Shown here in pieces: positions 1-64,000 of a stretch of DNA of 64,000 bases (its first letter is position 1; each line of letters opens with the position of its first letter). A program made the translations under genes and the position numbers. The notes beneath the pieces were generated by a model. The model saw nothing but the letters and a program-made list of their open reading frames with translations. It had not been told where the DNA came from and ran no database searches. The DNA is from Adineta vaga (lineage: Eukaryota > Animalia > Rotifera): contig CP075493.1 of the NCBI GenBank assembly GCA_021613535.1, positions 13,702,001 through 13,766,000 on the forward strand, given 5' to 3'.

Positions 1-807
1 AGACCATTGTTCAGAATCGGATTGACAATGTAAAATAATAAATTTTCTGCAATAATAAAGCAATGGTTCGATAATGTCAATCCAATTTTCTAATAATGAT
101 ATAAATGCGTAGTAAAAAGAACATGTACTTACATAAAATTGTTCAATTAAATTCATTTCAGTATGAATGTGACAATGTTTTTCTAAATATTGTCGATAAA
201 TCGGAGCCATAATTATCATTGTGATTGTTTTTGTGAATGGATCTTGTTTATTTCCTAAATGTTTATTTCTCATACGTAAGAAATAATGAATATGTGATAT
301 AGTGTCAAGCCACTGACAGATAATATTTAAGATGGAGAAATTCTGTTGATAATATAAACAATTGTTATTTACATTTTTGATTATAGATTCAAATATTTTC
401 ATGCATTCTTTTTTAAGTATCAATGGTGCTGTCACATATTCAATCATACAAAAACATTTTGCATCATGTTCATCCATGTCTAAATCAATCATTGTCCGAT
501 TTAATAATCCAATGTTGCGTAATAATTCCATTTCTTGTTCATTAATTTCTTGTTGTAAATCAATTCGATTCCAAATAATGTAAGCAAAATTTTCAACTGT
601 CATGAATATGTTATCATGTCGCTTTCTTAATTTTAATAAAATCTTATCCATGGGAAGTTGTAAAGTTGCTAGTACAAAAGTGTTTAATTTGCCCAAAATA
701 TCATTTCCTAATTGTTGTATATCTTCTTTCGTCTGATCTAGTATATCAATGGTGGGTAAATTGTTTGTGTCCAATAATTCAATGATTTTTTCATTCATAT
801 TTTTCAT
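1..807 (-). CDS. Uncharacterised helical protein, 5' part; the ORF runs off the window edge
   Basis: ATG at 807 opens a stop-free frame of 269 codons to position 1 (MKNMNEKIIELLDTNNLP...EQFYVSTCSFYYAF...SEQWS). Missing from the ORF track because there is no stop in the window. Confidence 0.7.
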   Translation of the reverse strand, partial: MKNMNEKIIELLDTNNLPTIDILDQTKEDIQQLGNDILGKLNTFVLATLQLPMDKILLKLRKRHDNIFMTVENFAYIIWNRIDLQQEINEQEMELLRNIGLLNRTMIDLDMDEHDAKCFCMIEYVTAPLILKKECMKIFESIIKNVNNNCLYYQQNFSILNIICQWLDTISHIHYFLRMRNKHLGNKQDPFTKTITMIIMAPIYRQYLEKHCHIHTEMNLIEQFYVSTCSFYYAFISLLENWIDIIEPLLYYCRKFIILHCQSDSEQWS

Positions 808-1997
808 TTCACGCTATCATCTAATAGTAACACATCGTTTTTATTCCTTGTTGACGTTATGATCGTATTTTTCTCGATAGAATTACCTTAAAGCTTATAA
901 TCACATTTGTCTGCTTGATTACTCACCTTTCATATTTTTTTGCGCTTTATTGCTTGCTTTCGTAACAATTTTTTTGCTTTTTCTGTCTGTGTTTGTAAAT
1001 ACAATCAAAATAGTGAATAAAATGTGCACATGAAACTTTATTTCGTTTCTCCTATATGTTTCGTGTGACTGATGTGCAGGCAATTTTATATGACGACGAT
1101 ATATAAAAAAGAGAAAATGAGTGAAGCCGTAAATTCGTTCATTATTCTTAGGATACATAATCACATTTCGTGGCTTTTTACTGCGAAATGAAATCAGGAA
1201 AAGTTCAAAAACATTGTTATGGATTGGGTATTTTCTCTCATACTTCGCCATCAATCGTATCATAATAGGATATATAGACTGACGATGACGATGACGATGC
1301 TTAATGTGTATACTATCTTAACCCTCACCGTCATTTATTAGTATCCCATTGAAATGATGAGAAATATGTCAAGATTATCCTTTTTCATGGATGTTCTTCT
1401 TGATCATCAGATGAATCTGCTGCGTCAGAAGAAAATGAAGCGTTTTTAATATTTCGTTCTCGTTTTTCGTTCAATAATAACATCGAAAGAGAAAAGAATG
1501 AAAGTCGATTGTTCAGAGTTAGCCTTTATCGTTCGAAGACAGCTGACAATAAAACGATTAATGTTGCATCTAGTTGGGTTTAACTGAAGATGACAGTTTG
1601 CCATGGAATATTTACATTGAATCAGAATCATATGATTTAATTGTGTTTTTATTGAGCAAACAAACAAGAAGTTTCGTAGAAAAGTGAGGATAAATCACAC
1701 CCTCAAAATTCTTGTAGATAGAAGATTCAGAGAAGAAGAAAAGATTGTTCATATATTTGACACGTAAATAATCATAGGAATGAGAAACATAACAAATAGT
1801 ACAAGAACATTATCATGATGTTGAGCAGAACCATTCTTCACTCCTCGGCCAATATAATTGGGATTACTAGAACTGAGTACAGTAACAGATTTACAATCGG
1901 AGCTAAGTGTCAATATATTGTTGTCGACAGTGGCGGACCAGCATGCCAATTATAGGTGGGGCGATAAACTTTAATTACTTTCACTACTATCGCCGCC

Positions 1998-2047
1998 AGG
2001 GTGTGAGTGTGGATACTATATCTATCTAACACCCACACCCACACCCT
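1998..2047. repeat. Short palindrome with telomere-like (TGTGGG/CCCACA) arms
   Basis: AGGGTGTGAGTGTGG (1998-2012) pairs with CCACACCCACACCCT (2033-2047) at 14/15 positions across a 20-nt spacer. Confidence 0.7.
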
Positions 2048-2267
2048 CAAGATAAAAAAAGAGATCGAGTATTGATTTACTCCTAGATATGCGGAAAAAT
2101 TACATCCTATAATGCTTACAAGTCATGAGGAAAGTGAACGTGATGGATTTTATTCAGAAAATTGGTTCGACAAATTCTTCTATCACCACTATTATTTAGC
2201 ATTCATTTTCATCGAAAAATAACATGCAAGAAACTCAAGTGACTATTCTTGCGACAGTAGAAATGAT

Positions 2268-3218
2268 TTATCTAATAGTGAAAAATCTTGTCCGACCATT
2301 GGGTACGAATTCAAATTGAATACGTTGAAAACATGGATGTAATTTATGAATATTATTAATTTCAATTGGATTTCGTTCCATTGTATTACAATCAAATCGA
2401 GTCAAGTCAGGAATGTATTGTTTTAAAGTCCGAGCTAATTCTACAAAATCTAATGGTAAACAATTGTTTCCACGTGACCAATCCGAAATAAGACAAAGAC
2501 GTTCAAGATGAGGAATATAAGTAAGAACTAGACGAATGATTTCAATATTTATTGTTCGAAGATAAAGATATCTAAGTTGATTATGTTGTTGACGAGCAGG
2601 TTGTAAATCGTCATCATCGGTAAATCGTCTTGCTGACCAATGTAAGTAGATTAGATTTGGACAAGAATTAAGAATATGAACATACGTAGAGAGAGAAAAA
2701 CCAGTTGATATCAATGATCGAAGCGATGATGAAATTGACCATGGATGTATTGAATCAAGTAGCGTAATATCACCCAGAATACATTTATGTAGACATGGAA
2801 ATTCATTTGAAAAGATTCTTTGAAAGAAGTGTGAAGATGTTTCTGATTCATCAATGAATGGCATATTTAGATAGACGAGATGAGGGAAGTTTTCATATCT
2901 TATTGATGTCAATTGTTGATCGGATAAATAATCAAGAATGTTTAGCGATCGTACATTGAGAAATTGAATTTGATCAAGATAATCTGATCGAAGAAGATGG
3001 AGTGAAACAATTCGTTGAGCAAATCGATCAACAAATGGATGATTGACATCATCACGAGAATGAGGTTGAAAATGAAGATTGATTGTGTTAATCAAAATTG
3101 TATTGATACGTGAATTCAAATCAGAAAATGCTCGGTAAAGATCGAAAGTATCAAGATAATCAAATATTTCATAAAATAATTCAATTGGGAGTTGTTCAAA
3201 GCTCGTTATTCCTGGCAT
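2268..3218 (-). CDS. F-box protein with LRR-like C-terminus
   Basis: N-terminal F-box-like FEQLPIELFYEIFDYL, followed by LxxLxL repeats (FPHLVYLNM, CPNLIYLHW, IPHLERLCL). Single exon, 316 aa. Confidence 0.8.
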   Translation of the reverse strand: MPGITSFEQLPIELFYEIFDYLDTFDLYRAFSDLNSRINTILINTINLHFQPHSRDDVNHPFVDRFAQRIVSLHLLRSDYLDQIQFLNVRSLNILDYLSDQQLTSIRYENFPHLVYLNMPFIDESETSSHFFQRIFSNEFPCLHKCILGDITLLDSIHPWSISSSLRSLISTGFSLSTYVHILNSCPNLIYLHWSARRFTDDDDLQPARQQHNQLRYLYLRTINIEIIRLVLTYIPHLERLCLISDWSRGNNCLPLDFVELARTLKQYIPDLTRFDCNTMERNPIEINNIHKLHPCFQRIQFEFVPNGRTRFFTIR

Positions 3219-3478
3219 TGTTTTTAACTTGTCAAAATTCCGAAGAAAAAGCGTGAACTTTGAACTTATATCAATACAACAATTGTCAAAAAGTCAATCG
3301 GTAATTAAAATAATATATAAGCTCCATGATCATTGTTTCTCACCTCTATGTACATTTTTAAATCGACTTTGATAGATGCCGCATGTATTCACCTATTCGA
3401 TATCATTCATAAAGAATGTTTATTGAAAAAAATAATGAAAAACAAGTAATTAAACAAAAAAACAAAAGTTTTAGTTTT

Positions 3479-6400
3479 TTAATTGATGACCGAAAGATAA
3501 TGGTTGTAGATATCGTCTTGTAAATTGTTATTTAGTATTTTAATCTCTTCTTCAAACAAGATCGTATGTTCTTTATCGATATCATACGATGATTTTGCTA
3601 ATTTATCAATATACTCATTAAATTGTCCGTTAGCAAAATCTTTCTTGATTAAAATTAATGAATGAGTATTCGAATGATGATATTTATTGTTTTTAAATTG
3701 TTTGATTAATTTATAAATGATTGAATATCCATTTATATCACTAATGAAAAAATATGGACCACGTGGTTGTAAACGTCGAATTTGTTGAATATGTTCATCA
3801 ACTAATGGCTTTATAGATTGTAATGATAAATCATTTTCTGAATATTTCATTAAATAAATCGATGAAAAATGATTTGTAATTTTCTCGATAAATTGTTCAG
3901 TTTTGACTGATAAATCTTGAATTGAATTTTGAATAAAACAAAATAGAATTGGTTTTGAATTGTTATTTGTTAATTTTTCTTGATATAAACAATGTAACAA
4001 TGATAAATTTGTATATTGATCATCATCATTATCTAACATATGAATTTTTTCATGATTAATTTCACTTGTTGCTATTTTATTTGAATTGACTTGTTTCAAT
4101 GAATTCGATCGTTCATTTAATTTTGATAAAACACTTTGACTTAAATATTGTATTGTTATTCCTTGAAATATATCACTTAATGGTATTGATATAAATAATT
4201 CTTTTTCTAACCAATTTCGTAATGATACAGCCATTAAGGAATCCATACCTTGTTGATTTAAAGATTTTTCTATATCTATACGATCGATATTTGATGAACC
4301 AAATATTTGTGCAACGGCAGAACGAATTTTTTCAATAATTGTTTCAATATTCATTGAATTAACAGTTGTTTCTAATTGTTGATTAGTATTTGTATATTCT
4401 AATTGAAAATATTTTCTTTTAACTAAATCTTCAAGTACATTTGATTGTAAATGATCTAATTTAGAATGTAAACTAGACCAATTTAAAGCAAAAATAATCG
4501 ATGTCGAATAAGATTTTTGTTGTTGATTTTGAAATAAATTTTCAATCAATTCAAATGTTATTATTGGTGGAAGAAAAAACATATTAGCATCCGTTTTTAA
4601 TAGATGTTCGGAAATAGCTGAAATTTTTCGTTGTCGATGAAAAAATCCAACTTGAGTAATACCTGGCAAACTAATTGCAAGTGCTGGTTGTTTTAAATAA
4701 TTATATCGATAATAGGCTAAGGATTCCAAATATTGATTACCAGCATTATAGGCAGAAGCACCTAATTGTGCACATAAATGATTTCGAAGTGATGAAAAAA
4801 GAAGAAAAAAATGAAGAGGTGTTTGTGTAATTGTTGTTGTTTGATGTAAATTCCATGCTCCGAGAATTTTAGGTCGCATTACTTTAATTAATTGTTCATT
4901 TGTCATATTATGAATTAAGGAATCTTCGAGAACAAGTGCAGCATGAATAATACCACGAATAGGATAATTTGTTTGATTTAATTCTTTTATTAACTTATAT
5001 ACTTGATCATATTGTGTCACATCACATTTTCGTATTTCAACAATGACATTTTTATATTTCGTTTCAATTAAATGTTTTAAATTTAACCAATCTTTTAATT
5101 GATAACTATTACTTTGTTCAAATTCTTCTTGATTTTGTCGTGCCATTAAAATAATTCGTTTTACTTTACGTTCCATAATCATCCATTTTGACATTTCTAT
5201 TCCTAAGCCACCTGTACCACCGGATATTAATATAGTTCCTTGATTACAAACAGATGATGGAAATAATTGACAATCTAAATATTCTTACATATTCATTTGC
5301 ACCTTTACGATGTTATGATCTACTCACTATTTGGTAGTTCATCTTCTTCTACTGTTAATAATTGTTTTGCACCAGTAATTCGAACAATTTGTTTGCCAAT
5401 ATGTTTTGCTTGTTCATATAGATGAAAAACATCGATAATTTCTGATGGTTCATAAATATGTACTTGTTCAATTGGTTTTAATAAATTATTTTCAAATAAT
5501 TGTAAAATTTCGTTCAAAATTTCTTTCAATAATTTCGGTTCTGTTGATAAACAAGTAACTAAATCAATAATATGAAAACTACAACCAAATCGTAATTGAT
5601 ATAGTAATAAATCATATGTTTTTTCTGAATAAATATCTCTTTTACCAATTTCAATAAAATGTCCATGTGTTGATAATAATTTAATAGATTCTTGTAGAAA
5701 TTTTCCAGATAATGAATTTAAAATAACATTAACACCTTGTGGAAATATTTTTCGTATATTTTCAACAAATGATAAATCTCGACTATTAAAAATATGTATT
5801 AAATCAAATTTTTCTCTTAAATATTCACGTTTTTCGATTGTACCAGCTGTACAAATAAGATTTTCTTTTGAAATACCTAACATAAGACAATATTGTATGG
5901 CAGCTAGACCAACACCACCAGATGCCGTATGTATTAAAACAGTTTGATTCTTTTGTAAATGAACACGATATTTAAATGCATAGAAAATAGTTGAATAAGG
6001 CGTTGGAATTGATGCTAATTCTTCCATTGTAAATATATTCATTAGATTTTCTTGAACACGTACAATATTTGTTTGATTTATAATTAAATTTGATTGAAAT
6101 GCACTATTTTGACATGTACAACCAATAACAATATCGTTTATTTGAAATTCTTTTACATTTGATCCAATTCGTAAAATTTTCCCACTAAAATCTGAACCCA
6201 ATTCTTCATCACGAACATTTCCATCTTGTTGATTATATTTTAAACCAAATTCTGATGTTGCTGGATATAAACCTTTTGCTTTTAAGACATCACGAAAATT
6301 AATTCCAACACTATGAATTTCAATTTCAACTTCATCTGTATCAAGATATATTTCACAATCTTTCTTTAAAATCCATTTTAAATCTGATATAAATCTTGTG

Positions 6401-9400
6401 TTTGAAAGTTTCAAATAGAAATTTTTCTTTTCTGTTGAATTAGGAGAAATTACTGTTTGATAAATTTGTTGAATATCTTCTTTTTCTATATCATTATAAG
6501 ATGGTATATAACGTTTAATATCTGATGTTTCCAATAAGATAATTTCTTGATCAATTTGTTTTGAAGGAATATTGAATAAAACTAAATTTATTTCATTGAT
6601 AATTGTTATTAAGAAATGTTCTGATAGAGATGATGAACTATTTAAATCAATTAATTTCAAATAATTTGTTTTATATTCTTTCAATGCTGTTCGTCCAAAA
6701 CCAATAATAGGTGATTGAATTGGATCAATTGTTTGTCCGAGTGATATATTTTGAGCATTTTTTGTGAAAACAAATAGATAAGGAAGAATATTTGAATTTT
6801 GTTGTTTTATTATTTTGATTATTGTCATTAATGTTGTACAAAGAAATTCTTGTTGTTGAAAATCATTATTTTGTAAATCTAATGGCCATAAATATAGAAT
6901 ATTTATTTGTTTGAAACGTTTTATTGATGTTTGAAATAAATTGATTTCATTTTGATTAATATAAATAATATTATTTGTTTGTAAGAGATTTCCTAATTGT
7001 AAACCAATTTGATTGATTTGATCAGAAAAAATAATCCATCCTTGTTGTTCTGTATAATCATCAATGGTTTTTTGTGCTACAATTAATGATTCTTCAAATG
7101 AATTTGTTGTACTTGAATCAATTTCTTCAAATCCACCAACTTTATTAAATAATTCAAACCATTGATCAACTGATAACAATGAATGTGTACCTTTTTCTCG
7201 AATAGTATTCGAATTTGTTTCATTCAACGACCACCATTGAGATAAAGGACCATAAATAAGATCATTTAATGGATAATTTCCCGTACTTTCAACTAATATT
7301 AATAAACCATTCAATTTTAATAATTGTTTTAAATTAATTATTGATTGTTCAATATATGATGTTGCATGAATAACATTCGATGCAAATATAATATCAAATT
7401 TATTTTCATCAAATAAATGATTTTCTTGTTCATCTAAATCATATATATCATAGGATATTGTTAATAATCCATGTTGATTGTTTTCATTTAATAAAGATTG
7501 AAAATAATTTTTAGCTTTTGTAAAAAATGATGGAGATATATCTGTGAATATATAATGAATTTGTGTTTGAGTTTTATTAGCAAATTCAAGAAGAATTTCA
7601 AGAATTGGTATTGTTGATGCACCAGTTCCAGCACCAACTTCTAGAATAGTTAATTGATAATTAAATGATGGATATTTTCTTGATAAAATTTGTTTTTCTA
7701 AATAATTTGTTAAACTAGAACAAATTAATTCAATCATTGTTTGTGATATAATTAAATATAAATCTTGCATTAACAATTCATTTTCACCATTACCTCCAAA
7801 ATATAATTCTAATGGATCTAAATCTTCCGATAAAATTTTCAATAGATTTTCTCCCGATAATCGAATAAGATCAATAACGGATTGAATTGAAGGATATTTT
7901 TTAATTAATTGAATATAATCCAAATTCATTGAATGATTTGTTAATGATGTTGTATCAATTAATAATTGTCCAGTTTCATCAGTAATATTATATGTTTGAA
8001 AATACTTCAGAAAACTTTGAATTAATAAAATAAAATGTTGATTTTTATCATTTGTTTCATTCATCCATGGAAAATTATCAAATTGTTTAAGATTAATTTC
8101 GTTTAATTTTCCTTGATTATTTAATAATTGTTTAAACATTAATAAAACATAATTAAGAGCAAATTTATTTAAATGATCAATTCCATTAATTGAACAATGA
8201 TCACGTTCTGATTGACCAGTTTCAATACGATGACGAAGTGTTTCTGTATCAAAAAGTATTTTCGGTTTTGGTAACAATTCATTAAAATTCAAAACTATTT
8301 TCGATTCAATCCAATTCATTTGTAAACAATAATTATTGAATAAATATTTCATTTGATTATTATCATATGATGGTAAAATTAAATCATTTTCTTGAAATTT
8401 ATAGGAATGTAAATTAATTAATTGTTGCATTTTTAAATTTTCAAATAAAACAATTAAATTCTTCTTTTCTTCATCAAATAGAAGAATATCTGCTGAATAT
8501 TTGTAATTTTTTGTTATACCAATTGTGTGTGAATGAAAGTCTGTATAAGCATATAACATATTTAGATTTTTTTGAGGATAAATTGTTATTTTATCCACAC
8601 CTATTGGTACATATGCATAATTATCTTGTAATAATGTTAAACCACTTTGTAAACATGTATCAAGTATAATTGGATGTATATAATAATGAGATTTATCATT
8701 AACATGAGTATTGATTTCAGTTAAAACTTTTGATCTTGTACTAACAAATGATTTTATTTGTTGAAATAATGGTCCATAAGTGTTACCACGATTAGAAAGT
8801 GTTTTATATAGATTTTCAATATCTTGTTGTTCATTTAGTGAACATATTTGATTTTGAATTATATTATGTTGAATATCATCGAAATTATATAATGATGATG
8901 TAATTGTTTTCGAATTCAAATTTTCAATTTGAATAAAACCAGTTGAATGTAAACTCCATTGTTTGGATAGATAATTATGTAATTTATTTTCATTTTGATA
9001 ATCATTATCATCTAAAATATCATTTCCAGATAAACCTTTTTCTCTTACACAATCAGTTGATGTTCGACAACGACGACTATAAATAAAAAATTGTTTAAAT
9101 GGCATTTGTATAACTGTATGAATTTCTCTTGGTTGAGTTTCATTTAAAATACAAGCTTCTAAAAATTCAACATTATTCAATGTAATTGTTGAGAGTTCGG
9201 ATTCTTTTGAATAATTATATAATTCATTAATAGCAGCTAATATTAATTCAATATAACCTGTAGCTGGAAAATAGATTTGTTCTTGTACTTGATGATCTTT
9301 AAGATAAGAATATTCAGGTAATTGAAGATTAATTATTGATTTCCATGTAGGTAATTGTTGTTCCAATGACCATAAACGAACACCTAATAATGGATGATAT

Positions 9401-12400
9401 TGTTGACGTGTTGCACGACGTTGTAGAACAGATTCTTTCGATTCATACCAATAAAAATCATTATGATTAAAAGTAAATAATGGAAGAGTATCGAAGAATG
9501 AGAAAAATTTTTGAAATATTGGATAAGAACGTGTTGTTAAAAATTCTTTGAAATTCTTATTGTTAAAATTTAAATGAGATAAATTCGTTAATATTGTTTC
9601 TTGTTCATCTTCTTTTCGTTTTAATGAATAGTAAAGTTTTACTGCTCTATTATGACTATCAAAACATTGTTGAATTGATGTTGTTAAAACAGGATGTGGA
9701 GATATTTCAAGAAATTCAATATCTTCATTTGTTAGTAATTCAATAACTTTATTGAATTGAACTGCTTGTCGAACATTTGACCACCAATAATAATTATTAA
9801 ATTCAATATAATTTTCATCATTTGAATCTGATGATGTTAATTGACCAGTTACAGTTGAATATAATTTAGCTTGTGAACATTTTATATCAAATTTTTCTTC
9901 GTTCATTGTTCCTTTGATAGTCTTCAGAGAATCTAATAAATCTTGTTTAATATTAAATCTTTCCATTTGTTGACTATGAAACGCATTTTCAACTTTTATC
10001 CAAGTTTTGAATATTTTCGGTTTTAATATATTGAGAATTTCATATAATTCTTCCAAAATATTTGAATCTCCACTTAATGTTATCGATTTTGGACTATTAA
10101 TAGCTGCAATACAAACATGATCTTTAACATCTTTAATTAATTCTTCAATTTCTTTTTCATTCATTCCTACAGCTAACATTCGTCCATTTTGTCTTGTATT
10201 ACGATGTTGTAAACGTGAACGATGATATATAATTTCAATAGCTTCTTTGAATGATAATCGACCATTAATATAAGCAGCTGCAACTTCTCCTGCTGAATGT
10301 CCAATAATGATTTGTGGATATATACCCCAAGATAACCAAAGAGCAGTAAGTGCAATTTGAAGAGCAAATAAACAAGGTTGAGCAATATTTGTATCACTAA
10401 TTCGAGATTGTTCTTCATCTTTGTCAATTAATTCATCTAATAATGACCATTCATTATTAATTTGTTTTAATGCATAATCTATTTTCTCGATCCATTGACG
10501 ATAGATTGGTTCACTTTTATATAATTGTCGACCCATGGCAAACCATTGTGGACCTTGACCCGCGTATATAAAACATAATTTCCGTTTTGCATTTCTTTGT
10601 TTAATATCAATAGTTAAATCAATACCAGAAGGTAATTTATTATTACTTTCAGTAGTTAAGAAAGATGTTAAATAATTTTGAAATTGTTCAAGATCTTTAA
10701 CAAGAAATGATAAACGATGAGAATATGTAAGAGTACGATGTATTAATAATTTATGAGATAATTGTGTTAAGAAGAGTTTTTTCTGTTGTTGATCAAACTG
10801 ATTAGTTAATAATATTGATGATAACCATGAATTGAATTTTTCAATTTGATTTCTTAATGATTGTTGACATTTACCTAAATAAGATAATAAAAGGAACTAT
10901 TATAGTACAATTCTTATGGAACAAAACAAAAAATGAAATACATAATGAAGTAGGTGTTTGTCAGAAAGAATAGAAGAAGTTTTTGTTGAGAAAACTTTCA
11001 TGTGATCTCTTGAGTTTGGATAAATAAATCTTATGAAATCTATAATTCTTTTTTTGATAAAGTATTTTTAATGGTTATCAATGTTTTGTTCATTATACTT
11101 CATAAGACATAGTTAGATCTTTATCCGTTAAAGTTCAGACCAGAATAATAGATATGTTTTACTGTATGATACTCGCTACATTCTGCGCCTAGTAAAGATT
11201 TCTACTCTTATATTCTTGAAAAATAAAACAACATACTTGAGAATATTAAAATGAAATATTGTTCATTATCATTCCATACTCTTTCAATTGATTCGTTAGT
11301 CTTTTGTGCCTCAATTATAACTGGTTGTTTATATTCTTGTACAATACAATGTGTATTATTTCCACCAATACCAAATGAATTGATTCCAATTAAAATTGGT
11401 TCATTAGTTGTTTCTTTTATTTCTGGAAATTGTATTGTATGTTGAATGATATGTAAATTATATTTTTTTGCTTTAATTTTTGGATTTAATTGTTTAAAAT
11501 TCATTTGTGCTGGTATCATACGGTATTTCATGCAAAGAGCAACTTTAATTAATCCAGCTATACCAGATGCACCTTCGGTATGACCAATATTGGATTTAAT
11601 TGAACCAATTAATAATGGACAATCATAGTGTGAACGATTAAAAAACTTTCCAATTGTATTTGTTTCAACTGAATCACCAACTTGTGTTCCTGTTCCATGT
11701 GCTTCAACATAAAAGATTTGTTTGGGATCAATTCGTGATTGATTACGTGAATAAATTTCTTCCAATAAACTATATTGTCCAAGTGGTGATGGTGCTGCAT
11801 AACCAGTTTTTTCTTGTTGACCATCATGATTCGATAGAATATCTCGAATTACACAATAAATAGAATTTCCATCTCGTTCAGCATCCTTTAATCGTTTTAA
11901 TAAAACTAAACCACAACCTTCGCCTATAAATCAAACATAAAGACAATTTTCATCACATACGACTATAGAATGGGAAATTTTCAATAGATTTAGTATATCT
12001 GAAAACGAATTTTGTAAAGGAAAGTTTTGCTCTTTCATCTGTCAACACTTCTAAGCATAGTTAAATTTCTTCTGTTTGAAAAGATATATTTACCTTTTCC
12101 ATAACCATTTGCATCTTGACTAAATGATTTCGATCGACCATCTGTTGCAACAGTTTCTGTTGTAGATGCATCTAGAAACATATCCGGTGAATAAATTGTA
12201 TTAACACCGCCTGCAATAGCGAAATTTGATTCATTATTTCGTAATGTTTGACAAGCAAGATGAAGTGCTTGAAGTGAAGATGAACATGCACTATCAAGTG
12301 CTAAATTCGGACCATGTAAATCAAAATGATATGCTAAACGTGCTGATGCATTAAATAAGATCATTGATGGTTGTAATAAACGTTTTCGTTCTTCTAATGA

Positions 12401-12820
12401 TTGTTTCATCATTGTTTGTTGATGATCCGTTGAATATTGACCGATATGTACAGATGTCTTTGTTCCACGTATTTCATCAATTGTTAAACCAGCATCTTCA
12501 ATTAAATGAACAAATTTTTTTAATAATAAACGATGAGCTGGATCAAGTAATAATGCATCATTGTCAGTTAAACCAAAATATTGTGGATCAAATTTATCCA
12601 ATTGATCATTTTTCATAAAATAACCACGTTGAATTAATTTTTCTTTTAATGTTGGATTTATTTTAATTAAATCTGCAGTAAATGACTGTAGATCTAAACG
12701 TTCTAATGGAATTTCTGAGTTAAGATCAATCTGTTCTGTCAGAACATGCCATAGATCATGTGGACTCTCAATACCATTAGCAAATGAACATGCAATACCG
12801 ATAACCGCTATTGGTTCCAT
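3479..12820 (-). CDS. Highly reducing type I polyketide synthase, KS-AT-DH-cMT-ER-KR-ACP-(degenerate TE), 4 exons, 2918 aa
   Basis: Exons 12820-12094, 11923-11237, 10874-5328 and 5274-3479 join in frame through GT-AG introns (11924-12093, 10875-11236, 5275-5327). Motifs: KS DSACSSS, EAHGTGT, KSNIGHT; AT AGQGPQW, GHSAG, NAFHS; DH HPLLG, DHQVQEQIYFP, HPIILD; MT ILEVGAGTG; ER LIHTASGGVG; KR GGTGGLG and AYNAGN; ACP GMDSL. Confidence 0.93.
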
Positions 12821-12927
12821 GTTAATCTATTGTTTTAAATTAAATATCGAAGTAAAAAATAGAATCTAAAACAAAAAATAAATTCCAATTATAAAATCAT
12901 AAAGAAAGAACAAAAAAAAAGTAAATT

Positions 12928-15900
12928 TTAAAAAACAACTCTTCTTGCTGGATATCCTTGATATTTTTCATATTTTTTTAAATGATCATCTTTCATAATT
13001 AATGTCAATGGATATAATATATTATTTCCATCTAAATGAGCACCAGATAGAACAATTGTATGTGGATACATGATTGTATTTTGACCAATTATACAAGATT
13101 TTAATTTGAATAAACGTTGTTCATATGTATGTGACTATAAAAGAGAAAATTTGTTTTAGTTGAAAAAGAAAATAAAACATACTTGAATATAAGCAAGATG
13201 TATTCGACAATTATCTTCAATAGTTACATATTTAAAATCATATAGAAGATGATAATCAGTGATAATTACATTTTGACCAATTTGACAACCCAAATAATTT
13301 AATAAAATAATATAAAATTGAGTGGATTCAAGAAATCGACCAATTAAAATGGAATATGATCGAATGAAATTTATTTTTATATTATTCATAAAATTGAATT
13401 GTTCATTGATGAATTTTTCAAATAAATAAACTAATATTGAATAAAATATTAGGAATAATAAAGAACTAATGAAAGGTATTGATGAACAAGATAAATATAT
13501 ATAAATAATTAAATATTTTTCAATACAAATTTGACATATTAATTGAAATATTGATTTTGATTTCATAGCCATTTTAATTCTATTCTTATCATTTTCATTT
13601 ATGACTAAAATAGAATAAGAATAAATCAAAAAAAATTCATTTGAAAAATTCATCTATCTTATTGTCTTTTGACGGAGTGGGTACCAAATCATATACTCTC
13701 TCAAGGTCTATAGATTTATCTTTCCTTCACACAAAAAACAAAATTCTATCAACATACTTTCTGGCAACTTGAATGGCATTTGTTTTGCTGGTATACCCAA
13801 TAGAATACGATTTGTTTCATTGCAATCAATTTCATTTGTTAAACGAGTTCCTGCTCCAATCATTGTATTATTAGATATCTTTGTTCCTGGATGTATTGTA
13901 CAACAATTTCCAATCATTGTATTATGATCAATTTGTATATCATCCGTTGAACAATAGAATGAATTTTCTGGATTTAAATTAAATGGTACAAATAAAACTT
14001 TGCCAACAGTTGTTAAATGATGATTTAGTTTCAATAAATTTGACGGATATTTTAAAAAGAAATTAAAATCCGCTATTTTTATTTGAGTTTGATCTTGAAT
14101 TATTGTACCTAACCATTGAAGTATTTTTGGATAGACATTATGATAACCATCAAAGAATTTAAATGAATAACCAAAACTATGAACAATTAATTGTCTTAAC
14201 CAAAATTTATGTACAAAATACCATGAATTCATATGAAAGCATCCTTTTTTAACATTACCAATACAATATTTTAATAAAATCAATGTGATTATAATGCATA
14301 GAAATGACCAGAGAATAAAACAAATTGAAAGAGAAAAAAAGAAATATATTTTTGAATAAAAACACATTTGAATAATTATTCCATGTAAACAAATAATAAA
14401 TATTAAACAAATCAATTGATAAAGACTTATTAATTTCGATTGATGAATGTTTTCATTAATAATTTGTTGATCATTTTGATTATGTTCATAACCATCAATA
14501 ATTACATGTGATTTAATATAACCAGTAACAGATGACATTGATTTAACAAAAACATTATTTTCCATATGAACACCATTGTATAACACTGATCGAATATCGA
14601 TTAAACAAGATGAACCAATTTGAATTCGATGAAGTTCATAAGTTGTTAGTTGATAAGATATTGATGTCATAACAACTTCAAATGATATGAATGTATTATC
14701 GTCAATATCTAGAAGTTCTGGTATATCAATTAATGTTGTATTAATAGAAACATTTTGTCCAATACGTGCACCACATAATCGTTAGGAATTATAATAAGAA
14801 GTACCAATTACATGTTCGAGCCAGAAGGAATTTAATTTCCATATTTGATGTATGAACCAGTAACGATAATATTTTAATGAAAATAAATTTTCTTTACCTT
14901 TACTTTGATTTCCACCTAAGAGATTTTTCCAAAAAATATAACTCATTAAATGCATAATTGGTACTAATATTAAATACAAAAAGATTGTTAAAAGACTATT
15001 ATTGGTTACATATGATGTTAAATTTGAAATGAAATATATTGGAAATAGAAAATTTACAACTAACATTATTACACCAATAGTTTCAATAATTAAATTTGGT
15101 TTCGGATATTGAATATCGTCATTAATCTCATTGTCTAGTTCAATAGATGATGATTCTATTAATGGTTGAAGAATCGTAGCTAATTGATGAATCGATGGAT
15201 TCGAATATAATAAATTAACATCCATATTAGCATAGATTTGTTCTCGAATTAATGTTAATAAATGCATTGCCATTAAAGAAGTTCCACCTAATTCAAAAAA
15301 GGATCGACAAATATTTATCGATGATGTTTTCGATAAATGAAACGATTCAATGAATAAATCATGTAATTTCTGTTCTAATTCAGTCGAACAAATTAATGAT
15401 CTTGGATCATTATTATCTTCAATTAATCGATCGAAATCTGGTTTTGGTAATTGTTTTCGATCGACTTTTCCATTTTGATTCAATGGAAATTGTTCCATAA
15501 ATATAAATAGAGATGGTATCATATATGGTGGTAAATATTCTTGACAATAATCTTTCATTATTTCATTTGTTAAATCTTTTGTATTTATTGTTTGAATATA
15601 ACCAATAAGATATTCATGATCATTACTTTTCATTACTAAACAATTACTGATGTGGAAAGACGACGATGATGATAATTTCATAATGATTTGTTCAATTTCA
15701 TTTAATTCAATTCTTTGACCACGTAATTTTATTTGAAAATCTTTTCGACCAATAAAATGAATCAAACCTTGTTTATCATATCGAACTAAATCTCCACTAC
15801 GATACCATTTCTCATTGTTTTGTTTATTTCCTATTTGGATGAGAACTTGTTGAGTTAGTTGTGATTGATTTAAATATCCAGAAAATACACCCTTTCCACC

Positions 15901-18900
15901 AATAAATAGTTCGCCAACAGAATCTGTTGGAATCTGTTGAAGATAATCATCGAGAATTAAACATTGATAACCAGGTAATGGTCGACCAATTGGAATTATT
16001 GAATGTTCATCTAGATTATCATAATTTGTAATCAATTGAATTGTACTAGTTATTGTTGTTTCTGCAGGCCCATAAAAATTATATAGATGACATTTTTCAT
16101 TCAGAAATGGAATGAGACTGTTTACTGTAGATGAATAAAGTTGTCCACCTCCTATTGAAACACGTTTAAGTGTTTGTAAGATATTTTGATTATTTCTCTG
16201 CCAATATTGACCTAATAATTTTGCGTAACTTGGTACCAAACTTATACGTGTAACTTGTTTTGATTGCATCAAATGTGATACATATTGAAAATCAAGATTT
16301 CCTTTGGAATGACATAAAACAAGTGTACCAGCAGAAGTTAATGTTCCTAAGATTTCTTCCATATGTACATCAAATGTACATTGTGATAATTGTAAATAAA
16401 TTACATTTGAATCGAATAATTTTGTTTCGAAATATGCATTTAGAGACAAGAGAAAATTTTCATGTTTTAATTGAATTATTTTTGGTATTCCAGTTGAACC
16501 TGATGTAAATATACAATAAGCGATAGAATGAGTTTTTATTGGAAATTCTTTCATTTTGAGATTTATTTGACTATTGAAATATATTTGTTCAATATTAATA
16601 AATGTACTTGATAATTCTGTTCGAATTTTGTCATCAAATTTATTTTCTGTTGATTGATGAATTAAAATATATTTCGATTTGGTTTCATTGATTAATAACA
16701 GTAAACGTTGTGGTGGATCATTTGGTGACAAAGGACAATAGATTCCACCACACATCAAGATCGATAAGATACCAATAATCATTTCAATTGATCGATCAAT
16801 ACATTGACAAACAATTTCTTCTGCTTTGATATCGAGTGAATGTGATACTAATTCAACATAATATAATAATTCACTATAAGTAAGTGATTGTTCATCTAAA
16901 ATGATGGATAATTTTTGTGAATATAATTGAGATTGATTAAGAAACAAATGATGAATATAATCAGATTTGAATTGATTTTTATAAGAATATGTTGGAAGAG
17001 TTAATCCATTTATTATTTCTTGTTCATATGGTAATATAAGCGATAATTCAATCATAGATTGTTGTTGTTTATTAAATGTTGAAGTAAATATTTGCTTTAA
17101 AAAGATCTCAAATCGTTGTGATATTTGTTCAATAGTTGAATGTTTAAATAAATCTGATGAATATTGAAATAGACAATTCATTGTATTTTCATATGAATCA
17201 AAATTAATAGTTAATAAAAAATCAAATTTCGAAATAAATAATTCATTTGTATCATTATTCATCAATGAAAATGTTTCAGTATTTGATAATGAATTAAATA
17301 GAAATGGTATGATTTCTGATATTAAAATTTGTTTTTCTCGATAAATTTCAACTATTTCTTGATAGGGTAAATATGAATATTCCATTATGTTAATAACTAT
17401 ATTTCGTATTTGTTTCATAGTTTTATCGAATGTTTCTTGCGGTTGTATTTGAATATGACATGGTAATATGTTAACAAACATTCCAATCATTGTTTCAAGT
17501 TCTTGTCGATAACGATTTGCATGAATTAAATGTAAACAAATATGTTTTTCATTATGAATTAATTTAAATAAAAATATGAAATAACAAGTTAAACATAATT
17601 GAAATAATGTTAATTTATATTGATTTGAATAAATAATCATTTCATTAATTAACTTTTCATCTAAATCTATTTTAACAAAGGAACCAAAACCAGATCTTTG
17701 TTTTTTACTTGATTTCAAATGATAATCATATGGTAGGGATAATTGATTATATTCAGTAGAATTTTCATTGAGCAATTTTAACCAAAAATCTTTTGCTTGA
17801 ATCATATTCATTTGTCTTTCATACTGTGCATAATCAATATAATTTAATGATTGTTCACTAAGATGAAATTTTTCATGATAGAAAACCATTTGAAAATCAT
17901 TTAAAAATATATCAAAAGAATAACCATCAAATGCAATATGATGAATATTAAATATTATATAGTCGTCATTATTCTTCACTTGTTTTATTAAATGACAACG
18001 AAATACAAGACCTTGTTTTAAATTAAAATAATTTGTCGTTTGTTCATTGTTCAAGATTTTCCTTAATTCATTTTCATAATCATCAACAATTGTGGTCATT
18101 TCAAATATATAACATGTCGATGTTAATGGTTGAATTCTTTGTTTTAAACAATTATCTTTTGATGAATAGATTAATGCTGTACGCAATACAGAATGTTTTT
18201 CAAGTAAAAATTCTAAACTTCTACGTAGATAATCAATTGATATTTCTTTTCCATGATCTTTCCTGATTTTATACAAATATGGCATATTATAAATTGCTAA
18301 TCGATTATTTTCATCTTCTTTTGAAAATCTCATCTGTTCATCTAACCAAATACGTTCTTGTGCATACGATGCTTCACCTTCAATTATATTTAATGTTTTC
18401 CAACAAACACTTTCTTCGAACACTCTATTCTTTGATAAAGATATCAGCTTTGCATGTTGTTTTATAGTTGATTCAACAAATAGTTCAGAAATTTGTCCAT
18501 TGAAATCGAATTTCATTTGATATTTTGAAAATAATTTCATTAATAACAAAGAATTTCCACCTAATGAAAAGAATGAGGTTGTCATCGATATTTTATCTCT
18601 CTCAAACATTTCACACCATATTTCATAGATTTCATTTTCTAATCGTGTTTTCGGTTCATCATTGAGGTCGTTTAACAATGTTAATAACAAATGATGATCT
18701 ATTGATAACAATTGTTTTCGATCGATTTTTCCATTTTGATTCAATGGAAATTGTTCCATAAATATAAATAGAGATGGTATCATATATTGCGGTAAATATT
18801 CTTGACAATAGTCTTTCATTATTTCATTTGTTAAATCTTTTGTATTTATTGTTTGAATATAACCAATAAGATATTCATGATCATTACTTTTCATTACTAA

Positions 18901-21900
18901 ACAATTACTGATGTGGAAGGACGACGATGATGATGATTTCATAATAATTTGTTCAATTTCATTTAATTCAATTCTTTGACCACGTAATTTTATTTGAAAA
19001 TCTTTTCGACCAATAAAATGAATCAAACCTTGTTTATCATATCGAACTAAATCTCCACTACGATACCATTTCTCATTGTTTTGTTTATTTCCTATTTCGA
19101 TGAGAACTTGTTGAGTTAGTTGTGATTGATTTAAATATCCACAAAATACACCCTTTCCACCAATAAATAGTTCGCCAACAGAATCTGTTGGAATCTGTTG
19201 AAGATAATCATCAAGAACTAAACATTGATAACCAGGTAATGGTCGACCAATTGGAATTGATGAGAAATGTAGATCATCTTTTGTAATTAAATGATATGTT
19301 GAATCGATAGTACATTCAGCAGGTCCATAAAGATTTATTAGCTGACAACTGCTAGGAAGATAGTTGAATAGTTTTCTCACAAGTTCACTCTTAATTGCTT
19401 CACCTAAAATATATACAGTACGTAGGTTTTTGTGAACAATAAGATAGTTAGTTTAAATACCTGAAGAGCAGCATATTCGAAGAGATTGAAAACACTGCAA
19501 ATCAGTATTCTCTGATGTTTTCTGTCGTTCTATTAAATAATCAATTAGAATGTTGAAATGCGTCGGAACACTGTGCATATAAGTTGCTTGATGACAATCG
19601 ATGGTTTTCGCTAAATAACTCAAATCTAAATTTCCATTCGGTTTCAGCATAATTAAACATGAACCAATTACTAAACTGCCTAATATTTCTTGAACATGAA
19701 TATCAAATGAACAAGGAGTTATTTGTAACATTGTATCTGAACTATTGAACATATTGAGTTGATTTAAAATTCGAATACAAAAAACGAAATTTCTATGAGA
19801 AATTTGAGCCTATCAATGGAAACAACGGTATTAACGATTATATTACAACTAAAAAAGTTATGTAAACATACGCCTTTAGGTAGACCAGTTGAACCTGATG
19901 TAAATATACAATAAGCAATATCTTCGATTATTTGTTTATGTGACAACAACTCAAAATCATGTTTACTGTTGTTGTTCATTAATATTTCGTGTTGAATATT
20001 GATACAGTTTGTTTTGGAAAATAGTTCATTAAATTTTCGTTTTGTAAGTTCATGATAAAGAACATGCTTTGCTTTTGTCTCATTAATTAATGAAAATAAA
20101 CGTTGTTGTGGATCATTTGGTGACAAAGGACAATAGATTCCACCACACATCAAGATCGACAAGATACCAATAATCATTTCAATCGATCGATCAATACATT
20201 GACAAACAATTTCTTTTGCTTTGATATCAAGTGAATGTGATAGTAATTCAACATAATATAATAATTCACTATAAGTAAGTGATTGTTCATCTAAAATGAT
20301 TGATAATTTTTGTGAATATAATTGTGATTGATCAAGAAATAAATGATGGATAGGTCGAATTTGATCAAGAGATCGTTCTGATCTGATGTTGCTGCTGATG
20401 GATTAAGCTGATCAATGAGTTGTTGTTCATGTGGTAAAATAATAGATAATTCATAGATCGATTGTTTTTGTCGATGAAATAATTGTCTGAGTAACAAATG
20501 AAATCGTTGTGATATTTCCATAATAATTTCATGTTGAAATACATCAATTGCATATTCAAATGAAATATCTATATGATTTTTCTCCAAATAATGATTAATA
20601 TTTAATGTTAAATCAAATTTCGTTATATTTATTTGTTGTTTATTATTTATTTTCTCATCATAATTTTCTAAAGTAGTGTTTTCAGCAATCTTAAATGTTG
20701 ATTGATTTTGAATTTCATGAAATAAAAATATTGTTTGAATAAAAGGTAGAGATTGCTGTTGAACATGAGAATGAAGTTTGAGAATTTCTTGATAAGGTAA
20801 ATATCCATGTTGTAGGATATCAAATAATAATGATTGAATTTGTTTTAAAATCTCATCAAATATTTGTGCTGGTTCAATTTGAAAACGAAATGGTAATGTA
20901 TTAACAAACATTCCAATCATTGATTGTGTTTCATAATGATAACGATTTGCATTGAGAAAACCAATACATAAATCTTGTTGTTGTGTCAATTTATATAAAA
21001 ATATAAAGTAACAAGTTAACATCAATTGAAATAATGTACATTGAGTTTGTTTTGAATATTTGAGAATTTCTTCAATTAAATCATTTTCGAGTGAAATGTT
21101 AATATGAGAACCAAAACCGGATCTTTGTTTTGATGCTTTTTTTATTTGATTCGAAGTTGAGAGTAAATTTAGTTGTTGACTCGAATCATAATTATTTAAT
21201 AAATTTGTCCAAAAGTTTCTCGCATTTGTCATATCCATATCTCGTTCGTGTTGTGAATAATCAATGTAATGAAATTCTGTTTTCTCAAGATCTTCATTTT
21301 CATATGCAAGTTGAAAATCCTTGGAAAATATTTCTCGAGAATAACCATCAAATGCGATATGATGAATATTAAATATAATAAAATCATTTTCAATTAAGTC
21401 GACTTCATCATTGTTTTCTTCTTCTTCTTCTTCTTGTTGGTATTTGATCAGATGACAACGAAATACATGTCCTTTTTGCAGATTAAAATAATTTGATTTT
21501 CTTGCATCTATTAGAATGTGATTTAATTCATCTTGATTATCTATTCTTTGGATTAGAAAATCATACGGTTTAAATGTCAATGGTTCCACTCGTTGTATCA
21601 GACATTCTTTTTCTTCATTATACCAAAGACTTGAGCGTAATACATCATGTTTTGTTAGTATACATTCAATTGCAATTTTTAACTTCTCAATCGATATTTT
21701 ACCTTGTTTTACTCGAAATATTATTGGCATATTATAAACTGCTAATCGATTTTTTTCATCTTCTTTTGAAAATCTCATCTGTTCATCTAACCAAATACGT
21801 TCTTGTGCATACGATGCTTCACCTTCAACAATATTTAATGTTTTCCAACAAACAGTTTCTTCGAACAATCTATTCTTGGATAAAGACACCAGTTTTGCAT

Positions 21901-24900
21901 GTTGTTTTATAGTTGATTCAACAAATAGTTCAGAAATTTGTCCATTGAAATCGAATTTCATTTGATATTTTGAAAATAATTTCATTAATAATAAAGAGTT
22001 TCCACCCAATGAGAAGAATGATGTTGTCATCGATATTTTATCTCTCTCGAACATTTCACACCATATTTCAGAGATTTCATTTTCTAATTGTGTTTTCGGT
22101 TCATCATTGAGATCGTTTAACGATGTTAATAACAAATGATGATCTATTGATAACAATTGTTTTCGATCGACTTTTCCATTTTGATTCAATGGAAATTGTT
22201 CCATAAATATAAATAAAGATGGTATCATATATTGTGGTAAATACTCTTGACAATAATCTTTCATTATTTCGTTTGTTAAGTCTTTTGTATTTATTGTTTG
22301 AATATAACCAATAAGATACTCATGATCATTACTTTTCATTACTAAACAATTACTGATGTGGAAAGAGGACGATGATAATTTCATAATAATTTGTTCGATT
22401 TCATTTAATTCAATTCTTTGACCACGTAGTTTTATTTGAAAATCTTTTCGACCAATAAAATGAAGCAAACCTTGTTTATCATATCGAACTAAATCTCCAC
22501 TACGATACCATTTCTCATTGTTTTGTTTATTTCCTATTTGGATGAGAACTTGTTGAGTTAGTTGTGATTGATTTAAATATCCAGAAAATACACCCTTTCC
22601 ACCAATAAATAGTTCTCCAACAGAATCTGTTGGAATCTGTTGAAGATAATCATCAAGAACTAAACACTGATAACCAGGTAATGGTTGACCAATTGGAATT
22701 GATGAGAAATGTAGATCATCTTTTGTAATTAAATGATATGTGGAACCAATGGTACATTCTGAAGGACCATAGAAATTAAATATATGGCAGTTGGGTGATA
22801 GATATTCCATTATCTTTTCTACAGTCTTTCCTAGGACAGTTTCTCCTTGAAGAAAGAAAATTTAAGTTCGGAAATAGATTTGGTTTTTATCTTGTGTACT
22901 TACCTCCAGTGAGTAAACATCGTAGGGTGTTAAGCATATTTTTAGGATTGGCATTATACAGAGTTTCTATATATTGACATAACAGTAGCAACACAGATGG
23001 TACTAAGAAGATAAATGTAATTGTTTTCTGTTCAATTAAATCGACTAAATAATTGATATTTAAATGACCATGTCTATGTAGCATTATAATAGTTGCTCCA
23101 AAGGTTAAACTACCCAATATATCTAGTAGATGAAAATCAAATGAACATTGTGATATTTGAAGAACCATATCATTCGAGTTTAGCATATTAGAAAGCTTGA
23201 ATGATTCTCTTATCACTGTAAAATTTTTATGAGTAAATTGACCCTAAAACAATAGTGAAAAAGAAATAAGAATTTATGTACATCCAATTTGGACAATAAT
23301 CTGATAATCGATCTATATCTGAGTATTGTCGTATGTTTTCTATCTTACCGCTTTTGGTAGTCCAGTTGAACCTGAAGTAAATAAAATATACGCAACATCA
23401 TCTTCCGATATATTTATATTCGTCAAATTATTGGCTTTTATCATGGAAAATCTTCCATCAAAGATAACTTGTTCAATGGAAATGAACTGAAATGTTTGAT
23501 TATTTTCATGTTCATAATGTACAGTATTGAACTTTTCTTGTGATAAATAATGAACAAGAATACAAGTCGAGTTTGTCTCTTTAATTAATGAAAATAAACG
23601 TTGTTGTGGATCATTGGATGACAAAGGACAATAGATTCCACCACACATCAAGATCGATAAGATACCAATAATCATTTCAATTGATCGATCAATACATTGA
23701 CAAACAATTTCTTTTGCTTTGATACCAAGTGAATGTGATACTAATTCAACATAATATAATAATTCACTATAAGTAAGTGATTGTTCATCTAAAATGATGG
23801 ATAATTTTTGTGAATATAGTTGAGATTGATCAAGAAACAAATGATGAATAGGTTGAATTTGTTCAAGAGATCTTTTTGATGCTGATGTTGCTGCTGATGG
23901 ATTAAGCTGATCAATGAGTTGTTGTTCATGTGGTAAAATAATGGATAATTCATAGATTGATTGTTTTTGTTGATGAAACAATTGTTTGAGTAACAAATGA
24001 AATCGTTGTGATATTTCCATAATAATTTCATGTTGAAATAGATCAACTGCATATTCAAATTGAACGAATATTTTTCTTTGTTTTAGAATATCGTATTTTA
24101 TAACTAATGATAAATCAAATTGTGATAGACCAATATTGTCTTGATTATTATATATATCAGTTAATTTCTGTAATATTGTTTGATTATTATTTAAAAGAAA
24201 ATCAGTTTTTTCTACAATTGGCAAAAGTTGAAGAGTTGTTTGTATAAATGATAATAATGAATGATTTCTTTGAGAAAATTGAAGAATTTCTTGATAGGGT
24301 ACATGAGCATAATTCATTATTTGTAAAAATGTTGCTTTTAGTTTCTCAGCTATTTCTTCAAACGTCTGTTTTGGTTCAATTTGAAAACGAAATGGTAATG
24401 TATTAACAAACATTCCAATCATTGATTGTGTTTCATAATGATAACGATTTGCATTGAGAAAACCAATACATAAATCTTGTTGTTGAGTTAATTTATATAA
24501 AAATATAAAGTAACAAGTTAACATCAATTGAAATAAAGATAAATTCATTTGATTCATTTGTTGAATAATTTGTTCAACTAATTCTTCTTCTAATTCAAAA
24601 CTGATTAGTAATGCTAGACCTGATCGATCACCTTCAGTTTTTGACGATAAAGAAGAATATGGTATTGGTAATTTTTGATTAAAATCATAATTCGAAAATA
24701 AGTCTCTCCAAAATGAACTTAAATGATGATGATCATTTTTAAATAATTCTTCTTCATAAACACTATAATCAATATATTGTAAATCTTCTTTATGAAAATA
24801 ATTTCCATCCAGATTATCATAAAAAGATTTTAAACTATTTAATAATAAAAGAAATGATGAAGCATCAAAAACAATATGATGTAAATTCAACATAATAATA

Positions 24901-25424
24901 TCATCTTTATTAAGTGTATCATTATCATTATTATTTAATTTTATTATATGACATCGTAGAACAAAACCATTATCCAAATCAAAATAATTTCTTTTCCATT
25001 CATTAGACAACAATTCTTTTATAAATTCATCATTCATTTTATCATATGTTGTTAGTTGAAATAAGTAATATTCATCATGTTCAATGTCATCTAATTTATT
25101 TGGTAGTAATTTAATATGTTGTTCTAAATGATTAGTATTTGAATTATATTTATATGCTGTTCGTAAAACGGAATTATATTTAATTACATTTAATAATGCG
25201 AAACGAAAACGTTGAATAGATAAAGTACCATGATTGATTTGAAATATTGCTGGAACATTATAAACTGGTGATGTTTGATGAAAATAAAGTTTTTCATGTA
25301 ACCAAATACGTTGTTGAGCATAGGAAGCATTAGCTTTTGTTAAATTTGTTTTCTTTATTTTTATATTTTTAGCTGATGTTTCATTTGTAATGATACGCTT
25401 TCGTTTGATTGCGGCGATATTCAT
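12928..25424 (-). CDS. Three-module NRPS (C-A-T)x3 with a C-terminal Pls/PosA-type membrane domain, 7 exons, about 4000 aa; one frameshift and one in-frame stop as assembled
   Basis: Exons 25424-23349, 23243-22904, 22845-19872, 19809-19461, 19403-13758, 13604-13183 and 13134-12928, all joined by GT-AG introns. C motifs HHIVFDA, HHIAFDG, HHIAFDG; A motifs TSGSTGxPK, YGPxE, YRSGDL, NGKxDR; T motifs LGGNSL, LGGNSL, LGGTSL. The tail has TM helices, hexapeptide repeats and ends QSHTYEQRLFK...YQGYPARRVVF*. Lesions at 20382/20383 (-1 nt) and 14782-14784 (TAA). Confidence 0.9.
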
Positions 25425-25480
25425 TGTTTTATTTTTACACTTCGGAAAAGAAATTTTTACTCTATTAAATGCAATTGATT

Positions 25481-25487
25481 ATTTATA
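25481..25487 (-). promoter_or_regulatory. Candidate TATA box of the NRPS gene
   Basis: TATAAAT on the minus strand about 57 nt upstream of the ATG at 25424; weak evidence in AT-rich DNA. Confidence 0.3.
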
Positions 25488-25775
25488 GGGATTTCATATT
25501 GGTAAACAACACGCAGTATCCTACACATATTACATAGAGTGGGGAACACCTACGTATACTTATATTTAGTAGTTATACGTTGAATGACGAAAATAACATT
25601 GATACAAACAAAAGAAAACGTGAGTCATAATAGTTCGTAATAGAGATACGGACATTTTATGCTCAAGAGAAACCCCACGTGTAACACTCAGTTTTTAATG
25701 GGATATATCGCAGGTTGTAAAGTTCGACGAGTTAAGTTTTATAGTGTGTTTCGTTTTTCCCCATAGAGTTGTTAC

Positions 25776-25900
25776 AGGATAAATTAAAATCTAGGGAAAT
25801 TTAAAATATTCCTAAAAATAGCTAGGAAGAATTGAAATATCAATATTAAAAATGTCTTCTTCAAGAATATTTTAAATTTTCTTGAATTTTAATTTATCCT
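25776..25900. repeat. Imperfect inverted repeat of about 40 bp (MITE-like)
   Basis: AGGATAAATTAAAATCTAGGGAAATTTAAAATATTCC pairs with AGAATATTTTAAATTTTCTTGAATTTTAATTTATCCT, with few mismatches. Confidence 0.6.
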
Positions 25901-26802
25901 CCGACATCAGCTAAACAATTCCAAAAAAGTTCATTTTCTGTTGCCATCTTTTAGACAAAAAGTAATATGGCCAATTTATTAGTTATGTTTTTAGTTTTGA
26001 CCGTTGATGATATTTACTGGTACACGACATTGTTAACGGTTTGATATATTTTAATCAATCATGTCGAAAGTTTTTTATCTATAGAAACAACAAGACATTT
26101 TGGCATATTGCATCCTTTTTTTGCTTGGTTTTTGTGTATCTTGACCACATGAACAGTGGTAGTCGGGAAACTTCAGTATACTTTCTCTCTCACATAGTAC
26201 AGTACAACACACTAATCATGTCCTTAAAAATCGGAAAAAACATTTCTGACATTTTTTAACCAAACGGTACAATAAACTTGCCATTAGCTCATACATATAT
26301 AAGTATACTTCCATTCATCCACACCTACACCCACACCCTGTTATTACAATTCTAATTTTTATTTCAATGTTTTTCTCATGTTATCGAAATTGTTCTGTAA
26401 GACATACCCCACAGATACAGAAACAATATTTTAAGCGGTGAAATAAAAGACAAATCTACTGTATTCATTTTTTCCTTCTTATAAATACATTTATTCTTAT
26501 CCAAGAAAACAAATGATTCATAGGAAAAAAACTCGTTTATAAACATCTACTACATCGATAGAATATTTTTATAGTAAATGAAACTAATTTCTTGTTGAAA
26601 TGTGTAGAATTGTTTTGTGCGAACAAGGAAAGACAACACTTTTGTATATAATTATTTTATTTCACTAACAAAAACTGTGTTCAAAACAAGATAAGATTTG
26701 TTATGTAAATACGTAAATAATCTTTCATTCGTATTGAAATATCGATATAATTGTATATGCATTTTCGTAAATTATTCCAAATCAGCTTCTCTTTATACAT
26801 AA

Positions 26803-27720
26803 CTATTGTTCTGTTGTTATTTGTGTATTCGTTGATAATGAATATGGATGAAGTTGTTCGACAATTAAGTTTTCTATTTTCCATTGTTCAATATATGCTA
26901 ATGTATATTTTCGTTCAATCATCATGGTACAAACTTGTAAAATAGCACATCCAGCTACAACTATACCGAATACAATTTGTCCATAAATAAAAATCGAATT
27001 CACTGATAAATTTAACGAAATGAAAATTATTCGAAAAATAAATTCAATAGAAAAGGCTGTTATCCAAACACATGTCATAAAATAACATGAAATACGAAAT
27101 GATGAACAATGATCATAAATCCATGCGTAAACTTGAGCTGCTTCCTTCATATTAGATAATATTTCTTTCTTTTTATCATCTTTAAGTTCAATATATCCAT
27201 TATTATCAAATATAACATCGGGTAATCCAAATTCTGCTCGAGTGATCGGTATTAAATCAGGATAAAAATAGTAGACTATTGGACGTAATTGACATCGATT
27301 ACAACAATAATGAAATGGAATTAATGTAATAGCGAAAACAACAGCTCCTACACCGGTAAGTAATGATTTTTCTAATAGAAGAATTTTTGGACTCTTTAAT
27401 ACCAAGGCTAAAACAGCCGAAGTGATAAAAGCTATAAACATAACAAAACCGATAGCATCGAATGAACGTACCCATATAATTTTGACGATAACCATAAAGA
27501 AAGGAGGACTACTGGCAGCTAAAAGAGCATAAACAGGTTTGATACGATTTTCCAGAACAAAATAAATTAGAAGTGGAATAACTATATCGATTAAACAGAT
27601 AATAATCATATGAGGAATATGATGTTTAAATGTATTCCATGGAGAGATTTTTGGTTTTTGCGACGATAATTCTTGTCGTTGAAGTGATTCACTTGAAACA
27701 AGTTCATAGTTTGAAACCAT
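26803..27720 (-). CDS. Multi-pass membrane protein, VC0807-family-like (microbial type)
   Basis: Intronless 305 aa. Pattern DIVIPLLIY..ALLAASSPP..FDAIG..PKILLLEKSLLTG..RPIVY..W...FR....T.VW....EF..R matches my recollection of VC0807-type proteins. Confidence 0.6.
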   Translation of the reverse strand: MVSNYELVSSESLQRQELSSQKPKISPWNTFKHHIPHMIIICLIDIVIPLLIYFVLENRIKPVYALLAASSPPFFMVIVKIIWVRSFDAIGFVMFIAFITSAVLALVLKSPKILLLEKSLLTGVGAVVFAITLIPFHYCCNRCQLRPIVYYFYPDLIPITRAEFGLPDVIFDNNGYIELKDDKKKEILSNMKEAAQVYAWIYDHCSSFRISCYFMTCVWITAFSIEFIFRIIFISLNLSVNSIFIYGQIVFGIVVAGCAILQVCTMMIERKYTLAYIEQWKIENLIVEQLHPYSLSTNTQITTEQ

Positions 27721-28371
27721 TATGAATGCTTGTTCAAAAATCTAAAGAAAATCTAAATAACTATTGTGTTTCATCTAAAATATCGTTGGAAATTCCGGAG
27801 AGTATGAATATGAAACGAATACAATGTTCAGAACTTGTTAAAATAAGTTAATTTAATCAATATAAACTTGAAAATTTCTTCTAAATTCTTACTTTTAATA
27901 TTCAATTATATGTATTTGATACTCTTTCTTGATGATTGACTATCATCACATAGTTTACGTCCCTCACTTTTTTCTCTTTCTTCATCTATCGTAATCATTG
28001 ATGCATGTAAATATTTTGTGCGGTGTGTTTTTTTTTCTTCAAAATCATTCATTCAGTATTTTATTTTTCTTTTCTCACATAAGTCATATTCACAACCACT
28101 CTTTTACTTACATGTAAAAGTCGAAAGAAAAGTAAAAATGAATGACATTTGAAAATAGGACATTTTGAAAAAATACATATATTATTTACAAAGATGTAGA
28201 ATCGAAATATTTGTTTTCTTTTATTGTGAATAAAAAGTGTTTTTTTTGCGGTTTAAATGAAAATTATTTTGAAATATTAAGTGATAAATAATACAATAAA
28301 ATATGAAGAAAGTTTGTCAATATACAAAGCAGATAGGATTGTTGAGTATTCAACGTAAGTCTTTTGACTGT

Positions 28372-31300
28372 CTAATTTGCCGAACATTCACATGCTCTTA
28401 AAAGCATATATAAGATATTTGACGTCAAACTCATACTTATTATATCATGACAAGTATCATTAATGAAACCATTAATATTACGCGAATAAATAGTTTGTGC
28501 TTGAAAATTCCCATTTCCATTTCCTAGTAGACCGTAGATCTTATCGGATGAAGATGTACCAATAAGGATGTCTAGATGATTATCATCATTCAAAACCTGT
28601 ACAGCTACCGCATCCAATGATACAGAAGATTCCATAACAATTTGTTCATCAATATGAAAAGAACCATTATTGTATCGATATAACATGCAAATAGTATTGT
28701 TCCTACTATGAATAAAAACGATGTCGGATTGATAATCATTATCAAAATCGCCAGTTATCATTTTAAATTGAGTAATTTCAAATGCAGTAAAAAACCATTT
28801 CTGTGATTGAAAACTTCCATTAGTATTTGTAAAAAATATATGAATATGTAGAGATCGACCATTCATTACAGCTATATCTAAATAAGTATCATTATTAAAA
28901 TCAGCGACAGCTAATTGTTTCGGATCACTACTAAGTCCTATGAATAATGTTAACTGTAAGGATAACGTTCCATTACCATTTCCAAAAAATATATAAACAT
29001 TATTATCATATTGACATATAACAATAATATCCAACGTGTTATCATCATTAAAATCAATTATTCTAACATCGTTTGGAGTTCTTCTCAAGGATAATGATTG
29101 TATATTTTGTGTTTGAAACGTTCCATTACCATTTCCAAATAAAATACTAACCCTTCCTCCACCAGTAACTGCCTGTCCTAGAATTAAATCGACTCGTCCA
29201 TCATTATTCATGTCAACGACATGCATTTGAAATATAGTCGAACTGCTTCCTGGTGAAAATGTGATCATTTTGTCAAACGAAGCATTGGAATTCGCAAGTA
29301 ATACGTTCACCTGTGGAGAAGAATAACAGGAAAAAATGAGATCAAGTCGCTTATCATCGTTTACATCGACAACTATATTTGGACCTCCAGAGCCTTTAGA
29401 ACATGTTGTGTTAATCGATAGTCGTTGAACTTGAAATTGACATGCCATTTCTAGAGATTTAAATTAATCAAACTTCAACTGACAAGATATGTTATTATAG
29501 TCAAATGTTTCATTTGCACACTCTTAGTCTAGTTGTATTCTCAAAAAAATGTATAACTATATTTATCTTATGAACTAACTTGGTGTACTCGAAGATGTTG
29601 ATATTGCTGTGCTTATTGTTGTATTTAAACTATCAATTATTGATGTATTTGTCGTCGAACCTAAGAGACAAATATTGAACAATCATTTCATGTATTATTT
29701 TTCAGTTCTCATAGTCTTTCTCGGAATGATATTTATCACTCAATTATCAACATAAATATCAGATGTACAATTTTTAATCTTACCTGATCGAGCAAAATAT
29801 CTTGAAAAAATAATAATACCGATTAATATGCAGATCAGTAGTACAACTCCAAATATTATCTTGAGAAATGATCGACTAACTAACATAGCATTAGTTCTAA
29901 ACACAAGAAATTTATCAATTGGAAGAAAGAGAAAAGTAATTTACTGAATTGTTATATTCATTGGACTCTCCGCACGATTCCAAGTTGTATGTTGATTAGG
30001 CGTGTTAGTGGTCATAATAGACGATATATGAAAAGAACCATTAGGATGAATAGAATTCATTCGTTTCTTTCGATAATGATAGATATTTAAACTAATTCGA
30101 ACGAGGTTTGGACAAATCCATTGAAGAACAATGCTTAAACCACCATGGAGGCCAAATATAATAGTGATTATATAGAGAAAATTAAATTTTTCAACAGTAG
30201 TATATGAACATGATAAAGGTAAACATTGCTCATAATAGGATGAATAATTCATTTGTGTTGACCATTTTTCAACAAATAAATGATGTGTAAGTTCATCTAT
30301 TGTTGTATTTTGTAAGAAACGCTCGGATATTGTTGAGAGAGGAATTGAAGAATTTCTAGCATTTGTATAGTTTTGAATACGATCGAGACATGATTGATCA
30401 TAAAAACATTCTAGAGACGAAGCAAGCAGTGATTCACTTGGTGTACATCCCATTTTCATCCCTTTGATGGAAATTCTGCTCGAAGAATTTGTCTCATTAA
30501 AAATTGCTTCAGTTGTACAATTTGGAGATAATCCACAAGAACAATTATTGTCATAGATGATAGCTTCTGTAGGTGTATGCGTTTGGAAATATCCATTTGC
30601 TATAATAATATACTCGAAATTTGTTCCATAAGTTGATAAAAAAGCGTTCCCATGCACAATACTTTGAGTAAAGAAGAGAAGATGAGAGAATAAAACAGGA
30701 GCATTCGATTTACTCTGTTCAATAAAGATATTGAGACGATTATGAAAAATATTCTCCGACAAAAGTTCACTAGTAACCAATAATGATGTTAGAAGTTCAT
30801 TGATAGAATTATTCACTGACTGAATGGAAAATCGACATAATCCTTGAAGATATTGTAGATGAGCCGAAAGAAATCGACGATAATCTCTTTGTCCATAAAT
30901 CGTTAAATTAGGAGCAAGACCATTCGTCAAACTAACTCGCCATTTGTCTAATACAAATTGACTTGAACAAATCTGTCAATAAAAATAGAAACATTTATTA
31001 ATCAAGACTATCAACGAGTTCTCTCTTACCGAATGAAATATTGATTCAATCTTGACGAATTTATTATATGTCGATGCTATTGTTGAGCATGGACATTTTA
31101 ATTCATCACCATAGGTTTCTCTCAAATGCTTGTAGTAATGAAGAGGTGGACGAGAAAAGTTTCTTGTCGAAATATGTGGACGAATAATTGTATAGAATAT
31201 TAGAATGGTCAAGCTGCTAAGAAATAAAACCATATAAAGATGAGTTGCCCATCGACCATAACGTTTTGCTGTGACTTGATCAACGTCACTTCCAAAATCG

Positions 31301-34300
31301 CGTGATGTAAATATATTTAATTGAACTAGTGTAACTTGTAAAAGTTTAATTAGATTCTGTATGTTGATCTTCAATCGACTGGCATAATTATGACGAACTA
31401 AAATAAAAAATTAATTCTTGTGGGTGTAGGATGTAGATCAAAGAAAGACACCCTCAGTCTCAAAATAAATGTTGCTAGTATCTCACTATTGAATGACGCG
31501 AAACATTAAACGAAATAGTTCAGCAGAGTATTATTTTTAGTTCTGCGTTTTGGTAAACTACGAAAACTTCATCAATAGTATGAATCTTTTATACTCTCTA
31601 TTATTACAGAAGGCGAATGTTATCAAAAGCAGGCACCATCCTCCTTCTCTTCTGTTTACGTTCCTGTCTCTGTGACTCATTTCTTCGAGTTAAAATTCAA
31701 CTGATATAAATAAACATTTGCTTGAATAAGTGACTACCTTGTTCTGTTTGATTTGTTTTTTTCTTGCACATTGTTAAGAATTCCAAAATGAATTTAACCA
31801 GATGAGGCGTTACAATACGCAATGAGACTACAATCCCACCAATCATTGACACTAATGTTATAATTATTTCGAGGAAAGTCTGCTTGCGAATACTTTCAGA
31901 ATAAGAGCAATATTTTGGTGCACAAGATTCATAGAATTGTCTATAGGATGAAGAAGGATTCCATTTTTCAAGCATCAATTCTTTAATAATGAATGAAATC
32001 GACGTATTGGGAGGATAACGATTCTTTGTTGGATCATAAACGAGAGGTTGTATATGAGATGATGACATAAGAGACCGTGAACCGATAACCGATGTTCCTA
32101 AATAACTCATTAAAAATGGAAAACAATCTGAGTCTGCATATAAGCACTGAAATGTCGAAAATAGAAGAGAATCACTAATAAGACAGCCTTGAATAAAACC
32201 AACTATATTATGATTGTAATCGGAAGCATTGTTCGAGTCATAAATAGAATCCTGATCAGAGACCACAGCTGACCTTTGACAATATGGATTTGCAGCACAA
32301 ATACATGTAATCAAAGCTGAATTGATGTCCGAAATACCATTTAAAATAAATTGCATCTAGAAATGAAATCCTCTCTTTTGATATTAACACTCTTTGTCCT
32401 ATTAGTTCTGAAAATTAGATTTATAGAATTAACCCTCTCCTCAACCCCAGATTAGAAAACTCCGAGTGTTTTAATATGACCTATCATAAAAATTTTCTAT
32501 ACGATCTTCAGAACTCAGTCAATTCTTCTACGAATAATACAGAATTTAATTAGTATTTTTTAATATTGACTTGTTCGCAGAAATTAATAACATACTTGTG
32601 CTCCTTGATAATGATTTGTCTTATTTCTAATTATATTAATCAGCAGACCAGGATCACCATAAATGGTCCATATTTTGGGTATTCCTACGTGAAACTGATT
32701 AACTTGCAAAGTCAGTTGTACAATATCTTTCGTCAAATCAAAATTATAAACTGTTGATTGATAAATATGATCCAAAAATGTGTACAATTGTTGATTAAAA
32801 TCGATTTCATTCGTTATAGAAGAAGCAATAAAAAATTGTGAAAGAGATCTTTCCATAACCGCATCAATCGTTTTCTTAGCTAATTGACAAAGATCAGCTA
32901 AGAGTTGAAATTGTATATATGCTTTATTACGCCAATCATAAGAGATTTCGTTATTTCTACTCTGCTCCATTAGATAAATCCAATCATAATGAATGAAACC
33001 ACTTGAACATATTGGATGAAAAACTGGAGAAAAGGAGAGGAATCTTCGATAAGGTATTGTTTTATTAGAACATGGACATTGAAGTGTTGTTGAATAACTC
33101 ATTTCTAATGATCTATAAGTTGTTAATGAAGGATATGGTACAGTTATTGTCACTACTTCACTGTTTAATGACGTGAATAGACAAATAATACATATGAATC
33201 CTAATGTTTCAAAGAAAAAAAGTAACTAATTAAGTGAAACAATCTTTCTTTTTTTTTCATGTGATTTATATCTATGTTAAAAGAGGAATTTTACCTAATA
33301 ATAAAATTAAATAGACACGAGTAATAATTCTTTGTTGTTTGATACTGCTTTCTGTTCGATTATTAATATTTTTAAATAAATTTAATTGTTTCACTGATTG
33401 AATTAATTCGAACATATTTGTATTTTGATGTCCTAGAAAATAAAAATTTTCTTTTCAAAAATATTTCAAAGTAAGAACAACGAACTCTCTGAAGATTCGT
33501 GGAGATAGAATGAAAAAATTCTCACATGAAAACACTGGTTGTTTAGTTTACTCAAAACTTACCCGGATTTTCATTGAAATTATTTGAACGATCTTTACAT
33601 TTGAACAATACATGAATTAAATATGATGCAATCAAGCGAAGTATAATGATGAGACCACCGTAAAGACTAATGAAAAGTGTAATTCCATAAGATAAATTTG
33701 TATGACCTGTTGTCGTATATGTACATATTGACGAAGAACATTGATCAAAATACGTCGAATAATTCATGTTTGATGACCAGTTTTCAATAAAAAGATTTTG
33801 AAAATAATTAATTACAGAATTATTATCATGCTTAGAAGATACAAGTGAATGATTCCAATTGAAGTTCGTCTAAACACAAAACAAACTATTAGGAAAAAAA
33901 AGAGAATAAAACTGTCAATAAACTTTATTCAAATTAGGAAAGTAATCAAAGAACAATTGAAGACATTCCGATTCGTATAAACAATCCAGTGTACTTTCAA
34001 AGAGTGCTTCAAGAGGTGTACATTTTATAAAGAAACCTTTCACGACTGTCGAATTGGGTATTGGTTCTGCCGCCAATAGCAGTGTAGGATCTCTTGAATC
34101 ATCTGATAGAGGAGGGAGAAGAGCTGCAATCCTTGGATTATTGTAGCCGCATGACACAATATTTTCATTTTCATCAAGATATTGTGTTTGAAATGCAATT
34201 GGCGCAAAAGGTATATTGCCACTAAACCATGTTGTAATTATCCAATTTGTACCTAGAGCTGATACTACATAGTTTTCTTCAATTGTTGTTCTCCAATAAT

Positions 34301-35508
34301 TCAAGAATGATATCATTCGACCCAACGCATTATTCTTTTGAAACTCAATAGTATTATCTATTTCCAACTGAATCTGCATTTTGGGAAGAAGATTTATTGT
34401 AACAAATTCAGTGTTATCAACATCTGCTTGAATTTGAGAAATAATCTCTTGAGAAAGTAAACATAATCTGGAGAGAAGTTCAAACTAAATGAAAAGAATA
34501 TTATTGTTAAAATAATCAACCAAAAGTATATAGTTTAATTTATTGTATTATAGTAAATATAATGAAGAGATAATAGAACTCTTCAGATATAGAAATAGTG
34601 TCACTCGTTAGTCATTGAGATATTTAATATATATAAAATATCCTACTTCATATAATATTGAATAGTGATACATATAAAATGAATACTTATTCATGAAATA
34701 CGAGAAAGAATACAATCATTATGTCCTGTAAACATAGGGGAAAATGTATCGTGAATACATCACTCTGACTGACCTGTGAATAGGCTACTTTTCGAAAATC
34801 CCATATGCCATATCGACTTGCATTTGCAAAATATAATCTTTGAATCCATTCTTTGCTGACGAAAGCACTGGAACAAACAGGATGTATTGTAACATTGTTA
34901 GAAACAAAATTCTTATACGGTATTGTGATCGTTGAACATGGACATGAAAGCGTTTGACCATGTTCAGAATACAGTTTATAAAAAACATCAGGTGTTACAT
35001 TGGAAATAATAACTGTTTCAGATTCTATTTTTATTAAAGTTCCATAGAACAATACATAGAGACATACTAAAATAGAAAATATTACTTGATTATTTTCTTT
35101 CATATTTTTCAATAGCTAATCGAACTTATTTCTAATGCTGAATATAATGTTTCAGATCAAAAGGGATTGTTGACTAATATACAAATCGAAAGATAGAGTG
35201 TTTATTTTCTTTTGTAATTGCATACTATTAATTTCTTACATAAAAGGAGAATAAGAAAGTGCTAATGATTCACGTTGTCATAGCTATGAGGTCTTCTTTT
35301 TTACCCACTTGTTTCTATCGGGATGTATTGTTTGTGATTTACCTGTGAGAAGTACAATATACAACCAAGTTTTGCATTTTTGTTGTTTAAGAACAATAGC
35401 TGGATCTTCACTTCTTTCCTCGTCATTATAATCATTTTCTTCCAACATGAAAAGATTATAATTAGACACGCTTGTATAAATCCATTTAAAAAGAGTTTTT
35501 AGATTCAT
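28372..35508 (-). CDS. 12-exon multi-pass membrane protein with three Cys-rich repeats and C-terminal FG-GAP/VCBS repeats
   Basis: Exons 35508-35343, 35066-34774, 34484-33924, 33869-33563, 33432-33295, 33200-32596, 32356-31738, 31397-31030, 30972-29945, 29896-29784, 29660-29580 and 29450-28372 splice with consistent phases. Three copies of CPCS...H..CSS...C..CSY..GG, and a last exon with repeated D(F/M)NNDxxLDI and GNGNGTF. Confidence 0.8.
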
Positions 35509-36353
35509 GATCTGGAATAAATTTTTTTAAAAATGGTAAGTTAACCTTAACACTTCAAAGGTATCCGAGATGCTTTGTTCTAAAATGAAAATACACCAAT
35601 TAGTATACACCTAATCTTCGAGCAGTGACGTGACCAGGATTTTCAGACAGATGGGCGAAATTTGCTGGTGTGGAAAAAAATTCAGTGGGCTAAAAATTTG
35701 TTTCTCCCACGGTAAAGGTCGATAATTATATAATCGAATACATATAGTTTTGATTCTTTTCATCAACTCTTTACGTAAAGGAAAAGTTAGAGCATTACAT
35801 CTATAATTCAAATGGAAGAAAGAAATAGGAAATAGTACAAAGATGGATGTAAAATTTTGAATGAGTTAAATTTCAATGGGTAATTGTTCATTTGCCATTC
35901 TCCTGGTTACGCCACTGTGTGATATCTCTTTTTACTTCTCTCGTTATAAGAACTTCTCACTAGTTTAAATGAAATATTGACAGGGATTTTCTCATATAGT
36001 TCAACTATAAATAATAATAATAATTACTACCTTTAAATTGATATCTTTAGTTTTGACAGATACAATGTTTTCTAAATCTAAAAAACGAATAACAAACTGA
36101 GAAAATTCAAACAAATCTCTATATAATGAAATATAATAAAGATGAGCAGAAAAAAAGATTTCTTCAAAATATGAATAGTTGTCAACGGAAAGTGAACGCG
36201 CAGATTCCAAGTATAATTAAGAAAGAGAAGGAAAACTTATATATCCTTTATGTTTAAATATGTTTTCATTGTTTTTAACTGACTTTTAAACAATGTTCAT
36301 CTAACAGTTGTCGTAGAATTTCCACTTGATCAACGAACCATATGGTTACCATC

Positions 36354-36880
36354 ATGGAAGTTGCCAGCAAGAGAAGAAAAATGTTTGAATATTGGATGAA
36401 ATTAGGAATACACTCTAGTAAAATCTTTCTGAAAGATAAGTGTTTGTAAAAAACACGTGGACAGTTTTTCTACCATTAAAAGTAATTGCAACAGTTATTT
36501 TTTTAGGAATAAATCCTCAGCTGATATACTACATGTTGTTTATAAAGAACTGCAGTTTCTTTCCTCTTCGATATTTATTTAGTCCATTATGTCATCTATC
36601 AGTAATTTGAAAAATGATCATATATTTGTTTGTGTCTTTTTGTAGGCGTTGAATACGATCTGCTTCTCTTATTCATTGTGAACTAAACAGCTCAGTTAAA
36701 CACCGAGGTGAAAAAAAGCTATTGGTTTCTACATGAATAATTAGTCGCCATTTTCTAGAATATAGTTATGAAAATATTTTAGCTCAAACTAGTCATAAAT
36801 TAACATTAGTTGAGAAACAACAACGTGTTCAATGGGCTAGAAAACATAAAAATAATGATTTCAGTTTTACAGTTCTCTTT
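36354..36880 (+). mobile_element. Degenerate Tc1/mariner-type transposase fragment
   Basis: 36720-36880 translates LVST*IISRHFLEYSYENILAQTSHKLTLVEKQQRVQWARKHKNNDFSFTVL, which resembles the Tc1 segment just upstream of the first catalytic Asp. A possible N-terminus MEVASKRRKMFEYWMKLGIHS starts at 36354. No DDE core or TIRs seen. Confidence 0.6.
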
Positions 36881-36984
36881 TCCAAAGGAAATGAGTCAGA
36901 TTGCAGGAAAATTTTATTCTTCAAAATTCTTTGTATTTTATCTCAGAAAACATTCAAACTAGAGTAATTGAGGCCGAGGAACTT

Positions 36985-37035
36985 GAGGATGTGAGTGTAG
37001 ATAGGTCTTATTTTCTCATTCACACCCACACCCTC
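36985..37035. repeat. Second, more degenerate telomere-like palindrome
   Basis: GAGGATGTGAGTGTAG ... CACACCCACACCCTC, with the same layout and similar spacer length as 1998-2047. Confidence 0.6.
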
Positions 37036-37149
37036 GTAACAGTTGTTGTAATGATGCTAATCCAACTAAAGGTACAGTTGTATCGTTTCTTCCAGCGACA
37101 ATAACAATATTTTTCCTATAATCTTCGGGTAGCTAAAGTCTTTTCTTAA

Positions 37150-37493
37150 ATAGAAGACCGGATTTGAAAAATTTCCTGAAATAATCTTCGGTGAATTAGA
37201 ATTCTGATTGAACCAAATTAAAATTTGATTTTTTGCTTCGACTCGCAACATAAATCGTATTGTTTGTATTGATGAAAAGGCCACGAGTTCCTGTTCCCAC
37301 AATGGTTTGATTAGCAAAAGTAAAACCATTTGGATTCCAAGTTGCATTTGAACAAAATCTTGGTTGATTAAATGAAATTGCTAAAATCAGAAGAAATTTC
37401 TTTCTCAAATTTGATTTATTTCTCTCAAAATAATTTGAAATTACTTAAAGTTTGTTTGATGAAAACAAGCAGGAAAAAACTCGACTTCTTCAT
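37150..37493 (-). pseudogene. Truncated NHL-repeat-type secreted protein gene
   Basis: Signal-peptide exon MKKSSFFLLVFIKQTL (37493-37445), intron 37381-37444, then TISFNQPRFCSNATWNPNGFTFANQTIVG...GLFINTNNTIYVA. Frameshift in an A6 run near 37230, and similarity ends near 37150. Confidence 0.6.
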
Positions 37494-38972
37494 TAAAATA
37501 ATCAAATGAGAATGTTTCTATAGAAAAGTCCTGTTAGAATTGAATAGAAATCATACTATAAAGATTATTGATGTCAATAAATTTATTTTGTTATCTTTTT
37601 GTCAAAATTTCTATTTGGTCACGTTCGAAATTGAAATCAACAATTTTTAACTAAATAATTTCCTGAGATAAAAGAAAAGATTGATGAATACAACAATTCG
37701 AATGAAATTAGAAAAATATTTCAAATTGAGTTTATGATTTTAAATTCGTAACAAATCGAAGAAATAGGAAAAGATTTAGTTCTTCATTTTATAATTTTTA
37801 TCCTATATAGAAATTTGATCATAGTTAAAGAACGTGAATTTAAATCAGACTAGTCTCAAATTAACATCAATGAATATTTATTCACTTTGTCAGGATTTCT
37901 TTAGAATCACGATCGAGATTTGTTTTTATTGAATTTATCAAATTACACATATACAGATCAGTTCTCTTTGATCTGAAGGAAAAGGGTATTTTAATGATCA
38001 TTTGGTTTGGTCATTGCAATACTATTTCCATCTCATCTCGAAAAAACTTCCTGCGGGTTTCTTAGATTTTTCGATGAATTTACGGATAATGAAAAATCAA
38101 TCAAAGAGCTCGATTATCAAAGTTCTGATAATTGAATATAACAAATCTATCTGAACTCCAGAAACTCGACTATAATATTCAAGGAATCTAATGAGATTGT
38201 GAAACAGTATAACTAGTCAATGATTTTTATTTCATCTATTCTTTCTAAAATAATTCACATTGTTTTTTTTCTCACAAATTAGTTCAAATATCAATTGATG
38301 ACTTTGTCTTCTTTTAGATATGTGAAAAACAAAGGTGTTTCTCGTCGACGGAGAAAACATTTTCTCTCATATTTGTATCTATGTCAAATTTATTGTAGTA
38401 ATAAGATATTTTAACAAAAGGTCTTTCTGTTTCGCGAGATATAAAATACAGTCGAGTTGTTCGAGAAGCACAACTTTTAAAATTCGATCTTTGTCTTTTA
38501 ATTGTAGTTGCTGAAAGAGATATGGTTGATCATAAGAATATATAAGAGTTCAATCAAATTTAACCGTATACAATCTTTGCATAGAACAATTCAACATAAC
38601 AAAAAAGATTTGAAAGCATAGAGAATTTAACAAGACGATCAGTTCTTTGTTTTCCGATTTGATTGATTAATTGTATTGAAAAAAAGATATGTCAACGACT
38701 AGAGTATCATTTTGTTTGTGATGAGAATTGTCATCAATCATTTCTTTTCAAATACGAATGTGCCAAGTAATCACAAATCTTTATATCCATACTCACCATA
38801 CTTTTTGTTATTATATTACTCTCATTCATTTCGTATCAAGGTTATTTCTGTTTCTTTTTTTCGTTCTTCCATGTGATAATATTTATCTACAGCTTATATT
38901 TAAAATTCTGCTATTTTTCTTTTCTTTTGTAAAAAACATAAATTCATAGTTCGAACAAATTTCATTTTAATT

Positions 38973-41900
38973 ATGAATGAGATTACCAAACGTGCCGAAG
39001 ACGCAATCTATCAATTAATAAACGAGAATTCACCCGAAGCTCGATACAGAGGAGACACCGAATTAAAAGCTGTCTATGCTGCTTTTAGAGCACTACGAGA
39101 AACATCTACACACCATGAATGGACTCCATTAGTTCTTCAACAATTGGCTCGAATGATGGATTGTAATGAATCTCTTGATCGACAATTTTGGTTGGAAATT
39201 CATCAGGATATTCGATATTTATTAGATAAGTTACATACAGAACAGAATCATCGATATTGGGCACGATTTCAAGCAAGAATGAAATTAGAAGAGAAAATAC
39301 AAGAACGAAGAAGACAGTTTGAAGAAATGTATGGAGAAAGAAAGACTCTGTATGAATTATGTGTGGAACACCGTCATTTTTTACTTGGTTATCTTCAAAA
39401 ATGTATTTCTATTCATTCAAAAATAGAAATATGTAATTTAATAGAAAATATCGATGAATTGAAAAGTCTTAAAATTGATTTTGATTGTTCAAGTACATCA
39501 TTAGAATCAATCGATCCATCAAACTCGTCATTCACTCAGTCATCTGATACTACTGGAAACAATCCTCGTGCATTTTTACCATCACTTGAAAAATATACTC
39601 TCTCAGGAAATAAACGAAAGAAAACAATTCGAGATTTATTACAATCAAAACGATGGTTGGTAATTTTAGGTGGTCCAGGATATGCTAAAACAACTTTACT
39701 TCGATGGATCATGCATATTTCAGCTAGAGCAGCACTTCAACATATTGCAATGAATTCATTTGAAAAGGATCTGTCCTGTTTATTTCGTCTTCCGATTTTC
39801 ATTCGAATCGATGCATTTGTTGAATGGTTCGAACAACACCAAAATTCGACTTTATTTGATTATCTAACTAAACACATTTCCTCGTCAGAAGTCGATCAAG
39901 ACGAAAATGCTTTAAAAGAGTTTATTATACATGGATATGCATTAATTCTTTTAGACGGTTTAGATCAAATTGTTGATGTTGAACGAAAAGGTGTAATAGT
40001 TGATCAAATTCGAAACTTTCTTGATAAATATACTTGTACATGGCATTTTCTCTCGCCATTTGATAAAGCATTATACAAAGATAAAGATATGTACGGATAT
40101 TCTCCTACTATTTATGAAACTCAATTGCTAAATTTAGCTGCTGGAAACCAAGTTATTATTACTAGTCGTGTTGTTGGTTATCACATCCATTCGTTGAATG
40201 GTCCATTCATTGTTCATTATTCATTATTACCACTAACGGACGACGAAGCTGATCGATTTGTTCAAAATTGGATGGAACAAGTCGAACGGAGTATTTCAAC
40301 TATTTTAACGACAATGAACAAGGATATTTTTCAGATCAAACGAGACAATGTTTTAAAAGTTATTTTCGATAAAAATACAAAATTTACTATGTTAAATCCT
40401 GATTTATTAACTTTTATTTGTATGTCTATGATTACATTATCCGATGAATTTGATCCAAACTGTCGATTACAAGTCTATCATCGTGCTATTCAATTAATCA
40501 TACGAATGTGGAATAAACAAAATTCTACTATATCCGAACATATTTTCATTGAGTTTCTAACTGATCTTGCCGTTTATTTACAGACTGAATCACCTTCTGG
40601 TCTTATCGACGAATTCGATGTAGAACATTTATGTTATTTAACGTATAAACGATATCATAAATCAGTCAATCGTACTGAACTTCGTCGATTTACAGATGAA
40701 TTAACTTCAGCACTTGGTTCAAATATTGGAATTACTGCTGAACGAGGATGGCAAGTATTTGGTTTTTTACATTTATCCTATCAAGAATATTTTGTTGCAC
40801 GAGCTTTCGTCGAACGTTCATCGACCAGAGATCTTGCAGAACGTTTGCATGGTTTTGTAATTTATCCACGATTTCGTGAACCACTATTATTAGCGCTTAG
40901 TTGGATCAGTTGGCAACGATCAAAAGAGCAATTTGATGAATTTTGTCGAATATTTCTTGAAAAACAATCAGCAGATTTCATCATTCCACTGGGAACACTT
41001 GTATTTCTCGAAGCTCTCACTGACATGTGTAAACTTCCATCGAATGATATTATTTTTACAGCATTAAACATTCTCTTAGATCATCAATCATATCATATGT
41101 TTGCCAATCATTGTTTCACTACTTTATCGATATTATCCGATGAAATAAAATTAGAATGGATAGAATTGCATTTAACTGATGAACAACGTTTTTACCGTTT
41201 TTGTCGTTATTTATTAGCTGAAGAAGTGATCGATCGTTTTACTTATCTTTCGAAAGTTTTGTCACCAGTTGTTTCTAAACAATTGTGGTTAATCAGTTGT
41301 AAGTATCAAACAAGAGAGTTTCTTTTTTATCAAACTCTTTCTCGAATAATCACGCGAAACAAACCATTTGATAATATTATTCGAAATACTCTATCGACAT
41401 TTCTTATTTCCAAGAATATGAATCTAACAGATATTCATCCATTGATCTTCTCTGTAATCATTATTTTATACGGTGGTTTAGTTAGAGACGACAAGTATAA
41501 TCGTCATATGATTCAATTTTCACCATATCAAATGTATCGACAATCATTAACTTTATTTCCTATTATTGAATATTTTGTTAACAAGAAAGAATCTCATTTA
41601 ATCAAAGTTCAACGACTTATTGAACAATACATAAGTTTTCTTCGCCGATCATCATCCGAAGATACTTCAGTAGATATCATCGATACTTTTGTTGCACTTA
41701 TTTGTTTACGTGGTCTTACACAACCATTAGACTATCAAGAATTCGATGGATATCAAGCATTACCATTAGCAATGAAGAAATTTAAGCAGAATTTATTTTA
41801 TACAAAAAAAAAAGAATTATTTGATATTTCAGAAGTTCAAACAATTCTCAATGTATTTGCTTCACAATCGAATGTATCAAATGAACAAATCATGTTGTTT

Positions 41901-44900
41901 TCTTTGGCATGTGGTGCAACATTGAAAAAACTTAATATTAAGCTTTCTGCTGATATATTGGATAGTGAAATCATTCGATACTACAAACTCGAATGTCAAT
42001 CAGAATTCAATTTTGTCAATCCTTTCGATAATACAAGAAACATAAAACAGATATCGGAAGGCAATCATCATCTACAGATCATGCAAGATACATCTTATTT
42101 CTTATTGGCATTTGTACCTCAATCACTTCAACCATTGTATCATCATTTGATTCAAACAAATTCTCTCTCATTAGTCGTACTTTTATCACAATGTTTAGTT
42201 CTTCTAGAAAATAATGAGATCGATTCTACAGATCGTCTTATTTCATTATCAATTTTAGAATCTTCATATCGAGAATTTGGATTAGGAACATATGCATCCA
42301 TACTCTTTTGGCGAGAGCGTCGTTTTTTAAAAAAATATCAATATTCACTTGAAGAATGCGATCAATTTATCAATGAAGTAAAACAAAGAACGGGAGATCA
42401 GAATGATATACAACGTTTTGCTACATCAATTTCTCTTGCTGTAATTTACCGAATTCAATATCAATTGATAAAAGGCAATAATGAAGAAATATATTCGATT
42501 CTAATGACTATTACTGATCCAATTTTACGTGTTTTAGCTGCTAGTATTATATTAAATATGAAAAATCCTTGTGTATTCGATGAACAACAAAGAGACGAAT
42601 TAAAAAATGAAATGATTCATACATTGAAGATTTGTCTTCCAAATCTTTCATTACTCACTTCCACCTTATTATTTGTCCATTGTTATCCATTCAATCAACG
42701 ATTTGTCGATGAATTTCAAGAAATAAACAAAGAAATCATCATCAAACTACATGATACTTCCAATGACAAATCAAGTCAAGAAGCAGCTTACATTGCATTA
42801 CGATCATTGAAGCATTTCTCTGATCCACTTACGAAATTTGAAAAACAAACAACAAATCTATCTGATCTTCTTCAATTTAATTCAACTATATTTCATCATT
42901 ATTTTACTGATCAAATTTCATTCGATCAATCGAATCCTGTTCTTCTCTCATGCATGTATCTCGCTGAGTTAACCGTTGATGTTGACATTTTAAAAATGTT
43001 TTGTAAAGAAAAGATAAAGGAAACTGGTTGGCTTATCAGTGAATTTGATGAATTATTCATTCAAAATATTCTTACATTTGAAATAGCAACATGGATTACA
43101 AATTATTTAAAGTTCTCAGATAGAAAACATAGTCAATACATTATCGATAAGATCATTCAATCTGATCAGATCGAAAAGAAAGCTCATTTAATAATGAAAC
43201 AATGGATTGTTTATCGAACGGATGCAGATTTGCAAGTTTTTGCATACTATGCTGCAGCATTGGATATTGAAAATGATGAGAATACTTCACTTCTAATCGA
43301 TACAATTAATAATGAATCAAAAATCAAATATGGAAATACGATAAAAGTTATCATAAAGACATTACTTGAATCAGATATGATTGTATCTCAAACAAATCTT
43401 ACCAAGATTATCGAATGTGCTTCTCGTGCAAAACTCCAAACATCTGCTTGTGTTCATTCAATAGAAATATTCAAAATCATTTTGAATCATTCATTGCATA
43501 TCATTAATGATTGTTCGCTAAATGTTCAAAATTATCTTGCCGAATATTTCAATTTATTTCTTGAATCTAATCATATTTCCAATCCGACGGAAGATATTCA
43601 TCTTGCAAGAATTCTTCAATGGTTAATTGTTCTTGTCACTTATCAATATACGAAAGAAACGTTTTCGAAATCTTTATACGAATGTATTTTTCAATTCCTT
43701 GATGATCAACGATATCCTCAAGTTCAACGAACAATTATCTATGCTTTTCGTGGAATATTTTCATGTAGTCAATGTGACAAGAATCATATCTTTATGTCTG
43801 AACATGTTTTAATGATCTTAGAGAAGATGATTTGTTCATCATCGATAACAATGGACATTTTAAATGCTTGCTTATTAGCTTATGGAAACCGTCTACTTCG
43901 ATGTAAAGAACTTAAAATCAATCATAAAGTTTCGGATGAAATGTGTAACGTATTTGAAAGACTTTCGAATACAACATTATCTGATTGTATTTCTGCACGC
44001 GCTCTCCTATGTTTAATTTATTCGAAAAGGCCAGTAGTTATTTTTAGTACGATAACAAATTGGTTAACAACTCTGCCAAATATAACACCTAAAAAACGTT
44101 ATGATGTTTTTTTACAAGAATTTCTCTATTCCAACAAGGATATTTTCTTGGATAATGTTGTTAAAGAACTTGTTCGACTTATTCAAACTTATTCAAATGA
44201 ACTTCTTGATACATTCATTATGGATCTTTATAAATTCATATCTGGTATAGCTAAAAAGACAGATCTTCTTAATCCCAAACCTGACTATGTTCGAATTGCT
44301 GGAAAATTTATTTCAGTTAATTCAAGTTTATTTTGTGATTGTGTAAAGAATCAAATCGGTGAAGAAAAATTTAAAAAAAGACTTTATGAAGCACATCAAC
44401 AAGAAGCGTGTGCAATATTTATTACTTTATATGTTAGTTTTGGTCTGATTACTAATGAACTTATCGATATGTTAGCACAACTTGGTTCTGGATTGATTTA
44501 TTTGAATGATTCCGTTTTTGAAAATATTCAAAAAATATCCGATCGAGATGTGATTGAAAATATATTTGATCATTTAAAATCATCATTTGATCCACAAGGA
44601 GCACTTTACTCGTTTTTATTCAAATTAGCGTTTCAACTTGCTCGTGAGAATATTATATCAGCATTTGAAATGCATCAATGTGCTGCATTTCTAATGAATA
44701 ATAATACAGAGAAGTTTGGCGGTGCATTATCCATTGGAGGTGATGTTCGAGATACATTTGGTTCATTAGTTAGTCTTAGTTGTCTTGAAAAGGATTCGAT
44801 TTGGCCATGTGGAGTTAAATTTTTTTCGGAAAATGATATTGATGAAAGTGTGCGACAAGATATTCAATATTCCAAAAACAAATCATTGTTGTATCTTCGA

Positions 44901-44939
44901 AGAAATTATTTTCTGGAAAATTTAGCTTTTACATCTTAA
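38973..44939 (+). CDS. Large NACHT/STAND NTPase protein (NLR-like), 1988 aa
   Basis: Walker A-like VILGGPGYAKTT, LPIFIRI, Walker B LILLDGLDQI, IITSR and FLHLSYQEYFVA, followed by a long helical C-terminus. Single exon. Confidence 0.88.
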   Translation: MNEITKRAEDAIYQLINENSPEARYRGDTELKAVYAAFRALRETSTHHEWTPLVLQQLARMMDCNESLDRQFWLEIHQDIRYLLDKLHTEQNHRYWARFQARMKLEEKIQERRRQFEEMYGERKTLYELCVEHRHFLLGYLQKCISIHSKIEICNLIENIDELKSLKIDFDCSSTSLESIDPSNSSFTQSSDTTGNNPRAFLPSLEKYTLSGNKRKKTIRDLLQSKRWLVILGGPGYAKTTLLRWIMHISARAALQHIAMNSFEKDLSCLFRLPIFIRIDAFVEWFEQHQNSTLFDYLTKHISSSEVDQDENALKEFIIHGYALILLDGLDQIVDVERKGVIVDQIRNFLDKYTCTWHFLSPFDKALYKDKDMYGYSPTIYETQLLNLAAGNQVIITSRVVGYHIHSLNGPFIVHYSLLPLTDDEADRFVQNWMEQVERSISTILTTMNKDIFQIKRDNVLKVIFDKNTKFTMLNPDLLTFICMSMITLSDEFDPNCRLQVYHRAIQLIIRMWNKQNSTISEHIFIEFLTDLAVYLQTESPSGLIDEFDVEHLCYLTYKRYHKSVNRTELRRFTDELTSALGSNIGITAERGWQVFGFLHLSYQEYFVARAFVERSSTRDLAERLHGFVIYPRFREPLLLALSWISWQRSKEQFDEFCRIFLEKQSADFIIPLGTLVFLEALTDMCKLPSNDIIFTALNILLDHQSYHMFANHCFTTLSILSDEIKLEWIELHLTDEQRFYRFCRYLLAEEVIDRFTYLSKVLSPVVSKQLWLISCKYQTREFLFYQTLSRIITRNKPFDNIIRNTLSTFLISKNMNLTDIHPLIFSVIIILYGGLVRDDKYNRHMIQFSPYQMYRQSLTLFPIIEYFVNKKESHLIKVQRLIEQYISFLRRSSSEDTSVDIIDTFVALICLRGLTQPLDYQEFDGYQALPLAMKKFKQNLFYTKKKELFDISEVQTILNVFASQSNVSNEQIMLFSLACGATLKKLNIKLSADILDSEIIRYYKLECQSEFNFVNPFDNTRNIKQISEGNHHLQIMQDTSYFLLAFVPQSLQPLYHHLIQTNSLSLVVLLSQCLVLLENNEIDSTDRLISLSILESSYREFGLGTYASILFWRERRFLKKYQYSLEECDQFINEVKQRTGDQNDIQRFATSISLAVIYRIQYQLIKGNNEEIYSILMTITDPILRVLAASIILNMKNPCVFDEQQRDELKNEMIHTLKICLPNLSLLTSTLLFVHCYPFNQRFVDEFQEINKEIIIKLHDTSNDKSSQEAAYIALRSLKHFSDPLTKFEKQTTNLSDLLQFNSTIFHHYFTDQISFDQSNPVLLSCMYLAELTVDVDILKMFCKEKIKETGWLISEFDELFIQNILTFEIATWITNYLKFSDRKHSQYIIDKIIQSDQIEKKAHLIMKQWIVYRTDADLQVFAYYAAALDIENDENTSLLIDTINNESKIKYGNTIKVIIKTLLESDMIVSQTNLTKIIECASRAKLQTSACVHSIEIFKIILNHSLHIINDCSLNVQNYLAEYFNLFLESNHISNPTEDIHLARILQWLIVLVTYQYTKETFSKSLYECIFQFLDDQRYPQVQRTIIYAFRGIFSCSQCDKNHIFMSEHVLMILEKMICSSSITMDILNACLLAYGNRLLRCKELKINHKVSDEMCNVFERLSNTTLSDCISARALLCLIYSKRPVVIFSTITNWLTTLPNITPKKRYDVFLQEFLYSNKDIFLDNVVKELVRLIQTYSNELLDTFIMDLYKFISGIAKKTDLLNPKPDYVRIAGKFISVNSSLFCDCVKNQIGEEKFKKRLYEAHQQEACAIFITLYVSFGLITNELIDMLAQLGSGLIYLNDSVFENIQKISDRDVIENIFDHLKSSFDPQGALYSFLFKLAFQLARENIISAFEMHQCAAFLMNNNTEKFGGALSIGGDVRDTFGSLVSLSCLEKDSIWPCGVKFFSENDIDESVRQDIQYSKNKSLLYLRRNYFLENLAFTS

Positions 44940-45617
44940 TAAATCGATAAAAAAAGAAATGAACATTATGTCTCTGTCGTAGTTGTTCAGTACAAATTCA
45001 ATGATCTGAAGCGATTTAAAGCAACAAGCTAACTCACTCTCGTTTACACCATTTTGCTTCAGAACCTGTTAAAAATGTTCTTTAGCTTTTTATCTCTCAT
45101 GAAATCCACACCCTCTTTTTTCAAGTGTATGAATGTATATTCGAAAGTAAGGAAAATAAGAACAAACATGCATGTATTATTATTTTCATTTACTCACATT
45201 AAACGAATTAGTTAACGATTAAAAAATCTTCTCACATCGCCGAATTTTATTCAATTGATGTATTCTTGTTCTTATGACCATAAGAGAATATGCACTCAAA
45301 ATGTTGACTTTAAACATAAAGACAGAAAATCATTAAAGAAAAAGTTTGTTTTCAAGATTAAATCTATAAATTTATCATGAATCACTTTTAATATAGATAA
45401 GAATCTTGAAACAAAATTTTAATTACATTCTTTTCAAAGATTTTGTATAAGCCGGATGAGACAAAAATTAATTAATAAAATGCATCATTCTATCAGAAGC
45501 AACAGATGAGTGTATACTCATGATTTACCTTTTGATCTTAAAGAAATTGCACAAACAACTTTTTTATTTAAAGATAGGTCATTGAAATACTAAAAACTAG
45601 TGGAGAAGAAAGGTCTA

Positions 45618-46562
45618 ATGGTTGATGAAGAAGAATTTCGTCGTTTAATTAAATATATAATTCTACAAATAACAATAAGTCCATCATTAATATGTGATCT
45701 TCTTGTATTTATTTATTTTATACACTCTTATCGAAAAGAAATATTATATTCACCTCATAATCATACAATTTTATGTTTACTTATCATTAGTTTTATACAA
45801 AAAATAACTGATCTTCCTCTTCTACTATACTATCTTCGATGGGGTATTGTTTTAAACGAATCACCTATATTTTGTCTTATTTGGAATTGGTTGGATTATT
45901 CTTTATGTTGTATAAGTTTATTTCTTTTAACATTATGTTCTATTCAAAGACATTTCTTTATTTTTCATAGTCAAATAATGAAAAAATCATTCTATTTAGT
46001 TTTATTTCACTATATACCTCTATTTGTCTGTTTATTATACGGACCTATATTCTATTTGAATGTTATCTTTTTTCCACGTGAATGTACAAATATTTGGGAT
46101 TATTCACTTCTTTTTTGTGGTGGTGCATGTTATTCTTATGTACCATTTTTAGGTACTTTCGATTGGTTATTTCATTATGGTTCACCAATGTTATTTATAT
46201 TTATTACAAATATTCTTCTAGTATGTCGTGTTATGTATCAAAAAATTCAACGAAGACAAAACATTGAATGGCGTCGTCAAAAACGAATGATTGTTCAACT
46301 TTCTTTTATTTCATTACTTTATTTGATTTTTATGTTACCAGAAATTATTGTTGGTATTATTGAAGCTTTATGGTCACCAACATTTCTGAGTGATATACAA
46401 TACAATTACTTTTATTATATGGCTTATTTTGTTAACCAATTTTTACCGTTTGTTATTGTTACTTCACTTCTTCGAATGCATAAGCGAGTTAAGCAATCGA
46501 TTCATTTTATCAAAAGACGATTCAATCTTAGAATACAAATACAACCAGCAATAACTCAATGA
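45618..46562 (+). CDS. Orphan rhodopsin-like 7TM GPCR
   Basis: Seven hydrophobic segments, FCLIWNWLDY, SIQRH (DRY equivalent) and FLPFV in TM7. The ATG at 45618 is the likely start. Confidence 0.8.
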   Translation: MVDEEEFRRLIKYIILQITISPSLICDLLVFIYFIHSYRKEILYSPHNHTILCLLIISFIQKITDLPLLLYYLRWGIVLNESPIFCLIWNWLDYSLCCISLFLLTLCSIQRHFFIFHSQIMKKSFYLVLFHYIPLFVCLLYGPIFYLNVIFFPRECTNIWDYSLLFCGGACYSYVPFLGTFDWLFHYGSPMLFIFITNILLVCRVMYQKIQRRQNIEWRRQKRMIVQLSFISLLYLIFMLPEIIVGIIEALWSPTFLSDIQYNYFYYMAYFVNQFLPFVIVTSLLRMHKRVKQSIHFIKRRFNLRIQIQPAITQ

Positions 46563-47360
46563 GTATAGTTACTGGTAGTTATTACACAACAGAAACGCTG
46601 TTTGAGAGTGCGATATGGTGAAGAAGAAGTAGCTGACATCTTACTCTCAATCACTCTTTATTTTGACGTTTGTTTGTGAGTATACTGTCATTTATGAATG
46701 TAAGTTGAAGATAATATACGTAGCACATATATCATTCAAGTTACTAATAGTAAACGAACATGGTCTTAATTCGTAATCTATGCAATACAATTCTATAATT
46801 TCAAATGATATTTAAACATTTGTCATCAAGCTAATATAATGTATATAATTTACGAAACTTCCGTTGTTAAAATTAAGCAATTCAATACTGTATTTTGTAC
46901 CATGAAGAGTAGTGAATGTAATGTGATTATAACAAACAAGAAGGGCAGAGATTTTGACCTGGAACAAGAGGAATTCAAAAATGTTTTCTAATTATTTCAC
47001 TCTTTCTCTCTTCTGACTATACATCTTTATTTTGATCCGATACATATATATTCTTTGTTGACAATTATTTAATCGATATTATATTCAAAAATTTTAATAA
47101 TGAAATATTTCTTTGAAGACCTCTTTCTTGTCCAGTATGATAAAAAGAGATTAATGATTAATTAACATAGAATATAATGTTACGAATTCAATGACGTTTA
47201 ATTGAATCAAATGGAAGACATAAACAATAAATCATTGATTGATACACATATATGAATGCATTAATAATTATGAGATATAGAGATGTAACTGTATTCCGAC
47301 GTTTCTAGTCACAATTCTACTCTTTAACAATTAACTATTCATTCTCTTTATCTTTTCTCT

Positions 47361-47364
47361 ACCT

Positions 47365-47398
<34 letters not shown>
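47361..47398. repeat. (CT)n microsatellite
   Basis: Run of CT dinucleotides preceded by CCTCCCTCCC. Confidence 0.9.
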
Positions 47399-47401
<3 letters not shown>

Positions 47402-47649
47402 TTATTTCGTAAATGTGTAAATAAGAAGAAATGTTTGTAAGTTATCTTCTCCTCAAAAAATGGGAACATCATACTATGAATGTCAACCATTTCCTCTTCA
47501 TACTGAGATGTCATTATTGATAAAAATAACTATAATGAAGTCTTTCATGCTTTTTTTTCTCTTATTCAACATTTTCAAAACAACGTCATTTTCATCACAA
47601 GATAAATGCACTTTTTCAATTTAAAATACGTTTTTGAAATTCATGAGAT

Positions 47650-48591
47650 ATGAGTACATTGTATGTTCAAGTTTTGAAAGCGGGTATTTACGTTCAATCA
47701 GTGGTATTTGCTTTGATTGTAGTTACGAATCTTCTTAGTATTCGTATCTTATGTTCACGTACTCTCCGTGCTTCGCCATGCACGTATTATTTTGTTGGTT
47801 ATGCAATCATCAGTATTATTTACAGTTGTCTAGTATGTCCAACACAAATTATACGCCCTTTGCTTATCGGGTGGGAAAATACATCGGTGGGATGCAACAT
47901 ATATTTTTACGTTTTATTCTTACCACCGTATCTTGCTCAAGGCATGCTTGTGTTAGCTTCATTTGATCGATATTGCTCCAGCTCAAAATCACGTCGATTA
48001 CATTCTACTAGTACAAAACGAACAGCTTGTATAACTATTATTATTAGTATGATAGTTATTGCAATCTTCATGTCACCCATGTCGTTCATCTATTATTTCA
48101 ATACAAATACTGGTTTATGTGTACAATACACAAGCTTACCGGCACAAGTTTATGTAATGAGCCAAATGGTAATATATTATATTCTAATACCGATTATATT
48201 AATTATCTTCGGAATTTTAACGATTATCAATATTCGTCAACATGCTGTTCGTACAGTACTACAAAATCTCCCGACAACACATGGTCGTCGTACGGAACGA
48301 CAATTAGCACGTATGTTAATTCTTCAACTCTTTGTTCACATAATTCTAACTCTTCCATTCGGTACGATATATTTTATCAATGCATTTGATTCATCATCAC
48401 GTACATCGTATAACATTGCTATACGTTATATCTTACTTATCGTACAAGAATGTGATTATTTTGCTACATTTTTTCTGTATGTTTTCTCGGGAAGTATTTA
48501 TCGTGAACAATTTCGTCAATTATTTAAATTTACTAAGCAAAACAAACTTTTAATCCATCCGATTCAACATCAACAAATTCTGATAAATTAA
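47650..48591 (+). CDS. Orphan rhodopsin-like 7TM GPCR
   Basis: ASFDRY motif, LRASPCTYYF, ERQLARML and FFLYVFSGSIYR; 313 aa, intronless. Confidence 0.85.
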   Translation: MSTLYVQVLKAGIYVQSVVFALIVVTNLLSIRILCSRTLRASPCTYYFVGYAIISIIYSCLVCPTQIIRPLLIGWENTSVGCNIYFYVLFLPPYLAQGMLVLASFDRYCSSSKSRRLHSTSTKRTACITIIISMIVIAIFMSPMSFIYYFNTNTGLCVQYTSLPAQVYVMSQMVIYYILIPIILIIFGILTIINIRQHAVRTVLQNLPTTHGRRTERQLARMLILQLFVHIILTLPFGTIYFINAFDSSSRTSYNIAIRYILLIVQECDYFATFFLYVFSGSIYREQFRQLFKFTKQNKLLIHPIQHQQILIN

Positions 48592-49059
48592 AACAATAGA
48601 CCCATAAACAAAGCCGTACAAGAACGAAGTTCATGATTATCAGTAGTCTATTTCCAATATTAAAGAACTATACTTCTCTGTTCATATCAATATTTTATGT
48701 ACTTGAGTGTTACTTTTGTTCTATAAACTTGAAAGAGTAACTGTTCTGTATGGGAATTTCTTTTTCTAGAAATATTTAATAGTTGTCATACTTATATAAA
48801 CTCAACTAAGCACATATTCATACTTGTGAAAAGTCTCGATTGTGAATATATTTCAAGAAGACAAATTCACTCATATTCTTATTCTTTTTCATATAGTTTC
48901 TTCGTTGAATTTTTTTTTTGAAATTTGCATTTTTAAACTCTGAAAAGAGAATATGCAAGATAAAAGTAATAAACCATATTTTAATTCATAAAAGAAGCAT
49001 TTCTCCTCATTTCCAAGCGATAGAGAATCTTTTATTAAAACCTCAGTTACAAAATCATA

Positions 49060-49172
49060 TAAATAACGAACAATTCGATGATTAAAAGGATCGATCACAT
49101 AGATTTGATCCCATTGATCGACAAACAATCCTTGAGGATGAGACAACTGATCCAAATTATTTCCTTGACCAT
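49060..49172 (-). pseudogene. Isolated NHL-repeat fragment
   Basis: GQGNNLDQLSHPQGLFVDQWDQIYVIDPFNHRIVRY is one NHL repeat with no surrounding gene. Confidence 0.6.
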
Positions 49173-50367
49173 TTCATCACACGATAATTATCTTTACATG
49201 AAATATAAATAAATTAAGAATCGAGTAAGATCGTTTCTTTTCGAGAATACTTCCTATTCCACGATCTTAAGCAATGTGAAATTCCGGGTGATTTCGGAAA
49301 TATAGGAGGAACTGGAACTATAATTGTATAAGTATCAAATTCCTTATTAAAAGTACATAATTATAAGATCCTTTCAATTTATTATAAATATATAATAAAA
49401 TGAATACATTATTATTAGATATATGTGAAACAATTAAATCAGATTTTGATAAGTTGTGATCAATTTGAGCCGTCATTTTTATTAGATTATAAAGATGTTT
49501 GCTCGACAGTCAAAACTATCCTAATTTTACTTTTGTATTTCAAAATAGTAGACGATTACTAATTTGTGTGCCTAAATGTGTTTCATCTTGTAAAAATATA
49601 AATAATTGATATTGTCCTATAATCTATCGCACCAAACATATCCGATAACATCCTACTTTGATATTCAGCTTCCATTTTTCTATTGATTTCTCGAGTGTGA
49701 AATCATCATCTTGGGAGGTTTGGTATTAAACCTGAACATTTCATGAATAAAATAGTTGATAAATTTATAATCATCGTTGTAATACATCATTGGAATTAAT
49801 CTAATTATTTGTGCCGTACGCAGACAAAATTGTAGTTGCTATAGTGGCCCATCAATCAGAAGTCATAGTTGATTGAACGGAATGTATGTTAACTAGTTTC
49901 TAACGTGGTATTGTGTGGAATGCATGCTTAAAATCTTCAAAAGAATTGAATTGAAACGAATTTTCTATTTGGCACACTATTCAAAACAGACGCTACAGAT
50001 CCAGTATATGAATCAAATGTAATGTTATATTCTGCATGAGATATAATTACTGAATAATCTTCGAACATAAATACTTACTGTCCACATCTACGTTAAAATG
50101 AAGCTTATTGATCGAGAACAATAGAGGTCAATGATTTATTGTGAGTATGGTTCTATAATTGACTTGTTGTCTATGTCAGGCAGTTAAAATGGTATCTAAG
50201 AAGTTAAACATTTTCTAGTTTCGATAGTAAAATATGCGAGAAGTAAAAGTATCTCGCCGTCCATTTCCGCTTAGGATATGAGTAGTCTACTGGTATCATG
50301 ATCATACGTTTGCCCTCAATGTTTTATTTTTAAATAATTCTTGGAATAAACCATGTGAAGAAAATAG

Positions 50368-51164
50368 CTATTGTTCTCTTTGCTTTCTCACTACAAAAAT
50401 GAGTCCTTGATGAGAATCATTCATGTTATTTATCGTTTGTAATGTAGCACTTTCTACTTTCCATGCGCCATTCGTAGCCTCATTCCACATTTGTGCAAGA
50501 CTTTCTGGAGAATGACGCATAATTTTGCCACCAATACTATCCCACGTTCTTGGATGTTCTGCAGGTACCAATGCGCCTGCCTGTCTACCGACAATAGCCC
50601 GTTTTGCCAATCGAGTGAGTCGACGACATATATCTGGTTGAAGTTTAAGGTCAAACAGATGGATGAACGAACCAACGTAAACGTAATCAGCTGGCTTGAT
50701 TCCATTCAGAAATTCATCATCGAGTATGCTACCTGTGGCGAAAACCTTGTTCTTCTCCATTACATCTCGATCACGAAACAATTCATAACCTTGTTCGATG
50801 AAAAATGGATCTAACTCGTAGCCACGAATTTGTTCGACTGGTACTCTATCGTAGACAAGTTGTCGCACATCTTGACCAAGACAACATCCAAAATCAATTA
50901 GTGTTTCGCCTTCATTTTTACATTTTTCAAGAATTTCTCGATAAATAGGATTTAACTTGATCGACGGGAAAAGAAATCGCCAGCGACCAAGGCATTGATA
51001 GGTATGCCTTTGCCAAGAACGATCACGTACTGTGATCAGATGATCACGCAGCATTAATGCTGGAATAGAAGCGTAATCAGTAAAGAAACGTTCAATATCA
51101 GTATTAATAGGTGGTTCATCGATGTAGAATGACGATTTTTGTCGACAGATTCGTTCGTCAGCAT
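50368..51164 (-). CDS. Class I SAM-dependent methyltransferase of the fungal secondary-metabolism type (AusD-like); 5' end uncertain
   Basis: YQCLGRWRFL, LIDFGCCLGQDVRQLVYD, FIEQGYELFRD, GSFIHLF, IVGRQAG and RHSPESLAQMW. The nearest ATG (51164) is out of frame by one base at an A5 run (51136-51140). Confidence 0.75.
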
Positions 51165-51424
51165 TACCACTACCACTAAAATGACAATGTAATTTAAACC
51201 CGATAAAATAAATGCGCATGGTAAAGATAAGAAAAACAAAGATGTATGATCATTATCTAGGATGGAGGTGAGATGCATCTTTGCTTTCATGATCGTTATG
51301 TCATTGATCAGTGTACAGTAGCTGCAGTACTATGCAAGGTTAAAGATTTAGATATATCATCTCTGAAAACAATTTATTTGCAGACAACAACAAAAATAAG
51401 TGAAATATATAGATAAAAGAGACG

Positions 51425-52393
51425 TTATTTAGCAGATGATAGTATTGCAGGTGTTCGAATTGTTGTCGGTCGGTTTATTGGTATTACTTGATTGTTTTGA
51501 ATACATCTTGTTAACGAACAAAATTGAATGATGTTTCGAAGTTTTTTTCGAAGTTCTGGTAATGCAAAAATACTCACAAAAGGAGTGAGTAATGTTGTAA
51601 AATAAGAAAGATAATAACTAATATCAAAGAAATCATAATAAGAACTATCTCTTATACCAGCGGTGTAAAGAGTATATAAAATCATCGATGGAAATACTAT
51701 GATCAAATAAATAGCAGAAATAGATAATAATTGAATCGCCATTTTCCGATACTTTCTCCACTGCATTCTTTGATTCGTTCGATGTTTACTATACAAAACG
51801 CGTCCTAAGAGTGCTAGACTAAAAATAACAATCGTAAAGATTGGAACAATATTATGTGCTATACTATCCCACATACCAAGTGCATCATTGTTATATGCAC
51901 AGGCGGAGACACCACATCCTGCTTGAGTAGCATAGAGATATGGTTCACAGGGGAGAACAAAATAGATAATGATATAGTAGATGAAAGGATAAAGAGTCAA
52001 TATACATAATGGTAAATAATGCAGAAAAAAACGTTTTGTTTGTGTGTCAAGAAGATTTCGATGAAATATGAGAATATGTCGTTCGATAGCTGCCCAAGCG
52101 ACGAGAAGTGTTATGACAACAAATACAGCATAATCAATGTATGTCCATGTATAACAAAAGACTTTTGTAACTGATAGAACATAACCAGTACGATAAAAAT
52201 CAATAAACCAAAGTAAATCAGTTAGATTGAGAAAAATACCAAAAGCAAGAATAAGAATGATGACATGATTATTAAGAGCATGACGAAGTGTTCGATTAAT
52301 AATAAAATGATAAAGACAGAAGATAGAACATAGGACAGATGGAATGAGAAAGATAAGATATAACCAAAAACGGACTGTATATGGAACGGACAT
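51425..52393 (-). CDS. Orphan rhodopsin-like 7TM GPCR
   Basis: ALNNHVI, FCYTWTYIDY, WAAIERHILIFH, WRKYRKMAIQLL and LPELR; 322 aa. Confidence 0.85.
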   Translation of the reverse strand: MSVPYTVRFWLYLIFLIPSVLCSIFCLYHFIINRTLRHALNNHVIILILAFGIFLNLTDLLWFIDFYRTGYVLSVTKVFCYTWTYIDYAVFVVITLLVAWAAIERHILIFHRNLLDTQTKRFFLHYLPLCILTLYPFIYYIIIYFVLPCEPYLYATQAGCGVSACAYNNDALGMWDSIAHNIVPIFTIVIFSLALLGRVLYSKHRTNQRMQWRKYRKMAIQLLSISAIYLIIVFPSMILYTLYTAGIRDSSYYDFFDISYYLSYFTTLLTPFVSIFALPELRKKLRNIIQFCSLTRCIQNNQVIPINRPTTIRTPAILSSAK

Positions 52394-52647
52394 AATTATT
52401 TCTCGCGGCTTCTTATTAGAATAGAACTAAATGAAAGAGTTTCGATATATTGTTTGTTAATGTAGTTGCTTTTAATCACTTAACAGAGGAATGAGCGCAC
52501 CTGAGCGTTATAAACTCTATGACGTATAATCACACTGATTCATAGGGTAGATGAGTGCAGATATTTTCGTAAAGTCAATAATTAGACATTTCTTTAAATA
52601 AAATAAAAGTGACATTTTATATCCTCTTCAAACGATGACATAAAACT

Positions 52648-53832
52648 CTAATATTTTTCAATCTGTTTCTTTTTAATTGTTCGTTCTTGTGTAAATTTAT
52701 GTATACCAATAAGTAACACACTCGATATAACTAATCCACTTCCAAGTAAAACCCATAAATTGGATTTCTTTATCGTAAATATATTTTGTAAAAGAATTGC
52801 ATAGATTATTTCTGATGATGAAACAATAGTAACAATCGATGGTGGTTCACGTTTTACTGCCCGATTTCCAACAATGACTGCAAGAGTTTGTAAGAGACTA
52901 ATCAGTGCCGCAAGCCAATATTTCCATTGAAAAATTGTCCAAGTAAAAAATGTTTGATCATTCGATAGAAAATATTTAAAAAACTGATTGAATATCAAAC
53001 AAAAAAGAAAAACAAACGAATGTTGAAGTATTAAAACACTTGGTTTTATTTGTAACGTTATCAATTGTTTGAAAATGAGAAGATTAAATGCAGAACAAAG
53101 TCCAGTTATTAATGCAAGAGAAATACCAATCTTACGACTATTTAATGAAAAGAAATTCATTGTCTCTGTTGTTGATATATCTCGAGCAACTTCTCCTTCT
53201 ATTGTTTGCTTTTTGTTGAAAAGAAATGTTGGTTGCGCAACAAATAAAACACCGACAAGTGTGAAGAAAACAGCTAAAATAATCATAGCAGTTGTTTTTT
53301 CTCTATAGATGAGTATACCAAAGAGAACTGTCCATAATAAACGTGTAAAATTCAGTGTAGTAAAGTCAGGAAAAGGCAAATAACGAAGACCAATGAAATA
53401 TCCAAGAAAGATGAAACCATTTAAAATACACAAAATAAATTGTAACCACTTTTCTTTTGATGAACCTCTCCATATTGAATAATGGCGAAAAATAATGAAA
53501 AATATCAACAGACTAATCTGTATAATAAAACGTATAATAAGTGCATCAAGTAGATCGATACCTAATTCTTTTATAGTAAAAGTTGATGTTACAAACAGAC
53601 AACTTCCTAGAAGACCATAGAGAATACCAGATAAAGCAAATGATTTTGCTTCAGTGATTATTTTACTATCATCGGCTTCTTCTGTTGCTAATACGAATGG
53701 TTCTATGACGATAGCTATAGATGAACTACGTCGCGTCTTTGTAGTATTATCATCGTTAATAGTAGATAGAGGGATCAATAGATGCTGCTGCTGCTGCTGC
53801 TGTTGATGATTATTTGGTTCGATAAGATCCAT
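52648..53832 (-). CDS. EamA/DMT-family transporter (SLC35G-like) with an N-terminal polyQ tract
   Basis: About ten TM segments in two repeats (IIRFIIQ, LRYLPFPDFTTL, ILIYREK, AVKREPPSIVTIVSSSEII, LLGSGLV). A CAG run encodes Q7. Confidence 0.82.
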   Translation of the reverse strand: MDLIEPNNHQQQQQQQHLLIPLSTINDDNTTKTRRSSSIAIVIEPFVLATEEADDSKIITEAKSFALSGILYGLLGSCLFVTSTFTIKELGIDLLDALIIRFIIQISLLIFFIIFRHYSIWRGSSKEKWLQFILCILNGFIFLGYFIGLRYLPFPDFTTLNFTRLLWTVLFGILIYREKTTAMIILAVFFTLVGVLFVAQPTFLFNKKQTIEGEVARDISTTETMNFFSLNSRKIGISLALITGLCSAFNLLIFKQLITLQIKPSVLILQHSFVFLFCLIFNQFFKYFLSNDQTFFTWTIFQWKYWLAALISLLQTLAVIVGNRAVKREPPSIVTIVSSSEIIYAILLQNIFTIKKSNLWVLLGSGLVISSVLLIGIHKFTQERTIKKKQIEKY

Positions 53833-54108
53833 ATTTGTTTCTTTCTTGATGGTTTATGTGATATGTAGCGTTTTGAAAGAGGGACATTATACGATATTTG
53901 ATAAACGAAAGTTTTATCATTCAAGAGTTTTTTTTGAGTAAAATGACTTATACATAAGAGTATTGTAAAACAACAAAGATATGAATCTGGAGTATCAAAA
54001 AGGAATAAACGTAACCTTGATATTATCAAAAAAAGAGTGAGAAACAAGTGCAGATTCTTCTTACATCTCCTTATTATGCCGTGGTATATTTATACCAGGC
54101 AACTCTAC

Positions 54109-56216
54109 TCAATGCATTTGAATAAACGATTGCAAACTTGTGGAAACATAGTCAGTATAATTTAACTGTTCTTCTCGAATGATTTGTGCACAAATACATT
54201 TTAAGCGCAACTCGATTGGATATAGTTTGAAGAGATGTTGTAATCTTTGTCTTCAGCACAATCTCGTGGTGTTTGTCCGTGAGCCATTGCATCAAGATGT
54301 GCACCAGCATTAACAAGTAAATGGAATATGTTTTCTATTTCATTCCATTCTTCATCAGAATAATACTTATAGTTACTTGCAACTAAATCATGTAATGGTG
54401 TATTATAATTGAAATCAATTGCATTGATTGGTGCTTGGCAAGATAGTAAAAATTTGACAACTGATAAAGATGGAAACCTTGTGAGAATACTAGTCTCGTT
54501 TAAATCTCTATATTTGTGGTGTCTAATTAATGATAGATGTAATAATGTTTTGTTATCACATACAAGACGATAATCAGAGACAATAAATCGTTGAATTAAT
54601 TGATGAATAATACGTCGTCGTTCTTGTTCGTTCTCACTAATTTTAATGCCAATGTGAATAAGACAAAGTATATCATCTAAATATTGATCAATATGATATA
54701 TATCCATGACTTCGTTTTCATTTGATGACCAAAAAGGCTTTTGAATACGTTGTTCAATATCTTTTGCTAATTGAACATCTCTAGTTCTTAGAAATTCATT
54801 CCCAATTGTTTGTAATACTTTGATAAATACATCAAATTCAAGTTCTTCTATTTTATTATGTTTGAACATTCTAACCATTGTTTCAGTACAATGTTTCAGA
54901 TCTAAAATATATCGATCTGAATCCATGTGTGTTTTTATTCGAAGGTCATATGCATGTAAATAGAGTTGTATAGCACGTTGATATTTGTTACTATATTTAC
55001 AAGCATTACCTTCATCATTAAGTCGATTAAGAAAATGTGATGATGGATTCAGTCGTTCCCATATCATGAAACCTTCCAGCATAATCCGATTTGCATTATC
55101 TTTAATTGAATCTAATTCCTCCATTGTTTGACATTCGCTACAATAATCATAAGCTTCTATCGGTGATGAAAGATTAATTTTGACGATTGGTTCATTTGGA
55201 TCTTTGTATCTTAACTTCATAGCTCGTAGAAAATATTTATAAGATTGACTATAATCATTTGGATCATGATTCGATCTGCCATGTACAGCTCCGATTAATT
55301 CCAGTTCGTCGATAATTTGCGAAGTTGTAATCCAAGATCTGTTTTCATTTTCTGTATAATATTTCAGACATGCTTCATTATTCTGTATACCAGCTAATGT
55401 AAGTGGCGTATATCCAAAGTTATCTTTGACGATTTTTGCATGATATTGTTCCAACAATAATTTTACTATATCTATTTGTTGATCCGCTGCATTATTTAAT
55501 TGTTCTTCATCTATATAATAGGATCTGATGGCATGTAATGCAGTTGAGCCATTTTCATCTATTGCATTTAGAAGAGAACGGCTGTCAGTATTATCTAAAC
55601 TCAGCAAATATTGTACAATATCATATTTTACATATTGACATGCAATCATCAGAGATGTCTTATTATCATTAGCAACCTTGTATAGATCAGCACCGTTTTC
55701 GATGAGATATTTGACCATATCTAATTGCCCATTTCGACATGCTAAGCCTAATGGTGTCGTGTCCTCATCCAAATATGCACACGCCATATGATTAACATTT
55801 GCCTTCCCAACTGATACGAGTGTTCGAACAACATTTAAATGTTCGTTGTTAACAGCAAGCCAAAGTGCCGTCTGTTTATAGGAAATTTTTTCATAATGAT
55901 CAAATGAATAATTCTGTGCATCAACTATACAATAATGAAAATAGTTTTCCAGTAGGAAGCGGACGATCGAATCATGTCCATGGAAGGATGCAATCATCAA
56001 TGGTGTAAATAGATATGTTCCATTATAATCAAATTCCATCATTGCATTTAAATAACGATCAATTTTAACTGATGTAATTGTCTTTAAAATTGTTTCTAAT
56101 TTATCGACAGAATCATTTTCACATGCTGTAAAAATCTCATGTAATATTTCACTAACAATATCATTGGCTTTTTCATAATTATTATCATTTGTATAGATGA
56201 TTTGCCGATGAGACAT
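54109..56216 (-). CDS. Fem-1-like ankyrin/TPR protein with a -1 frameshift near the C-terminus
   Basis: Ankyrin repeats (TPLMIASFHGH, TALWLAV, TPLGLACRNGQ), IDELELIGA, AYDYCSECQTMEEL, KTLLHL and RFPSLSVVKFLL. Adding 1 nt at 54246-54248 restores the typical tail LRLKCICAQII...LQSFIQMH* with a stop at 54109. Confidence 0.82.
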
Positions 56217-56511
56217 TATTCATTGAGTTAAAAAACAGTATGAATACGTTTGTTTCGAATGAAACGTGGTTATATTTGCGAAATGTATTCTCCTTTCCAT
56301 TCTTTTTGTTATATTCTGATACTGAAAAAGAAAAAGAAAAAGAAAAGACGAGCACGTATTAGTTTCAGGAAAGAATGTATTATATATTCTTACAAACTTC
56401 ATTAGCGCACGATATTTCGTAGCAATAAAAAAACAATTTTTCGTCTAAGCTTCGCCAAGACGAGAGGAAAATATACGGAAAAAAAAGTTATATAAGTTTA
56501 TAATGAATTCA

Positions 56512-56850
56512 TTAATTGTCCAAATTAGTGATCATTAGTTGAACGACCTTTCCTTCTTTTAAAAAAACACAAATTTCATCGTATCATTTTTTATCCTTAT
56601 CCTCCGCGATAAAGCGTACACGATCATCACCTTCAATTGGGATAAATTCAATAATACGAACCATATAATTAGGATCCAAAAATCTTTGTTCCGTATTGTT
56701 TCTCAATTCTTCTTTGGATCGAATAAGAACTTGTCCACCACGTGACACTTCACAGTTGGGATCATAGCACGATATGACTTCATCAGTATTGTGAGCACAT
56801 AAGGCAGCAACGAGGTTCTCAACGACTTATTTATGTTCAGCCGATGACAT
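56512..56850 (-). pseudogene. SnoaL/NTF2-like small protein pseudogene
   Basis: MSSAEHK*VVENLVAALCAHNTDEVISCYDPNCEVSRGGQVLIRSKEELR...KDKK*YDEICVF[fs]KEGKVVQL, with two stops and one frameshift. Confidence 0.55.
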
Positions 56851-57339
56851 ATTTCTTCACTTTGTGTAGACCGTGGGTATCTATAATAAATATTAGAATC
56901 AACTGCAATCTGTGTCGTGAGGAAACATGAAAAAAGAAGCTGTCTTATAAATCATAGAAATCTTCGTAAGTTTATCACACAGTAAATTGCAAAGATATTT
57001 ATCCTATTAACGTTTCCCATAATGAAGACATAACCTTTCGAGATAAACAGTACTGTTTCGAAGGTGTGAATATAAATGGTCGTAAAACGACTTATATATT
57101 CTTTTCACTTATAATATCTTATCTTTTTTCGTGTTATTCTCGCGTCGTTGTTTTTCATATGACTGAGATTGTAATTCGTCGTTATTTTCTTCCAATGGAA
57201 CCGGCAGAAATTATATTTCGATAACGAACAGAGTGCACTGACATCCGAACAAAACAATGTATCTTGTTCACAAATTATCGAGCAAATGCGCGATGATGCT
57301 ATGTTGTACGATTAGATTACAAATTATATCCAGAAAATA

Positions 57340-57590
57340 TAACTGTACTTCCACTTGACTTTTTCATTCGTACATCAGAAAAAGCTATACGATCTTTGTG
57401 TGAATTTCTCACTAAACTAGCAGGTATTCCTCCACTCGTTATATTGCTGCAAGTGACTTATTAGAAGAACCTCACACGATTATGCGTATCTACTGCGAAT
57501 CCGCAATTCATGATCGGTTTGAACGCTAATATGCTCGAATATAAACTAGGTCGAGTTCATGCATTTGGTAAATGGGTAGGCTGGTTTGAC
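57340..57590 (+). pseudogene. Degenerate P-loop sulfotransferase-like fragment
   Basis: Pieces across frameshifts read FFIRTSEK/AIRSL, LAGIPPLVI, ASDLLEEPHTIMRIYCESAI, NMLEY and FGKWVGW, which resembles microbial sulfotransferase-family proteins. Confidence 0.4.
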
Positions 57591-58148
57591 GAAGCTCAAC
57601 ACAGTACAGGTTTCAATCATATTGAGGAAAGAACAAGTAATGATGATGATGATTTCGTTTTACCTATCTAACAAAACTTGCCTATATACAATGAGTTTTG
57701 TCAATTTAGAATGTGTCTTTAATCACATTCACATACTCATCAATCTTTATGCTCTTCATGTATTCTTTCGTTTGTTTCTATTTTGTAGAAATCGTCACTA
57801 TTTGTTTTTCAGACTTTCATGCATATTGTATAGAAAAAAGAAAAACGTAATATGTGTTTATTGGTTAAAGAAAAAACTACTCACGTTACATTATAACGAT
57901 CGTGTAATGAGCATGATATTTAGTTATATAAATAAAATCAATTGACGTATGTGTTTTTTCACGTTTTCTCGTATATATATATATCCCATGAGAATCAAAA
58001 CTCTCAAGAATAATGTCATTGAGATACTTCATCAATCCATGGACCATATACGTTATAATTATACCACATAGGAATTAGAGAGAATAAAATGGTTACTAGA
58101 TTTTCTTTTCTTTTCTAGATTTGTATTCTTGACCATACTGATCTAGTA

Positions 58149-58574
58149 ATGAATGATACAGATGAAGAACAGAATTCTTTCTTTCGTTTAACGGAAAATG
58201 GTAAAGGCAGTCTAATGTTTCCATCCGGAAATGCTTCTCAAGTTTTCAATTTGGCTGAAACTGCTTTAGCAAAATCGAAAGATGCAGTTGAAATATTTTG
58301 GTCCTATCCCATGAATACTCTGAAAATGATTATTGAGACTGGATATACACAAGAACATCAACCATATACTATTTGTTTTGATGCTGAATCAATGGGAGAA
58401 AATGTCAAAACTGTACATCAACTTGTTCAGGATAAAAAGATTGAAATTAAAGCTGATTTAGGAAAATTTATTTTGGAATCAGATTCTAACTATCAAGTTA
58501 TTGTCGAATTAACATCTTGGCCGGAAATGACTACGTATGGTACATTTATTCGATATAAAATTATTCGAAAATAA
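58149..58574 (+). CDS. Hypothetical protein, probably the 3' exon of a small gene
   Basis: 141-codon ORF with protein-like composition. A pyrimidine-rich acceptor TTTTCTTTTCTAG ends at 58118, in frame just upstream. Confidence 0.55.
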   Translation: MNDTDEEQNSFFRLTENGKGSLMFPSGNASQVFNLAETALAKSKDAVEIFWSYPMNTLKMIIETGYTQEHQPYTICFDAESMGENVKTVHQLVQDKKIEIKADLGKFILESDSNYQVIVELTSWPEMTTYGTFIRYKIIRK

Positions 58575-59022
58575 TACAAAACAACTACATCAACTCATTA
58601 AACAGGACTTTATATTGGTAGATCCATTTCATCAGATGAAACTTTCTTGCTATCACAGCGAACAATATCGTTTTTTTTTGTTTCTCTCAAGTGCTTATGA
58701 ATTCATATCTCTTCTTTTCTTTTTCATTTTTTCGACTGATGACCTTGTATGTTCACATCCTTTTTCTTTCTTTCTCTTGCTGCCATAACGACCCCAAAAA
58801 GATCAAATAATTAAACTCTGAATTAACCAATACGATTGCTGTCGTTACATGGAAACACCAATCATATGTCCGGTCGCTTTGACCGAAAATTCTTCTCTTT
58901 GTTCAGACTTTATCTGCTCTAACCTATATAACGCGTTGAATATCATGATAATTTTATATACTGCGTTCATTCATTCATTCATTCACTTCATCCGTTAGTA
59001 TTTCCAGTTCGTTTTTCAAACA

Positions 59023-59790
59023 ATGAAGTAAGTAACTACTGGTCTTCTTCGTTTTTCTCTATACATGTAATTCTTATTGAAGGTTAATCATTCAATTTGT
59101 TTTGATCGTATCATTTGTATACTTAATTCATGCAGGTAATATAATTCACCAGCGCATGACTTTCCTAGTTGTTAACTGTTTATATTCTTTTTAGCGATTC
59201 CGAAAGGCGTTCATAGAAAGTATAAAAACAGTTACAATCAGTGGTTGAATATCAAACAAAAATGGCGAAATTCCTATCAGTACACGCTGTATCGAAGTTC
59301 ATGGGTTGGATTTCGATCTTCATTGACAGTTTTTGTCGTGGCTGGCAAGGTTAGTAATGAAAAGAGTGAAGACATGAATTGTATGCTGCAATCCTAGTCC
59401 TTTTTGCTTAATCAGCATTGTTATGATTTGCAAATGTTTTATTTTTAGGTTGTCAGTCGTGAATACGAAAGTTCATTTGGAGGCAAAAAAAAAGAAAATT
59501 GGGTTGAAAAGGAGAATCAATTGTATACGCATGATGCTGGTTGGAAAGCAGAAGAATCAAGTACAATTGACAAGGTTTACTCAACATGCCTGAAATCTAT
59601 TGATGTACCTGCTCCGGTAAATGGGCAAGAATATCGTGTCACATTCGAAGCAGATAAAGCAAATTACAATTTGTTGAGCACTTGTGGACACACGCCACCA
59701 ATGTGTGCAGATGACTGCTTTCAAGGTGTCTCAATTCGTAATTTGAAGCCATATAAACAAGAAAGACGAAATACGAAAGTAGGTAAATAA
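59023..59790 (+). CDS. Small secreted Cys-containing protein, 4 exons
   Basis: Exons 59023-59027, 59083-59135, 59195-59349 and 59449-59790 splice in frame: MKLIIQFVLIVSFVYLIHA-AIPKG...YKNSYNQWLNIK...NSYQYTLYRSSWVGF...TIDKVYSTC...LSTCGHTPPMCADDCFQGVSI. Confidence 0.75.
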
Positions 59791-60294
59791 TGAAAATCTT
59801 GTGATTGATACATATTATTAATAGTGTGAGTTATGTCATGTTAATGTGTTTTTGTTAACCAAATTAGTCTTAGTGTAGAGTATTACCTTGTTGTTTTGTG
59901 TGAAATAAAGTTTCAATAAATAGATAGAAGTCAATATGGTTTTTGTATAATTAGATGGTTCAGAAACTGTATCATATGTCTAGAGATTTCAATGTAAAGA
60001 AAATAAGCAATGAAGTAATCATTGAAAAGTATGATCGATCTATTGTTTTTAATTGTAGTAATTGTTTATGGTCTGATAAGATATTGTATTATCTTCGGGA
60101 AAATTAGATACATTCGCACTATTGTCAATGGGTTATTTGACATTCGATAAACCTAATAATATTCATGACTTGTATCTTGATGCATGTGTCACTTGATATC
60201 AAAGGTTGAATAGCTAGTAATAGGAATATCTTTCGTAGGAATGAAAATCATAATTAAATTGGTATGAAAAATTCTGTGTATTAATTATACCATG

Positions 60295-60600
60295 CTAAAA
60301 AAATTTCACTAATAGGAGGAGATGAACACTTGAATCGTGTCCACGAAAGGATAGAAGCATGGGAGGAGTGAACGCACATATCTCAGAATCATGAAATCGC
60401 ATTCTTGCATTTAAATAACGATCTGATGAGCAAAAAAAAACAAATAGTATACTGTTCTTTTTCCATTTTATTTTATATTCAAAACAAGTTTTTTTTGTAA
60501 TCGACAATGTCTTGAATAGCAATGAATTCTATTTGATTTTAACTCATTTCTTTTACAAATTTTATCATGAAGTATACTCGATAATATCATTGTCGTTCAT
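60295..60600 (-). pseudogene. Relic of a second Fem-1-like gene (N-terminal part)
   Basis: DRYLNARMRFHDSEICAFTPPMLLSFRGHDSSVHLLL aligns with DRYLNAMMEFDYNGTYLFTPLMIASFHGHDSIVRFLL of the gene at 54109-56216. Confidence 0.6.
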
Positions 60601-61008
60601 TTATCAACCGTGTGGATACGACAGAATTGGTTAGTATTGAGGACTGATCAGAATTTATATCGTAATACACCTTTATATGTTTTGTATAACTGTGATGAGT
60701 CACAAGATACTTCCTACCTTTATATGTTGGAAAAAATCAATATCTTCTACTCTTATACAAATGTGGAAATAATTGCTAAATAAACAAAAAAATAAATTCA
60801 TGCATACTCAATAGATATACTATTGTAAGTATTGTTTTACTTCACACTTATTAAGTGTTCATTTGTTTTTTAACAGTTATAGAGCGAAGATTTGAACGAT
60901 CACAGTGAAAGCTTTGATTTTGATCATAGAAATTTCAAGATTTAGACGTGGTATTTCTACTCAACAGCTTATATAAAAGAAAATCGTCGACATCGCAATC
61001 ATAGTTTT

Positions 61009-62634
61009 ATGATGAGTGTGTTTTCAAAATTATTCAGCCGACAAACAATGAATGTGCGACATCTATTTGTTTCTCGTCAACAGCATCCGTCTCCAACGAA
61101 TTTAACAGTACATATATAATTTCATTATACGCAATAATAGATTATGTTGTAACATTTCAGACAAAATTTTCGACACAACAGCTGAATACTGACAAAAGCA
61201 TTCTCGAATATGATTTAACGCATGTTTATGATCTTCATTTACTCGAAGAAGGTCCAAGTACAAAAATGTCATGTACGCGTGACGAAGTTTTTGATATGTT
61301 TAAGAAAATGTATACTATTCGTCGAATGGAAATGGCAGCTGATCAATTGTACAAATCAAAGTTGATTCGTGGCTTTTGTCATCTTTCTTCTGGACAGGTT
61401 TGTTATTAATTTAGCTGAGCATCCTATCGAGAATGGATGGAAATGTATGTTTCGGATTATCAGGTTGATAGCCTTTTACTTGAGGATCTTTGTCGACTTT
61501 AACCATTCCGTAACCTATCAGCAATTCATGATTGTACTCTATTATTATTTAGGAAGCTGTGCCGGTAGGAATGAAAGCAGCCATGGATAGAGATGATTCG
61601 CTGATTACAGGTTATCGAGCCCATGGTTGGACACATATCATGGGTATTTCATGACTGATATTCTAGCTGAATTAACCGGAAGAAGTACAAGTTGTTCTGA
61701 AGGAAAAGGTGGAAGTATGCATAAGTATGCACCAAATTTCTATGTTGGTAATGGTATTGTCGGTGTACAAGTGCCTCTTGGTGCTGGAGTAGGTGATTTG
61801 TTTCATTGAATCTCAAATAGATGTTCTTCTTCTATGTAGATAGCTTTCGCACATAAATATCGTGGTGAACCAAATGTATGTATGGTATTATATGGTGATG
61901 GTGCTGCCAATCAAGGACAAGTTTTTGAGACTTTCAATATGGCTTCACTTTGGAGATTATTTTGTATTTTTGTTTGCGAAAATAATCAGTTTGGTATGGG
62001 TACAAGTACGGCACGAGCTAGTGCAAATCCATTTTTCTATAAACGATGTGAATATATTCCTGGTCTATGGGTCGATGGTATGGATGTGTTAGCTGTAAGA
62101 CAAGCAACAAAATTTGCACGTGACTGGTGTATGTCCGGTAAAAGTCCGATTCAGCAGAAAGGTAATCAAAACGATACATTTCTGAGAAATTATCAGGTCA
62201 AATTTTGCATGAAAACTGAAATCTATCGAAAAGAAAAAGAATAATCAAGAATATTTCTCTCGTGACGATAAATATTTTAACAGGATTTCTTTTTGTTTAG
62301 CTATCGACATCGTAAGCAAGTTGACTATATAAGAAAATTTCGCGATCCAATCAATACTTTTAGTCAGAAACTAATCGAAGCTGGTATCGCTACAGAGAAA
62401 GACTTTCGGGTAAATCGATTTATTATTACAGAAAATAGAATATGTTCGCCATTATTCGTTGTGTTTTAGGATATTAAGAAGGACGTCGAAGAGATCATTA
62501 TGAGTGCGAGAAAACATGCTGAAGAAGATTCCGAACCTGATGTTGATGAACTGTATTCACATGTCTAAGCTAGCATTCCATCCAATTTTGTGATACGTGG
62601 TTGTGACAATTTTACCTCTAAATTCATCGAATAA
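61009..62634 (+). pseudogene. PDHA1: Pyruvate dehydrogenase E1 alpha subunit pseudogene with introns retained
   Basis: Exons encode a transit peptide, [83 protein letters not shown] and RDPI. Lesions: -1 frameshift at 61651, missing TYRYHGHSMSDPG segment, TAA at 62566-62568. TATA-like TATATAAAAG at 60970. Confidence 0.88.
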
Positions 62635-63069
62635 GCAAACACAGTTTTGAAAAAAGACGCCTGCGATATATTTTTCTCTTAATTTAAGTTTCCATATCTT
62701 GGGATGGAGAGTGTGACTTTTTCTTCCCTTATAACACCTTCACCCTTAATAATAATCAACCACTCCACAACTAGAGTTGATTGTTACGATTATACAAACA
62801 TCGATAATTCTACTAGCAATGGGACTAGGAATGTAACTTCGTGTATTATTGATGATTTAGTGATATTGTTGAAGTAATAAACAATGCATAGTGTTTGACC
62901 ATATCTTCGAGACTTTAAGTTACTCGACATCGTTCTGAAAGTAATTCTTAGTTTATAAAAATGTGAAAACCAGCATTAAACTGTGAGTATTCTTTATTTA
63001 AGCAGGTTTATTTCGAAATCTACATAAAATGTATTTAAAAGTAAAGAAAACTTGACAATACTAAAGGAA

Positions 63070-64000
63070 TTATTGAACAACTTTCATTACTACTACAGGT
63101 GTTTGATTAATTATTGGTGATATTTGATTAACATGAATACATCTTGTTAACGAACAAAATTGAATGATGTTTCGAAGTTTTTTTCGAAGTTCAGGTAATG
63201 CAAAAATACTCACAAAAGGAGTGAGTAATGTTGTAAAATAGGAAAGATAATAACTAATATCAAAGAAATCATAATAAGAACTATCTCTTACACCAGCAGT
63301 GTAAAGAGTATATAGAATCATCGATGGAAATACTATGATCAAATAAATAGCAGAAATAGATAACAATTGAATAGCCATTTTCCAATACTTTCTCCACTGC
63401 ATTCTTTGATTCATTCGATATTTACTATACCAAACGCGTCCTAAGAGTGCTAGACTAAAAATAACAATCGTGAAGATTGGAACAATATTATGTGCTATAC
63501 TATCCCACATGCCAAGTGCATCATTGTTATATGCACAGGTTGACACGCCACATCCTGCTTGATTAGCATAGAGATATGGTTCACAAGGGAGAACAAAATA
63601 GATAATGATATAGTAGATGAAAGGATAAAGAGTCAATATGCATAATGGTAAATAATGTAGAAAAATACGTTTTGTTTGTGTGTCAAGAAGATTTCGATGA
63701 AATATAAGAATATGTCGTTCGATAGCTGCCCAAGCGACAAGAAGTGTTATGACAACAGATACAGCATAATCAATGTATGTCCATGTATAACAAAAGACTT
63801 TTGTAACTGATAGAACATAACCAGTACGATAAAAATCAATAAACCAAAGTAAATCTGTTAGATTGAGAAAAATACCAAAAGCAAGAATAAGAATGATGAC
63901 ATGATTATTAAGAGCATGACGAAGTGTTCGATTAATAATAAAATGATAAAGACAGAAGATAGAACATAGGACAGATGGAATGAGAAAGATAAGATATAAC
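63070..64000 (-). CDS. Orphan 7TM GPCR, recent duplicate of 51425-52393; 5' end lies beyond the window
   Basis: Nucleotide sequence 63135-64000 is nearly identical to 51495-52360; only the C-terminal tail differs. Confidence 0.88.
   Translation of the reverse strand, partial: LYLIFLIPSVLCSIFCLYHFIINRTLRHALNNHVIILILAFGIFLNLTDLLWFIDFYRTGYVLSVTKVFCYTWTYIDYAVSVVITLLVAWAAIERHILIFHRNLLDTQTKRIFLHYLPLCILTLYPFIYYIIIYFVLPCEPYLYANQAGCGVSTCAYNNDALGMWDSIAHNIVPIFTIVIFSLALLGRVWYSKYRMNQRMQWRKYWKMAIQLLSISAIYLIIVFPSMILYTLYTAGVRDSSYYDFFDISYYLSYFTTLLTPFVSIFALPELRKKLRNIIQFCSLTRCIHVNQISPIINQTPVVVMKVVQ

Follow-up and report, generated by a model that had tools for sequence, protein, structure and literature searches.

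An intron-bearing NRPS and PKS gene pair on chromosome 1 of Adineta vaga, with an NRPS terminus distantly related to the Pls/PosA family

Results

A three-module NRPS gene and a fully reducing PKS gene stand head to tail on the minus strand of chromosome 1 of the bdelloid rotifer Adineta vaga. The pair is almost certainly real, host-resident and previously catalogued, and it very probably consists of two separate genes, not of one hybrid. The explanation that we prefer, with slightly better than even confidence, is a two-gene cluster of bacterial-type synthetases in which the PKS would supply an acyl starter to the NRPS.

The window analysed here is a 64,000-nt stretch of the Av20 assembly (GCA_021613535.1, CP075493.1:13702001-13766000), and chromosomal ORF coordinates are window positions plus 13,702,000. 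The cluster site is 13.7 Mb into an 18.1-Mb chromosome contig, bounded on the minus strand by the NRPS ATG at 25424 and by the last base of the PKS stop at 3479. About 40 NRP/PKS clusters have been mapped in Av20 (Nowell et al. 2024, Nat Commun 15:5787, PMC11258130). One of them, region1.7 (Chrom_1 13699568..13746939, six ORFs; Supplementary Data 9), agrees with our locus in chromosome, in all six ORF coordinates and in domain labels; it is listed as "intact", 6869 aa, with the extra domains "LbetaH; NRPS_term". The pair is not a new discovery, and since the exact locus was already published, the suggestion of an earlier note on this DNA that its domain combination and clustering may be undescribed fails. 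The published entry is a table row in which the pair is treated as a co-translated hybrid; it says nothing of two separate genes, of introns, of lesions in the reference, of a dead thioesterase tail or of the reversed gene order.

Pfam and NCBIfam profiles, run on exon-sized open frames of the minus strand, matched in the order C-A-T three times, hexapeptide/TIGR02353 NRPS_term, then KS-KS_C-AT-DH-cMT-ER-KR-ACP. These matches are far beyond chance (E-values for the NRPS: C1 5e-59, C2 4e-60, C3 2e-52, A3 6e-66; for the PKS: KS 1e-53, AT 7e-52, KR 2e-34). With the exact end coordinates, they bear out the earlier description of a three-module NRPS and a complete HR-PKS head to tail on one strand. 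The features are as follows.

12931..25424, minus strand: NRPS gene (Pfam, intron search, homologue tblastn, public-model mapping, exon arithmetic)
21896..25334, minus strand: NRPS module 1 (profile matches, intron search, motif check)
18500..21814, minus strand: NRPS module 2 (profile matches, motif check)
20382..20383, minus strand: loss of frame in the linker between C2 and A2, with one base missing after 20383 relative to module 1
15175..18369, minus strand: NRPS module 3 (profile matches, motif check)
12934..15100, minus strand: Pls/PosA-like terminal domain (profile matches, tblastn, hydrophobicity)
14782..14784, minus strand: in-frame TAA, where the assembly has lost TTT from TA[TTT]A (a 3-nt deletion)
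12821..12930, minus strand: spacer between NRPS stop and PKS ATG, about 107 nt, with stops in all three frames
3479..12820, minus strand: PKS gene (Pfam, intron search, tblastn, exon arithmetic)
4139..12820, minus strand: PKS catalytic domains (Pfam and motif check)
3482..4138, minus strand: thioesterase-like tail (weak PF00975 match, 219 aa)

Frame changes and alignment to bdelloid homologues (intron search, tblastn) predict six GT-AG introns for the NRPS and three for the PKS, all between 48 and 362 nt long; the total of nine agrees with the number proposed before. All nine donors read GT[AG][AT]; no contig of the presumed-RNA runs crosses an intron. The flanks carry ordinary animal genes, as the earlier note had said: three rhodopsin-type GPCRs and genes with NACHT, ankyrin, FG-GAP, EamA and F-box domains. 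Exon GC is 0.26, compared to 0.29 for the whole window. The neighbourhood showed no helper genes of the acyltransferase or CoA-ligase kind.

The NRPS exons (25424-23349, 23243-22904, 22845-19872, 19809-19461, 19403-13758, 13604-13183 and 13134-12931) would encode a product of about 4004 aa with both lesions discounted. Module 1 comprises C1 (25334-23916, with HHIVFDA at 24881), A1 (23825-22574, with predicted introns at 23348-23244 and 22903-22846) and T1 (22078-21896, LGGNSL). In module 2, C2 (21814-20417, HHIAFDG at 21364) is followed by A2 from about 20327, with predicted introns at 19871-19810 and 19460-19404, and by the T2 serine motif at 18564. Module 3 consists of C3 (18369-17062, HHIAFDG), an A3 that has no introns (16929-15466) and T3 (15369-15175, LGGTSL). 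The A-domain motifs TSGSTGxPK, YGPAE, GRKDFQIK and NGKxD are present, the T domains read LGGNSL or LGGTSL, and all catalytic motifs that were checked were found in the NRPS as well as in the PKS. With three domains each of the C, A and T type, this is a multimodular type I NRPS. It starts with a C domain; a loading A-T is absent, and no domain-bearing frame was found further upstream.

The NRPS ends in a domain that lies directly after T3 and in which hydrophobic helix pairs, at about 15099-14930, 14442-14250 and 13512-13410, separate three hexapeptide (left-handed beta-helix) regions. Two of the predicted introns (13757-13605 and 13182-13135) interrupt it. As the last domain, with TM helices between tandem hexapeptide-repeat domains, it has the layout of the Pls/PosA family, and it resembles epsilon-poly-L-lysine synthetase (Pls) in having a membrane-embedded end with helix pairs and three hexapeptide/acetyltransferase-like domains after a T domain. 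The TIGR02353 profile is covered at positions 109-457 and 581-695, and its end (position 695) falls at the NRPS stop codon. Scores were 54.1, 11.4 and 34.7 bits for the exon pieces and 62.9 bits in a six-frame genome search, far below the curated cut-off of 423 bits, which two other loci in the A. vaga genome pass. Judged by these scores, the domain is best taken as a distant relative of the family and not as an equivalog. Pls-type enzymes consist of one A-T module with no C domain and make polymers of a single amino acid, whereas three canonical C-A-T modules lie ahead of the terminal domain here.

The PKS exons (12820-12094, 11923-11237, 10874-5328 and 5274-3479, with predicted introns at 12093-11924, 11236-10875 and 5327-5275) sum to 8757 nt and give 2918 aa with no internal stop; an AATAAA lies about 55 nt past the stop codon. 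The active-site motifs are in place in KS (12820-11330; DSACSS, HGTGT, NIGH), AT (10536-9574; GHSAG, NAFH), DH (9396-8413; HPLLG), cMT (7713-7147; LEVGAGTG), ER (6339-5383; HTASGGVG), KR (5240-4667; GGTGGLG, YNAGN) and ACP (4333-4139; GMDSL), which makes this a fully reducing type I PKS with a single KS-AT-DH-(cMT)-ER-KR-ACP module. As there is one module only and the enzyme resembles mycocerosic acid synthase (MAS), we infer that the module is used iteratively. The tail is cut short and has SDING at the GxSxG nucleophile elbow, where Ile takes the place of Ser; its homologue in D. carnosus is scored as a true Thioesterase. Neither this degenerate tail nor the Pls/PosA-like end of the NRPS appeared in the earlier note.

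That the NRPS and PKS are two genes is indicated by the spacer stops in all frames and by a KS whose match begins with the first profile position, at a separate ATG (12820). The NRPS stop is at 12931-12933, and the C-terminus that it defines coincides with the end of TIGR02353, with the C-terminus of the A. ricciae homologue, which its last residues match, and with the end of the public model UJR17611.1 (I4U23_004507). Within the spacer, a pyrimidine-rich TTTTAG occurs at about 12866, and no AATAAA was found.

As assembled, the NRPS with its three modules does not form a single clean frame. Its exons total 12011 nt, one nucleotide too few for a whole number of codons, and contain one in-frame TAA. 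At 14782, the TTT is kept in contigs of three runs (two of DNA, one probably of RNA), which read NSYLRLCGA, and YL stands at this position in 12 of 12 paralogues. The TAA is not in the independent read data, and because three data sets contradict it, reference indels here are not trustworthy. The base missing after 20383 is a C in module 1, in a non-homopolymer context (ACATCAG[C]ATCA), and no GT..AG accounts for the shift. None of the read contigs carries an inserted base at this site or bridges it; the depth pattern of run X1 points to a contig at half depth that agrees with the window at about 20400-20599. High repetitiveness among the three modules invites local assembly errors. In the public model, mapped to the window, both breaks are masked by doubtful introns, of which the protein model has four. 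On balance, we lean towards the NRPS being intact in the living animal.

The top matches are all bdelloid (33-41% identity); next come proteins of cyanobacteria and other bacteria (26-30%), a pattern in keeping with an entry in the bdelloid inventory. The best paralogue or orthologue identities for the two genes are 41% and 38%, neither of them close, and no close orthologue was found in other Adineta species. In trees of KS and of the terminal domain, both genes sit on isolated branches, with no sign that they were inherited as a unit. At seven of ten paralogous KS loci in the same genome, a co-oriented NRPS_term lies 10-104 kb downstream, and an eighth locus has a convergent one; a PKS with an NRPS carrying the terminal domain is therefore a recurrent unit. 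Here the PKS is downstream of the NRPS, the opposite of the order in those seven clusters, and the adjacency could thus be a remnant of rearrangement. Transcription is weakly indicated by a handful of contigs, 3-4 deep and none of them placed on the PKS, from runs presumed to be RNA.

Among solved structures, Brevibacillus LgrA and mycobacterial MAS come closest; MAS, an iterative, fully reducing bacterial PKS, is the best solved-structure match (236 bits, compared to 165 bits for fungal LovB). The best named non-rotifer protein matches are cyanobacterial KS-AT-DH-cMT-ER-KR-ACP synthases with a domain set identical to that of the rotifer PKS. At 26-30% identity, the rotifer PKS differs from these and from MAS in its introns and degenerate TE-like tail. 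In fungal HR-PKS and NRPS systems of the emericellamide type, a C-starting NRPS receives a reduced acyl chain of polyketide origin, and the biosynthetic logic of such clusters, and of LovB-type and psoA hybrids, resembles that of the rotifer pair. The rotifer genes, however, are separate, run NRPS then PKS and have no acyltransferase or CoA-ligase helpers in sight. With bacterial proteins as the nearest non-rotifer relatives, the fungal analogy drawn earlier is weak. The locus does not have the layout of a fungal-type PKS-NRPS hybrid (KS...ACP-C-A-T-R): the NRPS comes first, and its stop and the spacer stops precede the PKS.

Among A. vaga NRP/PKS gene models, only two were fungus-induced (PMC11258130), one intronless and GC-rich and the other a heptapeptide-type hybrid, and neither description fits region1.7. 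The Rotiferophthora-induced PKS-NRPS hybrid cluster AVAG|g48151, with a predicted cyclic heptadepsipeptide product (PMC11258130), likewise combines a bdelloid PKS and a multimodular NRPS of the horizontally acquired type on one strand; region1.7 differs from it in having three modules and a downstream PKS.

Discussion

The reading that we prefer is that bacterial-type synthetases were acquired long ago and later gained introns and a host-like, AT-rich composition. The single-module, presumably iterative PKS would build a saturated, methyl-branched acyl chain, which may stay on the PKS ACP because the thioesterase remnant has no serine. C1 of the NRPS would accept this chain as starter, three amino acids would be added, and the terminal membrane domain could free the acyl-tripeptide by transfer to an amine or to water at the membrane. 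An acyl-peptide, as the earlier note proposed, remains the most sensible domain reading of a C-starting NRPS next to a C-methylating, fully reducing PKS. That the two enzymes act as partners in this way is possible, with a likelihood a little short of even. More speculative, and on the whole doubtful, is the idea that a Pls-type domain, and not a thioesterase or reductase, releases the acyl-tripeptide of an NRPS whose starter comes in trans from a neighbouring iterative, C-methylating PKS with an inactivated thioesterase. To our knowledge, such a release route is undemonstrated for any multimodular assembly line.

Three other readings accept the locus as genuine. It may be a decaying cluster, its NRPS cut off behind module 1 and C2 as a pseudogene or a null allele, with the PKS surviving alone or also going. 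The 1-nt deletion after 20383 relative to a near-identical module 1, outside any homopolymer, would fit this, as would the read contigs, none with the insertion, the half-depth X1 contig, the very low expression and the want of a close orthologue in other Adineta species. Yet for more than 7 kb past the break the frames stay open and the catalytic motifs intact, the other apparent lesion is contradicted by the reads, and region1.7 was curated as intact whereas frameshifts were flagged in other clusters (PMC11258130); we consider decay unlikely. It is less likely again that the genes are mere neighbours with separate products, the NRPS primed by primary-metabolism acyl-CoA, the PKS product released otherwise and the adjacency a remnant of rearranged tandem clusters. 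The reversed gene order and the trees agree with this, but the PKS lacks a functional release domain, the NRPS lacks a loading module, only about 107 nt separate the two on the same strand, and the same two kinds of gene occur together at most paralogous loci.

A single NRPS-PKS polypeptide of about 6900 aa, with the NRPS end spliced to the PKS start, is very improbable. A GTTGTT donor at about 12945 and an AG at 12827 would join the frames, but this donor is unlike the nine others, the join would cut the conserved C-terminal residues common to the A. ricciae homologue and TIGR02353, and the public gene model terminates at the NRPS stop. We know of no protein in which a soluble PKS of 2900 aa follows a membrane-embedded terminal domain. 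The published estimate of 6869 aa assumes such co-translation (PMC11258130). To a contaminant or a chimeric assembly join, a possibility that the earlier note raised, we give next to no credence. Nothing in its support was found, and the predicted spliceosomal introns, an exon GC below that of the host-like flanks, animal genes on both sides, a position deep inside a chromosome contig and the presence of the stretch in contigs of runs from seven studies (2013-2024) all argue against it. An intron-bearing, AT-rich biosynthetic pair resident on a bdelloid chromosome, as first described, is what these data support.

Dozens of bacterial-type NRPS/PKS clusters are known from bdelloid rotifers and from no other animal group; these clusters are candidate sources of new antimicrobial compounds, and such a role may extend to this locus. 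As one cluster of a published inventory, it leaves the overall picture unchanged. The reference and the public model are unreliable at specific points (a 3-nt deletion giving a false stop, a possible 1-nt deletion and the four doubtful introns), which matters to anyone expressing the pathway or predicting its product. The features most worth biochemical study are the Pls-type domain at the end of a multimodular NRPS and the defunct thioesterase of the PKS. If the proposed release is true, it would be coupled to a membrane, and perhaps also to export or else to aminolysis with a free amine.

Domain content of the NRPS and PKS

An open-frame scan of 3479-25424 placed every large open frame on the minus strand. 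Pfam searches, run exon by exon like the homologue searches and not with the joined spliced proteins as queries, found Condensation, AMP-binding and PP-binding domains three times in the NRPS, followed by a hexapeptide-repeat region, and ketoacyl-synt, Ketoacyl-synt_C, Acyl_transf_1, PS-DH, Methyltransf_12, ADH_zinc_N/ADH_N, KR and PP-binding in the PKS, with E-values from 1e-10 to 1e-66. The sequence after the third T domain matches TIGR02353, the Pls/PosA NRPS terminal domain of NCBIfam, with the last profile position at the stop codon (12931-12933). Its topology is Pls-like, with helix pairs between three hexapeptide domains. All catalytic motifs checked are present in both proteins. The three-module NRPS and full reducing PKS that the earlier note read on one strand are borne out by these searches.

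Catalytic motifs found by motif check
C domains: HHxxxD(G/A)
A domains: core motifs A3, A5, A8 and A10
T and ACP domains: carrier serines
KS: Cys-His-His triad
AT: GHSAG
DH: catalytic histidine
cMT: SAM motif
ER and KR: nucleotide-binding motifs

The PKS ends in a thioesterase-like tail of 219 aa that is cut short and has SDING as its nucleophile elbow; its Didymodactylos counterpart is recognised as a true thioesterase, whereas the A. vaga tail is degenerate.

The NRPS modules form a mosaic in which high-identity A-domain segments surround diverged specificity segments.

High-identity A-domain segments of modules 3, 2 and 1
16633-16932, 20028-20327, 23526-23825: A-domain starts, ~150-300 nt, mostly 94-99% DNA identity across all three
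15449-15961, 18710-19222, 22155-22664: A-domain C-terminal halves, ~600-750 nt, mostly 94-99% DNA identity across all three

The T domain is as similar as these segments between modules 1 and 2 only. Module-to-module identity is ~50-60% in the C domains and only 25-50% in the A-domain pocket segment. Such a pattern suggests gene conversion, or a recent exchange of sub-domains on either side of the diverged specificity segments.

Gene models: probably two genes, with nine inferred introns

Frame changes, GT-AG boundaries and alignment with bdelloid homologues placed six introns in the NRPS and three in the PKS, the same count of nine as in the earlier note.

Introns
23348-23244, 22903-22846, 19871-19810, 19460-19404, 13757-13605, 13182-13135, minus strand: NRPS
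12093-11924, 11236-10875, 5327-5275, minus strand: PKS

The PKS exons total 8757 nt and encode 2918 aa with no internal stop, and an AATAAA lies ~55 nt past the stop codon. The NRPS exons total 12011 nt, that is, 12012 minus one. The open frames 23397-23230 (56 aa) and 11067-10903 (55 aa) were rejected as exons because both fall inside introns backed by homologue alignment. Two introns occur in each of the first two A domains (23348-22846 and 19871-19404) at homologous positions, after PK(G/A) of motif A3 and before GE, whereas the third A domain (16929-15466) has none.

The end of the NRPS coincides with the end of TIGR02353, of an A. ricciae homologue and of the public model, all three frames of the 107-nt spacer contain stops, and the KS has its own ATG and matches its profile from position 1. 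An in-frame NRPS-PKS fusion would require a GTTGTT donor, unlike every other donor at the locus; the donors of all nine inferred introns read GT[AG][AT]. For these reasons the NRPS and PKS are very probably two genes, not one.

Two lesions in the reference NRPS and their masking in the public model

The NRPS carries an in-frame TAA at 14784-14782, within the terminal-domain motif that is most strongly conserved: where 12 of 12 paralogues have GT.(F/Y/L)YN.YL(R/C).CGA, the window has GTSYYNS*RLCGARIG. Contigs from four runs were aligned to 14600-20599, two of the runs being DNA (2013 and 2022) and two probably RNA (2024); every contig covering the TAA (three runs) had three extra bases there, restoring the reading ...NSYLRLCGA.... 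Since the extra bases occur on both haplotype backgrounds, told apart by the base at 14773 (A or G), nine bases from the TAA, the 3-nt deletion looks like a reference error or a private change and not one of two alleles. Another in-frame 3-nt indel, at 15408 between A3 and T3, gives an extra Asn (DNNNDP versus DNNDP) in contigs of both DNA runs but not in the window or in one of the probable RNA contigs; it is probably a true allelic difference.

The second lesion is one nucleotide missing after 20383 relative to the module 1 linker (96% identical), which puts A2 out of frame with C2. No insertion after 20383 was seen in the contigs over 14600-20599, for none of which bridging of the site could be demonstrated. 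Protein databases gave no second allele of this site, the two large exons matching only paralogues or other species at ≤41% identity, and the protein cluster of UJR17611.1 has a single member.

UJR17611.1 (I4U23_004507, 3646 aa) is the GenBank model of the NRPS. Its introns 20494-20382 and 14805-14719 mask both lesions and delete conserved sequence. Two others, 24131-23790 (342 nt) and 21823-21293 (531 nt), cut uninterrupted open reading frame, the latter taking out the catalytic HHIAFDG (HHxxxDG) of C2; at both, the repetition of the modules probably misled the annotation. A contig from a probable RNA run, 14743-14937, is unspliced over the 14805 donor of the public model. None of the probable RNA contigs crosses either of the two introns of our model within 14600-20599, the 6 kb to which contigs were aligned, and no splice joints were seen.

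Genomic setting

GC content is 0.26 in the exons and 0.29 over the window as a whole. In the flanks lie genes for three rhodopsin-type GPCRs and for NACHT, ankyrin, FG-GAP, EamA and F-box proteins, in line with the placement of the cluster among ordinary metazoan genes in the earlier note.

Flanking genes
38973-44939, plus strand: NACHT protein, 1988 aa, single exon
45600-46562, 47650-48591, 51425-52393: three rhodopsin-type GPCR genes
52648-53832: EamA-type transporter
54201-56216: ankyrin-repeat protein

Runs from seven studies (2013-2024) include contigs that contain the stretch. These contigs, the host-like GC and the animal flank genes make contamination or a chimeric join very improbable. 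The EamA-type transporter is the sole neighbour that could conceivably serve export. A 305-aa open frame with no Pfam match (26803-27720) precedes the NRPS start by 1.4 kb on the same strand.

Relatives and paralogous clusters

All top protein hits are from bdelloids, at unexpectedly low identity: 41% for the PKS (Didymodactylos carnosus) and 38% for the NRPS (Adineta steineri and A. ricciae). Next come proteins of bacteria, including many cyanobacteria, at 26-30% identity. Among solved structures, linear gramicidin synthetase is nearest to the A domain, with the GrsA chain (1AMU) at rank 13, and mycocerosic acid synthase is nearest to the PKS, with fungal LovB scoring lower. The closest PKS in Didymodactylos lies on a 20-kb contig with short flanks that contain no NRPS.

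The genome searched (100.8 Mb in six contigs, the window being 13,702,001-13,766,000 of contig 1) holds ~10 KS paralogues at 50-55% identity and ~15 terminal-domain loci. In seven paralogous clusters a KS of the same family lies upstream of a co-oriented NRPS_term, 10-104 kb apart.

Example clusters (contig and paired positions)
C3:340495/236083
C3:1565735/1650453
C3:19942483/19873545
C5:673304/699904
C6:13756933/13709362

On contig C4, at 14.89-14.91 Mb, the KS and NRPS terminal domain are convergent. Among the clusters compared, a PKS immediately downstream of the terminal domain is unique to the window. In trees built from 11-13 paralogous loci, the KS sequences form a star, and the window KS and terminal domain each sit on an isolated long branch, which argues neither for nor against co-inheritance. 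On contig C1, C1:11882475-11884550 and C1:880858-882927 are single-frame matches to the full length of TIGR02353 that exceed the curated cut-off (512 and 508 bits) and are candidates for true Pls/PosA-type synthetases of an animal.

Proposed biosynthesis

Because the NRPS has no loading module and the PKS, with its degenerate tail, no working release domain, the polyketide chain would pass from the PKS to C1 of the NRPS. The terminal domain of Pls makes amide bonds with a free amine. By analogy with this activity and with the Pls topology, release of an acyl-tripeptide at the membrane by the Pls-like terminal domain is a reasonable guess. What the earlier note observed is correct and its biosynthetic reading sensible; the PKS-NRPS partnership, iteration, product and biological role are inferred.

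Relation to the published record

Nowell et al. 2024 (PMC11258130) surveyed biosynthetic clusters in the A. vaga Av20 assembly. Their region1.7 (Supplementary Data 9) spans Chrom_1 (CP075493.1) 13699568..13746939 and is listed as "intact", with 6869 aa and the extra domains "LbetaH; NRPS_term" (PMC11258130). Its six ORFs equal the window ORF coordinates plus 13,702,000. The locus is therefore already on record, together with its clustering and extra domains, and the earlier suggestion that domain combination and clustering were perhaps undescribed does not hold: the class has been published and this member of it catalogued.

Bdelloid PKS-NRPS clusters have been described as horizontally acquired and as mostly barely expressed at baseline, some being induced by a fungal pathogen (PMC11258130). 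No matching run has an RNA record; the two probable RNA runs, whose RNA status is guessed, contain 8-9% of the sampled words of the stretch and six short contigs (depth 3-4) on NRPS exons, none of them spliced. This sparse coverage fits the published low baseline expression, short of proving transcription. Of the two induced A. vaga models, one is intronless and GC-rich and the other is a heptapeptide-type hybrid in two copies (PMC11258130); the locus is three-module, intron-bearing and AT-rich and so differs from both, an argument by exclusion and not by mapping, as the inventory sheet with Av13 gene identifiers gives no Av20 coordinates (PMC11258130). What our analysis adds to this record is a corrected anatomy of the locus and a warning on its reference sequence and annotation.

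Follow-up and report, generated by a model that had tools for sequence, protein, structure and literature searches.

Canonical NRPS lines end in a thioesterase (TE), a reductase or a terminal condensation (C) domain. Enzymes of the Pls/PosA type, known from Streptomyces albulus (Pls) and Acinetobacter baumannii (PosA), are defined by a single A-T module without a condensation domain. Pls joins the unit bound to its T domain to a freely diffusing acceptor, and does so repeatedly, and in PosA residue Glu239 is essential. The locus described here, which lies in a 64,000-nucleotide stretch of the Adineta vaga genome (contig CP075493.1, positions 13,702,001-13,766,000; hereafter the window), couples a tail of this type to several modules. 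It corresponds to region1.7 (Av20) in the supplement of Nowell et al. 2024 (PMC11258130), where an NRPS_term_dom is placed at Chrom_1 13715762-13717075 and the region is listed as 'LbetaH; NRPS_term', a tag that several other regions of the supplement also carry. The tail is not discussed in the main text of that paper, in which the words 'terminal', 'transmembrane' and 'thioesterase' are absent, and our literature search turned up neither a mention of TIGR02353 nor a paper on Pls tails in multi-module lines. The layout is not unique to the window locus; it is catalogued but unstudied.

Modules, tail and neighbouring genes

The database protein UJR17611.1 (I4U23_004507, Adineta vaga) matches the window exons exactly. 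Positions 25424-15175 of the minus strand encode three C-A-T modules with four short introns, and their HHxxxD and carrier-serine motifs are intact (Table 1). C1 is likely to accept an acyl starter. Asp235 and Glu239 are found together in A3, not in A1 or A2, and the rest of the A3 pocket differs from the PosA code; judging from these residues, a basic amino acid is a plausible substrate of A3, which we state with low confidence. Contamination was ruled out by the introns, the flank-like AT content, the animal neighbours, the chromosome-scale contig and the bdelloid homologues.

A reducing PKS lies downstream as a separate gene, its start 107 nt past the NRPS stop. It contains a C-methyltransferase, and its exon junctions look open. 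We consider this PKS a candidate acyl donor for C1: its TE-like end without the serine and the N-terminal C domain of the NRPS both fit an acyl hand-off, which we assume to take place between the two genes. The other neighbours are an F-box-like protein (2271-3293), an FG-GAP repeat protein (28375-29463), an EamA transporter (52651-53853) and an ankyrin protein (54204-56219) on the minus strand, and on the plus strand an open frame of 2011 codons that weakly matches NACHT (38904-44936; E 2e-5) and two rhodopsin-type 7TM receptors (45594-46559 and 47647-48588).

The original prediction had described a TIGR02353-type membrane tail behind T3, in place of a TE or reductase. The motifs that it quoted all lie on the minus strand at the place given for them, and the position at which the stretch it described starts, 12928, belongs to the stop codon. 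Our domain search found no TE or reductase downstream of T3. The tail exons match the TIGR02353 profile in order (profile positions 109-455, E 1.2e-14; 582-623, E 0.066; 634-695, E 6.6e-9), and a six-frame search gave a match to positions 14-457 (E 2.7e-16) with one TAA within it. These searches were performed with single exons or database proteins, the spliced tail being neither joined nor read past the stop, and the tail pieces scored 62.9 and 44.3 bits, far under the curated cut-off of 423.1 bits. An intact homologue scored 159.7, compared with 513 and 508 for the two canonical Pls genes of A. vaga. At the level of sequence, these matches confirm the tail as a diverged TIGR02353 (Pls/PosA-type) domain. 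Because its score falls under the 423-bit cut-off and it does not follow a single module, however, the window tail is not counted as a member of the Pls/PosA family.

We predicted the structure of an intact A. ricciae homologue rather than that of the window copy. The model (pLDDT 83) contains three units, each of a helix pair and a beta domain, and the structures closest to it are those of left-handed beta-helix (LbH) N- and O-acyltransferases (Z 12-12.7). The predicted fold also agrees with the published PosA model. No related solved structure was found by sequence search, or by Foldseek at E<=0.001. The alternation of three helix pairs with three beta-helix units is thus borne out by the homologue model and by the collinear profile match; in the window pieces themselves five hydrophobic helices are clear, so that the helix pairs proposed for units 1 and 2 stand, whereas unit 3 shows one clear helix. 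For both tail introns, homologous sequences and the Rotaria orthologue provide support. The unit-3 motif is QSHTYEQR in the window and retains the Gln, His, Glu and Arg of the canonical QTHLFEDR; throughout the rotifer clade, Gln takes the place of the Asp in the canonical HLFEDR. QxHxxExR is the best candidate for an active site, and conservation suggests that its His could be catalytic.

Table 1. Features of the NRPS locus and the adjacent PKS in the window
Feature	Position	Strand	Remarks
Spliced three-module NRPS, (C-A-T)x3 + Pls-type tail	12928..25424	-	NCBI model I4U23_004507 / UJR17611.1
C1, N-terminal condensation domain	23916..25334	-	HHxxxD intact
A1 + T1	21896..23825	-	introns 23348-23244, about 22903-22846; D235/F236/L239
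C2 condensation domain	20417..21814	-	HHIAFDG
Lesion 1: 1-nt deletion vs near-identical module-1 copy, frameshift	20382..20383	-	stop at 20293-20291
A2 + T2 (approximate bounds)	18451..20324	-	introns 19871-19810, about 19460-19404; D235/I236/Q239
C3 condensation domain	17062..18369	-	HHIAFDG
A3	15448..16929	-	D235/V236/E239
T3 carrier domain	15175..15369	-	attachment Ser intact
Tail unit 1, hydrophobic helix pair	14935..15093	-
Lesion 2: in-frame TAA	14782..14784	-	3-nt deletion in tail's most conserved motif
Suspect introns of I4U23_004507	24131-23790, 21823-21293, 20494-20382, 14804-14718	-	gene model vs open frames
Beta-helix 1, helix pair 2 (14415-14275), beta-helix 2	13758..14781	-	TIGR02353 profile 109-455
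Tail intron, 153 nt, phase 1, GT..AG	13605..13757	-	same acceptor used in Rotaria orthologue
Tail unit 3: helical segment + start of beta-helix 3	13183..13604	-
Tail intron, 48 nt, phase 0	13135..13182	-	donor position common to Rotaria; site has intron in most paralogues
Last exon: QxHxxExR motif, remainder of beta-helix 3, stop	12928..13134	-	His 13131-13129
Reducing PKS, KS-AT-DH-MT-ER-KR-ACP + TE-like end	3479..12820	-	TE-like end without GxSxG serine

Reading-frame lesions and their age

The predicted fusion of the tail to three C-A-T modules holds as far as the order of domains is concerned, and 11 of the 12 paralogues are alike in this; in the window copy, however, a frameshift between C2 and A2 and an in-frame TAA in the tail, immediately ahead of the first motif quoted in the original prediction, break the frame. 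The conserved GT and LCG anchors around the second lesion are five residues apart in 51/51 database homologues, in the paralogues checked and in the Rotaria orthologue, whereas in the window four codons lie between them, one of which is the TAA stop. Since all 51 homologues are one codon longer, we interpret lesion 2 as a 3-nt deletion. Because of the two lesions, the tail is never translated as assembled. The window copy had been taken for an intact and singular gene, an idea that we abandon in view of the lesions, the 12 paralogues and the published supplement. Nowell et al. (PMC11258130) list region1.7 as intact and as a single 6869-aa NRPS-PKS; in contrast, we find two lesions and take the PKS as a separate gene. 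The window locus therefore adds a correction, namely that a cluster published as intact has two frame lesions masked by suspect introns. Across the two lesions, the NCBI model I4U23_004507 places introns of 87 and 113 nt, at the cost of conserved coding sequence. It has four suspect introns in all, two of which take out coding sequence whose frame is open, the active-site region of C2 among it.

The closest tail orthologue is that of Rotaria sp. Silwood2 (78% nucleotide identity), against which the tail gives a dN/dS of 0.27-0.39 at a dS of about 0.55. Recently homogenised module segments, including some downstream of the frameshift, give 0-0.40 at a dS of 0.05-0.19, and the A1/A2 start segment has an omega of 0.14. 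These low ratios indicate that the lesions are either recent or assembly errors. The gene thus appears to have been under selection until recently, or to be so still if the assembly or the haplotype is misleading. The Rotaria copy has itself been broken independently, by a frameshift, a deletion and three stops, suggesting that the subfamily is dispensable. In both assemblies of this species (L051 / L052, 1-2441), the contig begins with ~105 nt of CCCACA-type telomere-like repeats that directly abut the end of the T domain; the fragment gives the impression that a chromosome broke within the NRPS gene and was then healed.

On balance, we think that the damage is probably real in this haplotype. 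The gene may instead be intact in the animal or in the other haplotype, the lesions being errors of the consensus or confined to one of a heterozygote's alleles, in which case an acyl-tripeptide transferase would be at work. Purifying selection is indeed strong even past the frameshift, every C, T and His motif is preserved, and the 1-nt deletion falls within an intragenically duplicated stretch, where polishing can fail; moreover, ~10 of the 40 clusters of Nowell et al. look defective, several of them are highly expressed, and the assembly is possibly responsible (PMC11258130). However, this would require two independent errors, one of them a 3-nt deletion in single-copy sequence, and the only close orthologue found is also broken, so that we regard an intact gene as possible but rather unlikely. 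We also considered whether the 87-nt segment 14804-14718 is a genuine new intron, leaving a shortened tail that is inactive or only a membrane anchor. Although the segment has GT..AG ends and its removal preserves the frame, it would take away 29 codons with about ten invariant residues, and its acceptor T-richness (0.35) is lower than that of most real introns here (0.35-0.71). In addition, the model that contains it leaves out coding sequence with an open frame at other places, and a second such rescue would be needed for the upstream frameshift. We therefore consider a new intron very unlikely.

The tail family in bdelloids and other eukaryotes

We scanned the 100.8-Mb A. vaga genome (six contigs) for tails and found diverged tails at 13 loci, plus at least two canonical A-T-Pls genes above the cut-off. 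C domains lie within 10 kb upstream of the tail in 11 of 12 paralogues. In paralogues, one exon holds A-T together with the tail, whole or for the most part, and the paralogue at C4:14.90 Mb consists of a single exon. The layout also occurs in other bdelloids and a few other eukaryotes; tail homologues are present in A. ricciae, A. steineri, Rotaria and Didymodactylos. In a FastTree analysis, the only tree method used, the rotifer tails formed one clade (27 rows) with a support of 100, apart from canonical Pls sequences including A. vaga's own; the window tail, behind its C-A-T modules, belongs to this clade. The canonical single-module Pls-type genes of A. vaga are L001 (C1:11.88 Mb), L002 (C1:0.88 Mb) and L009/L013 (C5:2.48 Mb); two are above the TIGR02353 cut-off and have Asp235/Glu239, and one has a frame change.

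Some tails are fused to a further domain. In A. vaga, L027:2638-3675 (C5:3.74 Mb) encodes a tail and a spermidine-synthase-like domain in one exon (PRK04457, E 9e-34), and the same fusion occurs in A. ricciae and A. steineri proteins (P0080, P0111). True aminopropyltransferases have a GGGDG motif, and we rejected this fusion as proof of a polyamine acceptor because its motif is GLGGG; by this motif, the domain may be a methyltransferase. Four Adineta steineri proteins (P0006, P0022, P0082 and P0113) carry a class I SAM methyltransferase C-terminal to the tail. Taken together, these fusions are a weak hint of amine chemistry.

Outside the rotifers, multi-module NRPSs with a Pls-type tail were found in two eukaryote-looking contigs, one metagenome protein and the chytrid Siphonaria. 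The contigs, L053:10001-19516 (GCA_017884045.1) and L054:10001-21586, encode formyltransferase-A-T-C-A-T-tail and ACBP-C-A-T-C-A-T-tail, respectively; both are intronless with eukaryotic neighbours. Like the rotifer lines, P0165, P0181, P0254 and Siphonaria KAJ3030349.1 have at least two A modules and a TIGR02353-like tail; P0242 and P0254 are listed with the non-rotifer Pls-tailed lines, which include a multi-module chytrid protein. The three non-rotifer eukaryotic tails scanned scored 211-261 bits against TIGR02353, and an FDxH-type A domain is common to three non-rotifer eukaryotic Pls-tailed NRPSs. These tails are only 21-27% identical, and their placement in the tree is unsure owing to long branches. 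A scan of bacterial and archaeal genomes with the rotifer-tail alignment found none, which does not imply absence in bacteria as the patterns were narrow. Metagenome scans for a second copy of the junction gave nothing, or three chance matches.

Proposed release reaction and comparison with known enzymes

We infer that the tail works like the Pls terminal domain, as a membrane LbH acyltransferase that acts on a carrier thioester. The reading that we prefer, which we rate as an even call, is that the locus is a recently damaged (or mis-assembled) bdelloid lipopeptide line ending in a Pls-derived membrane acyltransferase as its release domain. In the intact gene, the neighbouring reducing PKS would make an acyl chain that it cannot release, C1 would join this chain to residue 1, and C2 and C3 would lengthen it, so that T3 carries an acyl-tripeptide. 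Folded within one chain into a pseudo-trimer, with left-handed beta-helices resting on membrane helices, the tail would then move the T3 thioester, once, onto a freely diffusing nucleophile, most likely an amine (a diamine, a polyamine or an amino-acid side chain) and possibly a membrane hydroxyl. This would be Pls chemistry, with a thioester donor and a free acceptor, minus the iteration. The protein of the assembly would end after C2, and the window copy would therefore make nothing by this route.

Between polymerisation and the release of an N-acylated peptide to an external nucleophile, the family evidence appears to favour release. Of the 11 closest KS genes, nine lie within about 105 kb of a tail locus, and seven of these are upstream of it and share its strand. 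This points to N-acylated products, although the association could be inflated by the clustering of foreign genes. Glu239 occurs in the last A domain of two of the 12 family members, whereas both canonical A. vaga Pls genes have it, and some of the lines reach 19,000-21,000 aa. These three observations suggest a single transfer by rotifer tails. The Glu239 of the window A3 runs counter to this reading, and the tail might oligomerise the tripeptide in the manner of Pls: A3 would load a basic residue, and the side-chain amine of this residue would link the units into a repeat isopeptide polymer. In support of this, A3 has both Asp235 and Glu239, as does PosA, the tail retains the Pls His motif, and the best match of A3 among the A domains in the supplement is labelled arg (PMC11258130). 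However, PKS-capped lines dominate the family, most of its last modules are devoid of Glu239, lines of such length make improbable polymer monomers, and the clade has Gln for Asp in the His motif. Arginine, to our knowledge, has no side-chain amine fit for isopeptide bonds, which also counts against a polymer. We thus regard polymerisation as improbable, so that of the two functions first envisaged for the tail, oligomerising a tripeptide fits poorly, while transfer to an amine or a membrane acceptor would fit the family. It could still be argued that the tail belongs to a gene of its own, or to an unrelated acetyltransferase next to the NRPS, as the stop at 14784 divides the open reading frames and the tail pieces also match stand-alone LbH acetyltransferases. 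Against this, one open frame spans T3, the linker and tail unit 1, and the exons that paralogues share between A-T and tail, above all at C4:14.90 Mb, largely refute it; a separate gene is extremely unlikely.

If single transfer is true, then the closing of multi-module lines by a Pls-derived membrane acyltransferase would represent one more way of releasing the product, and the unsolved mechanism of the Pls tail could be tested on single-turnover products. It would also bear on the products of the bdelloids' horizontally acquired clusters. A stronger version, that the rotifer tails are an undescribed NRPS release class (one-chain membrane LbH pseudo-trimers that pass a polyketide-capped peptide to an amine or a membrane acceptor) with which about a third of an animal's ~40 listed clusters end, and that an intact allele of the window locus produces an acyl-tripeptide amide, seems to us unlikely. 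The window locus contributes to the PKS-association and Glu239 counts, and the wider value lies with the family; being interrupted twice, this copy is among its weakest representatives, and the intact paralogues, such as the short one at C4:14.90 Mb or the PKS-NRPS at C3:15.29 Mb, are better targets.

Compared with known systems, the tail resembles those of Pls and PosA in that a T domain is followed by a threefold repeat of helix pair and left-handed beta-helix of about 690 aa, in that the unit-3 QxHxxExR and C-terminal G.P motifs are retained, and in that there is no TE. It differs from them in that three C-A-T modules, not one A-T, precede it, and in that the last A domain of the family usually lacks Glu239 and the window copy is interrupted; it also falls in a clade separate from canonical Pls, an intact homologue being ~22% identical to the A. 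vaga canonical Pls. The fold of each unit is like that of the trimeric LbH acyltransferases (maltose O-acetyltransferase, QdtC, PglB and LpxA; Z 10-12.7), and the proposed chemistry, thioester to amine or hydroxyl, is also theirs. Unlike these enzymes, however, the tail would be a one-chain membrane-embedded pseudo-trimer, and its proposed donor is a carrier-bound peptide rather than an acyl-CoA.
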